A stretch of DNA of 64,000 nucleotides from a virus. Location: the IMG/VR virus record IMGVR_UViG_3300013132_000040, positions 12,318 to 76,317 of that record; one strand, written 5' to 3'. The notes under the pieces are model-generated. The model ran no database searches. It saw nothing but the letters and a program-made list of their open reading frames with translations, and was not told where the DNA came from. A program made the position numbers and the translations under genes. Shown piece after piece: positions 1-64,000 of this stretch (the stretch's first letter is position 1; the number at the start of each line of letters is the position of its first letter).

Positions 1-2
1 CA

Positions 3-581
3 GCTTCCGAAGGGTATGAAAGAGATTCGGATTTTAGGGTAAGGGTTTTAAAGGGTATAAGGGTTGCCTCTTCGGGTACAATGGAAGCGGTACGTTTTGC
101 CGCGCTTAATGTAAGTGGCGTTCGTGACGTAAGAGTTAGGCAAGCACCTTATGGGTTGGGTTCTTTTGAGCTTTTAATAGTGCCTGAACAGGCAGATTTG
201 ATTTCTTCTATCATAGTAGAAGTAAAGACTGCTGTAGATAGGGTTAGGCCACTTGGTGTAACAATGTTTATGAGAACGCCAGTTTTGCGACCCTTGCAGC
301 TTCAGGTGTCTGTCTTGAGCAATTCTACCTCATCTCCGGAGTATGGAAATCTGACGGATCGTGTATCAACTGCGGTTGAGCGCTATTTGAACACGCTAAT
401 GCCTGGTGATACTATAGTCTACAATAAGTTAATACAGGCAATGATGGATTCGTCTGGTATAATTAAAGATATTCAAGTTTTACGTTATGCGCCTAATGGC
501 GTAGATTCAATTAAAAGAAATTATACCCCTAAGGATTATGAGCAAATAATTCCGGGTAATATTCAAGTTTCGTTAGCCTAA
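3..581 (+). CDS. Baseplate J-like protein, C-terminal part (5' truncated by window edge)
   Basis: Frame is open from position 3 (ASEGYERDSDFRVRVLKGIRVASSGTMEAVRFAALNVSGVRDV), matching the baseplate-J pattern E-x-D-x2-R-x-R...GT...V-x-GV; lies upstream of a structural module. Confidence 0.8.
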   Translation, partial: ASEGYERDSDFRVRVLKGIRVASSGTMEAVRFAALNVSGVRDVRVRQAPYGLGSFELLIVPEQADLISSIIVEVKTAVDRVRPLGVTMFMRTPVLRPLQLQVSVLSNSTSSPEYGNLTDRVSTAVERYLNTLMPGDTIVYNKLIQAMMDSSGIIKDIQVLRYAPNGVDSIKRNYTPKDYEQIIPGNIQVSLA

Positions 582-595
582 GGAAGGTTAAATAA

Positions 596-1777
596 GTGAG
601 AGTTTGTGCAGGCCCGGATTGTGCGGAAGAGTTCGATCCTATAGTCCATAATCAGAAGTATTGTGGTCCGGTTTGTAAGAGAGCCGCAGAAAATGCGGCC
701 AAAAGGAAAGCGTTTACAGAAGACGTTGCTCAAGCAGTGGTAAAAAGTGTAGCCCCTGCGTATATGGGAATAGAGAATGAAGAAGGGCGAATAGACTTTT
801 TGCAAAAAGAAGTTATTAGACTTTCTCGTTTGGCTGATAAGCGCAAATCTGTAAAAGATGAGATTGTTGATGTCACCTATCAGGCAGCATTTGACGCTTT
901 TGCTGATTTCGAACTGCCACCAGTTAAAAAGCCTGTTTTTGGCAAGTCGGGCGTTGGTGAAGAAGAAGTTGCCGTAGCTGTATGCGCAGATTGGCAGCTG
1001 GGTAAAGTGACTCCAACCTATAATTCTGACATATGCAGAGATAGAATAGATATTTTTGGTGACAAAATTATCCGTATAACCGAAATGCAAAGGGCCGATC
1101 ACCCCGTTAAAAAAATACATCTCTGGCTTTTAGGTGATATTGTAGAAGGTGAAGAAATATTTGCGGGCCAAAGCCACTTGCTAGATTCTAGTCTCTATAA
1201 ACAAGTAGGGGTAAATGGCCCAGAAATAATATCTGAACTAATACTTAAACTACTGACAAGTTTTGAGAACGTACATGTAGTTGGTGTTATAGGTAACCAT
1301 GGCGCAATTGGTGGGCGTAGCAGGAGGGACTATAATGGCGAAACCAACATGGATAGACTACTTTATAAAATTGTAGAGTATATTTTCAAAGATGAACCAA
1401 GAGTCACTTTTGATATACCAGATGGTGATGGCGAAAGAAACTTTTATGCTGTCGATAACATAGGTCTTTATTCTACCTTGCTAATACACGGAGACCAGTT
1501 TCCGCCTCCTTCCACTACGCATGCATATTATAAGAAAGTGATGGGCTGGAAAGATGGTGCAATACCAGAGACTTTTCAGGATGTATACATGGGGCATTAT
1601 CATCAGAATGCAAAAATGACTTTAGGTCAAACTATTCTTAGGGTTTCTGGCTCTCCAGAGAGTTACAATACATATGCGCAGGAAGTTTTGGCGGCAATGG
1701 GAAGGCCATCTCAGCCACTATTATTCGTCCACCCAGTCAACGGTGTCACTGGAGAGTATACTGTTTGGCTAGATTAA
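596..1777 (+). CDS. Calcineurin-like metallophosphoesterase (Mre11/SbcD-like) with N-terminal Cys4 zinc finger
   Basis: Motifs ADWQLG, LGDIVEG, GNHG, HGD, GHYH; N-terminal CAGPDC...CGPVC; GTG start after AGGAAGG. Confidence 0.8.
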   Translation: MRVCAGPDCAEEFDPIVHNQKYCGPVCKRAAENAAKRKAFTEDVAQAVVKSVAPAYMGIENEEGRIDFLQKEVIRLSRLADKRKSVKDEIVDVTYQAAFDAFADFELPPVKKPVFGKSGVGEEEVAVAVCADWQLGKVTPTYNSDICRDRIDIFGDKIIRITEMQRADHPVKKIHLWLLGDIVEGEEIFAGQSHLLDSSLYKQVGVNGPEIISELILKLLTSFENVHVVGVIGNHGAIGGRSRRDYNGETNMDRLLYKIVEYIFKDEPRVTFDIPDGDGERNFYAVDNIGLYSTLLIHGDQFPPPSTTHAYYKKVMGWKDGAIPETFQDVYMGHYHQNAKMTLGQTILRVSGSPESYNTYAQEVLAAMGRPSQPLLFVHPVNGVTGEYTVWLD

Positions 1778-1789
1778 TTTAAGGCCTAA

Positions 1790-4700
1790 ATGAAGACTTA
1801 TTATTTAAGGTTAAAGGATGTAGATTTTTCGTTTACCGGTGGACGCTGGGTTAGTGGCGTTATCGACTTGTACGATAACGAAAGCACAATGTCTATGGCT
1901 ACGCCTTCTTACGTGAACTACAGTACCGTCACTAGTTCGTATGGAACCAACCTTTTGGGCGATGATACATGGACTGGTTTCAATATAGTAGACGACTCTG
2001 CAAGCCCTAATATAGTAACTGAATCTGGATACATTAAAGATGGCCGGTTTGTTGATACAAGCGGGAAAATTAATGTTACTACTTGGGAAGTTGTTTATAA
2101 CAATTTTTCCTTTAGTGAAGTAAGTGCTTCAATTTCTTTTTATTATACGGATCTTTCGACCTTAAACTTTCCCGAAGAGTGGCCAAAAGTCGGCCCGTTA
2201 AAAAATAATAAAGGCATATATATACCCAACTGCCCAAGGTATGCTCGTTTTATAGTTGATTTTGAGTCAGAAAAAGATTTAACTGGTATTAGTTTTGATC
2301 TTTATGTTAAGGTAAGAATTGAAAAACCGGTAATATCCCCGCTGTATGGTAGGACAAGAGGGATTCTTAGGAAGTTTCCCGAATGGATGGAGTTAAGGAA
2401 GGATAGCGAAGATTCTTCTACACCAAGCCTAGCCACTCCAACCACTGTTGCGGGTTCTTTTATTAATGCGATAGCGGGGGAATGGCTTGAAGACCTCGTA
2501 GAGACTGTTGGTTATGTACAGCTTCAGTCATTTATAGAAACTGCCGATACTGGACAGGTTGCTTGGGTATACGTCGCTGATGGCGTACCAACGCTATTCG
2601 CAAGGGCTATCGGGGATGGCACGATATTGTCGCGTGCCGCTGATGTCGTTGAATTTACTAAAGCGGCAGATGATAGCGATATATTTTACTGGGATGAAGA
2701 TAAGAGAATTATCTACACCAGAAAACTTTATCAATATTTCCAAATTGACGATACCAAATACGAGCAAAACGCAAGTCAAGTTTGGAACTGGTTTGACGAA
2801 CACGGCTTATCTCTTGACCTTGAGCGCCACACGTCGGAAAGCAATGATTCATATAAAAAGAGAATTATTGATGTCTACAGGAATAAGCCGGGCGTTGGGA
2901 TTGAGGCATTTAAACTAGCTTTGAGGCGTGAGCTCAATTTATGGCTCTATGAAGGTGCAACACCTGATTCAAATTACCTCGGTGCCACTCCTGAGGTCCT
3001 AGAAGTTAAAGACCTTTTTAATGACGAATCTTTTGTCTTTCCAAACGGAATGCCAAAAGATAAGTTTATTAAACTTGTTGATGATCTAGCAGTTAAGTAC
3101 CCAACAACTTGGGGTTACTTTAGGTGGGACCAAGCCTACTGGGATATAGATGGCGATGATTCCTTGGGATATGGGCTTTTGCCCTATCAATATGATCCGG
3201 GTCATTTATCTAACGAGAGTACTCAGTCTGGTGTTGGCGATGACCTGGACCTCTACTTGTACAAGCCCAAAGTTAATACTGGTGTAAAAGAGTTTGATTT
3301 GTCAGTGGTTGCCAAGGGTTACACATTGACCTATGTTAATGATTATGCTCCAATTAACTTTTTGATCGATGTTTATGGACGTGCAGAAAAAAGCGTATAT
3401 TCTACAGATAAAACAGAATTTCCTATGAATTTTGTTGCAACCATGTCTGACGGGAAACAATATAGGGCAAATTTAGATGTAAATATTGATAAAGCAATAT
3501 CGAACGAAGATCCTGGTTTTCTTGGGGCTTCTGCAACGGTTCCATTGGTTGAAATCGATAAGCTTTTCCCCCAAATAAATTGGTACGATGATGAACTCCA
3601 GAGATATTCCAATTCTTATGCGTCTAGCATGCAAACGAAGTTGGCCGATATAACAGGCACTTACGTATTTCAAATGCCTAGGAACTCTATTTTCAATTCA
3701 AGCAATCCCAAACTTCAGATCGGACAATCAATATCTCTTTATTCGGGTTCTTCCTATATATTTGGGACAATAAAAAATATATCACAGTCTTCCAGTTTTT
3801 ATCCCGACGAAATAGACCTTTTTGATTACCTTACGGTTGAGGATATAACGTACAGTGGAGATATAACTTCCTCAAACTGGACTATACCCTGGTATATTTA
3901 TCTCCTTAACACAGATGCCACTCCAACTTTTATGTTGTCCAATATGAAAGTTGGTTTTGGCAAGTATGAATTAATACCTAATACAATAGTGCAAAGTCAC
4001 AACTCGGTAAAAATGTTCTTTGAAAACCCAAATTCATATTACGTTGTATTTGGCCTTTCTGCTGGATCGTTAAATACTGCAACTCCATCTGTGACTAAGG
4101 ACATGGACATAGTCTTGCATCGTCTGAGTGCACAAATAATGGGTACTGTATATCATGTAGATTCTGATCCGGACGATTCAACTTATTCCGGCATAAGTAG
4201 TTCACAATCAATTAATTTAACAACTCTCACGGTTGGCGCAAGTTTGACTTTCGCTATTTCTAGTCATGTTAAGTTTGCGGTTGGCAACAAAATTAAGGTT
4301 ACTCACTCATCCAACTCTAGCAATTATTTTACTGCTACTATAACCCAGAAACTATCTGGTCCAAGTAGGTTAACCGTAACCGTGTTAAGCAAATCTGGTT
4401 CGGGTACCAGTATTGATTCTTGGTCAATTACTCCAATTTGGGATGAGGTAATAAGCGAGGCTAAAAGTATTGCCGCATTGTCGTCTTATGATGAGTATAT
4501 TATTGTTCATTTGTCTTCTGTTTCGGGAGATTGGATGGAAACTGATGGTTGGGAAATTTGGAGTAATGGGTATTTTGGTTTTGACAATTATCCTAGTGAA
4601 AATCTGACAGCATACTTAAGTGACGATTTATATAAAGCTACACCATCTCATTATCTAGAGGCACAAAGTGCTACTCCGGGTACGTATTTAAATAGTGATC

Positions 4701-7225
4701 TTAAATCTTTCCCTTCTGTAGTGGTTGGTTTGGAAGATTATTCAATTATAGAAAATTACCCCTGGGAATCTGAAGCTCAGTCCTATTACGTAACAGTTAA
4801 TTCTGGATCAAGTCCATCTAGTCAAGCTAGTTGGGAAACAATCGTGCCAGAGGTTTTGTGGGATCCCTATGTTTCTGCCACTCCAACAAAAGAAATTTTT
4901 GTGGAATTACTGACAGCCAACGAAGATGGAGATTTTGGCGCATATAGTCGAGATGTTCTTGGGAATAATATTTTTATTCCAAAGGAAAATATATACGTTA
5001 ATGGCAGTAATTCTTGGATTAACAAAAATACATATGATGCTACACCAAACCTAACTGAGCAACGCTACGTTATTGTATTAGACCCCTCTACGGAGACTAT
5101 AGAGGTTACCGTAAGTGACGATGGTTTAGTAAATTATCCTGCGCAAAGGCTTGAGTATGTTGGTTTCGAAAAAACAATTTCTTCTATTGAATCTGGTTTT
5201 GTAGATGAAAACGGTCCCTGGAGGAACGGCGTTAAACCACGTCCTGGTCAAAATAATTATGGCTTTACAGTTTTGGAATTAGATAGAGATGATTTCGCCA
5301 TCCCAAATAATTCTGATAGCATTGTCACTTGGATAGGTGTTAAGTCAAGTAATGATAGGGTTATAGTCTGGCTTGACCAAAACACCGTTAAACCAGCAGT
5401 TGAAGATGATTTAGTTTATACTCAAGAATATCAACCTAATAGTATTATTGAGACAAAAGACTTGTCCAATTTGTATTCTTATGGTCCGATCATCGTTAGG
5501 GCTAAATTGAAGCAGGATGTTAATAGTGGATGGAACCCTCAAATTCATAGCGGGTGGTTCTATAACAGGAATGATGAATATTACCTATATGTAGACCCAG
5601 TGACGGAAATTGCTTCGCCGGGTTCCGAGGGCGCCACTCTTAATAATTTTTATGCACAAAGGGTAGTCCGACAGGGTGCGCCCACCATAGTCAAAGCATT
5701 ATCTGCAACACCATTAGAAATGAGGCGTGTATCATTTTTTGATGATAGTATAAATTTGTCCTTGAAGAATACTCAATATGTTTCCGGTACCGGAACAAGC
5801 AATCTTTATCTCGCCTATGACGACGTTTATGACGCTACTGTTTCAGACTTTACTTCTGGTGCAACGATTTTGACGAACGGTAAGACAAGTACAAGCGAAC
5901 TAAACATTGGGTTAACCACTGCTGTTGATCATGTCTATAAAGTCGAATATAAATTGAAAAATTCTTACTATGTAGATAACGAGTATGTGGATCACAGTGG
6001 TGAGCAAAGGTCTAAATTTGTCTTTGATGGAACACCATCTTCCGCTACACCATTTAGTTTGACGTATGAAAATTCTATTTTTGACCCAGCTACACCAGTT
6101 GATATTGCCCTAAATCCGTTCGATACAACCATCGAAGAAGGTTTTGTATTCTTGAGTCTTAATGAATACGATGCAGCAACGCCACAGATAAGGGTTAGTC
6201 CTGGAATCCTAATCGCCAATGGTGAAGATTACGCAATAGTTTCTATTTATTCTGTGGATACTTACGGAAATCCAAAACCTAATCAAACTTATACTATTGA
6301 AACCGGTTTTGGAATATTTGAAGAGACCAATAGCAGCACTGCGACTATATTGACTAATCAGGATGGTTTTGCGTTTTTGACGCTTGTTTCGGAATCGGGT
6401 TCCTTAGTTGAATCGGCAACCGTAAATGTGTACGCCTCACCAACTGTAGGCGGTAATGCTATAGCCCAAATGCCATTTGGCATTAATGCCCGAAAAGTTG
6501 AGGAACATAAACTTTATTCAACTGTTGATCCAGATGCAATACCCGCAGATGGTGTTAGTGCAACTTCTGTGTACGGAAAAGTATTGGACCCCTCTGGAAA
6601 TATCGTTCCTTATGCGTACGTTTCATACAGGAAGGGTAGATCATTAAGTGAAATATTCTCCAATACAGACGCCACACCAGATGTGGGTCCAGGTGCGACA
6701 CCTGCAGCAACGCCAGTATGGCCAAATGTTGGTAGGGTAATTTCTGATGCTAGCGGCATATTCCGCATAGGACCATTTACGGCGTCTACGCCAGGAGAAG
6801 ACGGTTATTGGTTTGTTATGACTGAGTCTTTTTCTTCTAGTCCATCTTCCCAATGGGGCACAGTTGGTGATGTTGTTTTTTGGCAAGAGTACCCACCAAG
6901 GTTTAACGCTGTTAACGGCGATAATCAGTCTATACCTGTGCCTTCTAATTTGGATGTTTCGCAAACTCTTTGGGTGGATGACGTTGGTGCCTTAAGGTTT
7001 GAACCCCTTATTCCTCCAGCCGCAACTGTAAATGCTTTTCCTGTAACTTTTGATGAAGAAACACCTACTGCTGATGCAACTCCTGTTACTAATATATGGA
7101 GTCCGCCATTGTGGTATGCGGTTAATCGTTATGATCAGTATCAGCGTGGAATATTAGGTGACGATTTTTATGTATTTAAAATTGAAAACTTGCCTAAAAC
7201 CCATCCAGACTATAGGGATGTATAA
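1790..7225 (+). CDS. Giant virion structural protein (baseplate wedge-like segment, Ig-like Big_1 domains, 18 Ala-Thr-Pro motifs)
   Basis: LERHTSESNDSYKKRII...GIEAFKLAL resembles baseplate wedge gpI-type proteins; invasin-like IANGEDYAIVSIYSVDTYGNP and IPADGVSATSVYGKVLDPSGN; context next to baseplate J. Confidence 0.65.
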   Translation: MKTYYLRLKDVDFSFTGGRWVSGVIDLYDNESTMSMATPSYVNYSTVTSSYGTNLLGDDTWTGFNIVDDSASPNIVTESGYIKDGRFVDTSGKINVTTWEVVYNNFSFSEVSASISFYYTDLSTLNFPEEWPKVGPLKNNKGIYIPNCPRYARFIVDFESEKDLTGISFDLYVKVRIEKPVISPLYGRTRGILRKFPEWMELRKDSEDSSTPSLATPTTVAGSFINAIAGEWLEDLVETVGYVQLQSFIETADTGQVAWVYVADGVPTLFARAIGDGTILSRAADVVEFTKAADDSDIFYWDEDKRIIYTRKLYQYFQIDDTKYEQNASQVWNWFDEHGLSLDLERHTSESNDSYKKRIIDVYRNKPGVGIEAFKLALRRELNLWLYEGATPDSNYLGATPEVLEVKDLFNDESFVFPNGMPKDKFIKLVDDLAVKYPTTWGYFRWDQAYWDIDGDDSLGYGLLPYQYDPGHLSNESTQSGVGDDLDLYLYKPKVNTGVKEFDLSVVAKGYTLTYVNDYAPINFLIDVYGRAEKSVYSTDKTEFPMNFVATMSDGKQYRANLDVNIDKAISNEDPGFLGASATVPLVEIDKLFPQINWYDDELQRYSNSYASSMQTKLADITGTYVFQMPRNSIFNSSNPKLQIGQSISLYSGSSYIFGTIKNISQSSSFYPDEIDLFDYLTVEDITYSGDITSSNWTIPWYIYLLNTDATPTFMLSNMKVGFGKYELIPNTIVQSHNSVKMFFENPNSYYVVFGLSAGSLNTATPSVTKDMDIVLHRLSAQIMGTVYHVDSDPDDSTYSGISSSQSINLTTLTVGASLTFAISSHVKFAVGNKIKVTHSSNSSNYFTATITQKLSGPSRLTVTVLSKSGSGTSIDSWSITPIWDEVISEAKSIAALSSYDEYIIVHLSSVSGDWMETDGWEIWSNGYFGFDNYPSENLTAYLSDDLYKATPSHYLEAQSATPGTYLNSDLKSFPSVVVGLEDYSIIENYPWESEAQSYYVTVNSGSSPSSQASWETIVPEVLWDPYVSATPTKEIFVELLTANEDGDFGAYSRDVLGNNIFIPKENIYVNGSNSWINKNTYDATPNLTEQRYVIVLDPSTETIEVTVSDDGLVNYPAQRLEYVGFEKTISSIESGFVDENGPWRNGVKPRPGQNNYGFTVLELDRDDFAIPNNSDSIVTWIGVKSSNDRVIVWLDQNTVKPAVEDDLVYTQEYQPNSIIETKDLSNLYSYGPIIVRAKLKQDVNSGWNPQIHSGWFYNRNDEYYLYVDPVTEIASPGSEGATLNNFYAQRVVRQGAPTIVKALSATPLEMRRVSFFDDSINLSLKNTQYVSGTGTSNLYLAYDDVYDATVSDFTSGATILTNGKTSTSELNIGLTTAVDHVYKVEYKLKNSYYVDNEYVDHSGEQRSKFVFDGTPSSATPFSLTYENSIFDPATPVDIALNPFDTTIEEGFVFLSLNEYDAATPQIRVSPGILIANGEDYAIVSIYSVDTYGNPKPNQTYTIETGFGIFEETNSSTATILTNQDGFAFLTLVSESGSLVESATVNVYASPTVGGNAIAQMPFGINARKVEEHKLYSTVDPDAIPADGVSATSVYGKVLDPSGNIVPYAYVSYRKGRSLSEIFSNTDATPDVGPGATPAATPVWPNVGRVISDASGIFRIGPFTASTPGEDGYWFVMTESFSSSPSSQWGTVGDVVFWQEYPPRFNAVNGDNQSIPVPSNLDVSQTLWVDDVGALRFEPLIPPAATVNAFPVTFDEETPTADATPVTNIWSPPLWYAVNRYDQYQRGILGDDFYVFKIENLPKTHPDYRDV

Positions 7226-10200
7226 TGGAAAAGTTTGAAAATGTTACATCTACTGGTAACGAAAAGGCGATCAGGAGGGGTAACAGTGTTCCCGAAGGCG
7301 ATATTAACATCGCTTGGGTAAAATCGCCAACATTTTCTCCCCAAAATAGTATGGTGGTTTTGGACACGTCTAATTTAGTCCTGGAAAATTCTGGAGATCA
7401 AAGTTCTGTATCAAAATTTGCGTATGCAAATCATTTAGGAATTTTACAAGATGAATTTGGAAATGAATTATTTTTTGACGAATACCCAGCAGTAACCGAT
7501 GAGTTTAGTGTAGAAGAAAATTATGATATTTCAGAAGATAATGAGTTTTCTGAAGGTTACATTTTTGCCTATAAACATGTAAGTCGCTATTTCCATGTCG
7601 ACCAAGAAGATTTAGTCCAAGGTTCTGAGCCATTAACTTTACAAAAAGAAAAAATTATAGTAGAAGATGAAGACGGCAATGAATATGTAGATTTAAATAA
7701 TAAAAAAAGGTATAAAGTAAAGTTACTTAAATCAGATGAATACCTCGAAACGCAAGATAGGACAATTGGCGTTTATAGGATTTGGGTTTTTATTGATACT
7801 GACATAAACGAAAGTTTATATTTAAGATACAATAAGGCTGAACTTAGTAGTGATGGTAAATACATAAAGAACCAAAAAACTGATTATAGAGAAATTTTAA
7901 ATCCACAGCCATATTTTTCATATGTCCCTGAAGAAACCGATGTAACTGATCTTGGTAGTTTAAATAAAAAAATTTATTCAACAAAGTCTACGTCTCAAAA
8001 AGAACAAATTATTGGTATTCCAAGATCTAGTTCTGAAGGATATAAGGTTTATGTACCAAGGAAAGCGATACAGGACCCAAGGCTTTTCCAAACATTCAGA
8101 TGGAGAATTAAAGCTGATTTCCAGGAAAGATACACTATAGATCCAGAGAATCAGCCGAAAGTTATTAGAGCTGGAGTTTTAATTTCTAATAATTCAATTT
8201 ATCCCAGAAGATTGTCGGATCTAGAAAACCAGGGCCCTGGTATTCAATACAATTATTTGCAACCCCCAACAAATTTTCCTTATGTTTTTTATAATCTAGA
8301 AAAATCCGATTATAATCCATCGGGCGCAAAAATTGTAAATCCCCTTTCAGAAGATAGGGGTTATACAATAGTGGAAGATATTGACCCCGCAGTACAAAGT
8401 CCTACAGATGGCAATGCCCTGTACAATAGTCCCTCGTTTACGTGGAAAGGGAATATTACGGCACCACTTAAGAGGGTGTCTGGTGAAGGGGCAAAAGAGT
8501 ATGCTAGCTATTGGATTGTTAATTTTGATACTGTTACAGATGAAGAATTAAGAAAATTTGATATATTATTTTTAGATCCTACACAATTCCCAGCAGATTT
8601 ATCAAAGTATACTGGAAAGATTTACAGGTTTACGAGAGAATTTGGTGGTTTACTTTATATTCCCCTTGGCGGTTATGGGAGGAAGGTGGGCTTAGGGCCT
8701 ACGACAACTCTGCCCATTCATCCGTACACTGGCGTATTTGCTAGTTCAACCTTTGCTTCTGGGGTCTCGAACGCCGATAAATCTTTTGGGCTTGGGGATA
8801 CTATTGCGCCTAGAATAACTTCGGATGAATTGTTTAATGGCTTAAACCAATATGGTGGTTGGGATTTTGATTCTGACTCGTATGCCTCTGTTTCTCCTTT
8901 TAAATTTCATCCCAGTGTATTGTACACTAAAGAAAGAAGTTATGTTCAGTTTATAAATTCCGCAGAAGACGCAGCAACGAATGATGGACTTGAATATTGG
9001 AAGACTCTATTTGAAGTAAACGAACGTGCCGCAAGTTCTGTTCCTGGTCAAATCACTACGCCAGTAGTAAAAAAGTATCCCGTAACGCTCATTAAAAGGT
9101 TTGCTTCTGGCGGCTCAATTATTTACGATACCCAAAACATTATTGCCGAGTGCGCAAAACTTGAGGATTCTGTAAATATAGCGCCAAGAAGACTTCAGAT
9201 TCCAAGCTATTTTCAGCAAATAAATTCAGGTAGATTTGAAGGTTCATACAAATTTGCATGGAACTCAATTCTCGCCACTATTAAAAGTAGGCCACTTGAT
9301 TCTTCTGATCAGAGTAGTTATGTTTCTTCCTGGAGTTTTGAAACAGAATGGAAACCATCTTGGGTTATTAATGGTGGTGTTTTAAAGACTGCAGAAAAAA
9401 CAAAGTACTCTTTTAATTATGAACCAGAAGATTTAAATTCTCCAAATACTTTTGCGTGGAGAAGAAAATTAGCATACGGCTTAAATTCGGCCAGTTATCC
9501 CATTTTTAAAACAATTAAAGAAATAGTAGATGAGCAAATCGTCAAAGAAATGGGGCAACAGTTTCTCCTGAATATATCGGGGTCTTCTAGAAAGTATTCT
9601 ATCGAAGTAACAAATGCCAATGTCAAGGTTCCAGTTACATTAGTTGACGATATGTATCCGTATGCCTGGACCAATGAGTATTCTCCAACATTATTGATAC
9701 CAGAAGGTTTTGGTCCGCATATTGTTAGGGAAGACCCAATAATGGCGCAATATTCTTCTGGTCAATATATCGATAAAAGTTATCCTCCCAATAAGTTTGC
9801 GGTAAAAGTTAAAGCAAGTTACCGGGAAACAGCTCAGTCTACCAAAAGAGAAACTACTACGATTTTGGCAAGGTATAGGGGTAAGGAAATACTTCCAAAT
9901 GGTTTTATTTACAGTCACGTCTTTTTGCCCAGAACTTGGACAGAACATGGTTCAAATCAACTTCTTTTTAATAGGTTTAATAAAGCTTGGGGTGCACCAA
10001 GGCCAAATTCGATACTTTCTAGGAATGAATTATTTTTAAGTCAAACTACAGCTTACCCTTTTGCTGGTATAGCCGGATCGTATTCGCAGGGAAGTAGTGG
10101 GGAAGTTGTTCGTTTTATTCAATATAGTTTGAATAAACTTCACGAAATTATAGGACTCCACTTAAATCGCGGAGTTAATGGCCCTATTCCCGATGGAATG

Positions 10201-13200
10201 ATAGCGCAAGATGGTTACGCAATGGCTTCATCTTGGGCGTTGAAGTATAGATTGCCGTCTGGGCAGTTAGATCAAAGTGGGGTTTTTGACGAAAGGACTG
10301 CAGAAGCGGTAAAAAGTCTAAAAGTCTTAGCTGGATCAAGGTATGCGGACGGTATAGCTGATTCCGACTTTTTTTCTATATTGGGAAGTCAGATTCAATT
10401 CTGGGGTCTGACTACAGATATAAATGAAAATACCAGGAATCCTGGATCTTTTGATACGTCAGAATATAATTACCTAAGATATACAGCATACGCAAATAGG
10501 TATATGGATTTAAAAAATATATCCGACTCATCTACTCTTTACAACTATGTGGAAATGTCAGATTCTAGAAGGCCTGATATTGATCGAATTTCAGATGTGT
10601 TTTTAATCCAATACCCAAAAGTTTATAATTTTGACCATATTTCAGTAACACCATATCTCCTGGGCCAAGGTTCGAATATTAACATAGATTTTGTTGATGT
10701 TAGAAAAACCCGTGTAGATACCACACGTTTTACCGGCGATATGCTCAATAAGGCGTGGCAGTATTTTGAGATTGAAGAAAGAAGTGGCGGTGGGTCTGGG
10801 TGGGTGCCGGATAGTCCTAGGATTTTATGGGGACAAAATCCAGAATACTGGGGCTCCAATAATGTCAAGCAAACTACTTGGGACTACAGATATTGGAATG
10901 GCATTACTAAAACTCCAGTTAGTTACTCTGCATTACCGTTTGTTAGTGTAGAAAATGAAAAAGCATACATACGAATGCTCCAAAGAGCTTTGCAGGTTTA
11001 CCCAGATGGTATTTTTGGTCCTGCTACTGCCGCAGCTGCAAGGCGATGGAAGGTAACAAGGGCATCCCAGTGGGGTATACCGGTCGATAGTAACTGGGGT
11101 TTAATTTCTGCCGTCACCACTATACAGAAACTTCTTGGACTTCCGCAGGATGGTTTTTATGGTCCAGAAACAGAACGTGCCGTAATGAATTGGCAGGCAA
11201 ACTGGAATGGCGCAATGCCCGTAGACGGTTTTTGGGGTCCTATAACTCAAAAGTTTACTGACGAACTTTTTATTTTCTTAGGCGGGACACCAACAGTTGA
11301 AAGAATCCAAAGACATCTTCCTCAACCATATTTTGTATGGCCAGAAAATCTCCTGAGATCATACGATCCCGCCCAGGCCTTAATTCCCAGGGCTAATATA
11401 ACTGCACCAGTTGGTACTAGGACTGATGTTTCTTTGCCTCAAAATACTAGAAGTATTGGAAACACCATTATTGTAGGGGTATCTTCTACTCAAAGAGCTG
11501 GTATCGAGTACGGAAATCAACTTCAGCTTGGCATATCTGATATTACTGGATATGGAAGGGATTATGTTGGTTTCAGAACCCTTTCTGGGGAAGCTGCAGT
11601 TATAGATTATGAGGGTGTTGTAACTAAGGCATTTACGTTTTATGGAGATATTGGTCCTATACAGCTAAACCATAATTACGGGGAAACCGGTGCGCCGGGT
11701 CGATTGACGGATGTGGAGTGGGGAATCGATCCTATATCTGAGGTTTCTACAACAATTTTTCCTGGATTTGATCCTTCTTCTGTTGGTTTGTTTAGGATTG
11801 AAAGTAGTAACCCAAATGTAGAAGCTTTTATAACCCGAAACGGCAAAGTGTATCTTAGGACTAGTGAAGTCATAAATAATAATACATCAAATTACACAGA
11901 GGGCAGATGGTTACCCGGTCCGCCAGATCAGCCGCTCAACGGTAAAGTTTTTGCTATATCCAGTAGGAATCCGGATTCTGTATCCGAAATAGATACTCAA
12001 AAAAATCCAGTTTACGCCATGGACGAAAACGGTAGAATTTTTCCTGGGGTTGAAACAGGTTTTATTAGTAAAGCCGATGGCATAAAGCTTCTTTGTACGT
12101 TAGATGGGAAACCGATTGGAATACCCGTCATGCCTTCGGGTATAGGGGCCGAAGAATACCAAAGACATTACGTAGATATAGAATTAGAATCCTATGCTAC
12201 TTCCCCATTCGTAAATATAGGTTTTTACGATAAAAATCAAAAAGAATTTATTATAAATAAGGATGGTTCATCTAAGTTAAGTTATATAGAATATGTCAAA
12301 AGGGGTCCCCAAAATATATATATTGGCGTTGTTTCATCTGCTGAAGTTGTAGAAAAGAAAAACTTGCCTCAAGTTGTAGATGGATTGAATGAGCTCCCAT
12401 TTAAGTATGTAATGCCTGTTTACGGTTTGGTTTCAAAGACAAAAACCAAAATAGGTATTGAACCTATTAACTCTAACCTTGGCGCCACTGACATCTGGGG
12501 TGTGCCTATAAGGGTTGGGTCTTTTAACAGGAATATTAATTTACCGAGTTACTCTTCATCCCCGATTGTGGGTTGGCTATCCAAATACCAGGGTAGAACA
12601 GTACATGCCTTTTACTCGGTCCCTGAAGCTAATTTAAACTCATGGTCATCCATTTTTGGGCGTCCATACATTGACGTGAAGGGTGAGCATCCAAATCTCC
12701 TCCAAGAAGATGTACTTCAGGTGCGTCAGTTTCCGATTCTCTCTGTAACCGAACCAACTCAAAAGCCATCGCTATCCGATCCGGAAAGACCGGTATTAAA
12801 GGTTTGGACTCGTCAGTCAATTGACGATGAATGGACTGAACTAAAACGGTCTGATGTTATAGACTATAACCTCTCAAATGGATTGGTCTACTTACGTACC
12901 CCTTTGCCCCAAAAGGATTCAAATCTCATTAAAGTAGATTACACGACCGTAAGTCGCGTCTACACTGCTAAGTCAGCAAATGGGCAAAAAGTTAATTTAA
13001 ACCCGTATTTAAAAATACGTGAAGACATGATTGGTGTACCGGTGTATGTTTACTTGGTTCCTGAGTATGTAAAAAATGAAGATATGGAAATTATTGACGA
13101 ATCAACAAATTCTTCTACCGTAAAGATTACAACAGATAATTCGGAAATCAACCCTTATGACCCATTTTATAACCCTCTCGCCGTACAGCTTGGTGTAATT

Positions 13201-13512
13201 TTTGTTTCCGCAACTGCGCGTGTTGACGACTTGGTTGTGCTCGACACCAGAAAAAGGGGCGGTGGTGCAGTTGATTCATTAAAAACCGCTGAGATATTTA
13301 ACGAAAATACTTCAGCTTTGTCCTATTGGGATGTTGGTTTTGGTGCGGGGAATACATTCCAAACTGGAGGCTTTGTTGTAATTCGTCTCCCCAAGATGCT
13401 AAAAGTTGTTTTTCCTGATACTAAAGAGGTAGAGCAAATTATCAGGAGGAACATTTCCGCTGGTGTTGAGTTTGTTTTGGAAGATCTAGAAGGGCGTCCG
13501 TGGGATGAATAG
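7225..13512 (+). CDS. Giant virion structural protein with internal peptidoglycan-binding (PG_binding_1-like) domains
   Basis: QGSSGEVVRFIQYSL...GVFDERTAEAVK...DGIAD; LQRALQVYPDGIFGPATAAA; IQKLLGLPQDGFYGPETERAVMNWQ...VDGFWGPIT; C-terminal LDTRKRGGG; translationally coupled within the structural operon. Confidence 0.7.
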   Translation: MEKFENVTSTGNEKAIRRGNSVPEGDINIAWVKSPTFSPQNSMVVLDTSNLVLENSGDQSSVSKFAYANHLGILQDEFGNELFFDEYPAVTDEFSVEENYDISEDNEFSEGYIFAYKHVSRYFHVDQEDLVQGSEPLTLQKEKIIVEDEDGNEYVDLNNKKRYKVKLLKSDEYLETQDRTIGVYRIWVFIDTDINESLYLRYNKAELSSDGKYIKNQKTDYREILNPQPYFSYVPEETDVTDLGSLNKKIYSTKSTSQKEQIIGIPRSSSEGYKVYVPRKAIQDPRLFQTFRWRIKADFQERYTIDPENQPKVIRAGVLISNNSIYPRRLSDLENQGPGIQYNYLQPPTNFPYVFYNLEKSDYNPSGAKIVNPLSEDRGYTIVEDIDPAVQSPTDGNALYNSPSFTWKGNITAPLKRVSGEGAKEYASYWIVNFDTVTDEELRKFDILFLDPTQFPADLSKYTGKIYRFTREFGGLLYIPLGGYGRKVGLGPTTTLPIHPYTGVFASSTFASGVSNADKSFGLGDTIAPRITSDELFNGLNQYGGWDFDSDSYASVSPFKFHPSVLYTKERSYVQFINSAEDAATNDGLEYWKTLFEVNERAASSVPGQITTPVVKKYPVTLIKRFASGGSIIYDTQNIIAECAKLEDSVNIAPRRLQIPSYFQQINSGRFEGSYKFAWNSILATIKSRPLDSSDQSSYVSSWSFETEWKPSWVINGGVLKTAEKTKYSFNYEPEDLNSPNTFAWRRKLAYGLNSASYPIFKTIKEIVDEQIVKEMGQQFLLNISGSSRKYSIEVTNANVKVPVTLVDDMYPYAWTNEYSPTLLIPEGFGPHIVREDPIMAQYSSGQYIDKSYPPNKFAVKVKASYRETAQSTKRETTTILARYRGKEILPNGFIYSHVFLPRTWTEHGSNQLLFNRFNKAWGAPRPNSILSRNELFLSQTTAYPFAGIAGSYSQGSSGEVVRFIQYSLNKLHEIIGLHLNRGVNGPIPDGMIAQDGYAMASSWALKYRLPSGQLDQSGVFDERTAEAVKSLKVLAGSRYADGIADSDFFSILGSQIQFWGLTTDINENTRNPGSFDTSEYNYLRYTAYANRYMDLKNISDSSTLYNYVEMSDSRRPDIDRISDVFLIQYPKVYNFDHISVTPYLLGQGSNINIDFVDVRKTRVDTTRFTGDMLNKAWQYFEIEERSGGGSGWVPDSPRILWGQNPEYWGSNNVKQTTWDYRYWNGITKTPVSYSALPFVSVENEKAYIRMLQRALQVYPDGIFGPATAAAARRWKVTRASQWGIPVDSNWGLISAVTTIQKLLGLPQDGFYGPETERAVMNWQANWNGAMPVDGFWGPITQKFTDELFIFLGGTPTVERIQRHLPQPYFVWPENLLRSYDPAQALIPRANITAPVGTRTDVSLPQNTRSIGNTIIVGVSSTQRAGIEYGNQLQLGISDITGYGRDYVGFRTLSGEAAVIDYEGVVTKAFTFYGDIGPIQLNHNYGETGAPGRLTDVEWGIDPISEVSTTIFPGFDPSSVGLFRIESSNPNVEAFITRNGKVYLRTSEVINNNTSNYTEGRWLPGPPDQPLNGKVFAISSRNPDSVSEIDTQKNPVYAMDENGRIFPGVETGFISKADGIKLLCTLDGKPIGIPVMPSGIGAEEYQRHYVDIELESYATSPFVNIGFYDKNQKEFIINKDGSSKLSYIEYVKRGPQNIYIGVVSSAEVVEKKNLPQVVDGLNELPFKYVMPVYGLVSKTKTKIGIEPINSNLGATDIWGVPIRVGSFNRNINLPSYSSSPIVGWLSKYQGRTVHAFYSVPEANLNSWSSIFGRPYIDVKGEHPNLLQEDVLQVRQFPILSVTEPTQKPSLSDPERPVLKVWTRQSIDDEWTELKRSDVIDYNLSNGLVYLRTPLPQKDSNLIKVDYTTVSRVYTAKSANGQKVNLNPYLKIREDMIGVPVYVYLVPEYVKNEDMEIIDESTNSSTVKITTDNSEINPYDPFYNPLAVQLGVIFVSATARVDDLVVLDTRKRGGGAVDSLKTAEIFNENTSALSYWDVGFGAGNTFQTGGFVVIRLPKMLKVVFPDTKEVEQIIRRNISAGVEFVLEDLEGRPWDE

Positions 13513-16390
13513 ATTCCTTAATGATGGGATATCCATAGAGGGGGCCTCCCAGGTTGAGAAAGCGGCCTACCTGCTCAGAGGTGCAAACGTTGATAAAGCC
13601 TCTTTAAGTAATTTGGCCACAAAATTAAATAATACTTCGATGTTTACTAACGCTATTTTAGCTTCAATAAAAAAGGGATCAATTGCTTCCGGTGTTGGTT
13701 TGGCAAACATATTTAGCGAAGTTTATTCTAGGTTAGAAAATCTTTTTGCCACGTCTAACGCCGTATCTCTTTTAATGAGTAATACGGCTGAGATTTTGTC
13801 GCAAGAAATCAAAAAGCTTGAAGAAGAATTATTCTCTTTAGAGAAAAACGTTAATAATTATGGATTCTTACTGGCGGATGGCAACGCATATGATTCCGTT
13901 TTCTTTGAGTCATTTTCTGACCAATTATACCAAGATCTAATTGATCCGTCTAATATTAGATTGAGCGATAGATCTGGAGTGGATTTTTCGGCCAATGAAA
14001 TAGGTTTTATAGATAAGTCAGAAGGAATTTTAACATTACCAAAAAATTCGAATAGAGAGTATCCTCTAAAGGCTACTGTTTACGCCAGTAATTGTGCCGC
14101 TTTTCTTTCAAACCCAATATCCACTACGTCTATAGCAAACACTGTTGACTACTTAAATAGCAATGGTTGGAGACCAGTAGTTGAGTCTCCGGTTATAATA
14201 GATAGTTCTTTGAATGCTTTCGGTAATCTTTATGGTGGTAACGCTAAGTATTCTGGTGCGCAGTTTATCTTAGAGTATTTAATGGACGATGAGAGCCCGG
14301 CTGACACCATACTGATTGAGCCATTAAGTGATTACTCTTTTGATTTAGTTCAAGTCTTAGGGTTCTCAAGCGACACTGATCAGGTGGGGGAGCCTTTGAT
14401 GGCTAAATCTGTAAAAATAGAAAAGACTTTTAATTTGTTCTTTCCAAAAAAATCTTTTAAAAAGTTTCATTTGTATATCAACCAAAAAGCATACACACGT
14501 GTTGCCAGTAATAGAAACATTGTTGAAGCAACAGCGGAACAAAGAGTAATGACTAAAGATGAATTATCAGCTAGCTTTTCGGACACCGCCTACGAAATTG
14601 ATACAAAGTATCCCGTAGTAGATTTGACCTCTTATTGGCAAAAAGTTTTACAAAACTTAGGCGGATCATTAAGTAGGGATGATTTTGAAATCCTTAGTCA
14701 AGGTTTGCCTTCGTATTGGACTCATGAAAACGGTTTAGTGCAAAATCAAACGGGCGTTTTTGAAGATAATGATGGAGTTTTTTATGGAAGAGATCAACAA
14801 GTTGACAAATCTGACGTTGATTATAGCTACCTTCAGGGCTTAATGGGCAGGTTTTTTGGCAATCAAGAAGGCTCTATAGGTTCATTTTTTAAAACAATTA
14901 TTTCTAATTATTATTATCAAAACTCCCCAACAACTGTAGCAGCTATTGGTTCAACAGAGCCAGAACTAAGATTTGCGCCTTACCCTAGAATTGGTGAGAA
15001 TGAAGCGGATCTGCAATCTTCAGTCATACAGGAGTCTGACGCTTACACCATCGGAGTGCCCGATGCTACAGGTTGGAATTCTCAGGTAAATTGGGATTTT
15101 TGGAACAATGGAGTTGTAAGGGACATCTTAAAGAAAGAAGACAGTCAGATTATTCCGCCTAGTTTAGTTTGGTCTGAAAAAGACGGAAAATGGGTAACAA
15201 GGCAAAGTCTCAATATTAAAGCGGGAGACGTAGGTGAGTATAGGGGTTTGCCCCACTATGGTGACACGCAAAAGTTAGAACAATACATGCAAGATGTTGG
15301 ACAAGTACAACGTGTGGACGAACCATATGAGCCATCTGCCGGTGGTGGAACAAAATATACGGTACCTTCGGTAAGTTATAACGAAGTCCTTATGCGTAAT
15401 AATAATTCTTATTCGTACAGATACACTATGGGACTAAAGTTTATCAAAGTGAAACTTTCAAACTATGCGCAGAGAGCGGTTTACATAAGCAGCTTAATTG
15501 ACACGATGGGTGACGTTTCGGAGGTAAAACTAAAATCTTCGGCTACAAATTTCATAGAAGAAAATACGTCTAATTCACTTACGTCGGTAGAATATTCTGT
15601 AACAACTAGTTTTGATTTTACAAACGAATCTTCATGGAAACCGATACTTCCAATAGAGAATTCCCTAGTTAGGGGGGAAAGGCTTTTCCCTGATTCAAGT
15701 GGCTTAGCCCAATTCCGTTTTAATGCTACTGGTGAAGGAATTTCTTTATATAAAAATGGTATTCAGTATTCTTACGCCGATGTTTCGTCTTTCTATGTAA
15801 AAAGGGATAATACTAACATTGTATATGGGTTAAAAATCCCACTTACCAAGTATACGTCAACTGATATTCTGACATGTGACTACGTGCCAACAGAAAATAA
15901 TTCTGTTATAAGTTTTGATAATTTTTCAAATCAAATAAATTCATATTTATCATATTATAACGAAGGTTTGCCAGGACAATCTTTTGAGGGATTAAATCAA
16001 ACTCAGTATCAACTAGATTTTATTCCTTACATAGATTACAATCAGGTAGAAACTTCTAGCTATTCGTTATATTTTGGTTTAAGCCCTTATACTCCAATTA
16101 GTATTTTATTTGACGATGGAAGTTACGCAATAAACTTAACCAACTACAAAAACAAAGATAGGCCTATACTGGATAGTTCTGATGAGCAATATTACTTTTT
16201 GCAATCTGGTAATGTAATTATATTCAATAAATCTGTTAATAAGAACTTTAGAGTATTTTACAATTTTTTGCCGAGCACATTTAGAGTAAGAGTAGTTTTA
16301 CGTAGTAATTATTTTGAATCGGTTAGTCCAAAAGTTGACTTTTATCAGATTAAAGCCAAGACTAGAAAACCTGATTCCCAGAGGTATTAA
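13505..16390 (+). CDS. Putative virion structural protein (N-terminal coiled coil, beta-rich body)
   Basis: 961-aa ORF overlapping the upstream gene; shares the C-terminal RVRVVLR...SPKVDFYQIK pattern with the next genes. Confidence 0.55.
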   Translation: MNRFLNDGISIEGASQVEKAAYLLRGANVDKASLSNLATKLNNTSMFTNAILASIKKGSIASGVGLANIFSEVYSRLENLFATSNAVSLLMSNTAEILSQEIKKLEEELFSLEKNVNNYGFLLADGNAYDSVFFESFSDQLYQDLIDPSNIRLSDRSGVDFSANEIGFIDKSEGILTLPKNSNREYPLKATVYASNCAAFLSNPISTTSIANTVDYLNSNGWRPVVESPVIIDSSLNAFGNLYGGNAKYSGAQFILEYLMDDESPADTILIEPLSDYSFDLVQVLGFSSDTDQVGEPLMAKSVKIEKTFNLFFPKKSFKKFHLYINQKAYTRVASNRNIVEATAEQRVMTKDELSASFSDTAYEIDTKYPVVDLTSYWQKVLQNLGGSLSRDDFEILSQGLPSYWTHENGLVQNQTGVFEDNDGVFYGRDQQVDKSDVDYSYLQGLMGRFFGNQEGSIGSFFKTIISNYYYQNSPTTVAAIGSTEPELRFAPYPRIGENEADLQSSVIQESDAYTIGVPDATGWNSQVNWDFWNNGVVRDILKKEDSQIIPPSLVWSEKDGKWVTRQSLNIKAGDVGEYRGLPHYGDTQKLEQYMQDVGQVQRVDEPYEPSAGGGTKYTVPSVSYNEVLMRNNNSYSYRYTMGLKFIKVKLSNYAQRAVYISSLIDTMGDVSEVKLKSSATNFIEENTSNSLTSVEYSVTTSFDFTNESSWKPILPIENSLVRGERLFPDSSGLAQFRFNATGEGISLYKNGIQYSYADVSSFYVKRDNTNIVYGLKIPLTKYTSTDILTCDYVPTENNSVISFDNFSNQINSYLSYYNEGLPGQSFEGLNQTQYQLDFIPYIDYNQVETSSYSLYFGLSPYTPISILFDDGSYAINLTNYKNKDRPILDSSDEQYYFLQSGNVIIFNKSVNKNFRVFYNFLPSTFRVRVVLRSNYFESVSPKVDFYQIKAKTRKPDSQRY

Positions 16391-16391
16391 G

Positions 16392-18254
16392 ATGACGCAG
16401 TTATATCCTTCCACAGAATATCAATCAAAAGCTGTAGCATTGATAATGGAGATGAAAAATTTAATTTTTGAATCTCAGTCTGAAGTTAATGCAGAAAAAA
16501 TTAACGCTAAATTTCGAGATATTCAGACTAGATTTTCCGCTTTAATTGGGAAACCGATGACCCAATATGAACCCTTTGTGCATGGTGAGCCAGCCAGGTC
16601 GTCGAAAGTAAATCGTTTTATTGAGAATTTACAAAAAGATTTAAATATCTTAGAAGAACAAATGACCTTGATTAAGGCAAGTGCTGTTCTGATTCATAAT
16701 ACAATGGTTGATCAAATTGATCAGGCAAAACACCAAAACGCCGCGGCTATTAATCAACTGAAAACATTACAACTTTACACGAGTGCACAGAACAGTGAAG
16801 TGACAATTTTTGGCGACTATTTTAAAAGTTCCAATCAAATTGATTATCAAGGCGTTGACGCAAAAAATAGAGCTTTAATTGAAGTTGAGGGTAGATTGAC
16901 CCTTGCTAAGGATAATATATCTGAAAAAAATTCTTTAAGTTCTGCTTCTATGAAGATTTTGTCCACATCAAACGGTATTCCTGGTAGACTTATTGAAATT
17001 GAGGAAGTAACGCAAAGAACACCCACTAATCCGATAACACAGGAAAAACTTTATAGATTCAAGGCTCAAATAGACCCAAGGTCAAATATGCTTTTTATGG
17101 TAGATAACTCTCCTGCTACTTGGTTTGAGTACGAAAAGAATCTTGTTTCTGATGAAGATCGCCTTAAAGCAAATAATTTTAACTTCACTTACACAAATGC
17201 CATAAACAACACCGCTAAGGGTGTGGCCGAGGTTAATTATCCTGTCGGCTTAAATGAAAGCATTGATTGGGCGGATGGTCCGGCAAATAATGTATTGAAA
17301 CTTGATTTAGAATTTGACCTTAAAGCGGCAACCGCTGTTAATGAAATAACATATACACCGTTTGGCTTACTGGACAATTCAAGTCCACCGGTTTTAATTA
17401 AATTTGTTGAAACATCTTTGGATAAAAATAATTGGGAAACACTTTATCCAACTAATGTGTCTGTTGCCCAGGATTCAAATTTATATACGGCACGTTTTGC
17501 CGAACAGATAACTTCTGGTTCCGCCAGGTGGGATGTTAGAAGCGATACAATTAGATATATTAGGTTTCACATAGAGCAGCACAATTCATCGGACAGTAAG
17601 ATTGGCCACGTCTACTACACTACGCCGAGAAGGATTGTCCGGACCGCAAAGTTGGACCAGGCTACCCCCGTAATCGAAGAGAAGGTAGTTGGCGGAGAAA
17701 GAGCTAAAGGCCCAACCCCCACAACTACTGCTCCAACTAAATTTTATGATCCATCATTTTCTATTATAGATTCACCAAATTTGAATAGTTCTTCAGGTCT
17801 TGTTAAAAGAGTAGAAATTTTTGACGGTAAGCGTTGGTCAATTGGTATACGCGATATCAGCGCCACTAAGTGCCAGTATGTTAGTACTAGCTCTATGGTC
17901 AGCAAACCATTCAAGATAGCGGGTACGATAGATAGGGTTTCTTTAGATTCGAGTCTTTATATACCGGAAAGTTTTCCTTCAACGTCGCTTTGGGTAAGGT
18001 ATTATGTAAGCGCAGATAACGGGGTAAGCTGGGTGCCTATTTCTAGAATTCAAGACGATTACCTTGGTATACCCGAAGTCTTAGCCTTCAACGATACTAT
18101 ACCCGTCCAGTTTCGGGAGCAAAATGTTGGTTACTATACTGTTGCAGGTAGAGTTAACTCTTTGAGGGTGAAGATTGAATTGTCTAGACCTTCGGATCAA
18201 AAAAATAAAACACCAGTAGTTTACTGGTATAAATTAAAAATTACGAGAAAATAA
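16392..18254 (+). CDS. Putative virion structural protein
   Basis: ATG at 16392 after GAGG; N-terminal coiled coil; C-terminal LRVKIEL...TPVVYWYKLK similar to neighbours. Confidence 0.55.
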   Translation: MTQLYPSTEYQSKAVALIMEMKNLIFESQSEVNAEKINAKFRDIQTRFSALIGKPMTQYEPFVHGEPARSSKVNRFIENLQKDLNILEEQMTLIKASAVLIHNTMVDQIDQAKHQNAAAINQLKTLQLYTSAQNSEVTIFGDYFKSSNQIDYQGVDAKNRALIEVEGRLTLAKDNISEKNSLSSASMKILSTSNGIPGRLIEIEEVTQRTPTNPITQEKLYRFKAQIDPRSNMLFMVDNSPATWFEYEKNLVSDEDRLKANNFNFTYTNAINNTAKGVAEVNYPVGLNESIDWADGPANNVLKLDLEFDLKAATAVNEITYTPFGLLDNSSPPVLIKFVETSLDKNNWETLYPTNVSVAQDSNLYTARFAEQITSGSARWDVRSDTIRYIRFHIEQHNSSDSKIGHVYYTTPRRIVRTAKLDQATPVIEEKVVGGERAKGPTPTTTAPTKFYDPSFSIIDSPNLNSSSGLVKRVEIFDGKRWSIGIRDISATKCQYVSTSSMVSKPFKIAGTIDRVSLDSSLYIPESFPSTSLWVRYYVSADNGVSWVPISRIQDDYLGIPEVLAFNDTIPVQFREQNVGYYTVAGRVNSLRVKIELSRPSDQKNKTPVVYWYKLKITRK

Positions 18255-20392
18255 TGAGTATTTCTTCTATACATTTTCAAAAAATATTGAACTCTATTAG
18301 CCGATACTATTACAGTAGCGGTATTAGGCCAACAGAGCAACAGATAATGAGGGATATATCTAATTATTTTTCTGAAAACTCACTTGGTTCTCCATTGCGT
18401 TTTGCTTCTGGCATCTTTTCTGAAGACCTAATTGCCGATCCCGGCAATATGAACGATGCAGTCTCGAAAGCCATTGCTAATCTCGATTTATTGTATGAAT
18501 CGGTAGCACAGGAAGTAAGAGTCTCAATGGATCTCAGCACATACATGAATACCCAGCTTGAAAAATTGCGAATTAAAAGGAAAAAACTAACAGCACAAAT
18601 TGAAGAATATTTGTTTGCGAATGAAAACTCAGATGGCTATTTTTATAGTTTTCTAGATACATTTCCGGATTTAGATTATGTTGACTTAAATTTGACTAGT
18701 GCTTTTGTGGACATAAAGTCTGGGTCAGTAACCTTGCCGGTTAATGGTGATACCACTCAGGTTTTTCTTGGATCATCTGTTAAGTTTTTGAGTAGTGAAT
18801 TTTATGTTAATGGAGATCAAATAACTTCTGGTATTTCTAGGTCACCATTCGGGGGGTGCCTGGACGGATTAAGTAACACTTACTGGAGCGATGAAGTGGT
18901 CACGTCGACTCCATCAGAGGTTGTTTGTATTTTAGATTTGGAATTAAACGCCCCACTTATTTCTAGCGTGGAGTACACTCCATATGGTACATCTGAGTCT
19001 CAAGTTTTTGTTGAAGTTGGAGATTTTCAAAGAAATTTTCAATCTTTTGGTTCATCAATAAAAACAGGATTAGATAAAATGACATTTTCTTTAGAACAAG
19101 TTTCCGCTAGGCATGTTCGCATAACCATTAGGAAAACCACTTACGACTATATTGTTCAAGCTGACACGGGCGTTAAATATCATTACATATTAGGCGCAAA
19201 AGATATAGTTTTTATTGGGAAAAATTATGTTAATGATCGAATTTTTGTTAGTAAACCAATATCGGTTTCAAGCGATTTATTAAAAGATAATGTTCTAGAT
19301 GCCGTTGCCCTGAAGGTTGATGAAGACATTCCCGATTTTACGTCTATTGATTATTTTGTTGCGCTAGATAATGGAACAAATAATACTTCTGTTTTTGATT
19401 TTGACTGGAAAAAAATATCACCCTACACAGATGAGGGAAATGCATCTAACACGGTGGTTAGTTTTAATGGTTCTAGTAATATTTCTAAATATATAAGAAA
19501 AAATCCAGATTCAAAAGATTTAAGAATTATACCGGAGGATCGAAATAACCCTGACACTAGGATTCGGAATCCGTTTTTAAAAGATGCAGTTGAACTTTAT
19601 AGGCTTTGTGATTTTGGCCTTGAAAGACCATTGATACCATCATTAAGGCTGCAGGATGGGGTCAAGTGCCTTAAGGTTCTTTATACAAACTTTGATCAAG
19701 ATTCGTTATCTTTAGATTTTTGGGCAGATTATATAAATGGGTCAAAAACTGCCGAAATTATATACCCAAGAATAGATACCGCTAATGGCTTTTTTTGGGG
19801 TGGGGATATCGGAGAGAACAGTAAGAGTGTGTACATGGAAACAAAACTAGAATGCCCTAGTGCAAAAAGTGCGGGTGTGCAAAAATTTGTTAAGGTAGAT
19901 TTAAATTCGCAGTTGTGGGCTATCCGGATTTACCTAAATGGGACTCAAATCGGCGACCTTCCTGTTGGCGTGAACGAATTAAATATACCGTGGAATTTTG
20001 TTGAGGGAGAAAATACAATATCCATAACAGCTACTATACCCCGTGGTGGCGTGGTAGCCCGGCCTAACGAGGGCTCAATTCTTTTAATGCAAGATAATGA
20101 TTTGTCGGATTTTGGCTCTGTTAGGTTGGCAAATTGGAATTATGTGGATATTTTCGAGCTACTAAATAACTCAAACACAAATCAAAATTCATTTGCGATT
20201 TATAATGACGCGGACAAGGTCCAGCTAGTTACTAGAAAAAAACCATCTGATAATTATTTTTTGAGTTACTCTACCGCTACGAGTAGCGTAAATCAAAAAG
20301 TGAGGATTAGGGCTGATTTTAAAAGGCCCGATAATAAAACATCAATTGCTCCAGTCCTCAACTCCTATAGACTAAGGTTTAGGTACGCATAA
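18254..20392 (+). CDS. Putative virion structural protein
   Basis: TAATG coupling; C-terminal VRIRADF...APVLNSYRLR similar to neighbours. Confidence 0.55.
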   Translation: MSISSIHFQKILNSISRYYYSSGIRPTEQQIMRDISNYFSENSLGSPLRFASGIFSEDLIADPGNMNDAVSKAIANLDLLYESVAQEVRVSMDLSTYMNTQLEKLRIKRKKLTAQIEEYLFANENSDGYFYSFLDTFPDLDYVDLNLTSAFVDIKSGSVTLPVNGDTTQVFLGSSVKFLSSEFYVNGDQITSGISRSPFGGCLDGLSNTYWSDEVVTSTPSEVVCILDLELNAPLISSVEYTPYGTSESQVFVEVGDFQRNFQSFGSSIKTGLDKMTFSLEQVSARHVRITIRKTTYDYIVQADTGVKYHYILGAKDIVFIGKNYVNDRIFVSKPISVSSDLLKDNVLDAVALKVDEDIPDFTSIDYFVALDNGTNNTSVFDFDWKKISPYTDEGNASNTVVSFNGSSNISKYIRKNPDSKDLRIIPEDRNNPDTRIRNPFLKDAVELYRLCDFGLERPLIPSLRLQDGVKCLKVLYTNFDQDSLSLDFWADYINGSKTAEIIYPRIDTANGFFWGGDIGENSKSVYMETKLECPSAKSAGVQKFVKVDLNSQLWAIRIYLNGTQIGDLPVGVNELNIPWNFVEGENTISITATIPRGGVVARPNEGSILLMQDNDLSDFGSVRLANWNYVDIFELLNNSNTNQNSFAIYNDADKVQLVTRKKPSDNYFLSYSTATSSVNQKVRIRADFKRPDNKTSIAPVLNSYRLRFRYA

Positions 20393-20727
20393 TGAGTTTA
20401 TTCTATGATTTGGTAGACAGAAAAAAGTGGATTTATCAACCAAATTTTTCGAGGTCTAGACAAAGATACAGGGGAAATAGAGATAGCGCTAAAATTAACT
20501 TAGAAATTTCTCAGTTTGTTTTCGATGTTCATAACATTGACAAAAAAATAAAAGATTTACTACAAACCACCATGCGCTTTAATGCCTACGTTGTTCGTGG
20601 GGCAACCATTGAGGGTGCGCAATACTCTGGGACACAGGACAATCAGATGATTGGATTACTTGAAATGTCGTCTGAAATTGAGGATTTAAAAAATAGGATT
20701 CAGGAAATGGAGCGTAAGTATGTCTGA
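20392..20727 (+). CDS. Small coiled-coil protein in the structural operon
   Basis: TAATG coupling; N-terminal R-YRG-x-x-S motif resembles QHRGPATS of the next ORF. Confidence 0.55.
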   Translation: MSLFYDLVDRKKWIYQPNFSRSRQRYRGNRDSAKINLEISQFVFDVHNIDKKIKDLLQTTMRFNAYVVRGATIEGAQYSGTQDNQMIGLLEMSSEIEDLKNRIQEMERKYV

Positions 20728-22003
20728 CTCATTGTACTCCAAGATGGAGCATGCGCAACACAGGGGGCCCGCAACTAGCGATAATTATAATCAGCGCGTT
20801 GAAAGGGCGTATAGGGATCTCGTAATGCTGCTAAATAAAGTCGGTCTTGCAGATGAAGACGCAAGGCTTAGATTTGTTGCATTAGCAAAGAATCATTTTT
20901 CTTTAATGAAAACATTAGAAGAATTAAAAAGCCGTATTGTAGCACTAGAAGATGTTACTGAGCTTGAGTCTGGTGAAGAAATATCAAAATATAAACTTTT
21001 AACATTTTTTAATTCGTCATTAGATGAGTCATCACTTTTTGATAATACATCATTTGAAATAAACCAATCTAATAGGTGTTCAATTGATTCGCGACATGGT
21101 GTAATGACTCTTCCTAAAATTTTTTCTAGTTCAATTTCAAAACTTGGCTATAAAGACCAGTACAACAACTTTATATTGCCCCAATCTTTTGAGTCCCTCG
21201 CTTCGGGTGTTGCGGGGTCGGCTGATTCTGGTTCGGCCCTTATAAGCTCGTCAGATGTTTATAATAGCGTAAAAGACGAACCCGGAAAAGTTTGGGAGCG
21301 TAACGTTATAGTTAACACCGCTAACGTAAATGGCGCCAAGGTTAACTTATATTCCAAAGTTCCAGAAGATCTATCAGTTACAACCAAGGCTAATGCAATT
21401 GTGGTGCACCCTTACCCAATGATGGGTTGCGATTTGCTTGGTGTTTATACATCACAAAGGCAGGTAATTAACCTAAACGAAAACGACCAATATGTGCCTG
21501 TGAATTATCAAGACTTTTACGAATCTAACGCCGACTCTGTGGGGTGGATAGCTCCTGGGGCTTGGTCGGGTGACACCATCACCGCTTGTGGGCCAAAAAT
21601 ATTCTACTTTGACCCTAAAGAAGTAAATGCAATAAAAATTAGTTTAAGGCAAAATGATTATTATTTTGATAATAATAAGTATATATATAGTTATGGTTTG
21701 TCATTTTTAGACTTAAGGTATGATAAGTTTTTAACTACCGGAAAAATTATGTTGCGTTTTGATGCACCTACGGGTAAAACAATTAGCTCCATAGACAGTG
21801 TGCAGCCCAATATATATAATGTTTCAGAAGCAGAACTTCCATACGTTTTTTCTTATAGGGTTATTTGGGAAACTGCAGTTCCAGGTACGTACACATTAAC
21901 TCCAGTTCCATTTTCTAGTCACGTATGGATAGAGGTCTCATTGAATGAGACAATCCGTTACGGAACTCCATCTCTTTCTGGTCTGAAAGTAGAGTACAGT
22001 TAA
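20720..22003 (+). CDS. Putative virion structural protein
   Basis: Overlapping start with GGAG SD; C-terminal VWIEVSL...TPSLSGLKVEY similar to upstream genes. Confidence 0.55.
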   Translation: MSDSLYSKMEHAQHRGPATSDNYNQRVERAYRDLVMLLNKVGLADEDARLRFVALAKNHFSLMKTLEELKSRIVALEDVTELESGEEISKYKLLTFFNSSLDESSLFDNTSFEINQSNRCSIDSRHGVMTLPKIFSSSISKLGYKDQYNNFILPQSFESLASGVAGSADSGSALISSSDVYNSVKDEPGKVWERNVIVNTANVNGAKVNLYSKVPEDLSVTTKANAIVVHPYPMMGCDLLGVYTSQRQVINLNENDQYVPVNYQDFYESNADSVGWIAPGAWSGDTITACGPKIFYFDPKEVNAIKISLRQNDYYFDNNKYIYSYGLSFLDLRYDKFLTTGKIMLRFDAPTGKTISSIDSVQPNIYNVSEAELPYVFSYRVIWETAVPGTYTLTPVPFSSHVWIEVSLNETIRYGTPSLSGLKVEYS

Positions 22004-22010
22004 TAACTTG

Positions 22011-22085
22011 TTACTATAACCATAGAGGATATGGGCCAGGGTAGTGCAGTTCCTTCCTTAGGGCCTTATAGTTACCCATATCCTC
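22011..22085 (+). promoter_or_regulatory. Candidate phage promoter TTACTATA followed by an 11-bp 5' stem-loop
   Basis: TTACTATA at 22011-22018; perfect inverted repeat GAGGATATGGG (22025-35) / CCCATATCCTC (22075-85); AGGAG SD before ATG 22120. Confidence 0.45.
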
Positions 22086-22119
22086 ATTATTATTTCTACA
22101 TCTACAGGAGACAGCAAAT

Positions 22120-22734
22120 ATGGCAATATTCTACGTAGGCCCCAGAAGAGTCCTAAAAGGCCGCAATACGAACAATATGGTCAACCCATATAAGGGGACT
22201 GCTGGTACATATTCTTACTATCCACTTTTCAGTACCGATCATGTACTTGATGGTGCGCCAAACACTAACTATGTACCAGGTTCTGGTGCGCATCCTCATG
22301 GACTGAAACTGAGTAGGGTATTTACCGGTTTAGAGGATAATATCCAGCCACTGAAGTCGGCGGGGGCGGGGCAGAGAATTGACGGGATGAGATTCCGTCC
22401 ATTTGAAAACCGCTCTACCACAGGTGCTGTAGTTTTTGACTCTTCCTTTGGCCACCAAATTAGGGACACTGAGTACTCGTTCAATCGTAGGTACGAGCAC
22501 ACGTACAAGTTCCAGAGGATGTCAAATCCTGGTCACGGAATTCGCTACACAGACGCCGCAGGTACAGCTGATTCCTTTGGTGCTTTTGGTCCATTGGTTC
22601 GCAAAGGTGTTGGAGATCCCGCTTTTGCTTCGGACTTCGGCCAAACAGTGCCCGCCGGCTACGACAATGAATACGGAAGAAACCGCGTAAATGAATGGCG
22701 TGGTGTTCCTGCTGGAAAAGCTTTGGACGTGTGA
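22120..22734 (+). CDS. Hypothetical Gly/aromatic-rich protein (possibly virion-associated)
   Basis: 204-aa ORF with strong AGGAG SD. Confidence 0.65.
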   Translation: MAIFYVGPRRVLKGRNTNNMVNPYKGTAGTYSYYPLFSTDHVLDGAPNTNYVPGSGAHPHGLKLSRVFTGLEDNIQPLKSAGAGQRIDGMRFRPFENRSTTGAVVFDSSFGHQIRDTEYSFNRRYEHTYKFQRMSNPGHGIRYTDAAGTADSFGAFGPLVRKGVGDPAFASDFGQTVPAGYDNEYGRNRVNEWRGVPAGKALDV

Positions 22735-22746
22735 TATAATATTCAC
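22732..22746 (+). promoter_or_regulatory. Extended -10 promoter TGATATAAT, probably producing a leaderless mRNA
   Basis: TGnTATAAT ends 6 nt before ATG 22747; no SD. Confidence 0.55.
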
Positions 22747-23019
22747 ATGGCAAGAGAAACATTACCAGCAGAAATAGCTTGGATTGGTTTAGTAACCTAT
22801 GTTTCTGTAGTGGACAGTTATCTGCTAGCTACAGATAAAGAGCCAATGACCAGTGCGTGGAGAAAAGCTTTGCAGCATCCTTTAAACCGCTGGTTAGTTA
22901 TATTAGCTTGGGTTTTTACCACTAAGCATTTATTTTTTGGTAACGTCTTGCCAAAGATAGATCCATTTCGAGCTTTGGTTAGTATAGCTCGTTTTACGAA
23001 TAGAATCCTAGGAGGATAA
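22747..23019 (+). CDS. Small membrane protein
   Basis: Two hydrophobic segments. Confidence 0.6.
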   Translation: MARETLPAEIAWIGLVTYVSVVDSYLLATDKEPMTSAWRKALQHPLNRWLVILAWVFTTKHLFFGNVLPKIDPFRALVSIARFTNRILGG

Positions 23020-23334
23020 ATGACGGTAGATGTTGGTCTACTAGAAATTGCAGTATCAATCGTACTTCCACTTGTGGTTGGCATTGTTGTTAAGCAGGTT
23101 GCACATCCAGCTGTTAAATCTATTACTTTGGCCTTTTTGTCTGCCGTAACGGCGATTGCCGCAACGGGACTTGGTTCTAATGGCGAGATTGGCACAAGCA
23201 CAGTGGCTCAGGCAGTGCTAAGCTTTATTATCGCAGTTGGAGCTTATTACGGTCTTTGGAAGCCTACAGGTGTTGCTGAGACAGTAAATGCTGCAACAGG
23301 TAATTTTGGGATTACACTCAAAAAGGAATCCTGA
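23020..23334 (+). CDS. Holin-like three-TM membrane protein
   Basis: Three hydrophobic helices and a YYGLWKPTGV motif recalled from actinophage holin-like proteins; AGGAGG SD. Confidence 0.55.
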   Translation: MTVDVGLLEIAVSIVLPLVVGIVVKQVAHPAVKSITLAFLSAVTAIAATGLGSNGEIGTSTVAQAVLSFIIAVGAYYGLWKPTGVAETVNAATGNFGITLKKES

Positions 23335-23337
23335 TAT

Positions 23338-23375
23338 TTGAGTTTAATGCAGAATTTATGTTAAAATAAACTCTG
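23338..23375 (+). promoter_or_regulatory. Sigma70-type promoter overlapped by a palindrome
   Basis: TTGAGT-18nt-TAAAAT with TG; CAGAATTTAT-6nt-ATAAACTCTG inverted repeat (1 mismatch). Confidence 0.45.
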
Positions 23376-23401
23376 TGTTGGTGTTTTGATTCACATAATA
23401 G

Positions 23402-23440
23402 TTACGGTCCTATCGACTGCGGTAGGGCCGTAATTTATTC
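23402..23440 (+). terminator. Stem-loop, probable terminator
   Basis: TTACGGTCCTA...TAGGGCCGTAA followed by TTTATT. Confidence 0.5.
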
Positions 23441-23489
23441 TAAGAGTAATTTTTGATAAGTTATAATACGTTTTGATGGAGTTATAAGA

Positions 23490-24179
23490 GTGTCATTGCA
23501 ACTTGATCCCCAAAATCAAGAAATCACTAAAGAAATAGCTATTAAATACTTGAATCTTTATGTGGGGGAATCAGACTGGGGCCGACATATAGATGCCTTA
23601 TGGTTTAGGCTTTTAAAGAGGCATGGCGAAGAAGCGGCCAAAACCTTATTAAAAAAGACGATCGCTTGCGCAACACTCCTCCCTGTATATGACAGGACAA
23701 AAATACCAGACAACCCAGAGAATCTTCTTTTTTGGTGTCCGTCGTATCAGCAATTCAATGACGAGGATTGGACCAGCAAGTTCTTGGCGGTTATTCAAAG
23801 GGACGAAGAAATAGAGTCGTGGAGACTTGATTGTCAAAGGCTGGGGGTTGTGTATCCTATTGTTTACGCTCCTTGGCCAAGGCAAGCTTTTAATTGGTTA
23901 TTTAAAGCAGCTGAAGAATCAGGTCATGTCAACGATAGTAATAAAAACTTAATTGAAAAAAGATTTGAAAGATTAGTTCTCACTTACGGTGGACTAGTCA
24001 TATGTCATATTTTTCAAAAAGAGGAATATAAAATTAAGAAGAAAGTCCTTAATTGGAGAACTGGTTATTTTTTTGAGAGATTAATTTTCGAAATATATTC
24101 AATTGATCAGGTTTTGAAGATTAAGAAACAAGAATTATTAAAAACAAATAAGACGCTAGTTAAACAGATACAAAATTAG
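23490..24179 (+). CDS. Hypothetical protein
   Basis: 229-aa ORF, GTG start after GGAG; TATAAT at 23462. Confidence 0.65.
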   Translation: MSLQLDPQNQEITKEIAIKYLNLYVGESDWGRHIDALWFRLLKRHGEEAAKTLLKKTIACATLLPVYDRTKIPDNPENLLFWCPSYQQFNDEDWTSKFLAVIQRDEEIESWRLDCQRLGVVYPIVYAPWPRQAFNWLFKAAEESGHVNDSNKNLIEKRFERLVLTYGGLVICHIFQKEEYKIKKKVLNWRTGYFFERLIFEIYSIDQVLKIKKQELLKTNKTLVKQIQN

Positions 24180-24191
24180 GAGAACCGCATT

Positions 24192-27100
24192 ATGTCTGTC
24201 AATCCACCGTACCTTTCTTTCAAGTTGCCAGAGGAGTTTATAAAAGACTACAAAAAGAAGACCGTTCCATGGGGTTTTCCAATTGGTTCTGGTAACTCGT
24301 TGGGTGAGTTAACTTTCTTAACTAAATACAGCAGAAGAAAGGCCGATGGGGGTAAAGAGCGCTGGTGGGAAACTTGCGAGCGTGTTATAGAGGGTATGTT
24401 TTCTATACAAAAGGATTGGTGCAAGTCCAATAGGCTTCCCTGGAATGAGAGGAAGGCTCAAGCTACCGCCCAAGATGCGTACGATCGTTTGTTTAATGGT
24501 AAGTGGACGCCACCAGGTAGGGGTTTGTGGATGATGGGGACCGAGTTTGTAAACGGTCAAAAGAACTCCGCAGCATTGCAAAACTGCAGTTTTTTATCGA
24601 CAGAAAGCATTTCTTCAAGAAGCGTACATGAGGCTGTATGGCCTTTTGTTAGGCTTATGGAAATGTCAATGCTTGGTGTCGGTGTGGGTTTTGATACGAA
24701 GGGCGCAGGAAAGCTTGAGATACATCAGCCCCTTAAAGAAGTAAAAACCTTTATTATACCGGATTCGCGAGAGGGGTGGTATGAGTCGGTATCTTTGCTT
24801 TTGGAGTCTTATTTCTTCGCGAACAGGCATAGTGTAGAGTTTGATTACGGCAAGATACGCCCTTCTGGTCAGCCGATCAAGGGTTTTGGCGGCGTTGCCG
24901 CCGGTCCCGGCCCCCTTATGGATCTGCATAAGTCGCTAAAAGAGCAGTTTGAAGGTAGGTTTGGTGAAAGAATTTCTTCTACTGATATTGTCGATATACA
25001 GAATAAGATCGGCAAATGCGTAGTTGCCGGAAATGTTAGGCGCTCAGCTGAAATTGCGTTAGGTGATTTAAACGACCAAGATTTTCTTGACCTAAAAAAC
25101 TGGGAAGTAAACCCTGAACGTATGGGCGCAAATGGTTGGGGTCATACCAGTAATAATTCAATTGTTGCCAGCGTTGGTGATAACTTTGATAATATTGCAG
25201 GCCGAATTGCGGACAACGGGGAGCCGGGAATTATCTGGCTCGATCTTTGCCGCGAGTACGGGAGGCTCGTTGATACCCCAAACAATAAGGACTGGAGGGC
25301 AGCGGGCACAAACCCTTGCGTAACATCAGATACGTGGGTCTTGACTTCTGATGGCCCTAGGATGGTAGAAGATCTTATTGGTTATTCGCCGGATATCATA
25401 GTGGATGGGAAGGCCTATAGCCCAGTTTCTGATGGGTTTTTCAGTACTGGAATTAGGGACGTTTTCGAAATTGTAACCAACAAAGGTTACCGGGTTAAGG
25501 TTACCGAAGAGCACCCAATTATGACCCCAAATGGGTGGGTGGAAGCAAAAGACCTTAAGTTAGGTGATTCTATCGTCCTACATAACCATGGTAACTTCTC
25601 TTGGGATGGTGCCGGAGATAATGGAGACGGTTATCTGCTTGGTCTACTCATTGGGGACGGAACCTACATGGGCTACAGGGATAGGGCTACCCTATGTACA
25701 TGGGGGGATGACGGTGTCGAGTCAGTTCGTGACTACGCTTATAAAGCCCTTTCTAGGTATGACGCCCGATCAGACTGGGGTGGGTGGTCAGGGCCATTTG
25801 GTAATGGGTGGTACCGCATGTCCAATGTCGCCTTGACGCAATTGGCTTCGAGGTTTGGGGTGACAGCGGACTCCAAAACCGTCACTAGGCAGATTGAAGA
25901 GGCTTCATCCTCATTTTACGAAGGCTTTCTTTCGGGACTCTTCGATGCTGACGGCCACGTAGAGGGGAGTAAGGAGAAAGGTGTGACTATAAGACTTTCT
26001 TCTGTAGATTACGATATGATCCTGTCTGTCCAAAGAATGCTTTCTCGCCTTGGGATTATGTCTTCCGTTCATTGGACTGATCGTAAAACGGATTTTGGGA
26101 AGACAGATGGTTTTTGGAGGTTAATTATTTCATCCGAAAGTTCTGAAAGGTTCATGGGTCGTGTTGGATTCGTTGACTCTGATAAGTCACAAAAGTGGCA
26201 TAATCTCTCCGAAGGGGTGAATCATTACAATAAACCGTTCCAGGCCGATGTTGTCGAAATAAACCACCTGGGTCAATACGAGACTTTTGATATCACGGTA
26301 GAACATATCCACGCTTTCGACGCCAATGGAATTTATGTATCAAACTGTTCCGAGCAGACTCTTGAATCCGGTGAATGCTGTACTCTTGTGGAAAACTTTA
26401 TTTCCAGGCACGATTCACTTGAGGATTTCCAAAAGACCCTTAAAGTTTCTTATTTATACGCCAAATCAGTAACCCTACTCCCAACGCATTGGCCCGAAAC
26501 AAATGCCATTATGCAAAGAAACAGAAGAATAGGATGCTCTGTATCAGGACTCGCTCATTTTGCTGAGATGAATGGGTGGACAGATTTACGCAGATGGTTG
26601 GATAATGGTTACGACTACATTCAGGCTTTAGACACCAAGTATTCTGAGTGGTTGGGTTGTAGGCTATCTATTAAGACGACTTCGGTAAAACCATCTGGAA
26701 CAGTTTCGCTGCTTTTTGGTGTTACGCCAGGCGTTCATTGGCCAACGGCCGATGTATATATTCGTAGGATGCGATTAGCCGCAAACGATCCGCTCTTGGA
26801 TGCGCTACGTTTAGCTGGTTACCATACAGAGCCCGACGTCATGGATCCAACTCACAGCGTTGTTGTAGAACTACCAACTGTTGGTCCCGATGTTCGAACT
26901 GAGCGTGAAGTTTCCATGTGGGAAAAGACTGCATTAGCAATTCTCGCCCAAAGGTACTGGGCTGATAACCAGGTTTCTGTCACGGTGACTTTTAAAGAAG
27001 ATGAAAAATCTCAGATTGGAGCTTTACTGCGCTCAATAGACGGACAATTAAAGTCAGTGTCAATGCTCCCATTGCTCGAAGTCGGGGGCGCTTACAAACA

Positions 27101-27245
27101 AATGCCTTACGAGAGAATTGACCTTGAGGAATGGGAAAATCAGGTAGAAAAAGTGAAGCGTATTGATTGGGCAGATTATTACAAGGGAAATTCTTTTGAC
27201 GCAGAAGGCGAAAAGTTTTGCTCAAACGATACCTGTGAGATATAA
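24192..27245 (+). CDS. nrdJ: Class II (adenosylcobalamin-dependent, monomeric RTPR-type) ribonucleotide reductase containing an intein
   Basis: PPGRGLW, ALQNC, GVGVGFD, VVAGNVRRSAEI, NP|C-S-E, ECCTL, RNRRIG, TSVKPSGTVS, C-terminal EKFCSNDTC. Confidence 0.95.
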   Translation: MSVNPPYLSFKLPEEFIKDYKKKTVPWGFPIGSGNSLGELTFLTKYSRRKADGGKERWWETCERVIEGMFSIQKDWCKSNRLPWNERKAQATAQDAYDRLFNGKWTPPGRGLWMMGTEFVNGQKNSAALQNCSFLSTESISSRSVHEAVWPFVRLMEMSMLGVGVGFDTKGAGKLEIHQPLKEVKTFIIPDSREGWYESVSLLLESYFFANRHSVEFDYGKIRPSGQPIKGFGGVAAGPGPLMDLHKSLKEQFEGRFGERISSTDIVDIQNKIGKCVVAGNVRRSAEIALGDLNDQDFLDLKNWEVNPERMGANGWGHTSNNSIVASVGDNFDNIAGRIADNGEPGIIWLDLCREYGRLVDTPNNKDWRAAGTNPCVTSDTWVLTSDGPRMVEDLIGYSPDIIVDGKAYSPVSDGFFSTGIRDVFEIVTNKGYRVKVTEEHPIMTPNGWVEAKDLKLGDSIVLHNHGNFSWDGAGDNGDGYLLGLLIGDGTYMGYRDRATLCTWGDDGVESVRDYAYKALSRYDARSDWGGWSGPFGNGWYRMSNVALTQLASRFGVTADSKTVTRQIEEASSSFYEGFLSGLFDADGHVEGSKEKGVTIRLSSVDYDMILSVQRMLSRLGIMSSVHWTDRKTDFGKTDGFWRLIISSESSERFMGRVGFVDSDKSQKWHNLSEGVNHYNKPFQADVVEINHLGQYETFDITVEHIHAFDANGIYVSNCSEQTLESGECCTLVENFISRHDSLEDFQKTLKVSYLYAKSVTLLPTHWPETNAIMQRNRRIGCSVSGLAHFAEMNGWTDLRRWLDNGYDYIQALDTKYSEWLGCRLSIKTTSVKPSGTVSLLFGVTPGVHWPTADVYIRRMRLAANDPLLDALRLAGYHTEPDVMDPTHSVVVELPTVGPDVRTEREVSMWEKTALAILAQRYWADNQVSVTVTFKEDEKSQIGALLRSIDGQLKSVSMLPLLEVGGAYKQMPYERIDLEEWENQVEKVKRIDWADYYKGNSFDAEGEKFCSNDTCEI
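25317..26345 (+). mobile_element. Intein (343 aa) with LAGLIDADG homing endonuclease at the RNR active site
   Basis: Begins CVTSDTWV, block B VTEEHPI, YLLGLLIGDG and FLSGLFDADG, block F TFDITV, ends GIYVSN before extein Cys; excision restores NPCSEQ. Confidence 0.93.
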
Positions 27246-27255
27246 TAGATATTTA

Positions 27256-27603
27256 ATGGCAGAGTCAGAAGAGTTCGATTCAAAATTCCAAGAAATTATA
27301 AGTCAAGAGAGTTTTGAAGAACCAAACTTACAAAAAATTGCATTACATGAAATATCGGATACGTTATCTAGTGTGACGTTCCTATGTGCCCAGTTGTCTC
27401 ACCTTATGAGCGAGGTGATTACAAGCATGGATGTTGAGTTAACGCCGGCTTTTATGGATTTACTGATGAATGTTAAGGCAACTTCCGATAAGTTTAATGA
27501 CGATATACAGATAGACATAGTGTTTAATGACGACCTTGAAGATGAAGATGACGATGAAGATATTGAAGGCGAAGACGAAGAGGAATTTGACGAAGAAGAC
27601 TGA
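27256..27603 (+). CDS. Hypothetical protein with a highly acidic C-terminal tail
   Basis: ATG 27256 downstream of TATAAT (27241); tail DDLEDEDDDEDIEGEDEEEFDEED. Confidence 0.65.
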   Translation: MAESEEFDSKFQEIISQESFEEPNLQKIALHEISDTLSSVTFLCAQLSHLMSEVITSMDVELTPAFMDLLMNVKATSDKFNDDIQIDIVFNDDLEDEDDDEDIEGEDEEEFDEED

Positions 27604-28297
27604 TATTTTACCCGTGCTTTCAAACGGCTATGTTCGGTTGGTTGACACGATGGGCTCAGACCTATCTGTTGTGAACGCGGCTCGGGCGTCATACCAAAAG
27701 GAAAGCGGTGAACTTGACGATAAAGATATTCGTCTAATAAAATTCCTTGCGCGAGAAGGACATTGGTCTCCGTTTCGTCATGCTTTTATGACATTTGAGT
27801 TTAAAACGCCATTAATGGTTGCTAGGCAACACTGGAAATACGTTGTTGGTTCTGATCATACTATGGATTCCTGGAATGAATCCAGTAGGAGATATGTAAC
27901 TAGCGATCCTGACTTTTACATACCATCCGGTGATCAGTGGAGATTGGCTCCCGAAAACCTTAAGCAGGGCTCTGGCGACTTTTTAGATGGTCAAACTGGA
28001 TCTGTTTTATCGGCGAAGTTGATGGAAACAATAGAGCAATGCGTTTCAAATTATGAAATGGCCATGAACGAGATTGGTGTGGCACCGGAGCAGGCAAGAC
28101 TTTTCCTTCCTGCTTACAGTATGAATGTATTATATAGGTGGTCCTGTAGTTTGCAGTCGGTTGGGTTGTTCCTAAAGCAGCGCTTACATGATACAGCTCA
28201 GTATGAAATAAGCGAATATGCGAAAGCGGTTTTGCAGCTCATAGAACCATCTTTTCCGTATTCTATAAAAGCAATAATGGAGAATCTAGATGGTTGA
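27587..28297 (+). CDS. thyX: Flavin-dependent thymidylate synthase
   Basis: MGSDLSVVNAARASY, GHWSPFRH, ARQHWKY...WNESSRRY, APEQARLFLP, AQYEI; probable TTG start after GAGGA. Confidence 0.93.
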   Translation: MTKKTDILPVLSNGYVRLVDTMGSDLSVVNAARASYQKESGELDDKDIRLIKFLAREGHWSPFRHAFMTFEFKTPLMVARQHWKYVVGSDHTMDSWNESSRRYVTSDPDFYIPSGDQWRLAPENLKQGSGDFLDGQTGSVLSAKLMETIEQCVSNYEMAMNEIGVAPEQARLFLPAYSMNVLYRWSCSLQSVGLFLKQRLHDTAQYEISEYAKAVLQLIEPSFPYSIKAIMENLDG

Positions 28298-28460
28298 TGT
28301 ACTTGGTTATTTTTTTGCTGCCTTTTTTGCTGTCTGGGGAGTTATCGTAATAGTTAACACCAAAGAAGTAGCTGACACGGTAATGTTGAGGGTAATATCG
28401 TTATTTGTTGCAATATGCATGTTTGCCATGTCTGGAGCGGTATTAAATGCCATTATTTAG
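28290..28460 (+). CDS. Small two-TM membrane protein (56 aa, not in ORF track)
   Basis: MVDVLGYFFAAFFAVWGVIVIV...VISLFVAICMFAMSGAVLNAII; overlaps both neighbours; GGAG SD. Confidence 0.55.
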   Translation: MVDVLGYFFAAFFAVWGVIVIVNTKEVADTVMLRVISLFVAICMFAMSGAVLNAII

Positions 28461-28917
28461 TCGTAAAGACGTTCAGTTTATTAAACTTTGTGAAATTGGT
28501 TCATTTATTTTCTCTACTTGTGGTAAGAAAAAGTATATGGCAATTTTAACAGACGATGATTACCTCGTAGTCGGGTTTGGCTACAACGGTGGTGCACCGG
28601 GTTCTGTCCACTGCGAAGACGGCGGATGCCCAAGGTTGGAACAAGGTTCGGAAAGCGGATCCGTATACGATAACTGTATAGCAGTCCACGCTGAACAAAA
28701 TGCTTTTCTTCATTCGGATTATACTTCAAAACCAACAAAACTTTTTGTCAATGGCCCTCCATGCTTTACGTGTGCTAAAATTATTGTTAATAGTTCTGTA
28801 AAAAAAGTTTTCTATATAAGAGACGAGTCTTACTCGCAATGGGCAGAGATATCAGGTTTTATGAATAGCCATGGTGTAGAGACGCTAGGTTTTGCCAATG
28901 CCGGCCCAAAAAATTAA
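28447..28917 (+). CDS. dCMP deaminase (ComEB-like)
   Basis: GYNG, HAEQNA and PCFTC zinc-deaminase motifs. Confidence 0.9.
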   Translation: MPLFSRKDVQFIKLCEIGSFIFSTCGKKKYMAILTDDDYLVVGFGYNGGAPGSVHCEDGGCPRLEQGSESGSVYDNCIAVHAEQNAFLHSDYTSKPTKLFVNGPPCFTCAKIIVNSSVKKVFYIRDESYSQWAEISGFMNSHGVETLGFANAGPKN

Positions 28918-29155
28918 TTATTTAGTGCTATATCCGCATGATGCGCAGGTATACGGATGTTCCAGTCGTGATATTGCTATGCAATCTCCGCCACCAGAAG
29001 GTTTTACTATAGAAGATAAGCTTGTTTTTTTTGTATCAATGGAACCAGAAAATGGAAACTTAGTTTGGTATCAAATACCAAAAGAAGAAGTAGTGAACGC
29101 GGAGATCGTGTATCCAAAGTCGGCACAAAAAAAGAAAGAGAAAAATGCCAGCTAA
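28898..29155 (+). CDS. Hypothetical protein
   Basis: Coupled ORF in the operon. Confidence 0.55.
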   Translation: MPAQKINYLVLYPHDAQVYGCSSRDIAMQSPPPEGFTIEDKLVFFVSMEPENGNLVWYQIPKEEVVNAEIVYPKSAQKKKEKNAS

Positions 29156-29366
29156 AGTAAAAATCAACTTAGAAAATGGTCAATCATATGTGATTGCCGA
29201 TATGAGCACTTGGGTTGACTTGTCTTATGCAATAAATTCAATGGCCGAACAGTGGCCAAAAGATGCTGAGGAATATTCATTGTGGATTAAATTTCTTGAC
29301 CTCTTTGAATCCCAGTATTTAGGAAATCTTTTTGAAGAACCTTACGAAGATGATGGTTGGAGTTAG
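29145..29366 (+). CDS. Hypothetical acidic protein
   Basis: Coupled ORF in the operon. Confidence 0.55.
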   Translation: MPAKVKINLENGQSYVIADMSTWVDLSYAINSMAEQWPKDAEEYSLWIKFLDLFESQYLGNLFEEPYEDDGWS

Positions 29367-29374
29367 GTTTTTTT

Positions 29375-30202
29375 ATGATTGATTTGTGTATTGTTTCTTA
29401 TAATACAAAAGACAAATTAAAAAGATTGATTGATACTTTAGCGTCTGATTATAAAGCAGACATGTTTAATCTTTATGTCCTTGACAATAACTCTACGGAT
29501 GGTTCGCAAGATTATTTGACAAGCGTTGTGAAGCCTTTGAATTGGCCGGGTGAAATTATATTAAGTTCTTTTAATTACGGCTATTCTTTCGCGTGTAACC
29601 TTCTAGCTTCGCGCGGCAAAGCAAACTTAATAGGACTACTTAATGCTGACGTTTGGTTAAGGACGCAGGATATAAATACTATTGAGAGCAGGATTTACGA
29701 ATTAGACGCAGATATATATGGACCAAAACAAAGAAATGAAATGGGGTATATAACGCATGCGGGAATATTTGGCAGCAATACCCACCCACAACACCGGGGT
29801 TGGAAGGCGCCAGATCCAGAAGATAGGCTTTTTAGAGACACCTTAGACGCAGTTACAGTATCTGGATCCGCCTATTTCGTTAAGAGGACTGCATGGGAAA
29901 ATCTGACTTACGATCCCGAGTATATTAACCTTTTGGGTCATTTAGTTGGTACGAACAAAATACCTTTGTGGTCTATTCTTTCTGATGGCGCATTTCTGCC
30001 GACACCTCACTACTATGAGGAAACTTGGTGCTCCTATTACGCAAGACATAGGGGTTATAGTGTTGTTTATGATGGCTATGTTTCTATAGGGCATAGCTGG
30101 CATGCGTCATCGGAGATTGGTGGGGAGCAAGATTCTAAGTTTAGTATTAGTCAGTCAATATTTAGGGAGTCCTGCGACTACATGGGGATTCCAAGGGATT
30201 AA
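29375..30202 (+). CDS. GT2-family glycosyltransferase (rhamnosyltransferase-like)
   Basis: IVSYN, DNNSTDGS, NYGYSFACN, LLNAD, VSGSAYF, HYYEET. Confidence 0.88.
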   Translation: MIDLCIVSYNTKDKLKRLIDTLASDYKADMFNLYVLDNNSTDGSQDYLTSVVKPLNWPGEIILSSFNYGYSFACNLLASRGKANLIGLLNADVWLRTQDINTIESRIYELDADIYGPKQRNEMGYITHAGIFGSNTHPQHRGWKAPDPEDRLFRDTLDAVTVSGSAYFVKRTAWENLTYDPEYINLLGHLVGTNKIPLWSILSDGAFLPTPHYYEETWCSYYARHRGYSVVYDGYVSIGHSWHASSEIGGEQDSKFSISQSIFRESCDYMGIPRD

Positions 30203-30212
30203 GGTATTTATT

Positions 30213-30905
30213 ATGTTAATAGCCAATATGGTAGGCAAAAACGAGGCTGATAGATTTCTTGATGATGTGTTAAGGCATTTATCGGGTATTGTGGATCTTA
30301 TAGTTTTCACCGATGATTGTTCAGAGGATGAAACGAAACAGATAGCATCTGGTTATGCAGAAACTTTTAGCACAGAAGAAAATCTTTTTACTAAAGACGA
30401 AGGGCGCTTACGGACTATAGCTTGGTCAAATCTTTCGAAGTTTGCTAAACCTGGCGATTGGATTTTGGCTATTGACTGTGATGAAAAACTTTGGTCTACT
30501 GTTGAGAATTTTGACATGGTGTCTTTGCTTAACCAAAATAGATATGATGTAATTAATATTAAATTTTTCCATATGTGGAATGAAACGCAATATCGCGTAG
30601 ATAAATTATGGGCACCGAATGATAGCTCTAGATTGTTTAGGTTTTACGATGGGGGTGTCTTTAATGATCGTAAGTTGGCGTGTGGTTCTGAACCGACTTA
30701 TGTCAATTCTCTGATTCGTTCCGGAAGTTACTTGCGTGATAGCTCGCTCATTATGCAGCATCTTGGCTATGTTCGTGATGAAGATAAAAAAATGAAATTT
30801 GATAGATACATGCAATTAGATGGTGGCGATTTTCACCAAAAGAGCCATATAGAGTCTATTGTCGACCCCGAACCGGTTTTGCTCGATTGGCGTATATATG
30901 CCTAA
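30213..30905 (+). CDS. GT2-family glycosyltransferase
   Basis: GKNEADRFL, DDCSEDET, WILAIDCDE, HLGY. Confidence 0.85.
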   Translation: MLIANMVGKNEADRFLDDVLRHLSGIVDLIVFTDDCSEDETKQIASGYAETFSTEENLFTKDEGRLRTIAWSNLSKFAKPGDWILAIDCDEKLWSTVENFDMVSLLNQNRYDVINIKFFHMWNETQYRVDKLWAPNDSSRLFRFYDGGVFNDRKLACGSEPTYVNSLIRSGSYLRDSSLIMQHLGYVRDEDKKMKFDRYMQLDGGDFHQKSHIESIVDPEPVLLDWRIYA

Positions 30906-31575
30906 GGTTAGTGTTATATTGACCGTTTACAATAAGCCGCAGTGGTTGCGCCAATGTATCGATTCCGTATTGGCTCAGACATTTGATGATTGGGAATTAA
31001 TTGTATTGGAAGATAATTCTCCAAATCAAGAAGTCAAAAATATCCTAGAACAATACAGTTCTAATGAAAAAATTAAAATATATTATTCAGATGTAACAGA
31101 AGAAGATCGATACAAAACCGCAAGATACGCAACGCTCATAAATCATGGGGTAAGGAACATGTCATCTGGAGAATATATCAGTTATTTAACAGATGATGAT
31201 TTTTATTATCCCAATAGGCTTGAGAAGATGGCGAAAATGCTTGATATTACTGGTGTTCCAATCGTTTACGGAAATCAGCAGGTAGTGGATGCAGACGGTA
31301 ATCCTAGCGGCATTAGAGAAACACAAGGTATTTTGGATTCAGCTTGGAATATAGTGGATCATAACTCTGTAATGCATCGTAGGGATGTTTTTTTTGAGGC
31401 TGAAGGTTGGCCAGACTCGCCAGATATTTGGGGAGGTGCAGACGCCCACTTTTGGGAAAGGGTGACTAGTCTAGGCCATAAGTTCTACCCCATAGAAGGG
31501 GCTCCACTGGATGCCAAAAGGTACCATACCGGCAGCGTACAGTGGCTTGTGCATAACGGTCAGTTCTTCCCATGA
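30898..31575 (+). CDS. GT2-family glycosyltransferase (SpsA-like)
   Basis: VSVILTVYN, SVLAQTFDDWELIVLEDNS, GEYISYLTDDD, VDHNSVMHRR. Confidence 0.9.
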   Translation: MPKVSVILTVYNKPQWLRQCIDSVLAQTFDDWELIVLEDNSPNQEVKNILEQYSSNEKIKIYYSDVTEEDRYKTARYATLINHGVRNMSSGEYISYLTDDDFYYPNRLEKMAKMLDITGVPIVYGNQQVVDADGNPSGIRETQGILDSAWNIVDHNSVMHRRDVFFEAEGWPDSPDIWGGADAHFWERVTSLGHKFYPIEGAPLDAKRYHTGSVQWLVHNGQFFP

Positions 31576-32255
31576 CAACTACGCAATTCCCGGTACTCGT
31601 AACTTGCCGTGACAGGGTTAGTGACTTAAAGAACCTTATTTGTTGGTTTGAAAAAGTCGGATTAGAAAGAGTATATCTATTAGATAATCACTCAACATAT
31701 GAGCCGCTTTTGGATTTTTATGAGGAAACTTGGTGTCAAGTTTTAAAATTAGGGGATAATTTCGGCCACATTGCTGCCTGGAAAGCCAATATAGTACAGA
31801 CTATATGCGCAGACGAACATTTTATTGTCACGGACCCTGACGTAATCCCGGTAGAAGAGTGTCCTGATGATGCTGTTGATTATTTTTTTGACATTTTGAA
31901 TAAAGAAAATGACATTACTAAAGCGGGATTTGGTTTGAGGATAGATGATTTACCAGATTCGTTTAGGTTTAAGAATGAAGTTATACAATATGAAACACGT
32001 TTTTGGGACAAAAAGCACCATCCCGACTATAATCGCTCACCAATAGACACTACGTTCGCCTTGTATAAGCCAAATTCTACTCCAGATATAAGCTTCTCCA
32101 TTAGGACTTGCTACCCATATGTCGCTAGGCATATGCCATGGTATGTTGATAGCCACAATTTAACCGAGGAAGAAACCTACTATAGGGAACATGCAATTGA
32201 CTCAATAACTTCTTGGAATAAAGACCATTTGCCACATTGGTGGTCTCCTTCATGA
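31572..32255 (+). CDS. GT-A fold glycosyltransferase
   Basis: TCRDR, LLDNHSTYEPL, NFGH, IVTDPD, IDTTFALY, ARHMPWY. Confidence 0.8.
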   Translation: MTTTQFPVLVTCRDRVSDLKNLICWFEKVGLERVYLLDNHSTYEPLLDFYEETWCQVLKLGDNFGHIAAWKANIVQTICADEHFIVTDPDVIPVEECPDDAVDYFFDILNKENDITKAGFGLRIDDLPDSFRFKNEVIQYETRFWDKKHHPDYNRSPIDTTFALYKPNSTPDISFSIRTCYPYVARHMPWYVDSHNLTEEETYYREHAIDSITSWNKDHLPHWWSPS

Positions 32256-32923
32256 GTATTTATTGCGTAATTCCAACAATATGGAAAAATGATATGATTT
32301 ACAATTTAGTGAATCAGCTGAATCAGCAGAATGAATTTATCAATTTATTTGTACTTGATAATATTGCTCTTGGTTCAAAACATGTTGGTAGATTTGGTTC
32401 CGATAAAATATTTGAGATACCAACTAGTGGTCTCGGAATTTATGAGCAATGGAATCTCGGGGTAAAAGAATGCCTTAAAAACGATGATTGCGAAAGTATT
32501 GTTATATTGAATGATGATATTGTTTTAAAATGTGATAACTTTTTAAGTAAACTAGTTCATCCATTTGAGGATCCTTTAATTTGGGCCTCGTGTGCAAATT
32601 ACGACGATCGCGAATCGGACACTGAGTTTACTGGAGTATACGGAACCTACAAGGATAGAGGATTTGCAGGCTTTGCTTTCGGGGTTAAGGCGTCTGCTTA
32701 TTCTGAGGGTTTAGCATTTTTTGATGAACAGTATAACTGGTGGTTTGGCGATGATGACTTTGTTCATACTGTACATTCGGCAGGTAAAGAAACCGTAATG
32801 TCAATTGCGGCCAAAGTGGAGCACGTAAACGGCGGATCCCAATCGACCTCTCAATATACGCCAGAGTTTAATTATTTAGTCGAAAAAGACAAGGCTTTGT
32901 ATCTAAGGAAATGGCATGGATAA
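32252..32923 (+). CDS. GT2-family glycosyltransferase
   Basis: VIPT, VLDN, WNLG, ILNDD, GFAF, FDEQYNWWFGDDD. Confidence 0.82.
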   Translation: MSIYCVIPTIWKNDMIYNLVNQLNQQNEFINLFVLDNIALGSKHVGRFGSDKIFEIPTSGLGIYEQWNLGVKECLKNDDCESIVILNDDIVLKCDNFLSKLVHPFEDPLIWASCANYDDRESDTEFTGVYGTYKDRGFAGFAFGVKASAYSEGLAFFDEQYNWWFGDDDFVHTVHSAGKETVMSIAAKVEHVNGGSQSTSQYTPEFNYLVEKDKALYLRKWHG

Positions 32924-33590
32924 TCGAATAATATTGGGGGTTATAGGCAACGGTCGTTCAGAATTATTGGACGGAACTATTCAAACCCTTTTGTCGAATG
33001 TAAATTGCGATTTTTACAAAAAGATAATGATCAATGATACGGGGAATCAAGATTATCATAATTATTTAACAGAAAACTATGGAGATATATTTGAAATCAT
33101 ATCACATAGCAGCAATCAGGGCTTATCGGGTTCTATCATGTCGTTGTGGGATAGGTCTTCTGATTATGGTTTTGATTATATTTTTCATGTCGAAGAAGAT
33201 TTCTTATTTAATTTTCAAATAGATATTTTCGAACTAGTGTCTGTCTTGAACGCTGATCCTAATTTGGCTCAGATAGCTTTAAAAAGACAACCTGTTAACG
33301 ATTTTGAGTCTTCAATAGGTGGGTTCATGAACGCAGATCCATCTAGTTACCAAAAACATTGTTTGGGTAATCTAAAATGGTTGTCACATAGAAACTTTTT
33401 TACACTCAATCCAAGCCTCTATCCTAGGTGGGTTGTTGAGGTGGGCTGGCAAAACGGTTGGGGAGAAAAAGAGTTTGCAGACTTACTTTTTTCTAATGAA
33501 CAAATTGTTTGTGGATTTTTAGGAGACGTTGAAGACGAACCATTGGTTTTTCATACTGGAACTTACAGGGCGGCTAATTGGATGCTATAA
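32916..33590 (+). CDS. GT-A fold glycosyltransferase
   Basis: GRSELL, INDTG, NQGL, YIFHVEEDF, FTLNPSLY, HTG. Confidence 0.78.
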   Translation: MDNRIILGVIGNGRSELLDGTIQTLLSNVNCDFYKKIMINDTGNQDYHNYLTENYGDIFEIISHSSNQGLSGSIMSLWDRSSDYGFDYIFHVEEDFLFNFQIDIFELVSVLNADPNLAQIALKRQPVNDFESSIGGFMNADPSSYQKHCLGNLKWLSHRNFFTLNPSLYPRWVVEVGWQNGWGEKEFADLLFSNEQIVCGFLGDVEDEPLVFHTGTYRAANWML

Positions 33591-33598
33591 TATAAGTA
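33583..33598 (+). promoter_or_regulatory. Extended -10 promoter TGCTATAAT, probably leaderless
   Basis: TGnTATAAT ends 7 nt before ATG 33599. Confidence 0.5.
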
Positions 33599-34225
33599 AT
33601 GTTTCGTAGTTTGGATAATTTTATGATTAAAAAACTTGTTATAGTGGGCGCAGGGTCTCATGGGTACGGAATACAAACCATAGTTCATGCCATTAACGAG
33701 AATCGCTACGAATGGGATTTATTAGGGTACTTAGATGATGATTCAAGTAAGGCCGGCGTTATAGGGCCTGTCAACTCTGATATAAAAAGCTGCTACTATA
33801 TAATTGGTGTTAATAATCCTAACTTAAAAAAAGCACTCCATAAAAATATTAGTTTAAAAAAAGCAGCAACTTTGATCCACCCATCGGCGTTAATAGGGCC
33901 AAATATGACATTTGGTTATGGTATTGCTGTTTTTGCTGGTGCAATTTTTACTGGAAAATCCACCGTAGGAAATCATTCCCACGTGAATGTTGGTTCAACT
34001 ATTAGTCAAGGTTCTAATATTGGTGAATATTGCAGTATCGGCCCAGGTTGCAATATAGCCGGGCAAGTAATCATTGGCAGCGGCACACTTGTCGGCACGG
34101 GTGCTTCAATAGTTAATCTAATAAAAATAGGTCAAGATTCAAAAATTGGTGCAGGTGCTGTCGTTATAAATAGTTTCCCAGAAGAGAATAAAACAATCGT
34201 TGGTGTCCCGGCAAGGTGCTTGTAG
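33599..34225 (+). CDS. Sugar O/N-acyltransferase, PglD/NeuD-like (left-handed beta-helix)
   Basis: IVGAGSHG, GYLDDD, LIHPSA, hexapeptide repeats, VGVPAR. Confidence 0.88.
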   Translation: MFRSLDNFMIKKLVIVGAGSHGYGIQTIVHAINENRYEWDLLGYLDDDSSKAGVIGPVNSDIKSCYYIIGVNNPNLKKALHKNISLKKAATLIHPSALIGPNMTFGYGIAVFAGAIFTGKSTVGNHSHVNVGSTISQGSNIGEYCSIGPGCNIAGQVIIGSGTLVGTGASIVNLIKIGQDSKIGAGAVVINSFPEENKTIVGVPARCL

Positions 34226-34226
34226 A

Positions 34227-34976
34227 GTGGGTAAAGTTTTTGGCATTTGCATGGTGAAAAACGAGGAAGATGTAATTGGTCATACTATCAATTATTTTTT
34301 GACTCAGGAATTTGATGGGTTTATTATCGCAGATAATTTATCTACAGATAATACTAGAAACATTCTGAATGAACTCGCTTTTAAAAATAGTTCTATTATT
34401 GTCGTAAACGATAACGAGGTAGGTTATTATCAGTCAAGAAAAATGACCGGTATAGCCAACATGGCTGCAGAATTTGGGGCAGAGTGGATAGTCCCTTTTG
34501 ACGCAGACGAACTTTGGTATAGCACTACCGGAGCTACTGTGGGTTCGACATTGCGCTTAATGCGCGAAGACGTTGCCGTAGCAAAGGTGTGGGATCATAT
34601 ACCTCAGGAATCTGATCCAAATAATCCCAACCCGTTTAAATCTATTGTGCACAGGGAAAGGGAGCCGGAACTATGGCCTTGCGTAGCTTATCGCTATGAG
34701 ATTGGCTCAATTTTACTTCAGGGGAACCATGATGTTATAAGATCTGGTGAAAGAAATTTTTCGGATATAGAAATTAGGCATTTTCAATACAGGTCATTTG
34801 ATCAGTTTAAGAGAAAATTAATAAATGGCAGAAAAGCATACGAAGCTACAAATTTGCCCGAAACAGAAGGCACCCATTGGAGGCGTATGGGTGGCCTAGA
34901 TGATAACGGTCTTTGGTTTGAGTGGCAAAAGTTAATCAACCAAGATTTAGTTTACGATCCAGCACCAATGTTGTAA
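34227..34976 (+). CDS. GT2-family glycosyltransferase
   Basis: MVKNEEDVI, ADNLSTDNT, WIVPFDADE, QGNH, RHFQYRS. Confidence 0.85.
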   Translation: MGKVFGICMVKNEEDVIGHTINYFLTQEFDGFIIADNLSTDNTRNILNELAFKNSSIIVVNDNEVGYYQSRKMTGIANMAAEFGAEWIVPFDADELWYSTTGATVGSTLRLMREDVAVAKVWDHIPQESDPNNPNPFKSIVHREREPELWPCVAYRYEIGSILLQGNHDVIRSGERNFSDIEIRHFQYRSFDQFKRKLINGRKAYEATNLPETEGTHWRRMGGLDDNGLWFEWQKLINQDLVYDPAPML

Positions 34977-34985
34977 GGGGTAAAA

Positions 34986-35618
34986 ATGAGGGATGACGAG
35001 TACTGGAGAAAAGAAGCGGTATTAAAAGACATGCTTTTTGAATCAAATATGCCGTTGAGCGAAATAGCCAATAGACTCTATATAACTAGGCCAGAGTTAA
35101 ACGCCCTATTAAAAAAAACTGGCCTTTCTTGGGTTAAGAGAAATAATAGGAAACTTTCCAGGGGACATTCTGCCTTGACTCAGATGATGCAACGTATACT
35201 TCCAAATGAGGAGATTGTAAACGAGTTTCATATCGGCGAACGATTAAGGCTGGATATATATTGCCCTTCATACAACTTGGCGGCAGAGTATCATGGTCGT
35301 CAGCATTTTTTCTTTTCAAGCCATTTTCATGATGATTTAGCCTCCTTTCACGAGTCGGTTGAAAGGGACAGAAAGAAAGAGGAAGTTTGCAGAGAAAATG
35401 GTATAGCTTTAGTCGTATTTAGATTTTCCGACGAGCTTAGTGAAGAGGCCGTATTTAGGAGAATGCTCGAAGCAATTAAGGCTACGCCTAAGGTGGAAAC
35501 TGTAAGAGATAAAAAAATTTATAAGGGTCATCATTATTACGAAAAAGTTAAAAAGCAAAATAAAGATTACAGAAAAGCAAAGTATAGAGAGCTAAAGAAA
35601 AAAAATGGATTTAAATGA
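34986..35618 (+). CDS. HTH + PD-(D/E)XK (Vsr/DUF559-like) nuclease-domain protein
   Basis: N-terminal HTH (LSEIANRL); LRLDIY...AAEYHGRQH...RDRKKEEVC...GIALV. Confidence 0.7.
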   Translation: MRDDEYWRKEAVLKDMLFESNMPLSEIANRLYITRPELNALLKKTGLSWVKRNNRKLSRGHSALTQMMQRILPNEEIVNEFHIGERLRLDIYCPSYNLAAEYHGRQHFFFSSHFHDDLASFHESVERDRKKEEVCRENGIALVVFRFSDELSEEAVFRRMLEAIKATPKVETVRDKKIYKGHHYYEKVKKQNKDYRKAKYRELKKKNGFK

Positions 35619-37062
35619 AGAACTTGCGTACCCATTAGAGTACCAAGTATTTGGCCTTTCAATGAAAGAGCCAGGAGCTATTAGCTACTTTGTCGAACAC
35701 CTTCCCGACGAAGCGGTAGGCTTACTTAATGGTGACACTGGTCTTTACGAGTTGTATATTGCGTTTAAGGATTTTTATGTTAAGACCAATTTAGACCCTG
35801 TTGATCCTATCGCTTTCCGCGCCTGGCTAGAATCTGAATCGGACATATGGGATGCGCTTGGGGGTATTGCTGGCGTTAATCTTTTAATAGAGTCTATTTT
35901 AACTATTGATCTATCAAACGCGCAGTCAATAACAAAAATACTAAAGCACAGAGCAAATAAGCGCCGACAAAAAAATATCTTCCAAGATCTTCAATTCCTT
36001 TTAAATAAAAAAGGTCATAAAACCGATGAGGAAATTGAGAAGATCAATACCTTAACGGAACAGATTAGGGCACTTGAAGGTGACCTAGACTACGACCCTC
36101 TAGATAGGGTAACAACCGCGAAAGATATAGCAATGCGCGCTTCAATGCTCATGGAAGTGCCAGACTTCTTACCTACTCCATTTAAGATGTATAATAAAGC
36201 TCTAGGTTACACTGAAGATGGTGGCTACTTTAGGGGCGCGGTTCACGCTATTGTTGCTATGTCTGGTTTTGGTAAATCAACTTTTGCGAAAACCCTAGTT
36301 AACTATTGGGTTGATCAGGGCTATACTGCTTTGTATATTAATTTCGAAGAAGCTCAGACCCATTGGGAGAGAGTTTTAATGAGTCAAATTTTAGATGAGA
36401 ACGTTTATGCCAATGCAGATCATTGGAGCCAAGAGGAGAAAAACGAGAGAGTTTTAAGATTTTCGGAAAAAATGAACGAATGGGGAGACCGCTTTATGGT
36501 TCGTCACGATCCGGACAGTTCGTATTACGATGACCTAGAACTTTGGCTGAAAGATATTATGGGGCATAATGAGAATCCTCCGGATATCGTGGTGATAGAT
36601 ACTCTCCAATCAATGTACACGAAAGGTGGCGGTGGTGCAAGGTGGCAGGAATTTGAACGCATGATGGTGAGGTTAGAGAGGTTAGCGAAAGTAATGAATG
36701 CAGTTTTTATAGTGACTAGCCAACAAAACAGCAACGCGATCAAAGAGAAGCGCGACGTTATAGAGCAGTCTGATGTTGGTGGTTCTTTAGCCATTATACA
36801 GAAATCTTCAGTGGTCACATTTATAACGCAGAAAAAGCTTATCAGCAACGATGAATCTGAGGATGATTATTTAATGCAGCTCCAAATACCCAAAAATAGA
36901 ATTACGGGTTCCACATTTAACTATGATCCACCTCTAGTTAGGTATGATGATAATAGTAAATCTTATAAGGACTTTGAAATGACTTTCCAGGATATGCCAG
37001 ATTATAATATCTCAGAGGTTTTGGCAACCGACATTTTTGGACTGGGAGATATTCATGCCTGA
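35605..37062 (+). CDS. Replicative DnaB-like (SF4) helicase
   Basis: Walker A AMSGFGKST, YINFEE, Walker B VVIDTLQ, TSQQN, IPKNR. Confidence 0.85.
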   Translation: MDLNEELAYPLEYQVFGLSMKEPGAISYFVEHLPDEAVGLLNGDTGLYELYIAFKDFYVKTNLDPVDPIAFRAWLESESDIWDALGGIAGVNLLIESILTIDLSNAQSITKILKHRANKRRQKNIFQDLQFLLNKKGHKTDEEIEKINTLTEQIRALEGDLDYDPLDRVTTAKDIAMRASMLMEVPDFLPTPFKMYNKALGYTEDGGYFRGAVHAIVAMSGFGKSTFAKTLVNYWVDQGYTALYINFEEAQTHWERVLMSQILDENVYANADHWSQEEKNERVLRFSEKMNEWGDRFMVRHDPDSSYYDDLELWLKDIMGHNENPPDIVVIDTLQSMYTKGGGGARWQEFERMMVRLERLAKVMNAVFIVTSQQNSNAIKEKRDVIEQSDVGGSLAIIQKSSVVTFITQKKLISNDESEDDYLMQLQIPKNRITGSTFNYDPPLVRYDDNSKSYKDFEMTFQDMPDYNISEVLATDIFGLGDIHA

Positions 37063-37870
37063 ACAGAAGATCATAAATCTGACAGCAGAATCCATAAAAG
37101 ACTTTCAAACATGTGCACTACTTTATAGGTATAGGCATTTAGATGAAATGTACGAACAAATTCCATCTAGGGATTTAATGTCTTTGCGTTACGAAAACAC
37201 AATAAAGAAACTAGCCGCTTTCTTTTTTTATAAAAAGCAAGGCGGTATTGTCCCTTCTGTTTCGGCTATTTTAAATAGGTGGGAGAAACTTTGGTTTCCG
37301 AAGGATGTTTCCGCATATGATATAGCTGTGGAAAAGCATGAATCATTGTGGGGAAATGTTTCTAGTATGAACACAAAAGCAGTCAACTGTATTATGCAAT
37401 TTTACGAAGATTTCTCGGAAGACAATAATGATCCTATACTAATTAATGAGGATTTTTTAACAACTATTTCTAACTCGTCCAGATTAACTGGTGCTTTTGA
37501 TTTAGTCCTTAGAGATCCGAAGACTAAAAAAATTTCAGTCATAAAATGGTTAGCCGCCCCTAAGCGACCAAACATTAGTTCTTTGTCTGTAGATTTTTCT
37601 ATTTTAAAATTTGCTTTTGAGTCAAAAAATCCGGATAAAAAAGATAGTGTCCGATACTACGCGTATGATATCGGTTCAGAAAAAAACGCCTTAATTGAAG
37701 TAGGCATTCAAGACGCCGATATTAATAGTCTTGTTTATTGGTCTAAGCAGGTTGAAAAAAGTAAGACATTTGTTCCGCGTCGAGGACTAACCAGCTACTG
37801 CAAAAAGTGCCCGTTTGATAATCCATGTAGAGAATTTTGTGTCACATCTGAAATGATAGTAGAACCATAA
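37055..37870 (+). CDS. Cas4/RecB-like PD-(D/E)XK protein, possibly catalytically degenerate
   Basis: SIKDFQTC, GAFDLV, C-terminal CKKCPFDNPC; the expected D-x-K is replaced by VIKWL. Confidence 0.65.
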   Translation: MPEQKIINLTAESIKDFQTCALLYRYRHLDEMYEQIPSRDLMSLRYENTIKKLAAFFFYKKQGGIVPSVSAILNRWEKLWFPKDVSAYDIAVEKHESLWGNVSSMNTKAVNCIMQFYEDFSEDNNDPILINEDFLTTISNSSRLTGAFDLVLRDPKTKKISVIKWLAAPKRPNISSLSVDFSILKFAFESKNPDKKDSVRYYAYDIGSEKNALIEVGIQDADINSLVYWSKQVEKSKTFVPRRGLTSYCKKCPFDNPCREFCVTSEMIVEP

Positions 37871-37872
37871 GT

Positions 37873-38544
37873 ATGAGCGAAAAGAAAAAGATACTCAATC
37901 AAATTATCGAATCTTCCAAGAATGTTGTAAGTGATAAGGACTTAGAAGATACAATTTTAGAGCCATTGATGGATGAAATCGACTTGATTCGAGATCCGTC
38001 TATATCCTCATTTGTAAGATCTTTGCTTTTAAAGTCTTTTACATTTTGGAAAATCCCAGGAAGTTTTGCTAGCGTGTACCACCCACCCGATGAGGACAAC
38101 GAATACGGAAACATACTACATACAAAAAGGGTTGTTAGAATCGCTTTGATTATGTGCAGTAACTTAAGCTTTTCTAACGTAGAAACAGATATAATAGTAG
38201 CGGCATGCATTCTACATGATTTAACAAAGGGTGTACAAAATTCTGAAGGGCAAATTGACTATGACGAATTCCACTCATATACGATAGATAAGTTTTACAA
38301 CTACGCTAAAAGACAAGACATGCTGGCTTCAGAAACGCAGTCCTCCGTACTTCACTTGGAAGATGAGATGGTCTTCAGAATACTTAGGCTCATACATTGC
38401 CACGAGGGTCGATCGTCAAAGATTGCGGAAACAATACCAATAACCGAAGAAGAACTTATAGTCGCTAATGCAAATTCTATAGCGAGTCGTTTACACTGGG
38501 TTATTGATGGCGACGAAATCGTGATGGATAGATGGCTACTATAA
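37873..38544 (+). CDS. HD-domain phosphohydrolase
   Basis: YHP...LHTKRV, ILHDLTKG, HCHEG. Confidence 0.75.
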   Translation: MSEKKKILNQIIESSKNVVSDKDLEDTILEPLMDEIDLIRDPSISSFVRSLLLKSFTFWKIPGSFASVYHPPDEDNEYGNILHTKRVVRIALIMCSNLSFSNVETDIIVAACILHDLTKGVQNSEGQIDYDEFHSYTIDKFYNYAKRQDMLASETQSSVLHLEDEMVFRILRLIHCHEGRSSKIAETIPITEEELIVANANSIASRLHWVIDGDEIVMDRWLL

Positions 38545-38723
38545 AAAGCAAGGAATGGAATTCAAATATAGAATGCAAATGCGGTTCCAGTATCAGCGCT
38601 TATTCTTTAACTTATGCAGAAAATAGATCATTTTATTATTTTAAATGTAGCGGTTGTAATGTTAGTGGTAAGTGGCAGGATTTAGCTAGGGGATACTTTG
38701 AGTTTAAACGACGAACGTCTTGA
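38532..38723 (+). CDS. Small zinc-ribbon protein
   Basis: CKCG...CSGC. Confidence 0.5.
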   Translation: MATIKSKEWNSNIECKCGSSISAYSLTYAENRSFYYFKCSGCNVSGKWQDLARGYFEFKRRTS

Positions 38724-38874
38724 AAAAAGAAATTGGTTAATTAATAATTTTGATTTGATTTTTAATCAGGGCATCTATTATAGGACGCATAAAGAAATGT
38801 TTAAGCTAAAAAAACAAACATTATTCAACATTAAAGAACAAGAAGGTGTAGTGGTGATAGATGAGGCTCCCTGA
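38698..38874 (+). CDS. Small hypothetical protein (58 aa, not in ORF track)
   Basis: TTG-start ORF (LSLNDERLEKRNWLINNF...) after AGGGGA; fills the gap and overlaps the primase start. Confidence 0.45.
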   Translation: MSLNDERLEKRNWLINNFDLIFNQGIYYRTHKEMFKLKKQTLFNIKEQEGVVVIDEAP

Positions 38875-40063
38875 TTCTGGCGATAAATATACAAACCAAT
38901 GGAAGTATGTAGAAGTCGGAAGGCATGTGAGCGACCTTGGTAGGGTTATTAGGGATAAGAAAAATAATAAACCTATTTTTTATGATATCTCAGAAATACC
39001 GCAATACGCGACCGCACACGAAAACCGTGGAATATACACTTCAGTGTTCCAATACAATAGTGCAGATATAGATGATTCTATTAGACTTGGTTCTTTGTAC
39101 TTTGATTTGGATTCGTCAAATCTAAAACTATCTCACGAAGAAGTTAAAAGACTGTATCATTTTTTTTCCGACTTCATGCCGCCAGGTTCTATCCGTGTTT
39201 ACTTTACTGGATTTAAAGGTTTCCACCTTGAGCTTGAAGCCCTATCTTTAGGTGTAACACCAAATAACTCATTGCATGATTTATTTAGGTATATAGCAAA
39301 CGACATTAAGCTTCGCTTGGATTTGGAGACGATTGATTTTGCGGTTTACGATCCTAGAAGAATGTGGAGGTTACCTAATTCCGTTCATCAGAAAACTGGT
39401 TTGTATAAAAATGATATCTCCCTTGATGAAAGCCTAATGTTTGGAGATATCGAAGAAATAAGAAAGTACTGTCGAGAGTCGCGGCCCGTTGAGATTCCCG
39501 AACAGGACTTTAACCTAAAAGCAAATGAGTGGTACAGAAATTATATATATAAAAGGGAAGAAGAAAAACAGAGTCAAAAATATACCCAAGAATATTTACT
39601 TGAAAGATTCAGGAAACAGGGTACTTCTGTTCTGCGAACGGTAGAGGAAAATAGGCTTTTTGACCCGCAAAGGCTTTTTGAAAACTGTGGTTCCATTATG
39701 AGGATATGGGAAAAAGCCGAGAAAGAAAAGCACTTGGAACATGAGGAAAGATTATTTTTATGTTCGTTACTAACTTATTCTGATGATGCATTGTTTTATT
39801 TGCATGAGATACTGAAAAATTGTGATGACTATAATTTTGAGAAATCCCAGGCACATATAGACGATTGGATTAAAAGGAGAGAGCTAGGCATCGGTGGTCG
39901 ACCCTATACTTGCGATAGGGCAAATTCCGTTGGTGTGGGGTGTGGAAATTGTAACCTTGAAAAAAAGAAAAAATGGATTAAGGTTGGAGAATCATTCGTA
40001 GAAACGGATGAGGAGTCTTCTCCTTCGCCAATACGCTTTGCATATAGAAACAATATAGATTGA
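38861..40063 (+). CDS. Archaeo-eukaryotic primase fused to a PriL-like Fe-S C-terminal domain
   Basis: AEP motifs YFDLD, FTGFKGFH, DPRRMWRLPNS-H-KTG; C-terminal C...HLEHEERLFL...PYTC...GVGCGNC. Confidence 0.8.
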   Translation: MRLPDSGDKYTNQWKYVEVGRHVSDLGRVIRDKKNNKPIFYDISEIPQYATAHENRGIYTSVFQYNSADIDDSIRLGSLYFDLDSSNLKLSHEEVKRLYHFFSDFMPPGSIRVYFTGFKGFHLELEALSLGVTPNNSLHDLFRYIANDIKLRLDLETIDFAVYDPRRMWRLPNSVHQKTGLYKNDISLDESLMFGDIEEIRKYCRESRPVEIPEQDFNLKANEWYRNYIYKREEEKQSQKYTQEYLLERFRKQGTSVLRTVEENRLFDPQRLFENCGSIMRIWEKAEKEKHLEHEERLFLCSLLTYSDDALFYLHEILKNCDDYNFEKSQAHIDDWIKRRELGIGGRPYTCDRANSVGVGCGNCNLEKKKKWIKVGESFVETDEESSPSPIRFAYRNNID

Positions 40064-40069
40064 GGTAAT

Positions 40070-40282
40070 ATGGCTAATCAAGATGATTTTATACATGGTT
40101 TTTGCACTGATTGCAGGAGCCAGATGACTGACCAGTGGATGACGCGCAACCCGTTTGCACAGGGCGGTAAGACACCATCCTGTCCAGTTTGTGGCGGTGT
40201 TGTTGCGGTTATGGATTCTCGTAACGCAAAGAGACAAATAGATAAGTCGCAAAGAGATCGTGGCATTCCGGTGGTCGACTAA
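40070..40282 (+). CDS. Small zinc-finger protein
   Basis: CTDC...CPVC; GAGG SD. Confidence 0.6.
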   Translation: MANQDDFIHGFCTDCRSQMTDQWMTRNPFAQGGKTPSCPVCGGVVAVMDSRNAKRQIDKSQRDRGIPVVD

Positions 40283-40485
40283 TGCCTAGGTATGATTTTC
40301 AGTGTGGTCGATGCGACGATGTTCGGGAGGCAACTAGTACAGATCCTATCGATTGTGCCTACTGTGGCATCGGTATGAAAAGGAAATACAATTTTGCTGG
40401 TTCGATATTAAAAGGTTCAGGCTGGTATTCTGTAGATAGGCGCCGATCTGACGGTGGAACAATTGGTATAGAGGATCCTAATTAA
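40282..40485 (+). CDS. FmdB-family zinc-ribbon protein
   Basis: MPRYDFQCGRC...CAYCG..MKR...KGSGWYSVD. Confidence 0.8.
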   Translation: MPRYDFQCGRCDDVREATSTDPIDCAYCGIGMKRKYNFAGSILKGSGWYSVDRRRSDGGTIGIEDPN

Positions 40486-40494
40486 GGTTTTTAA

Positions 40495-43400
40495 GTGAAA
40501 AATTGGTGTAATTTACACGTACACACCACTTTCTCCATGCTTGATGGTCATGGCAAGGTGGATAGGTACGCCGAACGGGCCGCAGAACTAGGGATGACCG
40601 CTTTAGCGCAAACTGACCATGGTAATGTTCATGGGTGGTTGGATTTTTATGATGCGTGCAAGAAGGTTGACATCAAGCCCATCCTTGGGCTTGAGGCCTA
40701 TCAAGCGCGTAAGACAAGGTTTGACAGGGATGAAGAGGAAAGAGCTGGTCCAGCCCAGAATGAATGGGACCAAAGGGGCCCATACCATTTAACGGTACTC
40801 GCTAAAAATGCAAGTGGGTATAGAAACTTAATTAAACTCTCTTCCAGAGCTTTTACTGAGGGCTTCTATGTTAAACCAAGGATAGACCATAATCTCGTTT
40901 CCGAACATAGTGATGGTCTTATAGTGTTGTCTGGGTGCCTGAATGGCGAAGTTCAACAAGCGCTTTTGAGGAATGATTTCCCTAAGGCTTTGCAGCACGC
41001 TTCTGCTATGCAGGATATCGTTGGTAAGGAAAATTATTTTATTGAAATTCAGGATCACGGGCTTAGCGAACAAAAGCTGGTCAAACAGCAAACCCTAGAG
41101 ATTGCAAAGAAGATTGGCGCAAAAGTTGTCGTTACTGGGGACTGTCACTATGTAAATAAATCAGACGCTCATTTTCATGACGTGATGCTTTGTTCCGGCA
41201 CTAAGTCTCTGCTTGAGCAAGAAAATAGATTTAGGTTTAGTGGCGATGAGTTTTATCTAAAGTCATACAGCGAAATGGAATCGGCATTTGAATCTGAGTG
41301 GCTTGATAATACGCTACTTGTGGCCGAAATGGTTGATATACAATTGGAGTTTAATGAGTTTCATTTCCCGGAATTTCCTGATGTACCACAGGGTGTCGAC
41401 GTTAATAAGCACTTAGAAATGCTTGTTTGGGAAGGTCTCAAAAAAAGGTATGGAGATCCAATACCCAGCGAAGTTATAGCAAGGGCGACTCACGAACTCG
41501 GGGTTGTAGAGCGCATGGGTTTCCCCCACTATTTCTTGGTTGTATCCGATATTGTTCGCTGGGCCAAGAGCAATAATATTAGGGTCGGCTGGGGCAGGGG
41601 CTCTGCTGCCGGGTCTATACTTTCGTATGCTTTGGAAATAACTAATTTAGACCCATTAAGGTTCGGTTTGCTTTTTGAGCGTTTCTTGGTTGAGGGAAGA
41701 AAGTCCATGCCTGATATCGACTTGGACTTCGATGATCGTCATAGGGATAGAGTTATAGATTATGTAAGATCAAGGTATGGTCACGATCATGTTGCGCATA
41801 TCTGCACGTTTGGTACCGTGGGCGCTAGAAGTGCGATAAGGGATACTGCACGTGTGCTCGGCTATGAATATAGGGTTGGTGACGACATTGCAAAACTAGT
41901 GCCTCCAGATGTTTTGGGTGTCGCAAAAAATCTAGATGAAGCCTTAGAATCACCAGAAATGCGTAAAAAATACGAATCAGATCCCGACGCAAAAATTATC
42001 ATTGATACAGCCAGGGGTATAGAGGGTATTCATAGACAGACTGGTATACACGCTGCTGGCGTTGTTATCTCTAAGAACCCCCTGACTGAATACATCCCCA
42101 TTATGCAGAAAGGTGAAAGTTCGCCCGTAGTAACACAGTGGGATATGAATCGCGTGGAGCAAAACGGCTTGCTTAAAATCGACTTCTTAGGTTTAAGGAA
42201 TCTAGGTGTTGTCGATATGGCCGAAAGGATGATCAACGAACGTCATGGTGTATCTGTTGATTGCCATAATTTGCCCCTAGACGATGAAGGTGTCTATAGA
42301 TACTTGAGTGCCGGAAATTCTATGGGCATCTTCCAGGTTGAATCTCGCGGAATGCGCGATATGATGCTCTCAATGAGGCCAGATCGCATTGAAGACATTA
42401 TGGCTTTGATTTCCCTTTACCGCCCCGGCCCTTTGGGTTCGGGTATGGACCGTATTTATATCGATAGAAAACATGGCCGAAAAAACGCAGAAGTCCCGCA
42501 TCCAAAATTGGAGGATGTTTTACAAAAATCACGTGGGGTCATGCTTTACCAAGAGGACGTCATTAACGTGGCAAGAGTTCTTGCCGGTTTCAGCGCATCT
42601 GAAGCGGACGATTTGCGTAAAGTAATCGGCAAAAAACAAATGGATAAAGTTCACTTACTGCGTCAACAGTTTGTTGAAGGGTGCAAAAAGCACAGTAACG
42701 TTAATGAAAATTTGGCTAATAAGATTTATTCAGATATTGAATACTTTGCGGGTTACGGCTTTAATAAGGCCCACGCCGCTTCCTACGCTGTTTTGTCTTA
42801 CATTACCGCGTGGCTTAAGTGCTATTACCCCATAGAGTATATGACCGCTCTGCTGACATCTGTAGCGACAAATAAGGATAAACTATCCCCATACCTAAAT
42901 GAGTGTAGAAAAATGTCTCTTAAAGTTCTTCCGCCATCTATGAAGGATTCGGAGTCTGATTTCACCATTTCTGGTGATGAAGAGATTGTTTTTGGTTTTT
43001 CTGCCATTGATGGCATTGGCGAATCTAAGATACAAGAAATCTTAGCTAATCGTGAATCCGCAAACATTTGGGAATTCCTCAGGAAATGTGAGTCTGGAGT
43101 AATCAATAAAGCCACTCTAGAGCATTTAATCAGATCTGGTGCGTTTGACGAACTTTCACCTATGCACAAAAAAGTTGGTAGATCAGAAAAATTAAACTTA
43201 TTGGAGTCCGAAAAAGATGAGTTAGGTCTTTATGTGACTGATCATCCATTATTCGAGATATGGGATTTTATTTCACCTAAAATTTCATGCGAAATGGATG
43301 TACTGCAAACCAGATCAGACGGTGAACTTGTGACGATCGGTGGCATAGTTTCAAAGAAACAATCTATAATGACAAAAGCCAATAAGCAGATGTACAGATT

Positions 43401-43821
43401 ACAAGTTGATGACGTAACTACGAGTGTGGAGGTTATAGTCTTCCCCAAATACGCTGCAAAAGTTTTAGACCATAAAATCGAGGCTGGTTCATTAGTCATT
43501 GTTAGTGGCAACCTTGCGTTCGAGGGTGATGAAGAGAATCAAATTGTAAAAATTTTGTTAACAGATATAGAAAAATTAGACATATCTATACTTCACGGTG
43601 GCAAACCCATACGTCTAAAGACCCAATATAAACCAAGTTATAGCCAAGTAAAAAAAATTCGTGATATAATAGGTAATGCATCCGGTGATTCTCCGGTTTA
43701 TTTGGAGTTTCCAGACGAAACTTCTGTGGTTACCTTCAAGTTTAAGGGTACAACTTCAGAATCTGTCGGCGATGAGCTTCATAAACTAATGCAAATTTTT
43801 GAACTTGAAAGAAGAATATGA
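40495..43821 (+). CDS. dnaE: DNA polymerase III alpha subunit
   Basis: PHP domain HVHTTFSMLDG, TDHG; GRGSAAGS, FERFL, MPDIDLDF, HAAGVVI, KIDFLGL, YGFNKAH; OB fold. Confidence 0.97.
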   Translation: MKNWCNLHVHTTFSMLDGHGKVDRYAERAAELGMTALAQTDHGNVHGWLDFYDACKKVDIKPILGLEAYQARKTRFDRDEEERAGPAQNEWDQRGPYHLTVLAKNASGYRNLIKLSSRAFTEGFYVKPRIDHNLVSEHSDGLIVLSGCLNGEVQQALLRNDFPKALQHASAMQDIVGKENYFIEIQDHGLSEQKLVKQQTLEIAKKIGAKVVVTGDCHYVNKSDAHFHDVMLCSGTKSLLEQENRFRFSGDEFYLKSYSEMESAFESEWLDNTLLVAEMVDIQLEFNEFHFPEFPDVPQGVDVNKHLEMLVWEGLKKRYGDPIPSEVIARATHELGVVERMGFPHYFLVVSDIVRWAKSNNIRVGWGRGSAAGSILSYALEITNLDPLRFGLLFERFLVEGRKSMPDIDLDFDDRHRDRVIDYVRSRYGHDHVAHICTFGTVGARSAIRDTARVLGYEYRVGDDIAKLVPPDVLGVAKNLDEALESPEMRKKYESDPDAKIIIDTARGIEGIHRQTGIHAAGVVISKNPLTEYIPIMQKGESSPVVTQWDMNRVEQNGLLKIDFLGLRNLGVVDMAERMINERHGVSVDCHNLPLDDEGVYRYLSAGNSMGIFQVESRGMRDMMLSMRPDRIEDIMALISLYRPGPLGSGMDRIYIDRKHGRKNAEVPHPKLEDVLQKSRGVMLYQEDVINVARVLAGFSASEADDLRKVIGKKQMDKVHLLRQQFVEGCKKHSNVNENLANKIYSDIEYFAGYGFNKAHAASYAVLSYITAWLKCYYPIEYMTALLTSVATNKDKLSPYLNECRKMSLKVLPPSMKDSESDFTISGDEEIVFGFSAIDGIGESKIQEILANRESANIWEFLRKCESGVINKATLEHLIRSGAFDELSPMHKKVGRSEKLNLLESEKDELGLYVTDHPLFEIWDFISPKISCEMDVLQTRSDGELVTIGGIVSKKQSIMTKANKQMYRLQVDDVTTSVEVIVFPKYAAKVLDHKIEAGSLVIVSGNLAFEGDEENQIVKILLTDIEKLDISILHGGKPIRLKTQYKPSYSQVKKIRDIIGNASGDSPVYLEFPDETSVVTFKFKGTTSESVGDELHKLMQIFELERRI

Positions 43822-44228
43822 TGGAATATTTGGCGCCAAAAGGGACATATCGTGATCCGTTTACTAGATACTGCTGGAAAACATGCGGATCTTGTGGCCG
43901 CTGCTCTAACAAGGGTTCTCGATCAAAATGCAACGGATGCAGCGGGAGGGTTGATGAGTATGGCCAAAAGGTCCCTCACATCGACGACAGGTGTAGGTGC
44001 ACAGAAGGGATTTTGCAGTTGGTGAATAAGGAAGGCAAGATGTACCAGATTAGATTAAAAAATAACCCTTTTGCTGGCAAGGTTACACATGAGAGGAAAA
44101 CTCAGGATGAGCAGGATTATGAGGCATACCTACACTCAGAGAGGGAGCGGAGGGATGATCCAACGTGGGATCCTGTTATGTTTGATGACGGCACAAGCAC
44201 TCAAGATTGGTCTAATTCAAGACGATGA
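43818..44228 (+). CDS. Cys-rich hypothetical protein
   Basis: CWKTCGSCGRC...CNGC...CRC. Confidence 0.6.
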   Translation: MMEYLAPKGTYRDPFTRYCWKTCGSCGRCSNKGSRSKCNGCSGRVDEYGQKVPHIDDRCRCTEGILQLVNKEGKMYQIRLKNNPFAGKVTHERKTQDEQDYEAYLHSERERRDDPTWDPVMFDDGTSTQDWSNSRR

Positions 44229-44410
44229 AAAAAGAAACTTACCAAAATAATAATGTCATTATTGAAGTCCGAAGGTTTGGCAACGGCGTTGTAGATTACT
44301 GGATTCAGTGTGGCCAGGCTGGCTTGATGTTGAGTCAAGATGATTTAATTGATTTGAATGAAATAGTTACGGCAGCATGTCTAGAGATTCGGGTGCAAGA
44401 TGAATATTGA
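44225..44410 (+). CDS. Small hypothetical protein
   Basis: ATGA coupling to the upstream gene. Confidence 0.5.
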   Translation: MKKETYQNNNVIIEVRRFGNGVVDYWIQCGQAGLMLSQDDLIDLNEIVTAACLEIRVQDEY

Positions 44411-44540
44411 AGACGATTTTATGGAGATAGGCGATACGGGCCTTATACCTATAGGTGAAGGGCTGTTTTGGGACAAAAAAGCTAATAAGATAGTCGACTT
44501 ACACGAAAAGGAAGCTGATGAGCCAGAGGAAGATGCCTAA
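44400..44540 (+). CDS. Small acidic hypothetical protein (46 aa, not in ORF track)
   Basis: MNIEDDFMEIGDTGLIPIGEGLFWDKKANKIVD...; fills the gap and overlaps both neighbours. Confidence 0.45.
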   Translation: MNIEDDFMEIGDTGLIPIGEGLFWDKKANKIVDLHEKEADEPEEDA

Positions 44541-44871
44541 AGACCTAATTGTTGGTCCTTATAATTATCAGGTTAAAAATGACAAATCTTCAATGGATTC
44601 GGCTAGAGTTAAATTTGATTCCTTAGAAGCTATTGGTTTCACTTCTACGCACGAACAGTGCATATACGTTGATCCCGAATTGCAAGAAGATATGCGAGCA
44701 GAAGTGCTGCTCCATGAAGTGCTTCACGCAATATGCGAAGCTACTGGAATGGGCGTGTACTTCGAGGAAAAGGACGAAGAGCAGTTTATAGCTACGGTTT
44801 CCCCATTGCTTCTTGACACCTTGAGACGAAATGAAGAATTTGCTGACTATCTACTAAACAGGGAGTATTGA
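44518..44871 (+). CDS. HEXXH zinc-metallopeptidase-like protein
   Basis: IYVD...EVLLHEVLHAI...EEQF. Confidence 0.7.
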   Translation: MSQRKMPKDLIVGPYNYQVKNDKSSMDSARVKFDSLEAIGFTSTHEQCIYVDPELQEDMRAEVLLHEVLHAICEATGMGVYFEEKDEEQFIATVSPLLLDTLRRNEEFADYLLNREY

Positions 44872-45656
44872 TGGCTATAAGGACTTTAGATGAATTATCG
44901 GAATTTGAAAAACTTTCTTTGATTCCAGTTAGCTATTCAAGGCTCAATACCCTCGATATGTGTGAGGCTAAATATTTCTTCTCTTATATACTGAAAGAAC
45001 CCCAAACGTTTGGGGCAGCAGCGACTTTGGGAAATGTTCTCCACAAAGTGCTAGAAGAAAAACTTAAAAGAAATCAGGTAATTAAAAAGTCAGATCTTGA
45101 TTCATTTATCGAAGTTTACAATAGCCAGATACCAAACTATGACCCCAATTCAGAGATACCAGACACCATGTTAATCGATGGGGAGACTATGCTGGTAGAG
45201 TTTATCGATAGGCACGATGGTGAATCTTTTGATATTGAATATCAAGAAAAGGGTTTCACCATAGTGATAGGAAATGCCCTTGTAAGTGGTTACATCGACC
45301 GGATAGATATAGTGGGTGATACTGTTTATATTATTGACTACAAGTCCGGTAAGCGTGAGGAAGCGCAAAAGAATATTTCAAAGAATATTCAATTAGGTAT
45401 ATACGCCTTGGCCATGAAGAAGGCTTACCCCGATAAGAACATTCATGCATCGTTGTATTATCTACGTTCGGGTAAGCAAAAAGGCCACCTCTTTACAGAT
45501 GGTGACCTTCTTGAAATCGAGTTATTGATTAGGGATCTTATTTATAAGTTAGTAAATAAAGGAAATTTTTCTTACACCCCGAACAGTTTCATATGCTCAT
45601 TCTGCGACTACGCGAAAAATGGCGTATGCTCTGTTGGCGCCAGAAGAGTGCACTAG
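44868..45656 (+). CDS. Cas4/RecB-like PD-(D/E)XK exonuclease with Fe-S cysteines
   Basis: SYSRL...C, GNVLH, GYIDRID, IIDYKSG, QLGIY, CSFCDY...C. Confidence 0.88.
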   Translation: MMAIRTLDELSEFEKLSLIPVSYSRLNTLDMCEAKYFFSYILKEPQTFGAAATLGNVLHKVLEEKLKRNQVIKKSDLDSFIEVYNSQIPNYDPNSEIPDTMLIDGETMLVEFIDRHDGESFDIEYQEKGFTIVIGNALVSGYIDRIDIVGDTVYIIDYKSGKREEAQKNISKNIQLGIYALAMKKAYPDKNIHASLYYLRSGKQKGHLFTDGDLLEIELLIRDLIYKLVNKGNFSYTPNSFICSFCDYAKNGVCSVGARRVH

Positions 45657-45817
45657 AACAGTGTACTCTCTAGGTCGATATTTTCCATGATTGCAAGTGC
45701 ATCAAAGTCTTCTCTGGCTAGATCGTAGGCTTCACCTGCGACAACACCGTAGTCCATGAGGTCACATGCAATATTGTCTTTTACTACCTGGATGAGTTGT
45801 TCATTTAATGTATTCAT
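45653..45817 (-). CDS. Small acidic hypothetical protein (54 aa), convergent with the Cas4-like gene (not in ORF track)
   Basis: MNTLNEQLIQVVKDNIACDLMDYG...; own promoter TTGAAA-18nt-TAAAGT ends 7 nt upstream of ATG. Confidence 0.55.
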   Translation of the reverse strand: MNTLNEQLIQVVKDNIACDLMDYGVVAGEAYDLAREDFDALAIMENIDLESTLF

Positions 45818-45824
45818 GTCGGAT

Positions 45825-45889
45825 ACTTTATCATTCCTTGTCTAGTCGTTTCAAGTTTTATTGACTTTTTTTACTTTTTCCTGTAAAAT
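45825..45889. promoter_or_regulatory. Divergent sigma70-type promoters
   Basis: + strand TTGACT(45861)-17nt-TAAAAT(45884); - strand TTGAAA-18nt-TAAAGT with TG extension. Confidence 0.6.
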
Positions 45890-45906
45890 TTTCTTATGGA
45901 GGTTTT

Positions 45907-46824
45907 ATGGGCAGTGAATGGTCACCGGTTGAAGATACGTTTCTCATCGAAAATGCGCATCGCATGTCGTATGAGGAGTTGTCACTATATCTTAAAAAAA
46001 CGCATAATGCAATTCGTGAGCGAAGTTTAATCTTAGACTGTACTTCTTCTGTGTCGCCGGCAAAGAATGTAAGTAAGGTTTGCGAATACGCGGAATGTAA
46101 ACGAATATTCAAAGTGCGCTATTCGGATTACTCAAAAAGAAACCAAGTGTTCTGTTCAGAACAGTGTCTTGGACTTTATGAGGCTTTATTCTATCCGGCA
46201 AAAAAAGAAATTGAGTCTTTAATAGCAGAGGGTAAGACTTTCGATGAAATAGCATCTTATTTTAAGATGCCAGGCGGAGCTATGTACGAGCTTTTTCTTA
46301 CGTATTGTTTGCCGGGTAGGCCAAAAAGTATTGATAAAGTTTTCTTCTTTAAAGAGGATAAAAAGCAAAAAGAGAAAAGAACCACGCTACTTAAGCAAAC
46401 TGGTAGGTCACCTATGAATAAATTTAAGTCGGGCTACAAGCCTTATCTTGGGGTGTCCATAAGAAGTGGCTGGGAAAATAATGTTTTGCTTTGGCTAAAC
46501 AAACAATCAATCAAGTGGGAATATGAACCAAAAGTTTTTTATTTTTCCGAAGTAAAAACAGGAACTAAGGGATACACTCCAGATATTTGGCTTCCTAAGC
46601 AAAAAATATGGATAGAAGTCAAAGGTTATATGTCTTCTGTGGATAAAACAAAAATAAAAAGATTTAAGAAATATTATCCAGAAGAGTTTAAAAAACTGCA
46701 AGTAATAACAAAAAATGATAAAGTAGATAGTACAAAGTTTTTTAAAGAATTCGGCGTACCAGTCTACGCTTATTATGACGACATAGATAAAAACTATAAC
46801 ACAATCGACCATTGGATGAGATAA
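45907..46824 (+). CDS. HTH/zinc-finger + PD-(D/E)XK endonuclease (T7 endonuclease I-like C-terminal domain)
   Basis: WSPVEDTFL HTH; CEYAEC...FCSEQC; RSGWE...WEYEP...YTPDIWL...IEVKG; GGAGG SD. Confidence 0.75.
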   Translation: MGSEWSPVEDTFLIENAHRMSYEELSLYLKKTHNAIRERSLILDCTSSVSPAKNVSKVCEYAECKRIFKVRYSDYSKRNQVFCSEQCLGLYEALFYPAKKEIESLIAEGKTFDEIASYFKMPGGAMYELFLTYCLPGRPKSIDKVFFFKEDKKQKEKRTTLLKQTGRSPMNKFKSGYKPYLGVSIRSGWENNVLLWLNKQSIKWEYEPKVFYFSEVKTGTKGYTPDIWLPKQKIWIEVKGYMSSVDKTKIKRFKKYYPEEFKKLQVITKNDKVDSTKFFKEFGVPVYAYYDDIDKNYNTIDHWMR

Positions 46825-46828
46825 GTGC

Positions 46829-47689
46829 ATGCCTAAAGCTAAGACTAAACCTAAAAAAGATGTTTCTAATCAGTATTACAGCTTGTCGGAAGATGAGATT
46901 CAAGATTTAATAACGAACGCTAAAGCGGGCAACCCAAAAGCGCAAATAGAGCTGATTAAGATATTTGAGCCTTTTTTAAATAAGTACGTAGCTCTCCTTC
47001 ATTACGGTAAGTACAAGCTTTCCGACTATGATGTTAGACAGTTTATTAATCTGTTTGTTCCCGATAAAACTGTGGGGTTTTATCTAAGGAGAAATAAACT
47101 AAATCCAGTTGGTGTGGCAAAAGTGCAGGAAACAGTCCAGGGCATCAGGTATATGGTGGAACGGTATGGCGACGAAGAGGATACTCGCCAAACTGTTCAC
47201 TTAGCGTTCTTGCAGTGTCTCATGAACTATAAGAGAACGGAATCTAAGGCTGGGGGTTATGTTCCATTTAGTGGTTATATCTATAGTTATTTTTACTTTA
47301 TTTTGAGCAAGCATGTAAAAACATTCCTGATAGACCAGCTTGGAAGAAAGACGTTTCCTCTTATCGATAATGAGGACTTTGCTGAAACTGATTCTGACGA
47401 GAAACTGCAGGGGTTTAGTGCGCCTCCGGAACCTTCTGTGGAAGACCTTCTTGGTCCAGAGGTGATCGATGAGTTTTGGGTCGCTGGTGATTCTACTATC
47501 TTCCCCTTCGATAGGCTTTCTATGCAAGAGCGGCAGTTGGTGAAGTGGAGATTTGTGGATGGCTATAAGTCGAGTGAAATAGCCCAAAAGATTACTGAAC
47601 ATCCCAACACTGTTAGGGAGCACTTTAACAAAATCCGCTTAAAATTGATGGAACTTTTAATAGAAGAAGACTTCCAAATCCCGCAATAA
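46829..47689 (+). CDS. Phage sigma70-like RNA polymerase sigma factor
   Basis: Region-2-like LITNAKAGNPKAQIELI...FSGYI; region-4 HTH LSMQERQLVKWRFVDGYKSSEIAQKITEHPNTVREH. Confidence 0.75.
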   Translation: MPKAKTKPKKDVSNQYYSLSEDEIQDLITNAKAGNPKAQIELIKIFEPFLNKYVALLHYGKYKLSDYDVRQFINLFVPDKTVGFYLRRNKLNPVGVAKVQETVQGIRYMVERYGDEEDTRQTVHLAFLQCLMNYKRTESKAGGYVPFSGYIYSYFYFILSKHVKTFLIDQLGRKTFPLIDNEDFAETDSDEKLQGFSAPPEPSVEDLLGPEVIDEFWVAGDSTIFPFDRLSMQERQLVKWRFVDGYKSSEIAQKITEHPNTVREHFNKIRLKLMELLIEEDFQIPQ

Positions 47690-47707
47690 TGAAAAGAAGG
47701 AATTACT

Positions 47708-47869
47708 ATGGTAGTTGATATAAGTTACGCAAAAGATTTTTGTATCAATTGTGGTCATTATCACCACAAAAAAGAATTAAATAAACCATATGATTGTATG
47801 TTGGGGCATGATTGTAAGTGTAAAGAAAAAAACTTTATGCCCAGAAGATACAAGGGTTATTTCGGCTGA
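47708..47869 (+). CDS. Small Cys/His-rich protein (53 aa, not in ORF track)
   Basis: CINCGHYHH...CMLGHDCKC; AAGGA SD. Confidence 0.45.
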   Translation: MVVDISYAKDFCINCGHYHHKKELNKPYDCMLGHDCKCKEKNFMPRRYKGYFG

Positions 47870-47879
47870 AAGGTTTTAA

Positions 47880-48434
47880 ATGCCTCTAGATTTTCCAGAT
47901 TCACCAACAAATGGGCAACAGTACACTTCTGGCACTAGGACCTGGCAGTACGATAGCGCAAATACCGCTTGGGGGCTTGTCGCTTCTGGTATTGTTGGCC
48001 CTACTGGCCCTTCCTTGCCGGTTGGTACGCTCCTCATGTGGGCTGGTACAGCTTCTGGGGGTAGCGCACCTGCCTATACAAGCCTTCCGAGTGGTTTCCT
48101 TTTGTGCGACGGTTCTGCAATTTCTCGAAGTACTTATTCTGCGTTGTTTTCGGCAATAGGTACGAGATATGGTGTCGGTAATAACTCGACAACCTTTAAT
48201 ATACCGACTTTGACAGCCCAAATACCGCATGGTCTAACTGCGGGAAGCAACGCAAACAATAATACCGATAAGAATACCACCGTGCAAAGTGCAGACCATA
48301 CACATAATATTACCGTTTGGCAGCCAAATGATACAACTGGTTTTAGCGTAACTACAAAGGCAAGCGCAACCCAAAGTGCGGATCACACCCATAGTTTTAA
48401 GATTACTTCAGTTTATTACCTTATTAAGTTTTAA
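47880..48434 (+). CDS. Short tail fibre with phage tail-collar domain
   Basis: MPLDFPDSPTNGQ, PVGTLLMWAG, GFLLCDGSAISRSTYSALFSAIGTRYG, TTFNIP; two QSADHTH (HxH) repeats. Confidence 0.88.
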   Translation: MPLDFPDSPTNGQQYTSGTRTWQYDSANTAWGLVASGIVGPTGPSLPVGTLLMWAGTASGGSAPAYTSLPSGFLLCDGSAISRSTYSALFSAIGTRYGVGNNSTTFNIPTLTAQIPHGLTAGSNANNNTDKNTTVQSADHTHNITVWQPNDTTGFSVTTKASATQSADHTHSFKITSVYYLIKF

Positions 48435-48445
48435 GTAGGAGAATA

Positions 48446-49129
48446 ATGAATCAGGAATTCAAACTATCCGATGAACCTCCCCATAGGGGGGGGAAAGGTT
48501 ATTTCGAAAAAGTTATTGGAGTCACAGATAACGTTGGTTATTTTGGCTTTGCTCCTGCAGTAAGCAGGTTGAACACGGACGACGATAGGTGTGACCGCAA
48601 TACTTCGTGGGGCCCAGTAAGTTTCCATAAGGTAGAAGATGGTGTATGTAACTGTGGATATCTCGATCAAGATGAGTCTACGGAAATATCCTGCCAGATA
48701 GGCTACGCTGATCCTTCCGGAATTGATTTTGCTGCACCAGTAATTTCTAGGGCACCTATTGGTTATGTATGCTACGCAGAGCATCATGATCAAAGTATAG
48801 AAAACCTTTTTTGCAGGCAACACTGGAACTCTAATGCTAGAACTTTACAGGAACTTTTCAAACTCATGTACGAATGGAAAGATTGTTACACTGAGTTAAA
48901 TTCAGATTACCAGATAGCTATCGTAGCTAATGATTTATTAGAAGAATTAGAAGTCCCAGAGGATGTAGAGTCTTGGATTAGAACTGAAGTACCAGATGGT
49001 CCTGTTGTTAAATTTCTCAACGGCGACCCCGATGCTAGGGCCAGGTCTTCAAATATACCCGATTTACCCGACTTTGTTAGCCAGTGGTTTTGGAAAGTTG
49101 TGAATTCAGGATTAAATTACGGTTGGTAA
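48446..49129 (+). CDS. Hypothetical protein following the tail fibre
   Basis: 227-aa ORF with AGGAG SD. Confidence 0.65.
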   Translation: MNQEFKLSDEPPHRGGKGYFEKVIGVTDNVGYFGFAPAVSRLNTDDDRCDRNTSWGPVSFHKVEDGVCNCGYLDQDESTEISCQIGYADPSGIDFAAPVISRAPIGYVCYAEHHDQSIENLFCRQHWNSNARTLQELFKLMYEWKDCYTELNSDYQIAIVANDLLEELEVPEDVESWIRTEVPDGPVVKFLNGDPDARARSSNIPDLPDFVSQWFWKVVNSGLNYGW

Positions 49130-49152
49130 CCATATTACACAAAAGGATTAGT

Positions 49153-49275
49153 ATGACAGAAGATTTCGGACTTCCACCTGAGCCATCTTTAGAGGACTTA
49201 CCAAATCCAAATGGTAATCCTAACATGATTGGTGAAGTTCTACCCGAAGATTGGACACCAGATGGCGACAGCTGA
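49153..49275 (+). CDS. Small acidic Pro-rich peptide
   Basis: AAGGA SD; overlaps the lysin start. Confidence 0.4.
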   Translation: MTEDFGLPPEPSLEDLPNPNGNPNMIGEVLPEDWTPDGDS

Positions 49276-49912
49276 AGATGCCCTAAATATTGCTAGGTCC
49301 CAAATCGGTGCTGGCCCAAAAGATTTCGTAGATTGGTACGGTTCCGGCGCTACTGTTTCGACACCGTGGTGCTGCATTTTCCAGTCGTGGGTACTTTCTT
49401 GGTGCGCAATTCCAACCCATTATGCTTGGGTGTCTGGTTTATTCGATAATTACCGTTCGGAAGGTAAAACATTCGCCCCTCGTGAAGCCCAGCCTGGTGA
49501 TCTAGTCGCTTTTGACTACGACAACGGTGGACCCAGGGCATATGATCATATCGCCATGGTGGAAGCAGTTGTCCCGGAAGGTCTTGTTTGCATAAATGGC
49601 AATTGGCAGAATCGAGTGCAACGTGTGTTGCATCGTTGGGGCGCTAGCGGTTTTAGTGGCGGTATCGCCGAAATTGCTCGCCCCTCTTACTCAATAGTTC
49701 CCGTTCCAGATTTGGAGGATGATGAAATGAAGTCTGTACTTATGGTTGATCGCCGCAAGAGCCCAGCCCCAGTTTACCATTGCGTTGGTAATACAAAGGT
49801 TTGGCTATCGGACAGGGATCAGGTTGATGCACTTAAGTTTCTTGGTGCTCAGGTAATTGACCCGGCTCCACCAGCCTGGCTAGACGCCCTCGCTACTCTT
49901 CCAAGGGGCTAG
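49262..49912 (+). CDS. CHAP-domain endolysin
   Basis: ARSQIG, WYG, PWCCIFQSW (catalytic Cys), PGDLVAFD, DHIAMVE (His), INGN. Confidence 0.85.
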   Translation: MATAEDALNIARSQIGAGPKDFVDWYGSGATVSTPWCCIFQSWVLSWCAIPTHYAWVSGLFDNYRSEGKTFAPREAQPGDLVAFDYDNGGPRAYDHIAMVEAVVPEGLVCINGNWQNRVQRVLHRWGASGFSGGIAEIARPSYSIVPVPDLEDDEMKSVLMVDRRKSPAPVYHCVGNTKVWLSDRDQVDALKFLGAQVIDPAPPAWLDALATLPRG

Positions 49913-50049
49913 TGTCTACATTGGGTCACCATAGCCCCCTAAATGCCCGTAGGATCGTCTGTGGGCGGTTTGGTTGGGGGCAACCCAGCTTATAGCTAAT
50001 TGCGAGTTTACAGGGCAAATAAGGCGCAGTAGTTAACTTAATATACGAG

Positions 50050-50081
50050 TAGGACCTCAAATTCTGGGGTCCTATTTTTTT
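50050..50081 (+). terminator. Rho-independent terminator
   Basis: TAGGACCTC-AAATTCT-GGGGTCCTA followed by a T-run. Confidence 0.8.
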
Positions 50082-50153
50082 ATTATTGTTTCTAATAAGA
50101 ATGCAATATTACTAATATTTACAACACGGCGCCCACCAACTGAGGTTCTTCAT

Positions 50154-50657
50154 ATGATCCCACTTTTATTTGCAGAAGGTTCTTTTTTGCCGGAATGGCT
50201 TCAAACTCTGGCAACAGACCTGGGGGTCCTGTGGCCCATAGTTCTTTTTGTTGGAGCCGCTTACGGTTTGGTTAAGTGGATAAGCAAAAAGTTTAGGGAT
50301 GAAGTAAGAGACTTGATAGTAGAAGAAGTAGAACCAATTAAGGCTGAATTCAAAAACAATGGTGGATCATCTGTTAAAGACGCAATAGATAGGCTTGATG
50401 CAAACTATGGTGGGCTAAAAAAAGATGTTGGTCATCTTAGGGATGATATTTCGCATCTCAAGGGTGATGTTGATCATATCAAAGTTGACTTAGATAATAT
50501 GGCGGAAAAAGCAACTCAAGATCATAAGTTTCTTAATGAAAAAATCGCTAAGATTGAAATAAGAAACGATGAAATTTGGGACGAGATACAAAAAAGGCGC
50601 CCCGCATATGATGCATACGAGGCGCAATTAAGGAGAAGCGGCAAAGCAGATTTTTAA
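50154..50657 (+). CDS. Membrane-anchored coiled-coil protein (actinophage lysis-cassette type)
   Basis: One TM helix, NNGGSSVKDAIDR motif, heptad repeats; adjacent to the lysin. Confidence 0.65.
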   Translation: MIPLLFAEGSFLPEWLQTLATDLGVLWPIVLFVGAAYGLVKWISKKFRDEVRDLIVEEVEPIKAEFKNNGGSSVKDAIDRLDANYGGLKKDVGHLRDDISHLKGDVDHIKVDLDNMAEKATQDHKFLNEKIAKIEIRNDEIWDEIQKRRPAYDAYEAQLRRSGKADF

Positions 50658-50980
50658 GCTCGTCCCTCATTTTGAGCATCTTTGATGATGCTGTATCGTT
50701 GGAATGTTTCACTTGACGTAATGGCGAAGCCAAATTCTGCCGCTTTTGTTATAGCTTCGCGCAATGAATCGATATTATCCATAGATTCACTCGTAAGTGG
50801 CAAAGCTAACCCCGAGTAGATATCAATATTTTCAAAGTTTCCAATGTTCGCTTTTCGATTGACGCCACAGATAAAGACGGGAACAGTAGTTACAGATAGT
50901 GAAGAGAGCGTTTGTTCTATTGCTTCTTCAACAGCAGAGTTCTGTGTTTGATCTTTACCGTTTTTTGATATATTAGGCAT
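50654..50980 (-). CDS. Hypothetical protein
   Basis: RKANIGNFENIDIY motif; coupled to the kinase gene; AGAG upstream. Confidence 0.65.
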   Translation of the reverse strand: MPNISKNGKDQTQNSAVEEAIEQTLSSLSVTTVPVFICGVNRKANIGNFENIDIYSGLALPLTSESMDNIDSLREAITKAAEFGFAITSSETFQRYSIIKDAQNEGRA

Positions 50981-51764
50981 ATACTTTGTTGATCTCTTTC
51001 TGGATGATTTTAATGGTTTCTTCGGATTGTTGTTCTAGAGACATTTTATCAGTGTCGATTACCGCATTCAACAGTTCGTCCGGTATAAGTTCAACTTGTT
51101 CTGATTCATGATTCAACTGAGAATCAGACATCCTGTAGCCATCACGCTTGTATAACCTGTCTAAGCGTACGTCCGTCGATGCATCAAAACGTATTAATAT
51201 ACCATTGGGAAACGATTTTATTATTTCTGCTTCGTTTTTGTATCTAACGTCAGAAATAATACAGGCATACTTGTCGTAAGAATCTTCTTCTTCTTGATTA
51301 TTAAGTAGGGAAGAACATCTTTGGTAAGTTTTACGCCGCGTCCATTGAGCAAAACACGCTTCATTTTTAGACCTACAAATCTTACCTGCTTTTTGCAGGA
51401 AATCTCTTGGTTTTATTTCGTCATCCATTGGTATAGGTAGGTCCGCTATTTCTTTTACGAGCTCAATAAACTCGTCATATGGTGGTGCACCATAGAGCGG
51501 ACTACCCCCAAATACGTCAGACAGTACTTCGTGTAGCTGAAATAGTATTCTATCTTGTTGTTTTTCCCCTTTGGTAATTCGGCGTATGCTGGCCATTTCA
51601 TAAAGCGGCATTGCAAAGAAACTGTGATCCCAAATGATCCTGTTATCTTTGTCATATTTCACTGTCCTGGACGGGACAACAAGATTTGCTACACTTGTTT
51701 TTCCTGTTCCAGCTTTTCCGCATAGTCCAATAACAATTGGGTTTGTATCTGAATTAAAAGTCAT
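50973..51764 (-). CDS. Deoxynucleoside monophosphate kinase
   Basis: IGLCGKAGTGKT, FAMPLY, PRDFLQKAG, ISDVRYKNEAE, HESE; probable true ATG at 51764. Confidence 0.85.
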   Translation of the reverse strand: MTFNSDTNPIVIGLCGKAGTGKTSVANLVVPSRTVKYDKDNRIIWDHSFFAMPLYEMASIRRITKGEKQQDRILFQLHEVLSDVFGGSPLYGAPPYDEFIELVKEIADLPIPMDDEIKPRDFLQKAGKICRSKNEACFAQWTRRKTYQRCSSLLNNQEEEDSYDKYACIISDVRYKNEAEIIKSFPNGILIRFDASTDVRLDRLYKRDGYRMSDSQLNHESEQVELIPDELLNAVIDTDKMSLEQQSEETIKIIQKEINKVYA

Positions 51765-51800
51765 AAAAATAACTATATCATATACGATATACAAAGTCAA
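51765..51800 (-). promoter_or_regulatory. Sigma70 promoter, probably leaderless
   Basis: TTGACT-17nt-TATAGT with TG extension, ending 7 nt before ATG 51764. Confidence 0.7.
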
Positions 51801-51806
51801 TTAGGC

Positions 51807-51850
51807 GTGTGATCTAAGGCCCAACAACAAAAAATTGTGTGATCTAAGGC
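51807..51850. repeat. Direct repeat GTGTGATCTAAGGC x2 (30-bp period)
   Basis: Exact 14-mers at 51807-51820 and 51837-51850, each followed by an A-tract. Confidence 0.85.
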
Positions 51851-51862
51851 ATTACCAAAAAA

Positions 51863-52114
51863 TTAAAGATCACGCTCAACGCGCGCTTGGGCACGCCATC
51901 GCATCATGTTATAGAAGTTCATAGTCCACCACATAAATGACATGGCTATGAATCCCGGTTTTGAATAATAGTATGAGTAAATGAACCAAGGAATAGAATG
52001 GAGAAGTACAATAAGCCAACCCCACCAATATTTCCGACCAACAAAAAATGTTCCTGTTATGCCCATGCTTTCAAAGCAAAACAGAACCCATGTCCAAGTA
52101 ACTTCTGCATCCAT
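51863..52114 (-). CDS. Half-size PnuC-like membrane protein
   Basis: Three TM segments; G...RKYWWGWLI...W..Y...G...N.Y...RW pattern of PnuC-type transporters. Confidence 0.55.
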   Translation of the reverse strand: MDAEVTWTWVLFCFESMGITGTFFVGRKYWWGWLIVLLHSIPWFIYSYYYSKPGFIAMSFMWWTMNFYNMMRWRAQARVERDL

Positions 52115-52206
52115 GCGGTAACCTTTAATTAAACCAAAATGGTTCTACTATACTACAAGGTATACGCTGCGCATTTCAAATCCGCTACCTGGAGCGACCA
52201 TAGTTG

Positions 52207-52250
52207 ACCCGCCCCTCTAGACACTTTCAGTGGTGCTACGGGCGGGTTTT
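52207..52250. terminator. GC-rich stem-loop (terminator or structured RNA)
   Basis: ACCCGCCC...GGGCGGGT followed by TTT on +; inner CACT-GAAA-GTG loop on -. Confidence 0.5.
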
Positions 52251-52511
52251 CTAATCAGAGTAAAACTCGTATTCATCGTCGCTAAATATTGCGCTTTTGT
52301 AGGCTTCAAAGTCTTTTTCGAGAATGCCGAAAAACATTAAAATTTCTTCTGCATGTTCTTCCTGGTAGAGTTCAACCTCATCTAATTTATCTATTTTCCA
52401 AATTTGGCAAATAGAACCATTATTTACATCTTGGGCCAAATCTGCAATACTATTATTTGACCAGTCTTTGTCTGAATAAATTGTAATAGTAGACTTATAT
52501 ATTTGACCCAT
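52251..52511 (-). CDS. Hypothetical acidic protein
   Basis: GGAG SD. Confidence 0.6.
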   Translation of the reverse strand: MGQIYKSTITIYSDKDWSNNSIADLAQDVNNGSICQIWKIDKLDEVELYQEEHAEEILMFFGILEKDFEAYKSAIFSDDEYEFYSD

Positions 52512-52521
52512 GATATCTCCG

Positions 52522-52752
52522 TTACTCTAGATAGCTATTGTGTGTTTGTTGAACGTATGACGACTTGGTATAAACACGAAGAGCCTTGTTCAAATTAGAG
52601 AAAGTTTCATCTGCTATTCTACTACACGTTGGTCGTTCGCACAAAAAGATAGCGTATGGATCTAGGCATATTTCTTGCCACATATCTTCAGTAACGTGCG
52701 TTAATCTATTGCAGTTTTCGCATCTTAATTGATTGTTGTGATTTTTAGACAT
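52522..52752 (-). CDS. Small zinc-finger protein
   Basis: CENC...CERPTC. Confidence 0.55.
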   Translation of the reverse strand: MSKNHNNQLRCENCNRLTHVTEDMWQEICLDPYAIFLCERPTCSRIADETFSNLNKALRVYTKSSYVQQTHNSYLE

Positions 52753-52753
52753 T

Positions 52754-53530
52754 TTACGACCAAGTTGCGTTATAGGCCTTAGGATCAGATGTTACTTTAA
52801 TATTTTTGTTCTCAACTTCAATTTCATTAAGCTTGTTTTCTAATGTTTCTAGTTGAGATCTAGCTTTTTCATATTCGCTAAAGAAAACCGAAAGGTCATC
52901 AGATAAAGTTTTATTTTGCTTACGAAGATTTTTAATCTCGTTTATAATTTCATCGGATACGCCATTTGCAAGCTCTTTTTGAAGGTGTTCAACTTCAACA
53001 ACTAAGTCTCTTACTCTTTGGCGAAGTATAGAGTTTTCTTTTAGTACTTCTGAGCCTCGTGGTGATCCCGGCTTCACTATGCCAACGGGCCTTACTGCGG
53101 TATACCCCCTTGAAAGGGACGCATTTAAGTAACCCGCTTCAATTATGCCTGCATTTTCAAGCGCTTTGAGTATCCTTACATAGCTGTTCCAAGATATTTC
53201 TTTCTCAATGTAAAGATGATAATGCCCCAATTGAGAAGACGGCACAACGTAAATTGGGATGTCTACGTCTATGACTGGTGCGTGTTTTCCGTTTTCGCAT
53301 ACAGATGCTACTAGGTTTGCATTGTCAGCGGAAACTTTTTGGGGAACAAAATCTTCTGGATTAAAATTCGGGGCAAGTTGATAGTCACCTTCTGGGGTGA
53401 CTATAAAAACGTTTTGGTTATGCTCTTTTAATTCCTGTTGATTTAAATCCACCTTGGGATCATAAAGGTAGATTCTTTCAGGCGGATTCTTTAATCTTAC
53501 AGGCTTAGGTAGTTTAAGACGGCCCATCAA
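52754..53530 (-). CDS. Protein with minimal AEP-like motifs and C-terminal coiled coil
   Basis: HAPVIDVD, PSSQLGHYHLYI, GYTAVR; heptad-rich tail. Confidence 0.55.
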   Translation of the reverse strand: MMGRLKLPKPVRLKNPPERIYLYDPKVDLNQQELKEHNQNVFIVTPEGDYQLAPNFNPEDFVPQKVSADNANLVASVCENGKHAPVIDVDIPIYVVPSSQLGHYHLYIEKEISWNSYVRILKALENAGIIEAGYLNASLSRGYTAVRPVGIVKPGSPRGSEVLKENSILRQRVRDLVVEVEHLQKELANGVSDEIINEIKNLRKQNKTLSDDLSVFFSEYEKARSQLETLENKLNEIEVENKNIKVTSDPKAYNATWS

Positions 53531-53540
53531 ATTTCTGCTT

Positions 53541-53864
53541 TCAATTTGAATAAAGATCCATAGAAATCAAAGTTTCTATGTATTCCGGATTAACTATATT
53601 GGTAATTGTGTCTTCCCACATAAAAGCATTATACGTGTGATCAAGACTATTTGTAGCACAAAATGAATATCCAGTTTTTTTTCCTTGAGATATTGTTTTT
53701 TTAGTTATCCGCAAGAAAACAATATCAAAAACTACATCACCCACAGATAACTCACCAGCATAACAACTTAGCAGGTTTGCGTTTTCTTTCATGTCACATA
53801 TTAAAGGATATGTAGGTATTAAATGATCTGCGTAAAGTTTATGATTATCTTTGAAAAAGTACAT
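53541..53864 (-). CDS. Hypothetical protein
   Basis: GAGGA SD. Confidence 0.55.
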   Translation of the reverse strand: MYFFKDNHKLYADHLIPTYPLICDMKENANLLSCYAGELSVGDVVFDIVFLRITKKTISQGKKTGYSFCATNSLDHTYNAFMWEDTITNIVNPEYIETLISMDLYSN

Positions 53865-53875
53865 TGTTTTCCTCT

Positions 53876-53912
53876 AAAAAGAGGCTGGCACCCCCAACAC
53901 TAGGTGCCAGCC
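53876..53912 (-). terminator. Rho-independent terminator
   Basis: GGCTGGCACC/GGTGCCAGCC 10-bp stem followed by TCTTTTT on -. Confidence 0.75.
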
Positions 53913-53947
53913 AAGCCACTTGCGTCACCACTAAACGCAATGGCTAA

Positions 53948-53988
53948 GCGACCCATCGGGAATCGAACCCGAATAAACCATTGGGTCT
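53948..53988 (-). ncRNA. tRNA-like minihelix or tRNA remnant (acceptor-like stem + T arm only)
   Basis: GACCCA...TCGGG-TTCGATT-CCCGA-TGGGTC; no D or anticodon arm. Confidence 0.5.
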
Positions 53989-53989
53989 A

Positions 53990-54214
53990 TTATTTCCAAT
54001 CCATAATTGGAATTTGCTTTTCTACCTTATCCCATACATTTCTTGCATCAAGATACCTTTCGTCTGCATGGGGAACTGGACTGTCTGTTTCGCAGGCAGA
54101 CCGCATTTTATGAAAGAAATCTACAACAGCAGCATTTAGGTAGCAAGCTTCCATATAGGAAAGTTCAAAAGTAAATTGTTTCTTACCTTCAAATTTTTCC
54201 AACTTATTCAGCAC
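53990..54214 (-). CDS. Hypothetical protein
   Basis: Coupled ORF, GTG start. Confidence 0.55.
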   Translation of the reverse strand: MLNKLEKFEGKKQFTFELSYMEACYLNAAVVDFFHKMRSACETDSPVPHADERYLDARNVWDKVEKQIPIMDWK

Positions 54215-54431
54215 CTTCTTGCGGCGGGTTCATTTTAGCTTCATAATCAAGGGCGGCACTTTTATTGACGAACAGCATATTTTTGTACTGCCAAGCAAAA
54301 CCGCGTTTAGGCAGGACTCTACCGGTATGGGTGCAATACTGTATTTCGTCTCCCATATTTAGGATTTGGATAGCAGTACCAATATCTATTTTTTTAGTAG
54401 TTGTTGTTTTACCGCTTCTGCCTTTTCCCAT
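54204..54431 (-). CDS. Hypothetical basic protein
   Basis: AAGGA SD. Confidence 0.6.
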   Translation of the reverse strand: MGKGRSGKTTTTKKIDIGTAIQILNMGDEIQYCTHTGRVLPKRGFAWQYKNMLFVNKSAALDYEAKMNPPQEGAE

Positions 54432-54453
54432 GATTTTCCTTTGTTTTAAGTAG

Positions 54454-54523
54454 CGCTTCCGGAAAGTTTTGCACTTTCAACATCCCCGATACTATTGGGG
54501 GCTTTACCTTAAGCTACGGAAGC
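54454..54523 (-). tRNA. Atypical or pseudo tRNA (apparent anticodon AGT, Thr?)
   Basis: Acceptor GCTTCCG/CGGAAGC, D arm TAGCTTAAGGTAAAGC, anticodon arm CCCCA-ATAGTAT-CGGGG, T arm GAAAG-TGCAAAA-CTTTC (non-canonical loop). Confidence 0.6.
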
Positions 54524-54585
54524 ACGATATAGTTAGAACCTACATCTGTTATTAATTTATATGAAGTTATCAGCTTTCGCTGTCT

Positions 54586-54777
54586 TCATATATCCGAGGT
54601 TATGGCTTTAATTTCCCTAACTTCTTTTTCGGATATATCAAAGATCTTCGACAAATCTTTACTTGACTTATCTTTTAGTAGGCTCATTAGTATTGATTGG
54701 AGTCTACGAACCTCTTTTTTAAGGTTTTCTAATTCTTCCTGGCTAGCCATTTGCTTGTTTAGCCATCTTTCTCTCAA
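54586..54777 (-). CDS. Small coiled-coil/HTH-like protein
   Basis: SSKDLSKIFDISEKEVREI is HTH-like; true start may be the internal ATG (MASQEEL). Confidence 0.5.
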   Translation of the reverse strand: MRERWLNKQMASQEELENLKKEVRRLQSILMSLLKDKSSKDLSKIFDISEKEVREIKAITSDI

Positions 54778-55171
54778 AATCCCTTCTTTTCTTTTCGAAG
54801 TTGTTGGGATTCAAAGACTTATATGCATTCCAGCATCCACTGCAATCATGCTGAGGTGAACGTATGGCGCCGTAATATGGGTGGTCTTCGCATAAGTTAG
54901 CTCGCATTTTTGCTGGTTGACTTGTCTTACGTGAAGATTTTGGGTTTTTTGATACACGCTTTTTTATGGCATCATTTTCTTCGATATGATTTTCAATTTC
55001 TTGTAAATTTTTCGAAGCATTTTGAATGCTATCATTTATTCGGATGATGGTTTCAGCTTGATCTAAGTCAAACTTAGAAGCATTCGTTTTGATCTTATTT
55101 AAAGCGCGTTCAAACATACGGCTTAAAAAATCAAAATCACTATCATTTTCTATAGCTATAAATTTAGTCAT
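54743..55171 (-). CDS. Hypothetical protein with C-terminal Cys/His motif
   Basis: CEDHPYY...CSGCW; probable ATG at 55171. Confidence 0.6.
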   Translation of the reverse strand: MTKFIAIENDSDFDFLSRMFERALNKIKTNASKFDLDQAETIIRINDSIQNASKNLQEIENHIEENDAIKKRVSKNPKSSRKTSQPAKMRANLCEDHPYYGAIRSPQHDCSGCWNAYKSLNPNNFEKKRRDFERKMAKQANG

Positions 55172-55358
55172 CTTCTTTTGCCTTAAAACCATAAGGGTTT
55201 CCAAAGATTCTTTCAGCAATTGCCCTTATTTGGGAAGTTTTAACTATATTTGGAGAAAACACTCGCTGCTTGTTGCCAATTTGTTTTCTTCTTGCTCTTG
55301 ATTGTTTTTCAAAATAAGGAGAAACAAATTGAGATTTTCGTTTTTTTCTACCCATCAC
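55164..55358 (-). CDS. Small basic protein
   Basis: Lys/Arg-rich ORF coupled to the downstream gene. Confidence 0.45.
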   Translation of the reverse strand: MMGRKKRKSQFVSPYFEKQSRARRKQIGNKQRVFSPNIVKTSQIRAIAERIFGNPYGFKAKEDD

Positions 55359-55379
55359 ACACCGTTAACCGTAGGTTTG

Positions 55380-55449
55380 TCCCCGATCTAGGAGTCGAAC
55401 CTAGCTGGATAACGTTAGAAGCGTCGTCTGTGCATCCGGCACATCGGGG
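55380..55449 (-). tRNA. tRNA-Arg(TCT) with shortened D arm
   Basis: Acceptor CCCCGAT/ATCGGGG, D-like arm GTGC-CGGAT-GCAC, anticodon loop CT-TCT-AA, T arm CTAGG-TTCGACT-CCTAG. Confidence 0.8.
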
Positions 55450-55465
55450 TGAGCCGCATGTAAGA

Positions 55466-55867
55466 TTAATCTTGTTGTAACTCTTCTGGCTTAGGAATGT
55501 TATAAAGATCAATAAGTTCCTTTTCTACCCAAACGTGGATTATCTCACTATCGGTACCTTGGTCGATGCAGACTGCACCATTTGAGTAAAAGATTAAAGT
55601 GCTTTTTGTATCTTTGTCTGGATGCTTGTATTTTAATAGGTGTATTGGACGTCTTGAAAACATAGTTACACCATAGACGTCAATTGAAGCAAGTTGATTA
55701 AGATAAAACTCAACGAGTTGTACTATAAACTTCTCAGAACTATTTGCTTGATAATGATAAAACTTGTTATCAATATCTAGCGCAAAGTAAAGGGCAAGAG
55801 AAAAAGAACTACTTTCATCATTAAGGGATCTGTTGGACGTAAGTATTTCTTCTATCGTCTTGTTCAT
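55466..55867 (-). CDS. Hypothetical protein
   Basis: ATGA coupling. Confidence 0.6.
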   Translation of the reverse strand: MNKTIEEILTSNRSLNDESSSFSLALYFALDIDNKFYHYQANSSEKFIVQLVEFYLNQLASIDVYGVTMFSRRPIHLLKYKHPDKDTKSTLIFYSNGAVCIDQGTDSEIIHVWVEKELIDLYNIPKPEELQQD

Positions 55868-56208
55868 TGTGCAGACATGTTCTTTTTTGCCCGAAGGGTT
55901 TTAACAAACCTTATTCTTTCTTCTACTGAGGCTTTGAAACGCAATGCAGTAACTTTCCATTTATCTTCAGTAGCTTTAAAGCTGTACCATTCGTTATTGT
56001 TTCTGTCTGGTCCAAGTTGGTATTTCTTTTCGGAGATTCGACTTTTTTGTGCCGAAAGTTGGATTTCGACATCGCGCAAAAGAACGTTCAGTTCATCAAG
56101 CCAAAGGCGAAAATCAGTAGAAAGTATTTCTACATAATTATCTGATTCTTTTCTTACATCTTTTGCGACTAATGATTTAAATTGATCATTGGATATTTTA
56201 CTCATCAC
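55864..56208 (-). CDS. Coiled-coil hypothetical protein
   Basis: Coupled ORF with heptad pattern. Confidence 0.6.
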   Translation of the reverse strand: MMSKISNDQFKSLVAKDVRKESDNYVEILSTDFRLWLDELNVLLRDVEIQLSAQKSRISEKKYQLGPDRNNNEWYSFKATEDKWKVTALRFKASVEERIRFVKTLRAKKNMSAQ

Positions 56209-56966
56209 TTTTCACCATATACAAAATTGTAGGCTTTTTGCAAATCCTGTTCAAAAAGTTGCGGCAAATTTCCTGCGCCACGCAAAACGTACGAAGGAGA
56301 AAACGTTGGCAATATAGGCCAAGGACCAAGCCAAACAATCCTTCCTCTTTCTTCATTCATATGAATTTTAGCAGGAAGTAATGAACAGGTTGCAATCAGG
56401 CCTAGTGGCACTACAAGTTTGGGACGTAAAACTTGCAGTTCATTGTGTAAATACGGAATGCATGATTGTATTTCTTCTTGAGAATGTTTTGTTTTAGACT
56501 TTTTTAAACATCTGTTAACAAAAGTCATACACAATCGAGAAGACGTAAAGCCAACTCCTGATGCGGTTTTCGTAAAATATTCCATACTGCTTGGGTCAAA
56601 GTATGGCGTATCTGTCACGAAAACCACATCAGGATCGGTTACATTCCAAAATGGAATAGTTGCCCCAGGAATAGCATCTGGGCACCTTCTGCAATTCTTT
56701 GTTATAAGATGAAGCTGTTCTAAAGTTTTATCGACAGGAAATCCAGTTAACTGAATATCTCGCAATTCATGAAGAACCATCTGTACATCAGCTTTGTTGA
56801 AGTACTTGCTAAGGATTGAATCTAATTTCTCCAAAACAATGGTATCGCCAAAACTTAAAGGTAATTTTGTTATTACCCGAAAAGCATCTTGGCCTTTAGA
56901 TTCTAGAGCCTTAGCAACTAGAGCAAGTACTTCATCTTCATCAAACTCTTGCAGGGTTTCTTCCAT
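56205..56966 (-). CDS. Family-4 uracil-DNA glycosylase-like protein with degenerate catalytic motifs
   Basis: CRRC, VVFVTDTP, TFVNRC, EEIQSCIPYLHNELQVLRPKLVVPLG, RGRI, PTFSPSYVLR. Confidence 0.8.
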   Translation of the reverse strand: MEETLQEFDEDEVLALVAKALESKGQDAFRVITKLPLSFGDTIVLEKLDSILSKYFNKADVQMVLHELRDIQLTGFPVDKTLEQLHLITKNCRRCPDAIPGATIPFWNVTDPDVVFVTDTPYFDPSSMEYFTKTASGVGFTSSRLCMTFVNRCLKKSKTKHSQEEIQSCIPYLHNELQVLRPKLVVPLGLIATCSLLPAKIHMNEERGRIVWLGPWPILPTFSPSYVLRGAGNLPQLFEQDLQKAYNFVYGEK

Positions 56967-57379
56967 CAGAATGAACTTGGCGCTACACTCTCTACGGCAC
57001 CTACTGCTGCAGTCGTCCCATTGCCCTCTGTACGGCCGCGAGACGCATACGTAATGTTTTCGGCTACGATGACTACCTTAGAGGACTTCTTGTCGTCTGT
57101 GGACCAACGCTCGTGTACTAGACGCCCGATCAAGCGGATCTGGCTGCCCTTAGTCATTTTGCCACCAGTGACCTGACTCCGCACAAACTCGCAGTTTCGC
57201 TTGTTTTCTTCACTGTTGAGGTAGTAGGTTACGTCAAAGTATCCGGTGCTATTATCGGAACCCTTTTCGGAACCGGCGTAATCAACTGCAACACGAAACT
57301 TAACAATATTTTCAGTTGGCATCTCGGGCTCTGCAACAATGCCGCATGTTAGGTTCAGGTTATTATTAGGATCAATCAT
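56966..57379 (-). CDS. ssb: Single-stranded DNA-binding protein
   Basis: NNLNLTCGIVAEPE, FRVAVD, TGYFDV, KGSQIRLIGRL..ERW...SKVVIVAENI; C-terminal Phe. Confidence 0.85.
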   Translation of the reverse strand: MIDPNNNLNLTCGIVAEPEMPTENIVKFRVAVDYAGSEKGSDNSTGYFDVTYYLNSEENKRNCEFVRSQVTGGKMTKGSQIRLIGRLVHERWSTDDKKSSKVVIVAENITYASRGRTEGNGTTAAVGAVESVAPSSF

Positions 57380-57380
57380 A

Positions 57381-57596
57381 TTAGTTTCTTTCTAATGGGT
57401 TTTGTTGTACTGTTCGTAAACCTTTGGCTATTTCTTCTAGCCATTGGGCTGTTGTTTCTTTCGCTTGCTCCATCGGAACAAAGTTGGAAAGGTGTTGACA
57501 CATTGAAACCGAAAGATGAAATATACCATTTTTTAGTTCTTCACTATAATTTTTGGTAAATTCAGAAAAATCTTTTTCATTTTCTTCTTGTTCCAT
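57381..57596 (-). CDS. Hypothetical protein
   Basis: TAATG coupling. Confidence 0.55.
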   Translation of the reverse strand: MEQEENEKDFSEFTKNYSEELKNGIFHLSVSMCQHLSNFVPMEQAKETTAQWLEEIAKGLRTVQQNPLERN

Positions 57597-57901
57597 TATG
57601 CCCCCATCTTCCTCGATAATGCTCCGTCCATAATCTTACCAAGTTCTTTAGCGTCTTTAAAACCTTTATCATATAACACAGATATTATTGGTTTTGGATC
57701 CAAAGACTTGTAAGTAAGCAACTGGAGATTTAAAACGTCATTCAAAGTGTAGATCCTGTAATTATTTAAATCACGTTTTGCTTCAGGATACTTATTGGAC
57801 CTTTCACGATTAGCGATAGTCAACGGTGTTACATTGAGGATTTTTGCTACTTCTCCTCTAGTGAAAATTGGGCTCGATAAAGAACCACTTGAAGCACTCA
57901 T
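57596..57901 (-). CDS. MerR-type HTH DNA-binding protein
   Basis: FTRGEVAKILNVTPLTIANRE...PEAKRDLNNYRIYTLNDV. Confidence 0.85.
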   Translation of the reverse strand: MSASSGSLSSPIFTRGEVAKILNVTPLTIANRERSNKYPEAKRDLNNYRIYTLNDVLNLQLLTYKSLDPKPIISVLYDKGFKDAKELGKIMDGALSRKMGA

Positions 57902-57906
57902 ACATC

Positions 57907-57951
57907 ATCCTTTACTATAGAACTATATACACCTATACTATAGTAAAGGAT
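57907..57951 (-). promoter_or_regulatory. Perfect 14-bp inverted repeat covering the SD of the MerR-type gene
   Basis: ATCCTTTACTATAG (57907-20) / CTATAGTAAAGGAT (57938-51), 17-nt spacer. Confidence 0.75.
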
Positions 57952-57968
57952 ATAAATTCATATTAAAA

Positions 57969-58835
57969 CTATACAAGAGAAAAACTATTCACAATTTTAA
58001 TAGCCATCTCTTTTGAATTCATACCCACCTGCTGTCCTGCCTTCTCAAGAAATAGGTCAAGAGTAGATTTAAAGGTTGGTACAAAATCTTCAGGAAAATC
58101 ACTTCCACGCATATCTGCTTTGGAAGACTTCCATTCAGTTTCTAAAATATCCAAAATAGACATTTTTTCCCAAGAACGAAAATAATTAGCAAGTGTATTG
58201 AGGCTTTTAGATCCAGATGGTGAGCAAGGTATTCCAAACCCCATGCAATGATTAACGCTATCCATCAAATCTAGGTTCCATCCAGAGTTCCAGACCATAT
58301 TGTAGGCATACTGAATGCCTTCGGCAAGATTGCTGCATGGCTCAAAACGCTCAAAAATAGGGTTGCACAGAGTAGAATCTAGATAAAGGTTGAGCAAAGG
58401 TAGCATGTAAACACGGTTTGCCCAATCATTTATTGGTTCATTTCTGCAGAACACCTGAACCATTACCGGATTGAAGAAATCGTCAAACAAAACATAGTAC
58501 ACCGTCCAGGGCATCGGTAGGTGATACGAATTGGTTTCAGTTGACTCGTAAATATCATCGCGACGAGCAAGCGCAATTTCTATGAACTGTACCGTAGGTG
58601 GGCGCTCAAAGACCACTACTCGTTGCGTGCTAGAAATCCATCTTATAGCAGGAGGCAACAATCCTAAATCTTCACGATTGTTATCTTGGATTGCATTGAG
58701 TAGATCATTTGCGTTTTTGCGTTCAAGCCTAATTGATTCGGGGCGGCTTTCAATCATAAACGCGTCATTTCTTGAACTATTGAAAAATCCATCAACAGTG
58801 TTATCAGCGTCATGAATGTTTAATTTGATTATCAT
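57969..58835 (-). CDS. Prokaryotic E2-like (Prok-E2_D/PRTRC-B-like) protein, paralog 2
   Basis: LLPPAIRW, FERPP, LPMPWTVY, YMLPLLNLYLDSTLC, VWNSGWNLDL. Confidence 0.6.
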   Translation of the reverse strand: MIIKLNIHDADNTVDGFFNSSRNDAFMIESRPESIRLERKNANDLLNAIQDNNREDLGLLPPAIRWISSTQRVVVFERPPTVQFIEIALARRDDIYESTETNSYHLPMPWTVYYVLFDDFFNPVMVQVFCRNEPINDWANRVYMLPLLNLYLDSTLCNPIFERFEPCSNLAEGIQYAYNMVWNSGWNLDLMDSVNHCMGFGIPCSPSGSKSLNTLANYFRSWEKMSILDILETEWKSSKADMRGSDFPEDFVPTFKSTLDLFLEKAGQQVGMNSKEMAIKIVNSFSLV

Positions 58836-59740
58836 TATATCACCAAATCTTTGAAGAACTTGCTGATGTTGTTTGATTTATCTTCTTCTGTATTTTTAGG
58901 TTTCTTAGAAATTAATTCGCAGTATTTATCAAATTCCATATAGGGTTGAAAATTTGCTGAAAGAATTTCGTCCATTGACAAACGAGAATAAAGCTCAAGG
59001 TAGCGACGTGTATTGGCAAAATCGCCCAAATCAGGGGCTCCAACGTTGCAAGTCAAATCGTTATTGAAGTTTGAAATCCAAAAAGTATTTATACAACCAA
59101 GTATGTAAGAAGAAAAGTTATTATACTTGTCCGGATGTAGGAGACTATTTCCCCAGCAAACACGATTATCAGCGTAAAGGTTTGGCAGTGGCAGTACGTA
59201 AAGGGCAGAGTTGGCGCTTTGAATTGAAGTTGGTGAGCAGAAAATAGAAGCGTCTCTTACATACCTTGTATTTGAATTTTGGTTTTCAAGTTTAAAGAAC
59301 CATATTGTCCAAGGTATGTTTAAATGAAATTCAAATGAGTGATATTCTAATTGTTCTGCTTCAAATCCGCAATCACAACCATATTCTGGATCGCAAGATT
59401 CGCACCGATTATAATCATCTATCTCATTAATCGGTCCTTCTTCGAAATGGATATCGTCATATGTAATTGTTACGCTAAACGGAGGCCGTTCTACGGCAAT
59501 CTGTTCCATGTCTTTCGATACCCACCTAGTTACGGGTGGCAGGATATCGGTATCCATTTTTGACTTACTAAAAAAGTTTTTTGATACTTGTTGAACGTCA
59601 TATGTTGAAACTTCGAAGATGCCATACTCAAATTTGTAGCCATTATCAGAAAGCGTGACTGTTTGCTTAATTGTGTCTACTGGTATGGGAGATTGTGTTG
59701 GTGTTTCTGTGTCACTTACTAGTTCAGATGTTTGCGACAT
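58835..59740 (-). CDS. Prokaryotic E2-like (Prok-E2_D/PRTRC-B-like) protein, paralog 1
   Basis: ILPPVTRW, VERPP, LNIPWTIW, LYVLPLPNLYADNRVCWG, FWISNFNNDL; probable ATG at 59740. Confidence 0.68.
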   Translation of the reverse strand: MSQTSELVSDTETPTQSPIPVDTIKQTVTLSDNGYKFEYGIFEVSTYDVQQVSKNFFSKSKMDTDILPPVTRWVSKDMEQIAVERPPFSVTITYDDIHFEEGPINEIDDYNRCESCDPEYGCDCGFEAEQLEYHSFEFHLNIPWTIWFFKLENQNSNTRYVRDASIFCSPTSIQSANSALYVLPLPNLYADNRVCWGNSLLHPDKYNNFSSYILGCINTFWISNFNNDLTCNVGAPDLGDFANTRRYLELYSRLSMDEILSANFQPYMEFDKYCELISKKPKNTEEDKSNNISKFFKDLVI

Positions 59741-60758
59741 GTTGGGTGTAAACCTTGTCTTTAGGTGGTTGTAGGTTGTTTTCGACAAGATGTGGGGTAA
59801 GTTCCCCAATTTGGTCGGAGAAAGAATCAATCAGTGTTGAAAATGTTGCTTCAGGATTCTGCTGATTATATTCCTCCATACCAATTACTTCTTGTGTTTC
59901 TGTGTTTATAATGCGCCAATTTAATTGGCCAAAGTTATAACGCCTTGATTGAACTACAATATTTTTTTCGTTAGTCAAAAACCTTGTTTCCCATGGACTT
60001 TCACTGTACATCGGGCAGTGCACGGATTGGCCAAAGTTCTTGTCGTAAGTGCAAAGTGGATTGGAATTACTCGAGTTTTTTGCTAGCAACTCGTTTGAAC
60101 AGGACGCTCTGTATTTTGAGGGTCGATCAAATTTGTAGTGTGGCGAAGGTTCGAATCTTACGGTGTTTTCTTTCGCGGTGTAGAAAACGCATGTAGGAAT
60201 TTTGTTGGTATCATATTGCACTTCACACACTTCGCGCAACTTGAAAGAGTTTACGTCTAACAAACTAAAGTATTCAAAGATGTGTTTCTTGTTGATTCTT
60301 TCTATTTGAAGGCCTTCTGGAATTTTGACATCAACAAGAATCTTCGTATGATTTTCATCCCATTCGCAAAATACTCCAGACTCTTGTGATGGGATATTGT
60401 GGGTGAAGGAAACTTCCACAATTTCTTCAAACGGCGCAACATTTTGATTTGGCGGACCATCGGTGTCTTTCACGTTGATGAAAAGCCCGGTGTTATCAAC
60501 GTAGTATTGTTCGCCGTCTGGTCCATTTACGATCTGATATCCCCCGTTATTGCCTAGCGAAACAACCGGGCTAGGAGCCCCAGTGGGACCGTTGGCCCCC
60601 ATAAAGCCTTGTGGGATCGCGCTTAGAACAACGTTATCAAGCGACGCTTGGTCAAGGTTTAGTGGTTCAAGTAGCTTTTCCAGAGAGAATTTTAGGTTAA
60701 GAAAACCATCTTCCGGAGAAGGTTCTTGTTTTTTGGTAAAACTATCTATAATGTCCAT
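59724..60758 (-). CDS. Hypothetical protein
   Basis: 344-aa ORF with several Cys and a short GxxGxxG stretch. Confidence 0.65.
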   Translation of the reverse strand: MDIIDSFTKKQEPSPEDGFLNLKFSLEKLLEPLNLDQASLDNVVLSAIPQGFMGANGPTGAPSPVVSLGNNGGYQIVNGPDGEQYYVDNTGLFINVKDTDGPPNQNVAPFEEIVEVSFTHNIPSQESGVFCEWDENHTKILVDVKIPEGLQIERINKKHIFEYFSLLDVNSFKLREVCEVQYDTNKIPTCVFYTAKENTVRFEPSPHYKFDRPSKYRASCSNELLAKNSSNSNPLCTYDKNFGQSVHCPMYSESPWETRFLTNEKNIVVQSRRYNFGQLNWRIINTETQEVIGMEEYNQQNPEATFSTLIDSFSDQIGELTPHLVENNLQPPKDKVYTQHVANI

Positions 60759-60792
60759 CGATATCCCTATGGTTGATGTACGGTAGAATTAA

Positions 60793-61353
60793 TTACGACC
60801 AGGTAAGGCCAGCTCTGCCAGCTAAAATTGCGTCTTTGTCTTTTGACGCAGTCTGTATCGTTTCTAGGTTTGATTCAAGTAGCAATACTTTGTTTTTTAG
60901 CGCTGAAATTTCGCGCACGTAGCTTCGCTCATTGTGTTCATTAATGCCTATTTCAGACGACGAAATTTTTTTTCTTGAGAGGATTATGTATCCGTCGTCG
61001 TTGATGCCTGTGTGTTTGATGTTGTAGATTCGTTCGTATGTTTTGAGTGTTTGTTCTGCGTTTTTGATGTCGTGGAGGTTGTAGTGTTTTAGTTCTGTTA
61101 TTGTTGCGTTTTCGAGTAGTTTTGTGATGTTTAATGTTTTTACTAGTCCGTTGATTGTTGTGGTGCCGTAGTGGATTTTTGTGTGGTTGGCTAGTGTTTG
61201 TTCGATTTGGGTGGTGTTGGTTGTGTTGAAGTATTCTTCTAGCCATAGTGATTCTTGGGTCATTATGTCTAGGATGGCGTTGGCTAGGAGTAGCCGTGAT
61301 TTTGCGCGGCTTTGTTCGATGTGGTTGTCGAACGGGTTTTTGTATGTGTCCAT
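60793..61353 (-). CDS. Hypothetical protein (N-terminal two-thirds lies in the skewed island)
   Basis: GAGG SD; C-terminal coiled coil. Confidence 0.65.
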   Translation of the reverse strand: MDTYKNPFDNHIEQSRAKSRLLLANAILDIMTQESLWLEEYFNTTNTTQIEQTLANHTKIHYGTTTINGLVKTLNITKLLENATITELKHYNLHDIKNAEQTLKTYERIYNIKHTGINDDGYIILSRKKISSSEIGINEHNERSYVREISALKNKVLLLESNLETIQTASKDKDAILAGRAGLTWS

Positions 61354-61361
61354 GTTGGCCT

Positions 61362-61637
61362 CTATGTTTGGATTTTTATGTCGTGTATTTCGACATGGTT
61401 TTGTTCTACTAGTTGGTAGATGTCGCCTTGGAGGATTATGAGTGAGGCGAGTTGTGGAAACATTTTTTTGGCGATGGTGTAGGCGTTGGTGAGTAGTTCG
61501 AGGCTGGTGTAGATTGGGTGGTTTTTGTCGTCGACTACTAGTAGGCCTATGTTGTTTTCAGTTATGTAAAGGTTCGTTGTTTGGAGCCATGTTTTCCATG
61601 GGTTGTTCAGTGCTTGTATCTCTGTTTTCCAAGACAT
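61362..61637 (-). CDS. Hypothetical protein
   Basis: ORF with normal hydrophobic patterning, in operon order. Confidence 0.55.
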   Translation of the reverse strand: MSWKTEIQALNNPWKTWLQTTNLYITENNIGLLVVDDKNHPIYTSLELLTNAYTIAKKMFPQLASLIILQGDIYQLVEQNHVEIHDIKIQT

Positions 61638-61932
61638 CTGATGTGTACTCCAGTGTTTCTAGCATGAGGTCTCTTGTTGCTAGTACTTTGTTTTTGAAGG
61701 CTTGTTGTTTTTCTTCGGTTTCGTATTCTAGTTGGGCGATGAGGGCTTCTACTAGGACGGCTTGTTCTGCGAAACCTACCGTGATTGTTGCTACTTGTTG
61801 TTCTATGGCGTCTAGTTTTTTTTCGAAGAGTTGGAGTTCTTCTTGAAAAAATCTTTGGTGTGACTTTAGGGCTTGGTCTACTTTGGAGTAGTAGAGTTCT
61901 AGGTCTGCCTGTGTTGTGGGTTGGTCTTTCAT
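61558..61932 (-). CDS. Coiled-coil hypothetical protein
   Basis: Probable ATG at 61932 (ATGA-coupled); LELYYSKVDQALK... heptads. Confidence 0.6.
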   Translation of the reverse strand: MKDQPTTQADLELYYSKVDQALKSHQRFFQEELQLFEKKLDAIEQQVATITVGFAEQAVLVEALIAQLEYETEEKQQAFKNKVLATRDLMLETLEYTSDVLENRDTSTEQPMENMAPNNEPLHN

Positions 61933-62534
61933 TTGTCTGTGTACCAGTCTGGGTTTTGATTGGCATGTGTGTGTAGGCAGAGGTTGATGCGGTAGCTTAT
62001 TTCTGCTAGTTCTACTCTGGTGACTTTGATTGAGTCTGTTGAGAGCGGGCTTGACATGTCTGGGAGGAATGCGCCGGATGATGATTTGTTGGCTTTGAAG
62101 TGGCCGCATTTGAACACGAAGGCTGTTTGGTCGTATTCTCCTTCGCCTTTGCGCCAGTAGTGTGATTTGAATATGCGCGATATTGGTTTGTTGTCTGGTC
62201 CTGTTCCTCCGCCGTAGAATGCTATGCCTTCTTCGGTGGGTACACCCATTTTGGGGTTTGGGGTGTAGATGTTTTTTGCGGTGCCGTTTGTTACTGCTTG
62301 TAGGTAGACTGCGAATAGGATTGAGTCGACGAAGGTTTCTGTGTGTGATTTGAGTTTTGCGTCTGCGCCGGTTGCGCCTATGTCTATGCGGAATTTCCCT
62401 ATGTTGAGTAGGGGTTTGATGGAGAGGAATCCGCTGGCTGACGGTGATTTAAACCATTTTTTGTAGAGGTCTGGTGTTATGGTTTTGCCGTCTTCGGGTA
62501 GTATGATTGTGTCTTCGTCGAGGTTTAGGTCCAT
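61929..62534 (-). CDS. Hypothetical protein
   Basis: Probable ATG at 62534, just after the AAA stop codon; globular composition. Confidence 0.65.
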   Translation of the reverse strand: MDLNLDEDTIILPEDGKTITPDLYKKWFKSPSASGFLSIKPLLNIGKFRIDIGATGADAKLKSHTETFVDSILFAVYLQAVTNGTAKNIYTPNPKMGVPTEEGIAFYGGGTGPDNKPISRIFKSHYWRKGEGEYDQTAFVFKCGHFKANKSSSGAFLPDMSSPLSTDSIKVTRVELAEISYRINLCLHTHANQNPDWYTDK

Positions 62535-62542
62535 TGTTTGCC

Positions 62543-64000
62543 TTAGAATTTTGTCATTACTGTTTGTCGTGTTTTTGGTTTGGTGACGCCCAATATTTTT
62601 TGTGCGTCTTGTAGTTGGGCTGAGCTGGCCCAGTCCCATTCTGCTACGGCGCGTTGGTACATGTCTACTACTGTTGAGCGGTGTTTGATCCACATACGGT
62701 TTTGTTGTGTGGGGATCAGGGTTTCTAGGTCTTGTTGTTGTATTTTGCGTTTGTCTTTTACGGAAATTTTGAATCGCGCTTCGCGGATGACTGCTTTGAT
62801 TTCTGCGCCGGTGAATGTGTCTGTCATTTCGGCTAGTGTTTCGAGGTTGAATTGTTCGGCGTCTTTTCCTAGGTGGATTTTGAAAATTCCGATGCGCTCT
62901 TCGAGCGATGGTAGTCCGACGAACATGATTTTGTCGAAACGGTCTGCGCGTAGCATTTCTGGACTGATGTGTCCTATTTGGTTTGCTGCGGCCATCAGCA
63001 GTACGTTGTCTGGTAGTTCCTGGATGCCTGTGAGGAATTCTCCGTGGACGCGTGACGTTGTGCCGCCGTCCCCTTGGTAGTCGCCTACTGATAGGTCTCT
63101 ACCTAGCTCGTCCATCCAGACTACTAGAGGGGCCATGGCCCTTAGTTGCGCGAATGCTGATCGCATGCGTTTTTCTGACTCGCCGATGAATTTGTCCATC
63201 ATTTGGCTGACGCCGAATTTGGCGAGGTCAAGATCAAGCGAGCTTGCTGTTGCTTCGCATATTGCGGATTTGCCTGTGCCGGGTACGCCGACGAATAGTA
63301 CGCGTCGGAGCGGTATGATGTCGAGTTCGGCTGCTTGTCCTGGGTTGTTCCAGGTCCACACAACGTTTTCGATAAGTTCTTTGGCGAGGTCCAAGCCGCC
63401 GATTTGATCCAGAGAAATTGTTGGCCGGCGAATTTCCAGGATGCCACCCTGCTTAACTCGATCCATCTTCCACTTTGCGATATAGTTGGGGTCGATGGTT
63501 TGGTTTTCGCTTAAACTGAGTAGTGTGACTTGAATAAACTCTTGTTCCGATAGACCAAGGCCGGCTTTCACAACCTTGTTCATGTCTGTGGAAGAGTTTA
63601 CGATGTTGTCATCTTTGCCGAAAATTTCGGCGCAAAGATAACTGAGGTCAACTTCGCTTGGGTAACCGGGGTTGACTGACACAAAGTGGTGTGACAGTTC
63701 TTTAGGGATTTCATCTGTGCATGAAAGGGCAACGAATTGTGGTCCAATCATGTCGGTGTTGTTGTGCAGGACTGCTTTGCGGTATTTGGAGTAGATACCG
63801 ATGAACAATCCCATAAGATCTTCTGCTACCAAATGAGCATTTTGTAGAATGAAGCATCCGTTGTTTTCGATGGCGTGATGGATTGCTTGCTCTAAATTGT
63901 AGCATTGTACTTCTCGTATATCATCGGTTTCTTGTGAACCGATTTCTACGAGTACTATCTTCCATTCGTTGTTTCGCCAAACCATTAGGCCATCGAAACC
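62543..64000 (-). CDS. AAA+ ATPase (Ycf46/SpoVK-like), 5' truncated
   Basis: IGGLDLAK, Walker A GVPGTGKS, KFIGESE, Walker B VWMDE, AAAN, PEMLRADRFD, FTGAEI; frame is open to the window edge. Confidence 0.9.
   Translation of the reverse strand, partial: GFDGLMVWRNNEWKIVLVEIGSQETDDIREVQCYNLEQAIHHAIENNGCFILQNAHLVAEDLMGLFIGIYSKYRKAVLHNNTDMIGPQFVALSCTDEIPKELSHHFVSVNPGYPSEVDLSYLCAEIFGKDDNIVNSSTDMNKVVKAGLGLSEQEFIQVTLLSLSENQTIDPNYIAKWKMDRVKQGGILEIRRPTISLDQIGGLDLAKELIENVVWTWNNPGQAAELDIIPLRRVLFVGVPGTGKSAICEATASSLDLDLAKFGVSQMMDKFIGESEKRMRSAFAQLRAMAPLVVWMDELGRDLSVGDYQGDGGTTSRVHGEFLTGIQELPDNVLLMAAANQIGHISPEMLRADRFDKIMFVGLPSLEERIGIFKIHLGKDAEQFNLETLAEMTDTFTGAEIKAVIREARFKISVKDKRKIQQQDLETLIPTQQNRMWIKHRSTVVDMYQRAVAEWDWASSAQLQDAQKILGVTKPKTRQTVMTKF

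What the first reader, a model, noticed from the sequence alone, without database searches (positions are those of the whole stretch)
1790..7225. Ala-Thr-Pro motif occurs 18 times in one baseplate/Ig-domain protein: candidate O-glycosylation sequon
Seen: the exact tripeptide ATP occurs 18 times, dispersed through the 1811-aa protein (MATPS, LATPT, GATPD, GATPE, DATPT, TATPS, KATPS, SATPG, SATPT, DATPN, SATPL, SATPF, PATPV, AATPQ, DATPD, GATPA, AATPV, DATPV). Near-variants also occur (ASP, STP, GTP, ETP). The codons vary (GCT-ACG-CCT, GCC-ACT-CCA, GCA-ACA-CCT, GCT-ACT-CCG), so this is selection on the peptide, not a DNA repeat. At typical residue frequencies fewer than one copy is expected, and the adjacent 2095-aa protein shows no such enrichment by eye. 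Established: Thr in Ala/Pro contexts is a common O-glycan acceptor, and some actinophages glycosylate their virions with their own glycosyltransferases. Inference: a phage-defined acceptor tag placed in surface loops and modified by the GT cluster at 29.4-35 kb. Alternatives are a phosphorylation site, a protease site or a docking motif.
Basis: partly seen in the sequence, partly recalled or inferred. Interest (0 to 1): 0.85.

Follow-up and report, generated by a model that had tools for sequence, protein, structure and literature searches.

The report
Ala-Thr-Pro tag on phage tail protein
One giant outer tail protein of an uncultured jumbo phage carries 18 scattered copies of the tripeptide Ala-Thr-Pro (chance gives 0.4); the whole phage clade keeps this tag on its outer tail proteins and a few lineages dropped it wholesale, so something reads it, most likely a phage sugar-adding enzyme, though no chemistry shows this yet.

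Summary
The 1811-aa protein (window 1790-7225, +) has 18 in-frame ATP tripeptides against 0.44 expected (p about 4e-23; at most 5 in 20,000 shuffles). The other five orderings of A, T and P occur 0-1 times. The rest of the 76-kb contig has one ATP.

The tag is a clade-wide trait. ATP is the top tripeptide in all 79 homologs, and flanking genes in 80 loci sit at chance (63 against 64.0 expected). The motif is [A>S]-T-P with no flanking consensus. A few sites are near-invariant and most turn over, while the count stays at 8-21. Seventeen of the 18 sites lie in predicted coil.

In four complete relatives, unrelated tail fibre and sheath proteins also carry the tag. Six nested orthologs lost it wholesale, with Thr replaced and the Ala/Pro scaffold often kept. 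This points to a trans-acting reader.

One soluble GT2 (window 29357-30202) is conserved in 14/14 tagged genomes. The rest of the sugar-gene island varies. The enzyme link is unproven, and tag-less genomes could not be fetched. Cultured relatives (0305phi8-36, Moorella phage) lack the tag.

This scan already reported the same tag on four related phages. I found no published description.

The parts
1790..7225 (+). Tagged outer baseplate/fibre protein, 1811 aa, with 18 ATP sites. The ATP codon triplets lie at nt 1898, 2432, 2957, 2984, 3917, 4079, 4637, 4670, 4877, 5039, 5705, 6044, 6089, 6176, 6671, 6695, 6707 and 7076 (9 nt each).
   Evidence: Residues 190-385 match phrog_21059 'virion structural protein' (E 2e-22). 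There is a sub-threshold Big_1/Invasin_D3 match at 1462-1547. tblastn matches 0305phi8-36 ORF162 and Moorella phage virion proteins. The C-terminal model is a string of Ig/MG-like beta-sandwiches resembling InvE and intimin.
2432..2440 (+). ATP site 215, conserved in 58/79 homologs
   Evidence: It lies in coil just before helix 220-246. Tag-less orthologs read TEP, RVP, AVP, AEP, SAE, SRP.
2957..2992 (+). Paired sites 390 and 399 (GATPDSNYLGATPE), the most conserved of all: 60/79 and 76/79
   Evidence: They lie in a coil region after helix 384-387. At site 399 the tag-less orthologs read AYP, AYP, AHP, ATP, QDI, ALP.
6089..6097 (+). ATP site 1434 (FDPATP), conserved in 53/79. It is the only site predicted inside a short strand.
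6671..6715 (+). Triple-ATP loop (DATPDVGPGATPAATP, residues 1628-1642). Site 1640 is conserved in 43 of the 66 homologs that have residues at that column.
   Evidence: coil, pLDDT 66-75
29357..30202 (+). Conserved soluble GT2 (GT-A) glycosyltransferase and the candidate reader of the tag. The likely start is the ATG at 29375.
   Evidence: PF00535 E 2.5e-12. A full-length ortholog at 42-80% identity is present in 14/14 tagged genomes and absent from 5 untagged records. Motifs are conserved, including LNADxW, and there is no hydrophobic segment. No solved relative was found by sequence.
30859..34976 (+). Variable sugar cassette: GT2 (30859-31575), three unassigned ORFs (31572-33590), NeuD/PglB-type sugar acetyltransferase (33599-34225) and GT2 (34200-34976)
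   Evidence: None has an ortholog in the complete relatives G001-G004, although both flanks are syntenic. The GT2 at 30859 has its only match in the distant genome G013.
7225..13512 (+). Neighbouring 2095-aa virion protein with a PG_binding_1 domain. It is untagged (0 ATP, expected 0.38) and serves as an internal control.

Best explanation
[Ala>Ser]-Thr-Pro is a short, ordered tag placed in loops of this outer baseplate/fibre protein. In complete relatives it is also found on tail fibres, the sheath and small virion proteins. The tag is read in trans. The most likely reader is the clade-conserved soluble GT-A glycosyltransferase (window 29357-30202). In this reading it puts a first sugar on the Thr hydroxyl in the cytoplasm during virion assembly, and the neighbouring strain-variable GT/acetyltransferase cassette then extends that sugar into a lineage-specific glycan coat on the tail.

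Shown: the tag, its order specificity, its family-wide maintenance with positional turnover, its presence on unrelated proteins, its wholesale loss in nested lineages, its loop location, and the conserved GT2 next to a variable cassette.

For: 1. Specificity: 18 ATP against 0.44 expected, while the other orderings occur 0-1 times. The pattern is in frame only.
2. Family trait: ATP is the top tripeptide in 79/79 homologs, with 8-21 copies each. In 80 IMG/VR loci only the ortholog is enriched, and the flanks have 63 ATP against 64.0 expected in 424,123 aa.
3. Sequon-like evolution: ATP occupies 159 alignment columns. At 20-30% identity 19% of sites are shared, against 4.2% for generic tripeptides, while the count stays at 12-15. 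The usual replacement is STP (100 cases) and then ASP (18). Family-wide, ATP occurs 1125 times, STP 292 and ASP 135.
4. Not fold-bound: in the complete genomes G001-G003 a fibre/minor-tail protein has 8-11 ATP. The G001 one shows no BLAST similarity to the window protein, and the others are not its ortholog. In G001-G004 the sheath (2-3 in G001, G002 and G004) and a ~256-aa protein (3 in G002-G004; 2 in a 257-aa ORF beside its G001 ortholog, which has 1) are also tagged. Genome totals are 26-57 ATP against 11-13 expected.
5. Wholesale loss: P0105, P0111, P0115, P0120, P0121 and P0130 have 0-1 ATP, yet they nest within tagged clades with support 0.98-1.00, which implies at least 2 independent events. 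At the ancestral sites Thr is replaced while Ala and Pro are largely kept.
6. Location: 51 of 54 tag residues lie in predicted coil.
7. Candidate enzyme: the GT2 ortholog is present in 14/14 tagged genomes and 0/5 untagged records, and it looks soluble and intact. The rest of the island is variable. There is no conserved kinase. P4H-type oxygenases occur in only 2 of 4 complete genomes. No ThyA-type hydroxymethylase or TET/JBP enzyme is present that could create a DNA acceptor.
8. Established knowledge: tailed phage virions assemble in the cytoplasm, so only soluble cytoplasmic enzymes can reach them. Many O-glycosyltransferases prefer Thr over Ser and favour a nearby Pro.
Against: No chemical evidence of any modification exists. 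The GT2 co-occurrence is confounded by phylogeny: 18 of 27 core contig genes are likewise undetectable in the untagged genome G013. Generic GT2 genes also occur in untagged G013/G014. The GT island sits among nucleotide-metabolism and replication genes (ThyX, dCMP deaminase, DnaB), a position also typical of DNA-modifying GTs. Other prolines in the protein are 79% coil, so the loop location is only weakly discriminating. The neighbouring 2095-aa virion protein, presumably also exposed, has no tag. The genomes of the tag-less lineages could not be retrieved, so the key prediction is untested.
Confidence: 0.48

Rival explanations
1. The tag is read in trans, but not by a phage glycosyltransferase. 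The reader could be a host cytoplasmic enzyme such as a kinase, an OGT-like transferase or a hydroxylase. It could also be a binding partner, such as an assembly chaperone, a decoration protein or an environmental ligand, that recognises [A/S]TP loops. The wholesale losses would then reflect host switches or loss of that partner.
For: All the evidence for a trans-acting reader applies equally: the tag on unrelated proteins, the block losses and the positional turnover. The GT2 link is only correlative and is confounded by phylogeny. About half of the genes in the clade have no assigned function, so an unknown reader is possible.
Against: No kinase is conserved in the complete tagged genomes. 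P4H-type oxygenases are absent from G001 and G004. The phages do carry a conserved soluble GT with no other evident substrate. The strong preference for Thr over Ser at the central position (1125 ATP against 135 ASP) fits a hydroxyl-modifying enzyme, but it does not distinguish which one.
Confidence: 0.27
2. The tripeptide is an intrinsic structural device of this lineage's proteins. For example it could be a preferred loop, strand-entry or helix N-cap element (Thr cap, Pro at N1), multiplied by drift and compositional habit. No reader is involved.
For: 17 of 18 sites lie in coil, often 0-6 residues before a strand or helix. The two most conserved sites (390, 399) partly survive in the tag-less proteins: P0115 and P0120 keep site 390 and P0111 keeps site 399. 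Proline-containing tripeptides are usually found in loops anyway.
Against: The same genomes use ATP at chance level in all other proteins (63 against 64.0 expected; 1 in the rest of the window). The tag appears on unrelated folds. Nested orthologs with the same fold lost nearly all sites, replacing Thr with Tyr, His, Leu, Glu, Val or Arg while keeping Pro. Cultured homologs lack it entirely. There is no periodic spacing and no flanking consensus.
Confidence: 0.1
3. The sites are processing or cross-linking points, such as protease cleavage sites or covalent intersubunit bonds, used during tail maturation.
For: Large phage virion proteins are often processed.
Against: Eighteen dispersed cuts would fragment the protein inside folded Ig-like domains. 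Positions turn over rapidly. The residues Ala, Thr and Pro have no known cross-linking chemistry. No conserved protease lies near the tail module in the window.
Confidence: 0.03
4. The GT island, including the conserved GT2, modifies phage DNA or a host surface polymer and has nothing to do with the tag.
For: The island lies between ThyX/dCMP deaminase and the DnaB helicase. Earlier first-reader notes on related phages raised the same possibility. Phage GTs that hypermodify DNA are well known (Pyle et al. 2024, as cited in PMC12619734).
Against: No ThyA-type hydroxymethylase or TET/JBP enzyme was found in the four complete tagged genomes or in the partial window contig. No membrane segment, flippase or lipid-carrier enzyme was seen in the island. 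This rival concerns only the enzyme and leaves the tag itself unexplained.
Confidence: 0.12

Closest known systems
Virion O-glycosylation of mycobacteriophages (Che8, Corndog, Myrna) by phage-encoded glycosyltransferases (Freeman et al. 2023, Cell Host Microbe; known to me only through its summary in PMC12619734, because the paper itself is not held)
   Same: A tailed phage carries its own soluble GT genes, and virion proteins are the proposed acceptors in the cytoplasm.
   Different: In those phages the glycans sit at the C-termini of capsid and tail-tube subunits, and the summary I could read names no defined short sequon. Here the tag is a discrete, ordered tripeptide scattered through loops of baseplate, fibre and sheath proteins in an unrelated jumbo-phage clade. 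The modification here is not demonstrated.
Sequon-directed bacterial protein glycosylation, for example the Bacteroidetes O-glycosylation motif D-(S/T)-(A/I/L/V/M/T) and the cytoplasmic NGT/HMW1C N-X-(S/T) system (from my own knowledge)
   Same: A three-residue motif with a hydroxyl or amide acceptor defines the sites. The motif is gained and lost freely in exposed regions of the target proteins.
   Different: The motif is different ([A/S]-T-P). The proposed enzyme is a small, divergent GT-A with no detectable similarity to those transferases. The system is virus-encoded and restricted to a few virion proteins.
Giant-virus self-glycosylation: chlorovirus PBCV-1 Vp54 with virus-encoded GTs and non-canonical sequons, and mimivirus fibril glycans made by viral gene clusters (reviews PMC9614988, PMC5408694, PMC7019647, listed but not read in detail)
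   Same: Virus-encoded cytoplasmic GT clusters, including sugar acetyltransferases, build glycans on structural proteins at virus-specific sites, independently of host machinery.
   Different: Those are eukaryotic viruses with N-linked or fibril glycans. This is a bacteriophage with a candidate O-linked Thr tag and an undemonstrated modification.
Bacillus phage 0305phi8-36 ORF162/ORF163 baseplate-fibre module and Moorella phage MTATph1 CDS49/50 (PMC2147016)
   Same: They share a homologous N-terminal domain (phrog_21059), the same position after the baseplate genes, and a C-terminal intimin/invasin-type Ig domain. The region is described as hyperplastic.
   Different: The cultured homologs are split into two genes and carry 0-1 ATP. 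Neither genome has a PF00535 GT2 match.

Membership tests
Phage virion glycosylation system (mycobacteriophage Che8 type) | Phage-encoded glycosyltransferase genes | tested here: met
   Three PF00535 GT2 genes and a NeuD/PglB-type acetyltransferase lie at 29.4-35 kb. One GT2 is conserved in 14/14 tagged genomes.
Phage virion glycosylation system (mycobacteriophage Che8 type) | Glycan chemically demonstrated on virion proteins | not testable with these tools
   The phage is uncultured, so there are no virions and no mass spectrometry.
Phage virion glycosylation system (mycobacteriophage Che8 type) | Acceptor sites at the C-termini of capsid and tail-tube subunits | tested here: not met
   The sites are dispersed from residue 37 to residue 1763 of a baseplate/fibre protein. 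In relatives the other tagged proteins are fibres, the sheath and small virion proteins.
Sequon-type modification tag | Short ordered motif with a modifiable residue, enriched far beyond what composition predicts | tested here: met
   18 ATP against 0.44 expected, with the other orderings at 0-1. ATP is the top tripeptide in 79/79 homologs.
Sequon-type modification tag | Number of sites maintained while positions turn over, on unrelated target proteins | tested here: met
   159 columns carry ATP. 19-35% of sites are shared at 20-40% identity while the count stays at 12-15. Unrelated fibre and sheath proteins are tagged in G001-G004.
Sequon-type modification tag | Tag present only where the reading enzyme is present | tested here: inconclusive
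   The GT2 ortholog is found in 14/14 tagged and 0/5 untagged records, but 18 of 27 core genes share this pattern against G013. The genomes of the nested tag-less lineages could not be obtained.
Sequon-type modification tag | Sites solvent-exposed | tested here: inconclusive
   51 of 54 tag residues lie in predicted coil, against a 58% coil background, and other prolines are 79% coil. No coordinates were available to compute accessibility.
Bacterial Ig-like Big_1 / invasin-intimin domain proteins | Pfam Big_1 or Invasin_D3 match above the gathering score | tested here: not met
   Big_1 scores 32.4 bits against a cut-off of 34.9, and Invasin_D3 scores 29.4 against 33. There is fold-level similarity to InvE and intimin D0-D1 and to MG-domain arrays, so the resemblance is at the level of a domain and does not amount to family membership.
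0305phi8-36-type baseplate/fibre module (phrog_21059) | N-terminal domain homologous to ORF162-type virion protein, encoded after the baseplate genes | tested here: met
   phrog_21059 matches at E 2.2e-22. tblastn matches ORF162 and its relatives. The gene order is syntenic with G001.
Structural sequence repeat (collagen-like, beta-helix or DNA tandem repeat) | Periodic spacing, shared flanks or DNA-level repetition | tested here: not met
   The spacing is irregular. Flanking information content is at most 0.5 bit. Codons vary, and the DNA pattern occurs in frame only.

The most novel reading that the evidence does not exclude
A clade of uncultured jumbo phages defines its own O-glycosylation sequon, [Ala/Ser]-Thr-Pro. 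A conserved soluble GT-A primes the Thr, and a rapidly exchanged cassette of further GTs and an acetyltransferase builds a lineage-specific glycan coat on the tail. Lineages that abandon the system erase the tag. As far as I could find, this would be the first defined sequon for phage virion glycosylation.
Probability: 0.4. Interest if true: 0.85.

Novelty: new variant of a known kind. Interest (0 to 1): 0.7.

Why it matters
Phage virion glycosylation has been shown experimentally only in a few actinobacteriophages, and I found no published short acceptor motif for it. A three-residue tag that can be read directly from sequence would have several uses.
- Glycosylated virion proteins could be predicted from metagenomes.
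- It gives a simple experiment: co-express the 275-aa GT2 with a tagged loop.
- It may offer a compact sequon-enzyme pair for cytoplasmic glycoengineering.
- It would help explain how phage tails vary their surfaces.

It is order-specific, protein-specific, and was lost wholesale at least twice.

Tried and rejected
- DNA-level motif: rejected. GCNACNCC occurs only in frame 0 of this gene, with varied third codon positions.
- Megablast against phage records: no match.
- Foldseek on the N-terminal 900-residue model: nothing below E 0.001.
- Local MAFFT of the full family: timed out. The alignment tool was used instead.
The proteins come from Logan/ENA assemblies. They were not found in IMG/VR, the JGI metagenome scan or GTDB genomes (which returned only another tagged member). 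The decisive co-loss test could therefore not be run.
- Generic GT2 presence as a discriminator: rejected, because untagged G013/G014 also carry GT2 genes.
- A second universal GT, claimed in earlier notes: the ~291-aa GT2 of G002 has only a weak match in G001 and none in G003 or G004, so I could not confirm it.
- Complex prediction of the conserved GT2 with the triple-ATP loop (residues 1615-1660): no verdict. This is not evidence either way.
- Kinase and prolyl-hydroxylase readers: neither is conserved across the tagged genomes.
- PDB sequence search with the GT2: no hit.
- The Freeman et al. 2023 paper is not held. The moraphage paper (PMC12619734) describes a different, T4-like lineage.
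- Host identity: not resolved. Two related contigs are binned under unrelated MAG names (Nitrososphaera, Iamiaceae), which I treat as binning noise.
Full report
**Observation**

The ORF at window 1790..7225 (+) encodes 1811 aa.
- Composition predicts 0.44 copies (Poisson p 4.4e-23). In 20,000 shuffles the mean was 0.44 and the maximum 5.
- Order matters. APT, TAP, TPA, PAT and PTA occur 1, 0, 1, 1 and 1 times.
- ATP accounts for 18 of 23 TP dipeptides.
- The degenerate DNA pattern GCNACNCC occurs 18 times in the gene, always in frame 0 and never on the opposite strand. Selection is therefore on the peptide.
- The rest of the window's ORFs hold a single ATP, and the adjacent 2095-aa virion protein holds none.
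- The whole 76,317-bp contig has 19 ATP in 22,452 aa, 18 of them in this protein.

**What the protein and the phage are**

The window comes from an uncultured jumbo myovirus. The gene follows the tape-measure/hub and baseplate genes.
- The N-terminal domain (residues 190-385) matches phrog_21059 'virion structural protein'.
- tblastn finds only distant matches (23-29% identity) to Bacillus phage 0305phi8-36 ORF162, to related Bacillus jumbo phages and to Moorella phage MTATph1.
- In 0305phi8-36 this is the 'hyperplastic' ORF162-164 baseplate/fibre region (PMC2147016; annotation).
- Pfam gives only sub-threshold Big_1/Invasin_D3 matches at residues 1462-1547.
- AlphaFold models built on a 70-sequence alignment reached mean pLDDT 74.6 for residues 1-900 and 81.1 for residues 901-1811.
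- The C-terminal half is a string of Ig/MG-like beta-sandwiches that Foldseek matches to invasin InvE, intimin D0-D1 and macroglobulin-domain arrays. The N-terminal model matched nothing significant.
- The protein is therefore an outer baseplate arm or fibre. It is not from an actinophage.

**The tag is a clade-wide trait of this ortholog**

A search of 5.8 billion protein clusters gave 79 homologs. ATP is the single most enriched tripeptide in every one of them, with 8-21 copies against 0.2-1.1 expected, down to about 25% identity.

In 80 IMG/VR loci, every ORF with three or more ATPs is the ortholog or a fragment of it. The other flank ORFs have 63 ATPs in 424,123 aa against 64.0 expected.

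The cultured distant homologs have 0-1 ATP. A more distant uncultured relative, G013, has no tag anywhere: 6 ATPs against 9.4 expected over 47,542 aa.

**Anatomy and evolution of the tag**

- The 1125 ATPs of the family fall in 159 alignment columns. The most conserved are site 399 (76/79), site 390 (60/79), site 215 (58/79) and site 1434 (53/79). Most other columns are lineage-specific.
- Flanking positions carry at most 0.5 bit of information. There is a weak preference for G/S/D at -1, D at -2 and Y/F at -3.
- Where a conserved site is not ATP, it is usually STP (100 cases) and then ASP (18). Family-wide, xTP is A 1125, S 292 and T 61, and AxP is T 1125 and S 135. The motif is therefore [A>S]-[T>>S]-P.
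- At 20-30% pairwise identity, 19% of ATP sites are shared against 4.2% of generic tripeptides. At 30-40% identity the figures are 35% and 9.2%. The mean count stays at 12-15 throughout.
- Sites are therefore both maintained and continually gained.

**Structure**

Of the 54 tag residues, 51 are in DSSP coil. The exception is site 1434, which sits in a 3-residue strand. The coil background is 58%, and sites often lie 0-6 residues before a strand or helix. Other prolines of the protein are 79% coil, so this is consistent with surface loops but discriminates only weakly.

**Evidence for a trans-acting reader**

The tag is not tied to one fold. In the complete, terminally redundant relative G001 (231 kb), the following carry ATP:
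- the ortholog, with 17;
- a tail-fibre protein with FN3 domains and no BLAST similarity to the ortholog, with 11 against 0.83 expected;
- that fibre's 590-aa neighbour, with 3;
- the sheath, with 2;
- another virion protein, with 2.

The G001 genome total is 57 against 13.3 expected. G002, G003 and G004 show the same pattern. A fibre/minor-tail protein has 8 in G002 and G003. The sheath has 2-3 in G002 and G004. A conserved ~256-aa protein has 3 in each of the three genomes. Genome totals are 26-44 against 11-12 expected.

The tag has also been lost wholesale. The exhaustive profile search found six full-length orthologs with 0-1 ATP: P0105, P0111, P0115, P0120, P0121 and P0130. In a tree of 144 sequences built on 624 columns (FastTree, LG+gamma, midpoint-rooted):
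- P0105 is sister to the tagged P0100/P0097, with support 1.00;
- the other five lie in a clade (support 0.98) together with the tagged P0098, P0049 and P0103.

This implies at least two independent events, and probably more. At the ancestral sites the tag-less proteins read as follows:
- site 399: AYP, AYP, AHP, ALP, QDI, and one retained ATP;
- site 215: TEP, RVP, AVP, AEP, SRP, SAE.

Thr is what is lost, while Pro and often Ala remain. Thr is thus dispensable for the fold. It is conserved only in lineages that keep the whole system.

**The candidate reader**

The island at 29.4-35 kb contains three PF00535 GT2 genes, a NeuD/PglB/VioB-type sugar acetyltransferase and three unassigned ORFs. 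It lies between ThyX/dCMP deaminase and the DnaB helicase.
- The window is syntenic with G001-G004. Within the island, however, only the first GT2 (29357-30202) has orthologs in them, and the interior genes have none.
- That GT2 has a full-length ortholog (42-80% identity) in all 14 tagged genomes examined. It has none in G013, G014, G015, 0305phi8-36 or the Moorella phage.
- It has conserved GT-A motifs, including an invariant LNADxW, and no hydrophobic segment.
- It has no solved relative by sequence and only faint family matches.
- A conserved soluble GT next to a shuffled cassette fits a priming enzyme followed by variable extension.

**Caveats**

- Eighteen of the 27 contig genes conserved in G001-G004 are also undetectable in G013. 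The tagged/untagged contrast therefore mostly reflects phylogenetic distance.
- Generic GT2 genes also occur in untagged G013/G014.
- A second universal GT, suggested in earlier notes, was not confirmed.

**Rival readers and rival substrates**

- No kinase is conserved. There is one sub-threshold hit, in G001 only.
- P4H-type 2OG-Fe(II) oxygenases occur in 7-8 copies in G002 and G003, some next to the tagged fibre genes. They are absent from G001 and G004.
- For the alternative that the GTs act on DNA, no ThyA-type hydroxymethylase or TET/JBP enzyme is present in the four complete tagged genomes.
- These results leave phage-encoded O-glycosylation of Thr as the most economical reading. A host enzyme or a binding partner remains a serious rival.

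**What could not be done**

The decisive test is whether the nested tag-less phages have lost the GT2. It was blocked for three reasons:
- the proteins come from Logan/ENA assemblies;
- the proteins are absent from IMG/VR, the JGI scan and GTDB genomes.

**Prior knowledge**

Full-text searches found no description of an Ala-Thr-Pro or similar sequon in phages. The nearest precedent is mycobacteriophage virion glycosylation at the C-termini of capsid and tail-tube subunits (Freeman et al. 2023, as summarised in PMC12619734).

Within this scan, the same tag was already reported on four related phages (e1-5856683, e1-5664439, e1-5664433, e1-5741201).
- I independently reproduced their claims of tagging on other outer virion proteins and of block loss.
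- I could only partly reproduce the claimed GT association: I found one universal GT, not two.

**Verdict**

The tag is almost certainly read in trans (about 0.8).

Noticed in passing
window 30859-34976 compared with G001-G004 and G013: The interior of the GT island is a replaceable cassette between conserved flanks (ThyX side and the 34986-35618 ORF/DnaB side). None of its six genes has an ortholog in four complete relatives. The GT2 at 30859-31575 has its only BLAST match (32%) in the distant genome G013, which suggests horizontal shuffling of sugar genes.
   Followed up: partly
G002:C1 104257-104550, 201085-210619 and 465-773; G003:C1 58020-58313 and 159323-169581: G002 has seven and G003 eight P4H-type 2OG-Fe(II) oxygenase genes (PF13640). 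One lies directly downstream of the ATP-tagged tail-fibre gene in each genome. G001 and G004 have none.
   Followed up: no
window 7225-13512: The 2095-aa neighbour carries a PG_binding_1 domain (residues 1306-1342) and has zero ATP despite being a large virion protein, so tagging is selective among outer tail proteins.
   Followed up: partly
window 596-1777: A 393-aa protein inside the baseplate module matches PHROG 'exonuclease' families (phrog_284, E 7e-41). At 61-66% identity to G002-G004 it is one of the best-conserved proteins of the contig (ThyX is similar, 65-67%), but it has no match in G001.
   Followed up: no
window 24192-27245: The 1017-aa ribonucleotide reductase has extra short matches to unrelated PHROGs around residues 376-464, which could mean an inserted element or domain. 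It has no BLAST match in G001 but is 55% identical to its counterparts in G002-G004.
   Followed up: no
G003:C1 2-3169 and 208687-210303: The tagged ortholog of G003 is split across the two ends of the record (8 + 5 ATP), consistent with a circularly permuted assembly.
   Followed up: no
L160 (CAZBTQ010000001.1, 210,765 bp) and P0028: Complete-size contigs of this phage clade are deposited inside MAGs labelled Iamiaceae and Nitrososphaera. These are probably binning artefacts and not evidence of the host.
   Followed up: no
tree: Tag-less orthologs sit on longer terminal branches than their tagged sisters (for example P0105 at 0.89 against 0.41-0.42, and P0121 at 0.97). This suggests faster sequence change after the tag was lost.
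   Followed up: no

Follow-up and report, generated by a model that had tools for sequence, protein, structure and literature searches.

At a single site in the genome of an uncultured lake phage, the synonymous positions of the genes on one strand lose nearly all of their G and T from one codon to the next, and they regain them gradually over the following ~3 kb. This cliff and the ramp behind it are maintained, with the same polarity, in three phage lineages and are absent from the other relatives that we searched. We judge it probable, if only modestly so, that the tract is the footprint left by a recurrent DNA transaction, one that begins at the cliff and proceeds rightwards, the + strand being either nascent or exposed.

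The window, i.e. the whole stretch of DNA analysed, comprises 64,000 nt of the 76-kb contig IMGVR_UViG_3300013132_000040; L001 and L002 are two related metagenomic phages that carry the same cliff. The features referred to below are as follows (positions in the window; AC3 is the A/C share at third codon positions).

60325 to 60352, + strand: sigma-70-like promoter match, TTGACA-16-TATGAT (11/12), a match to the consensus only, possibly unrelated to the tract
60793 to 61353, - strand: gene for a fast-evolving 186-aa protein, 19–27% identical to its orthologues, with its last 57 codons outside the tract
60955 to 60975, no strand: the cliff; the bias ends between codon 129 (AAA, 60969-60967) and codon 130 (ATT, 60966-60964) of the 186-aa gene
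60966 to 63100, no strand: core of the skew tract, with the + strand G/T-rich, the coding (-) strand A/C-rich and synonymous sites nearly without G and T
61362 to 61637, - strand: gene for a 91-aa protein, overlapping the 124-aa gene by 80 nt
61558 to 61932, - strand: gene for a 124-aa protein, with an ATGA start that overlaps the preceding stop and with orthologues in L001-L003
61929 to 62534, - strand: gene for a conserved 201-aa protein (AC3 0.93) of predicted Whirly / PUR-alpha / MRP1-2 fold
62543 to 64000, - strand: classical AAA+ ATPase gene (PF00004 with AAA_lid_3), truncated at its 5' end where the contig stops
63101 to 64000, no strand: fading part of the tract, reaching the contig end, with AC3 of 65–75% versus a baseline of ~50%

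How strong is the skew, and where in the codons does it reside? G+T is 0.697 in the 2126-nt core (60975-63100) and 0.518 (sd 0.014, max 0.555) in all other core-sized windows of the 76-kb contig, and the three counts of G+T given in the initial annotation (49/60, 46/60 and 25/60) reproduce exactly. The + strand excess exists because the codons of five genes, all intact and on the - strand, end in A or C, which they had been said to do mostly and do at 636 of 703 third positions, versus 737 of 1490 (49.5%) in neighbouring - strand genes (binomial p ~1e-119). AC3 lies between.85 and.96 in the tract genes, and AC2 is unchanged. At fourfold sites the sense-strand composition is A.54, C.38, G.058 and T.023 in the tract versus A.33, C.165, G.14 and T.36 in other - strand genes; at twofold sites in the tract, C/(C+T) and A/(A+G) are both.95. 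In other words, synonymous purines collapse to A and synonymous pyrimidines to C, so that the + strand C to T and A to G transition bias proposed at the outset describes the data. The odds shift in the window is 28-fold for + strand A to G (sense T/C) and 6-9-fold for C to T (sense G/A), and the A to G effect is 1.5–5 times the C to T effect in the window, L001 and L002. For example, leucine TTR codons give way to CTR (TTR 2/70 versus 50/125), and the tetranucleotides CTAG and TCGA, which the rest of the genome avoids (O/E.71 and.65), are enriched in the tract (2.9 and 2.2), which is what a blind collapse of third positions would give. Nowhere else in the contig do GC and TA skew share a sign and stay above 0.15 for at least 400 nt (means in the tract of 0.32 and 0.46 in 150-nt windows); the two skews correlate at r = 0.23 inside versus -0.04 elsewhere, and their sign is constant throughout. 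The remaining G and T cluster weakly with other keto bases, a pattern compatible with regional heterogeneity, and the depletion of T opens shadow ORFs of 97–254 aa in other frames. The + strand is T-rich and not G-clustered, with no G4 motifs in the tract; tandem repeats are trivial only, and an Rfam search at E up to 0.1 returned no match.

The enrichment in Thr, Asn, Lys and His that had been attributed to the encoded proteins holds for part of them: a shift at first codon positions (AC1, z = 4 to 7) is confined to the weakly constrained small proteins and does not extend to the conserved AAA and 201-aa proteins. This is the distribution that pressure at the level of nucleotides would produce.

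The left edge of the tract is sharp to the codon. Its maximum-likelihood change point is window position 60966, close to the abrupt border first placed at about 60960 inside the 186-aa frame, and G+T steps there from 0.55 to 0.77. Codons 38–129 of the 186-aa gene, 92 in a row, all end in A or C, and the bias is gone within one codon. Across the cliff, the share of keto bases at synonymous third positions drops from.60 to 0/46 for pyrimidine-ending and from.30 to 0/49 for purine-ending codons, i.e. to 0/95 over the first 300 nt inside. The cliff lies on an A8T3 run, at the start of the conserved K-I-S block of the peptide K-I-S-x-x-E-I-G. Rightwards of it, the keto share regains baseline over ~3 kb, through the AAA ATPase gene; the fade described within this gene is present, with a drop of AC3 near 63300, yet the fading part remains above baseline and probably extends beyond the contig end. 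The AAA orthologues in relatives are ~45 codons longer, and the tract is strongest over the 3' 300 codons of the gene. As was initially proposed, the skew follows position rather than genes: both edges lie within genes, and five genes are crossed. The far side of the cliff carries no mirror-image tract, and similarity does not jump at the cliff.

Could the borders be artefacts of assembly? Coincidence with assembly joins had been named as an outcome that would undo the observation, and it was ruled out: unitigs from two other lake-water samples, 100% identical, bridge both borders. The contig is a fragment (CheckV, 36% complete) that covers part of a full genome of ~190 kb, with the AAA gene cut at its end. 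Because the contig is a fragment, the suggestion of a terminal segment is rejected; in the 190-kb relative, the tract lies mid-contig. A blastn search of the region against the phage collection gave no match.

Comparison with relatives indicates that the bias is being renewed. L001 and L002 have the same cliff at homologous codons, within ~7 codons (at ~9062 and ~9032, respectively). Inside the cliff, the keto shares for pyrimidine- and purine-ending codons are.02/.03 in L001, with baseline reached 3.3 kb away, and.31/.05 in L002, with baseline 2.7 kb away; the ramps of both are weaker than that of the window, and the 201-aa gene has AC3 values of.93,.87 and.76 in the three carriers. Fourfold sites are saturated among these carriers: the matrices for the flanks come close to random, and in the tract the choice of A versus C is ~84% randomised. 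Since the tract has been kept despite synonymous saturation, the bias must be actively maintained and renewed in each lineage, with differing strengths. None of ~100 more distant relatives, in which these genes occur in unchanged order, has the tract, and it was found nowhere in four whole outgroup genomes, whose local G+T maxima are driven by amino acids and not by third positions. Scans of IMG/VR and GTDB with a profile of the carrier clade yielded no further carrier. Bias of orthologues at other genomic positions would have spoken against a positional cause; the two biased relatives have it at the same syntenic place, which does not refute such a cause. When non-synonymous changes in the conserved proteins were polarised with outgroups, no clear directional excess emerged, a result that is neutral because none is expected at stationarity.

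The neighbourhood of the tract encodes an SSB and a UDG-family protein, and the Whirly-fold protein is encoded within it. The structure model of the latter, the 201-aa protein (pLDDT 88.5; Foldseek probability 1.0 to PBF-2, WHY1, MRP1/2 and PUR-alpha), predicts the fold of single-stranded nucleic-acid binders, and at the protein level 14 further clusters are 70–80% identical to it. The 124-aa protein, which has no match in Pfam or PHROG, appears from its sequence to be helical; an ESM Atlas search with the 186-aa protein gave no usable match. The promoter match at 60325 is antisense to a 344-aa gene (~26% identical to its counterparts in relatives) and aimed at the tract, ~600 nt before the cliff; it is the sole strong + strand match, a promoter and terminator scan at the cliff itself having detected nothing. 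No iterons or inverted repeats are common to the cliffs of the three carrier genomes, and the synonymous sites of the conserved cliff block are not conserved among carriers. Genes for dCMP-deaminase or CDA-fold proteins occur in carriers and non-carriers of the phage group alike. In a screen for carrier-specific genes, 82 of the 184 ORFs of the 190-kb relative had no outgroup match; among ten large ones, there was no nuclease, polymerase or deaminase.

Taken together, the data point to a local one-strand mutation process behind the tract, and a process with a fixed start accounts better than selection does for a cliff and ramp kept in three lineages. We infer the start of the transaction at the cliff, its direction and every enzymatic detail given here. 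Such a tract is the footprint that would be left by a transition bias that recurs, is specific to one strand and is anchored at a fixed site. The DNA transaction would start, or always end, at position 60966 in the 186-aa gene and would extend along the + strand to the right, counter to the genes, over a variable distance of 2.5 to >3 kb. Within this reach, A on the + strand would keep changing to G and, to a lesser degree, C to T, and purifying selection would limit visible change to synonymous sites and weakly constrained residues. In its shape alone, a cliff with a ramp is compatible both with a fixed start and variable end and with a variable start and fixed end. What kind of transaction might this be? 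The sub-mechanism that we favour, tentatively and with a minority share of the total likelihood, is that + strand DNA synthesis initiates at the cliff, which would be a one-directional replication origin or a start of repair or recombination-dependent synthesis. The first kilobases would be synthesised, or left, with no effective correction of errors; among G.T mispairs, dGTP opposite T would outnumber dTTP opposite G, and these mispairs would end up as A to G and C to T changes in the nascent strand. The effect would decay once the replicative DnaE polymerase takes over. The same geometry could arise if a + strand displaced from the start were damaged (by deamination, possibly enzymatic) or if mismatch repair acted with a strand bias in heteroduplex extending from a fixed break. 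Several points weigh against the footprint reading as a whole. Judging from the sequences, no origin-like, nick-like or promoter element is common to the cliffs; the bias required is large (odds shifts of 28-fold for T/C and 6-9-fold for G/A); and a start that fires head-on into early genes would be unusual. Additionally, neither a family-A polymerase (PF00476) nor a Prim-Pol (PF09250) was found in the five phage records searched, so any low-fidelity initiator would need to come from the host or be a protein not recognised as such. Sense transcription makes the coding strand G/T-rich; the tract has the opposite polarity, which favours the footprint reading.

The initial annotation had invoked a persistently single-stranded + strand (D-loop, R-loop, gap or strand-displacement start), deaminated like the mitochondrial H strand; an R-loop would come from an antisense transcript, and deamination would give U from C and hypoxanthine from A. 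As a sub-variant of the footprint reading, this fits in geometry and polarity, in that the displaced strand would be the + strand from the cliff on; a near-consensus + strand promoter match is aimed at the tract, proteins suited to handling single-stranded DNA (SSB, UDG-family and Whirly-fold) are encoded nearby, and deaminase genes are present in the phage group. We nevertheless regard it as distinctly unlikely. Spontaneous deamination predicts C to T at least as strong as A to G. The order found in all three genomes is the reverse, contrary to spontaneous chemistry of the mitochondrial type, and would have to be explained away, for example by efficient uracil repair. The skew also begins 600 nt downstream of the promoter match and not at it, the + strand is without G clusters and G4 motifs, the deaminase genes are shared with relatives without the tract, and single-stranded DNA is short-lived in a lytic cycle. 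Selection on the sequence is, in our view, rather unlikely; it could act for an A/C-rich, little-folding sense mRNA, for an mRNA that escapes a U/G-specific RNase, for hairpin-free, palindrome-poor DNA or for a G/T-rich protein platform, with the + strand bound, for instance, by the Whirly-fold protein or a recombinase. Maintenance at equilibrium in three lineages is expected under selection as well, predicted sense-RNA structure is weakest beside the cliff (-0.085 versus ~-0.2 kcal/mol per nt), palindromes are fewer (88 versus 125, sd 12, for 4 bp; 17 versus 32, sd 5, for 6 bp), and a predicted ssDNA/RNA-binding fold is encoded inside the tract. However, the benefit is small: over most of the tract, structure is down by only ~30%, 6-bp palindromes are only halved, with 17 remaining, and CTAG and TCGA are up 2-3 fold, so the proposal of unstructured mRNA or DNA that accompanied the first description fares poorly. 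Furthermore, the weak L002 version (AC3 ~.7) is kept despite almost no such benefit, the site composition implies that 4Nes ~2-3 would be needed at every synonymous site, no terminator or known RNA lies at the cliff, and relatives without the tract encode the same proteins. A codon-sharp cliff with a 3-kb ramp that ignores the logic of genes and transcripts is hard to derive from a bulk property.

Recoding of the GRINS type, by strand-biased gene conversion, by exchange with another copy or by repair of heteroduplex that begins at a fixed break, would share intense same-sign GC and TA skews at third positions, abrupt edges and enrichment of Thr/His/Gln/Pro-type codons (PMC8256042), and heteroduplex tracts from a fixed end would also yield a cliff and ramp; in part it is a sub-variant of the footprint reading. 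We consider it improbable. No second copy or paralogue of the tract, as DNA or protein, exists in the 76-kb contig or the 190-kb relative, with no non-self blastn match, and a repeat is thus ruled out as the nature of this single-copy tract. A mirror-image tract and a similarity jump are both missing at the cliff, and the N- and C-terminal parts of the AAA gene diverge in the usual ratio, with no sign of recent exchange. Most improbable of all are an acquired segment from a donor of odd composition, the relic of a single past hypermutation and gene-wise codon adaptation to a tRNA pool. The tract is indeed atypical for its genome. As the initial annotation held, it is not a transferred cassette: skew-free relatives have the orthologous genes in unchanged order, no donor-like lineage appears among ~100 loci, and the edges lie inside genes, one of them a ramp. 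A relic would have decayed in carriers that are saturated at synonymous sites. Translational adaptation is ruled out by a bias that switches inside two genes and takes all codon families to A/C endings, by nucleotide and not by tRNA; CTA and ATA, usually rare as bacterial codons, are among those preferred.

Should the tract be a mutational footprint, one could read from it exactly where a DNA transaction starts, which way it runs and how far it extends, in a phage never grown in culture; such data normally require mapping of nascent strands or single-stranded DNA. A codon-sharp cliff could then mark the start of replication, or of recombination-dependent replication, and would be legible from sequence in uncultured viruses. 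There is also a practical side: such tracts mislead gene callers (through shadow ORFs), host prediction from codon usage, island detectors and dN/dS estimates.

How does the tract compare with known systems? Mammalian origins and transcription starts show skew jumps, including R-loop-prone, GC-skewed promoters. There, too, a sharp step at a start site is followed by decay, but those jumps are an order of magnitude weaker, and sense transcription gives the wrong polarity here. In vertebrate mtDNA, deamination of the displaced strand produces a genome-wide heavy/light asymmetry in which C to T saturates first. The likeness lies in a G+T-rich strand, in fourfold sites nearly purged of two bases and in a gradient from a replication start, paralleled here by a ramp of 2.7–3.3 kb from the cliff in three genomes; the phage tract differs in being a 3-kb island and in its stronger A to G effect (28-fold, versus 6-9-fold for C to T). 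An experimental precedent comes from the origin of the ColE1 plasmid (Allen et al., NAR 2011; PMC3167613), where error-prone DNA polymerase I leaves a mutation footprint with a fixed start (the RNA/DNA switch), one direction and decay over at least 1 kb as the replicative polymerase takes over, and with A to G and C to T over-represented in the nascent leading strand. The shape and polarity of our tract would fit if the + strand is nascent, with the difference that the ColE1 case is a laboratory mutator measured as mutations and the tract a composition at natural equilibrium; neither the cliff scan nor the five records revealed a ColE1-type origin, a Pol I gene or a primer promoter. The closest published kind is GRINS, which are defined as repeats >80% identical to another copy and are tied to gene conversion in polyketide synthase genes; the authors also note skewed regions that occur only once and raise G/T mispairs (tautomers) as an idea (PMC8256042). 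The GRINS thresholds of >500 bp and mean absolute GC and TA skews >0.15 are exceeded by the tract (~2.1-kb core; 0.32 and 0.46), and its skews are correlated and strongest at the third positions of intact genes, with the same sign (G+T versus C+A), abrupt edges and an effect on amino acids. Unlike GRINS, which have both skew signs side by side, the tract has no >80% identical duplicate and is of one sign, in a phage, as a one-sided cliff and ramp at one conserved orthologous site. If our reading is true, the tract offers a simpler model for the unexplained GRINS, single copy, of one sign and with a defined start, and we put forward, as a tentative possibility, that some tailed phages harbour a natural site-anchored one-strand mutator, in which DNA synthesis or strand exposure begins at one exact nucleotide and rewrites every free site over the next 3 kb, and that the same process could underlie GRINS.

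The tract is a genuine feature, both extreme and conserved; it is under active maintenance, and its shape is unusually informative. The G+T counts of the initial annotation are exact on recount, and an assembly join at the borders, a concern that it also raised, is ruled out by identical unitigs from two independent lake samples that bridge both of them. Within the whole contig, only the tract core has GC and TA skews that both exceed 0.15. The effect resides in five intact − strand genes, at their third codon positions. Leu TTR codons give way to CTR (TTR 2/70 in the tract versus 50/125), and ATT accounts for 2/57 Ile codons.

Composition of the tract and of comparison sequences
G+T, 2126-nt core: 0.697, versus 0.518 (sd 0.014, maximum 0.555) in other same-size windows of the contig
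Third positions that are A or C: 636/703, versus 737/1490 in neighbouring − strand genes
Fourfold sites, sense strand, A/C/G/T:.54/.38/.058/.023, versus.33/.165/.14/.36 in other − strand genes
Twofold sites: C 95% and A 95%, versus C 40% and A 69% in comparison genes

Genes spanned by the tract
62543-64000, −: AAA ATPase gene, spanned most strongly, over its 3' 300 codons
61929-62534, −: 201-aa gene
61558-61932, −: 124-aa gene
61362-61637, −: 91-aa gene
60793-61353, −: 186-aa gene, spanned over codons 1-129

Read in the sense direction, the A+C share at third positions (AC3) is 65-75% at the contig end and climbs to 85-100%. A run of 92 codons that all end in A or C follows, and the bias then halts at a cliff that separates codon 129 of the 186-aa gene from codon 130 (window 60967/60964). 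From the cliff rightwards the skew fades as a ramp, which we followed as the G/T share of synonymous third positions by distance from the cliff.

G/T share of synonymous third positions (pairs are pyrimidine-ending / purine-ending sites)
Immediately outside the cliff:.60 /.30
Initial 300 nt inside the cliff: 0/46 and 0/49
Out to 1.8 kb from the cliff: 4-16%
2.4-3.0 kb from the cliff, where the contig ends:.3-.4

A codon-sharp edge combined with kilobase-scale decay is the imprint expected from a process with one fixed and one variable end.

What does the pressure act upon? The response is confined to third positions (z = 4 to 8) in the two conserved proteins, AAA and 201-aa, where second positions are unmoved; among the small proteins, which are weakly conserved, first positions move too, with an A+C share of.56-.61 versus.488 (sd.018) in 87 outgroup loci, i.e. 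relatives without the tract. A pressure that acts on nucleotides and is filtered by protein constraint would behave in this way, and this response pattern leads us to reject tRNA adaptation. The enrichment in Thr, Asn, Lys and His described in the initial annotation is borne out for the small proteins, where it stems from the first-position shift, and does not extend to the two conserved ones. The collapse is transitional, purines going to A and pyrimidines to C on the sense strand; in + strand terms, A to G exceeds C to T in all three carriers (the window and two relatives), the odds shifting in the window by 28-fold and 6-9-fold, respectively. Depletion of T also takes out stop codons, so that long shadow ORFs open in other − strand frames of window 60953-62693 (two of 97 aa and 119 aa, plus extensions of 183 aa and 254 aa, the latter beginning within the AAA gene), and an automatic gene caller could choose the wrong frame or start here.

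The window is the final 64 kb of a single 76,317-bp virus contig, which is itself only part of a genome: its rightmost gene, for the AAA ATPase, is short of ~45 N-terminal codons present in relatives, its two ends do not join, lake-water contigs of relatives run to 160-195 kb, and CheckV estimates its completeness at 36%. Among the proteins encoded by the phage are a DnaE-type polymerase, a helicase resembling DnaB, a primase-like protein and a ribonucleotide reductase, with large virion proteins on the + strand. The − strand gene block begins at ~window 50,900, and the tract lies 10-12 kb from this strand switch, as it does in the 190-kb relative G001, where it is found mid-contig at 115-118.5 kb. 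Given this mid-contig position, and with our contig a fragment, the terminal-segment interpretation proposed earlier is left without support.

The 201-aa protein, which has neither a Pfam nor a PHROG match, is predicted at high confidence to contain two beta-beta-beta-beta-alpha repeats (pLDDT 88.5), and the predicted fold matches those of Whirly (PBF-2, WHY1/2), PUR-alpha and trypanosome MRP1/MRP2, all of which bind single-stranded DNA or RNA. Lake metagenomes contain at least 41 protein clusters of it. In relatives, the AAA ATPase is preceded by JAB-like and ThiF/E1-like genes (L001 622-5851), and two E2-like genes, with a weak Prok-E2_D match, lie downstream of it at window 57969-59830, placing the tract within a putative ubiquitin-like conjugation gene block.

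Searches with the AAA and 201-aa proteins gathered ~100 loci with conserved gene order, just two of which carry the tract: L001 (= L023 = G002) and L002 (= L022 = G001), with 74-78% identity in these two proteins. Their tracts sit at the same place, the cliff being at most ~7 codons from the homologous K-I-S-x-x-E-I-G block, and are weaker versions of the same shape, with G/T shares beside the cliff of.02/.03 in L001 and.31/.05 in L002 and a return to baseline at 3.3 kb and 2.7 kb, respectively. No tract occurs in the next relative (60% identity) or in any other of the ~100 loci, and a third-position tract is absent throughout four whole outgroup genomes. The three carriers are approximately equidistant, with saturated fourfold sites and near-random flank matrices, and the choice of A versus C inside the tract is ~84% randomised among them. 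Saturation rules out a decaying relic of a single event and, together with the randomised A/C choice, points to a skew that is renewed in each carrier lineage, with a strength that differs by lineage.

Milder compositional features are found elsewhere. In three more distant relatives (L066, L067, L073), the coding strand of the whole locus has a mild A/C excess (A+C 56-60%; AC3 ~.68 in the 201-aa gene) that does not form an island. In G001 (L109), two further and weaker patches form a pair at 148.7-156 kb, ~35 kb from the main tract, in a region that the window's contig does not reach. Here, AC3 is.62-.71 in the − strand genes at 148.7-152.4 kb and takes the opposite sign (.23-.28) in three genes at 154.4-155.9 kb, the genome mean being.477 (sd.058).

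Could selection on a bulk property of the RNA or DNA sequence maintain the tract? This explanation is poorly served. The predicted folding energy of the sense RNA is only ~30% weaker across most of the tract, 17 6-bp palindromes are left where 32 (sd 5) are expected, and CTAG and TCGA, avoided in the remaining genome (O/E.71 and.65), are enriched in the tract (O/E 2.9 and 2.2; 17 and 13 copies in window 60966-63100 versus 5.8 expected for each) because A/C-ending codons adjoin G/T-starting codons. Additionally, the weak version in L002 persists though its benefit would be almost nil, and the tract edges correspond to no terminator or known RNA and follow no transcript-like logic. The asymmetry established for transcription leaves coding strands rich in G and T, the opposite of the A/C-rich coding strand here, and sense transcription is thus excluded by polarity.

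The reading that we favour, with moderate confidence, is that the tract records a DNA transaction anchored at 60966 and proceeding rightwards on the + strand. The + strand may be the nascent one in leading-strand synthesis of low fidelity from an origin that fires in one direction; a nascent + strand would reproduce the cliff, the ramp and the polarity. The commonest polymerase mispair is dGTP opposite T, and A to G as the stronger effect would therefore fit low-fidelity synthesis. The best-fitting precedent is the footprint of such synthesis at a one-directional origin: in ColE1 plasmids with error-prone Pol I, the nascent leading strand mutates chiefly by A to G and C to T, these mutations fall exponentially from the RNA/DNA switch, and the takeover by Pol III is spread over at least 1.3 kb (PMC3167613). 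Two variants would have equal geometry, namely deamination of a displaced + strand, as the initial annotation suggested, and strand-biased heteroduplex repair from a fixed break. Two results weaken this reading: no cis element at the cliff is common to the three carrier genomes compared, and neither PolA nor Prim-Pol was found among the phage's genes in the phage records searched.

A candidate trans factor is a small CDA-fold deaminase, whose gene precedes the AAA gene by ~15 kb in both tract-carrying relatives and which is just 30% identical to its positional counterpart in a tract-less relative. Deaminases of this type (~160 aa, with HAE and PCxxC intact) are present at L108 12627-13109 (−), L153 154-657 (−) and L122 16403-16888 (−); a separate, ordinary dCMP-deaminase-like gene lies at window 28447-28917. 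At window 60325-60352 (+), within a 344-aa gene and antisense to it, TTGACA-16-TATGAT is directed at the tract and agrees with the sigma-70 consensus at 11/12 positions, a consensus match only.

Among known systems, the mitochondrial DNA analogy drawn previously breaks down over which of the two transition effects is the stronger, and our searches found no published description of a phage tract of this type. GRINS, a skew phenomenon that itself has no established mechanism, come nearest among published kinds (PMC8256042). The sort of skew is alike, but GRINS are defined by repeats, whereas the tract has no second copy in the contig or in the 190-kb relative, and they are linked to recombination, a link unsupported for the tract. 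The tract is a single-copy, one-signed, site-anchored variant of GRINS-type skew.
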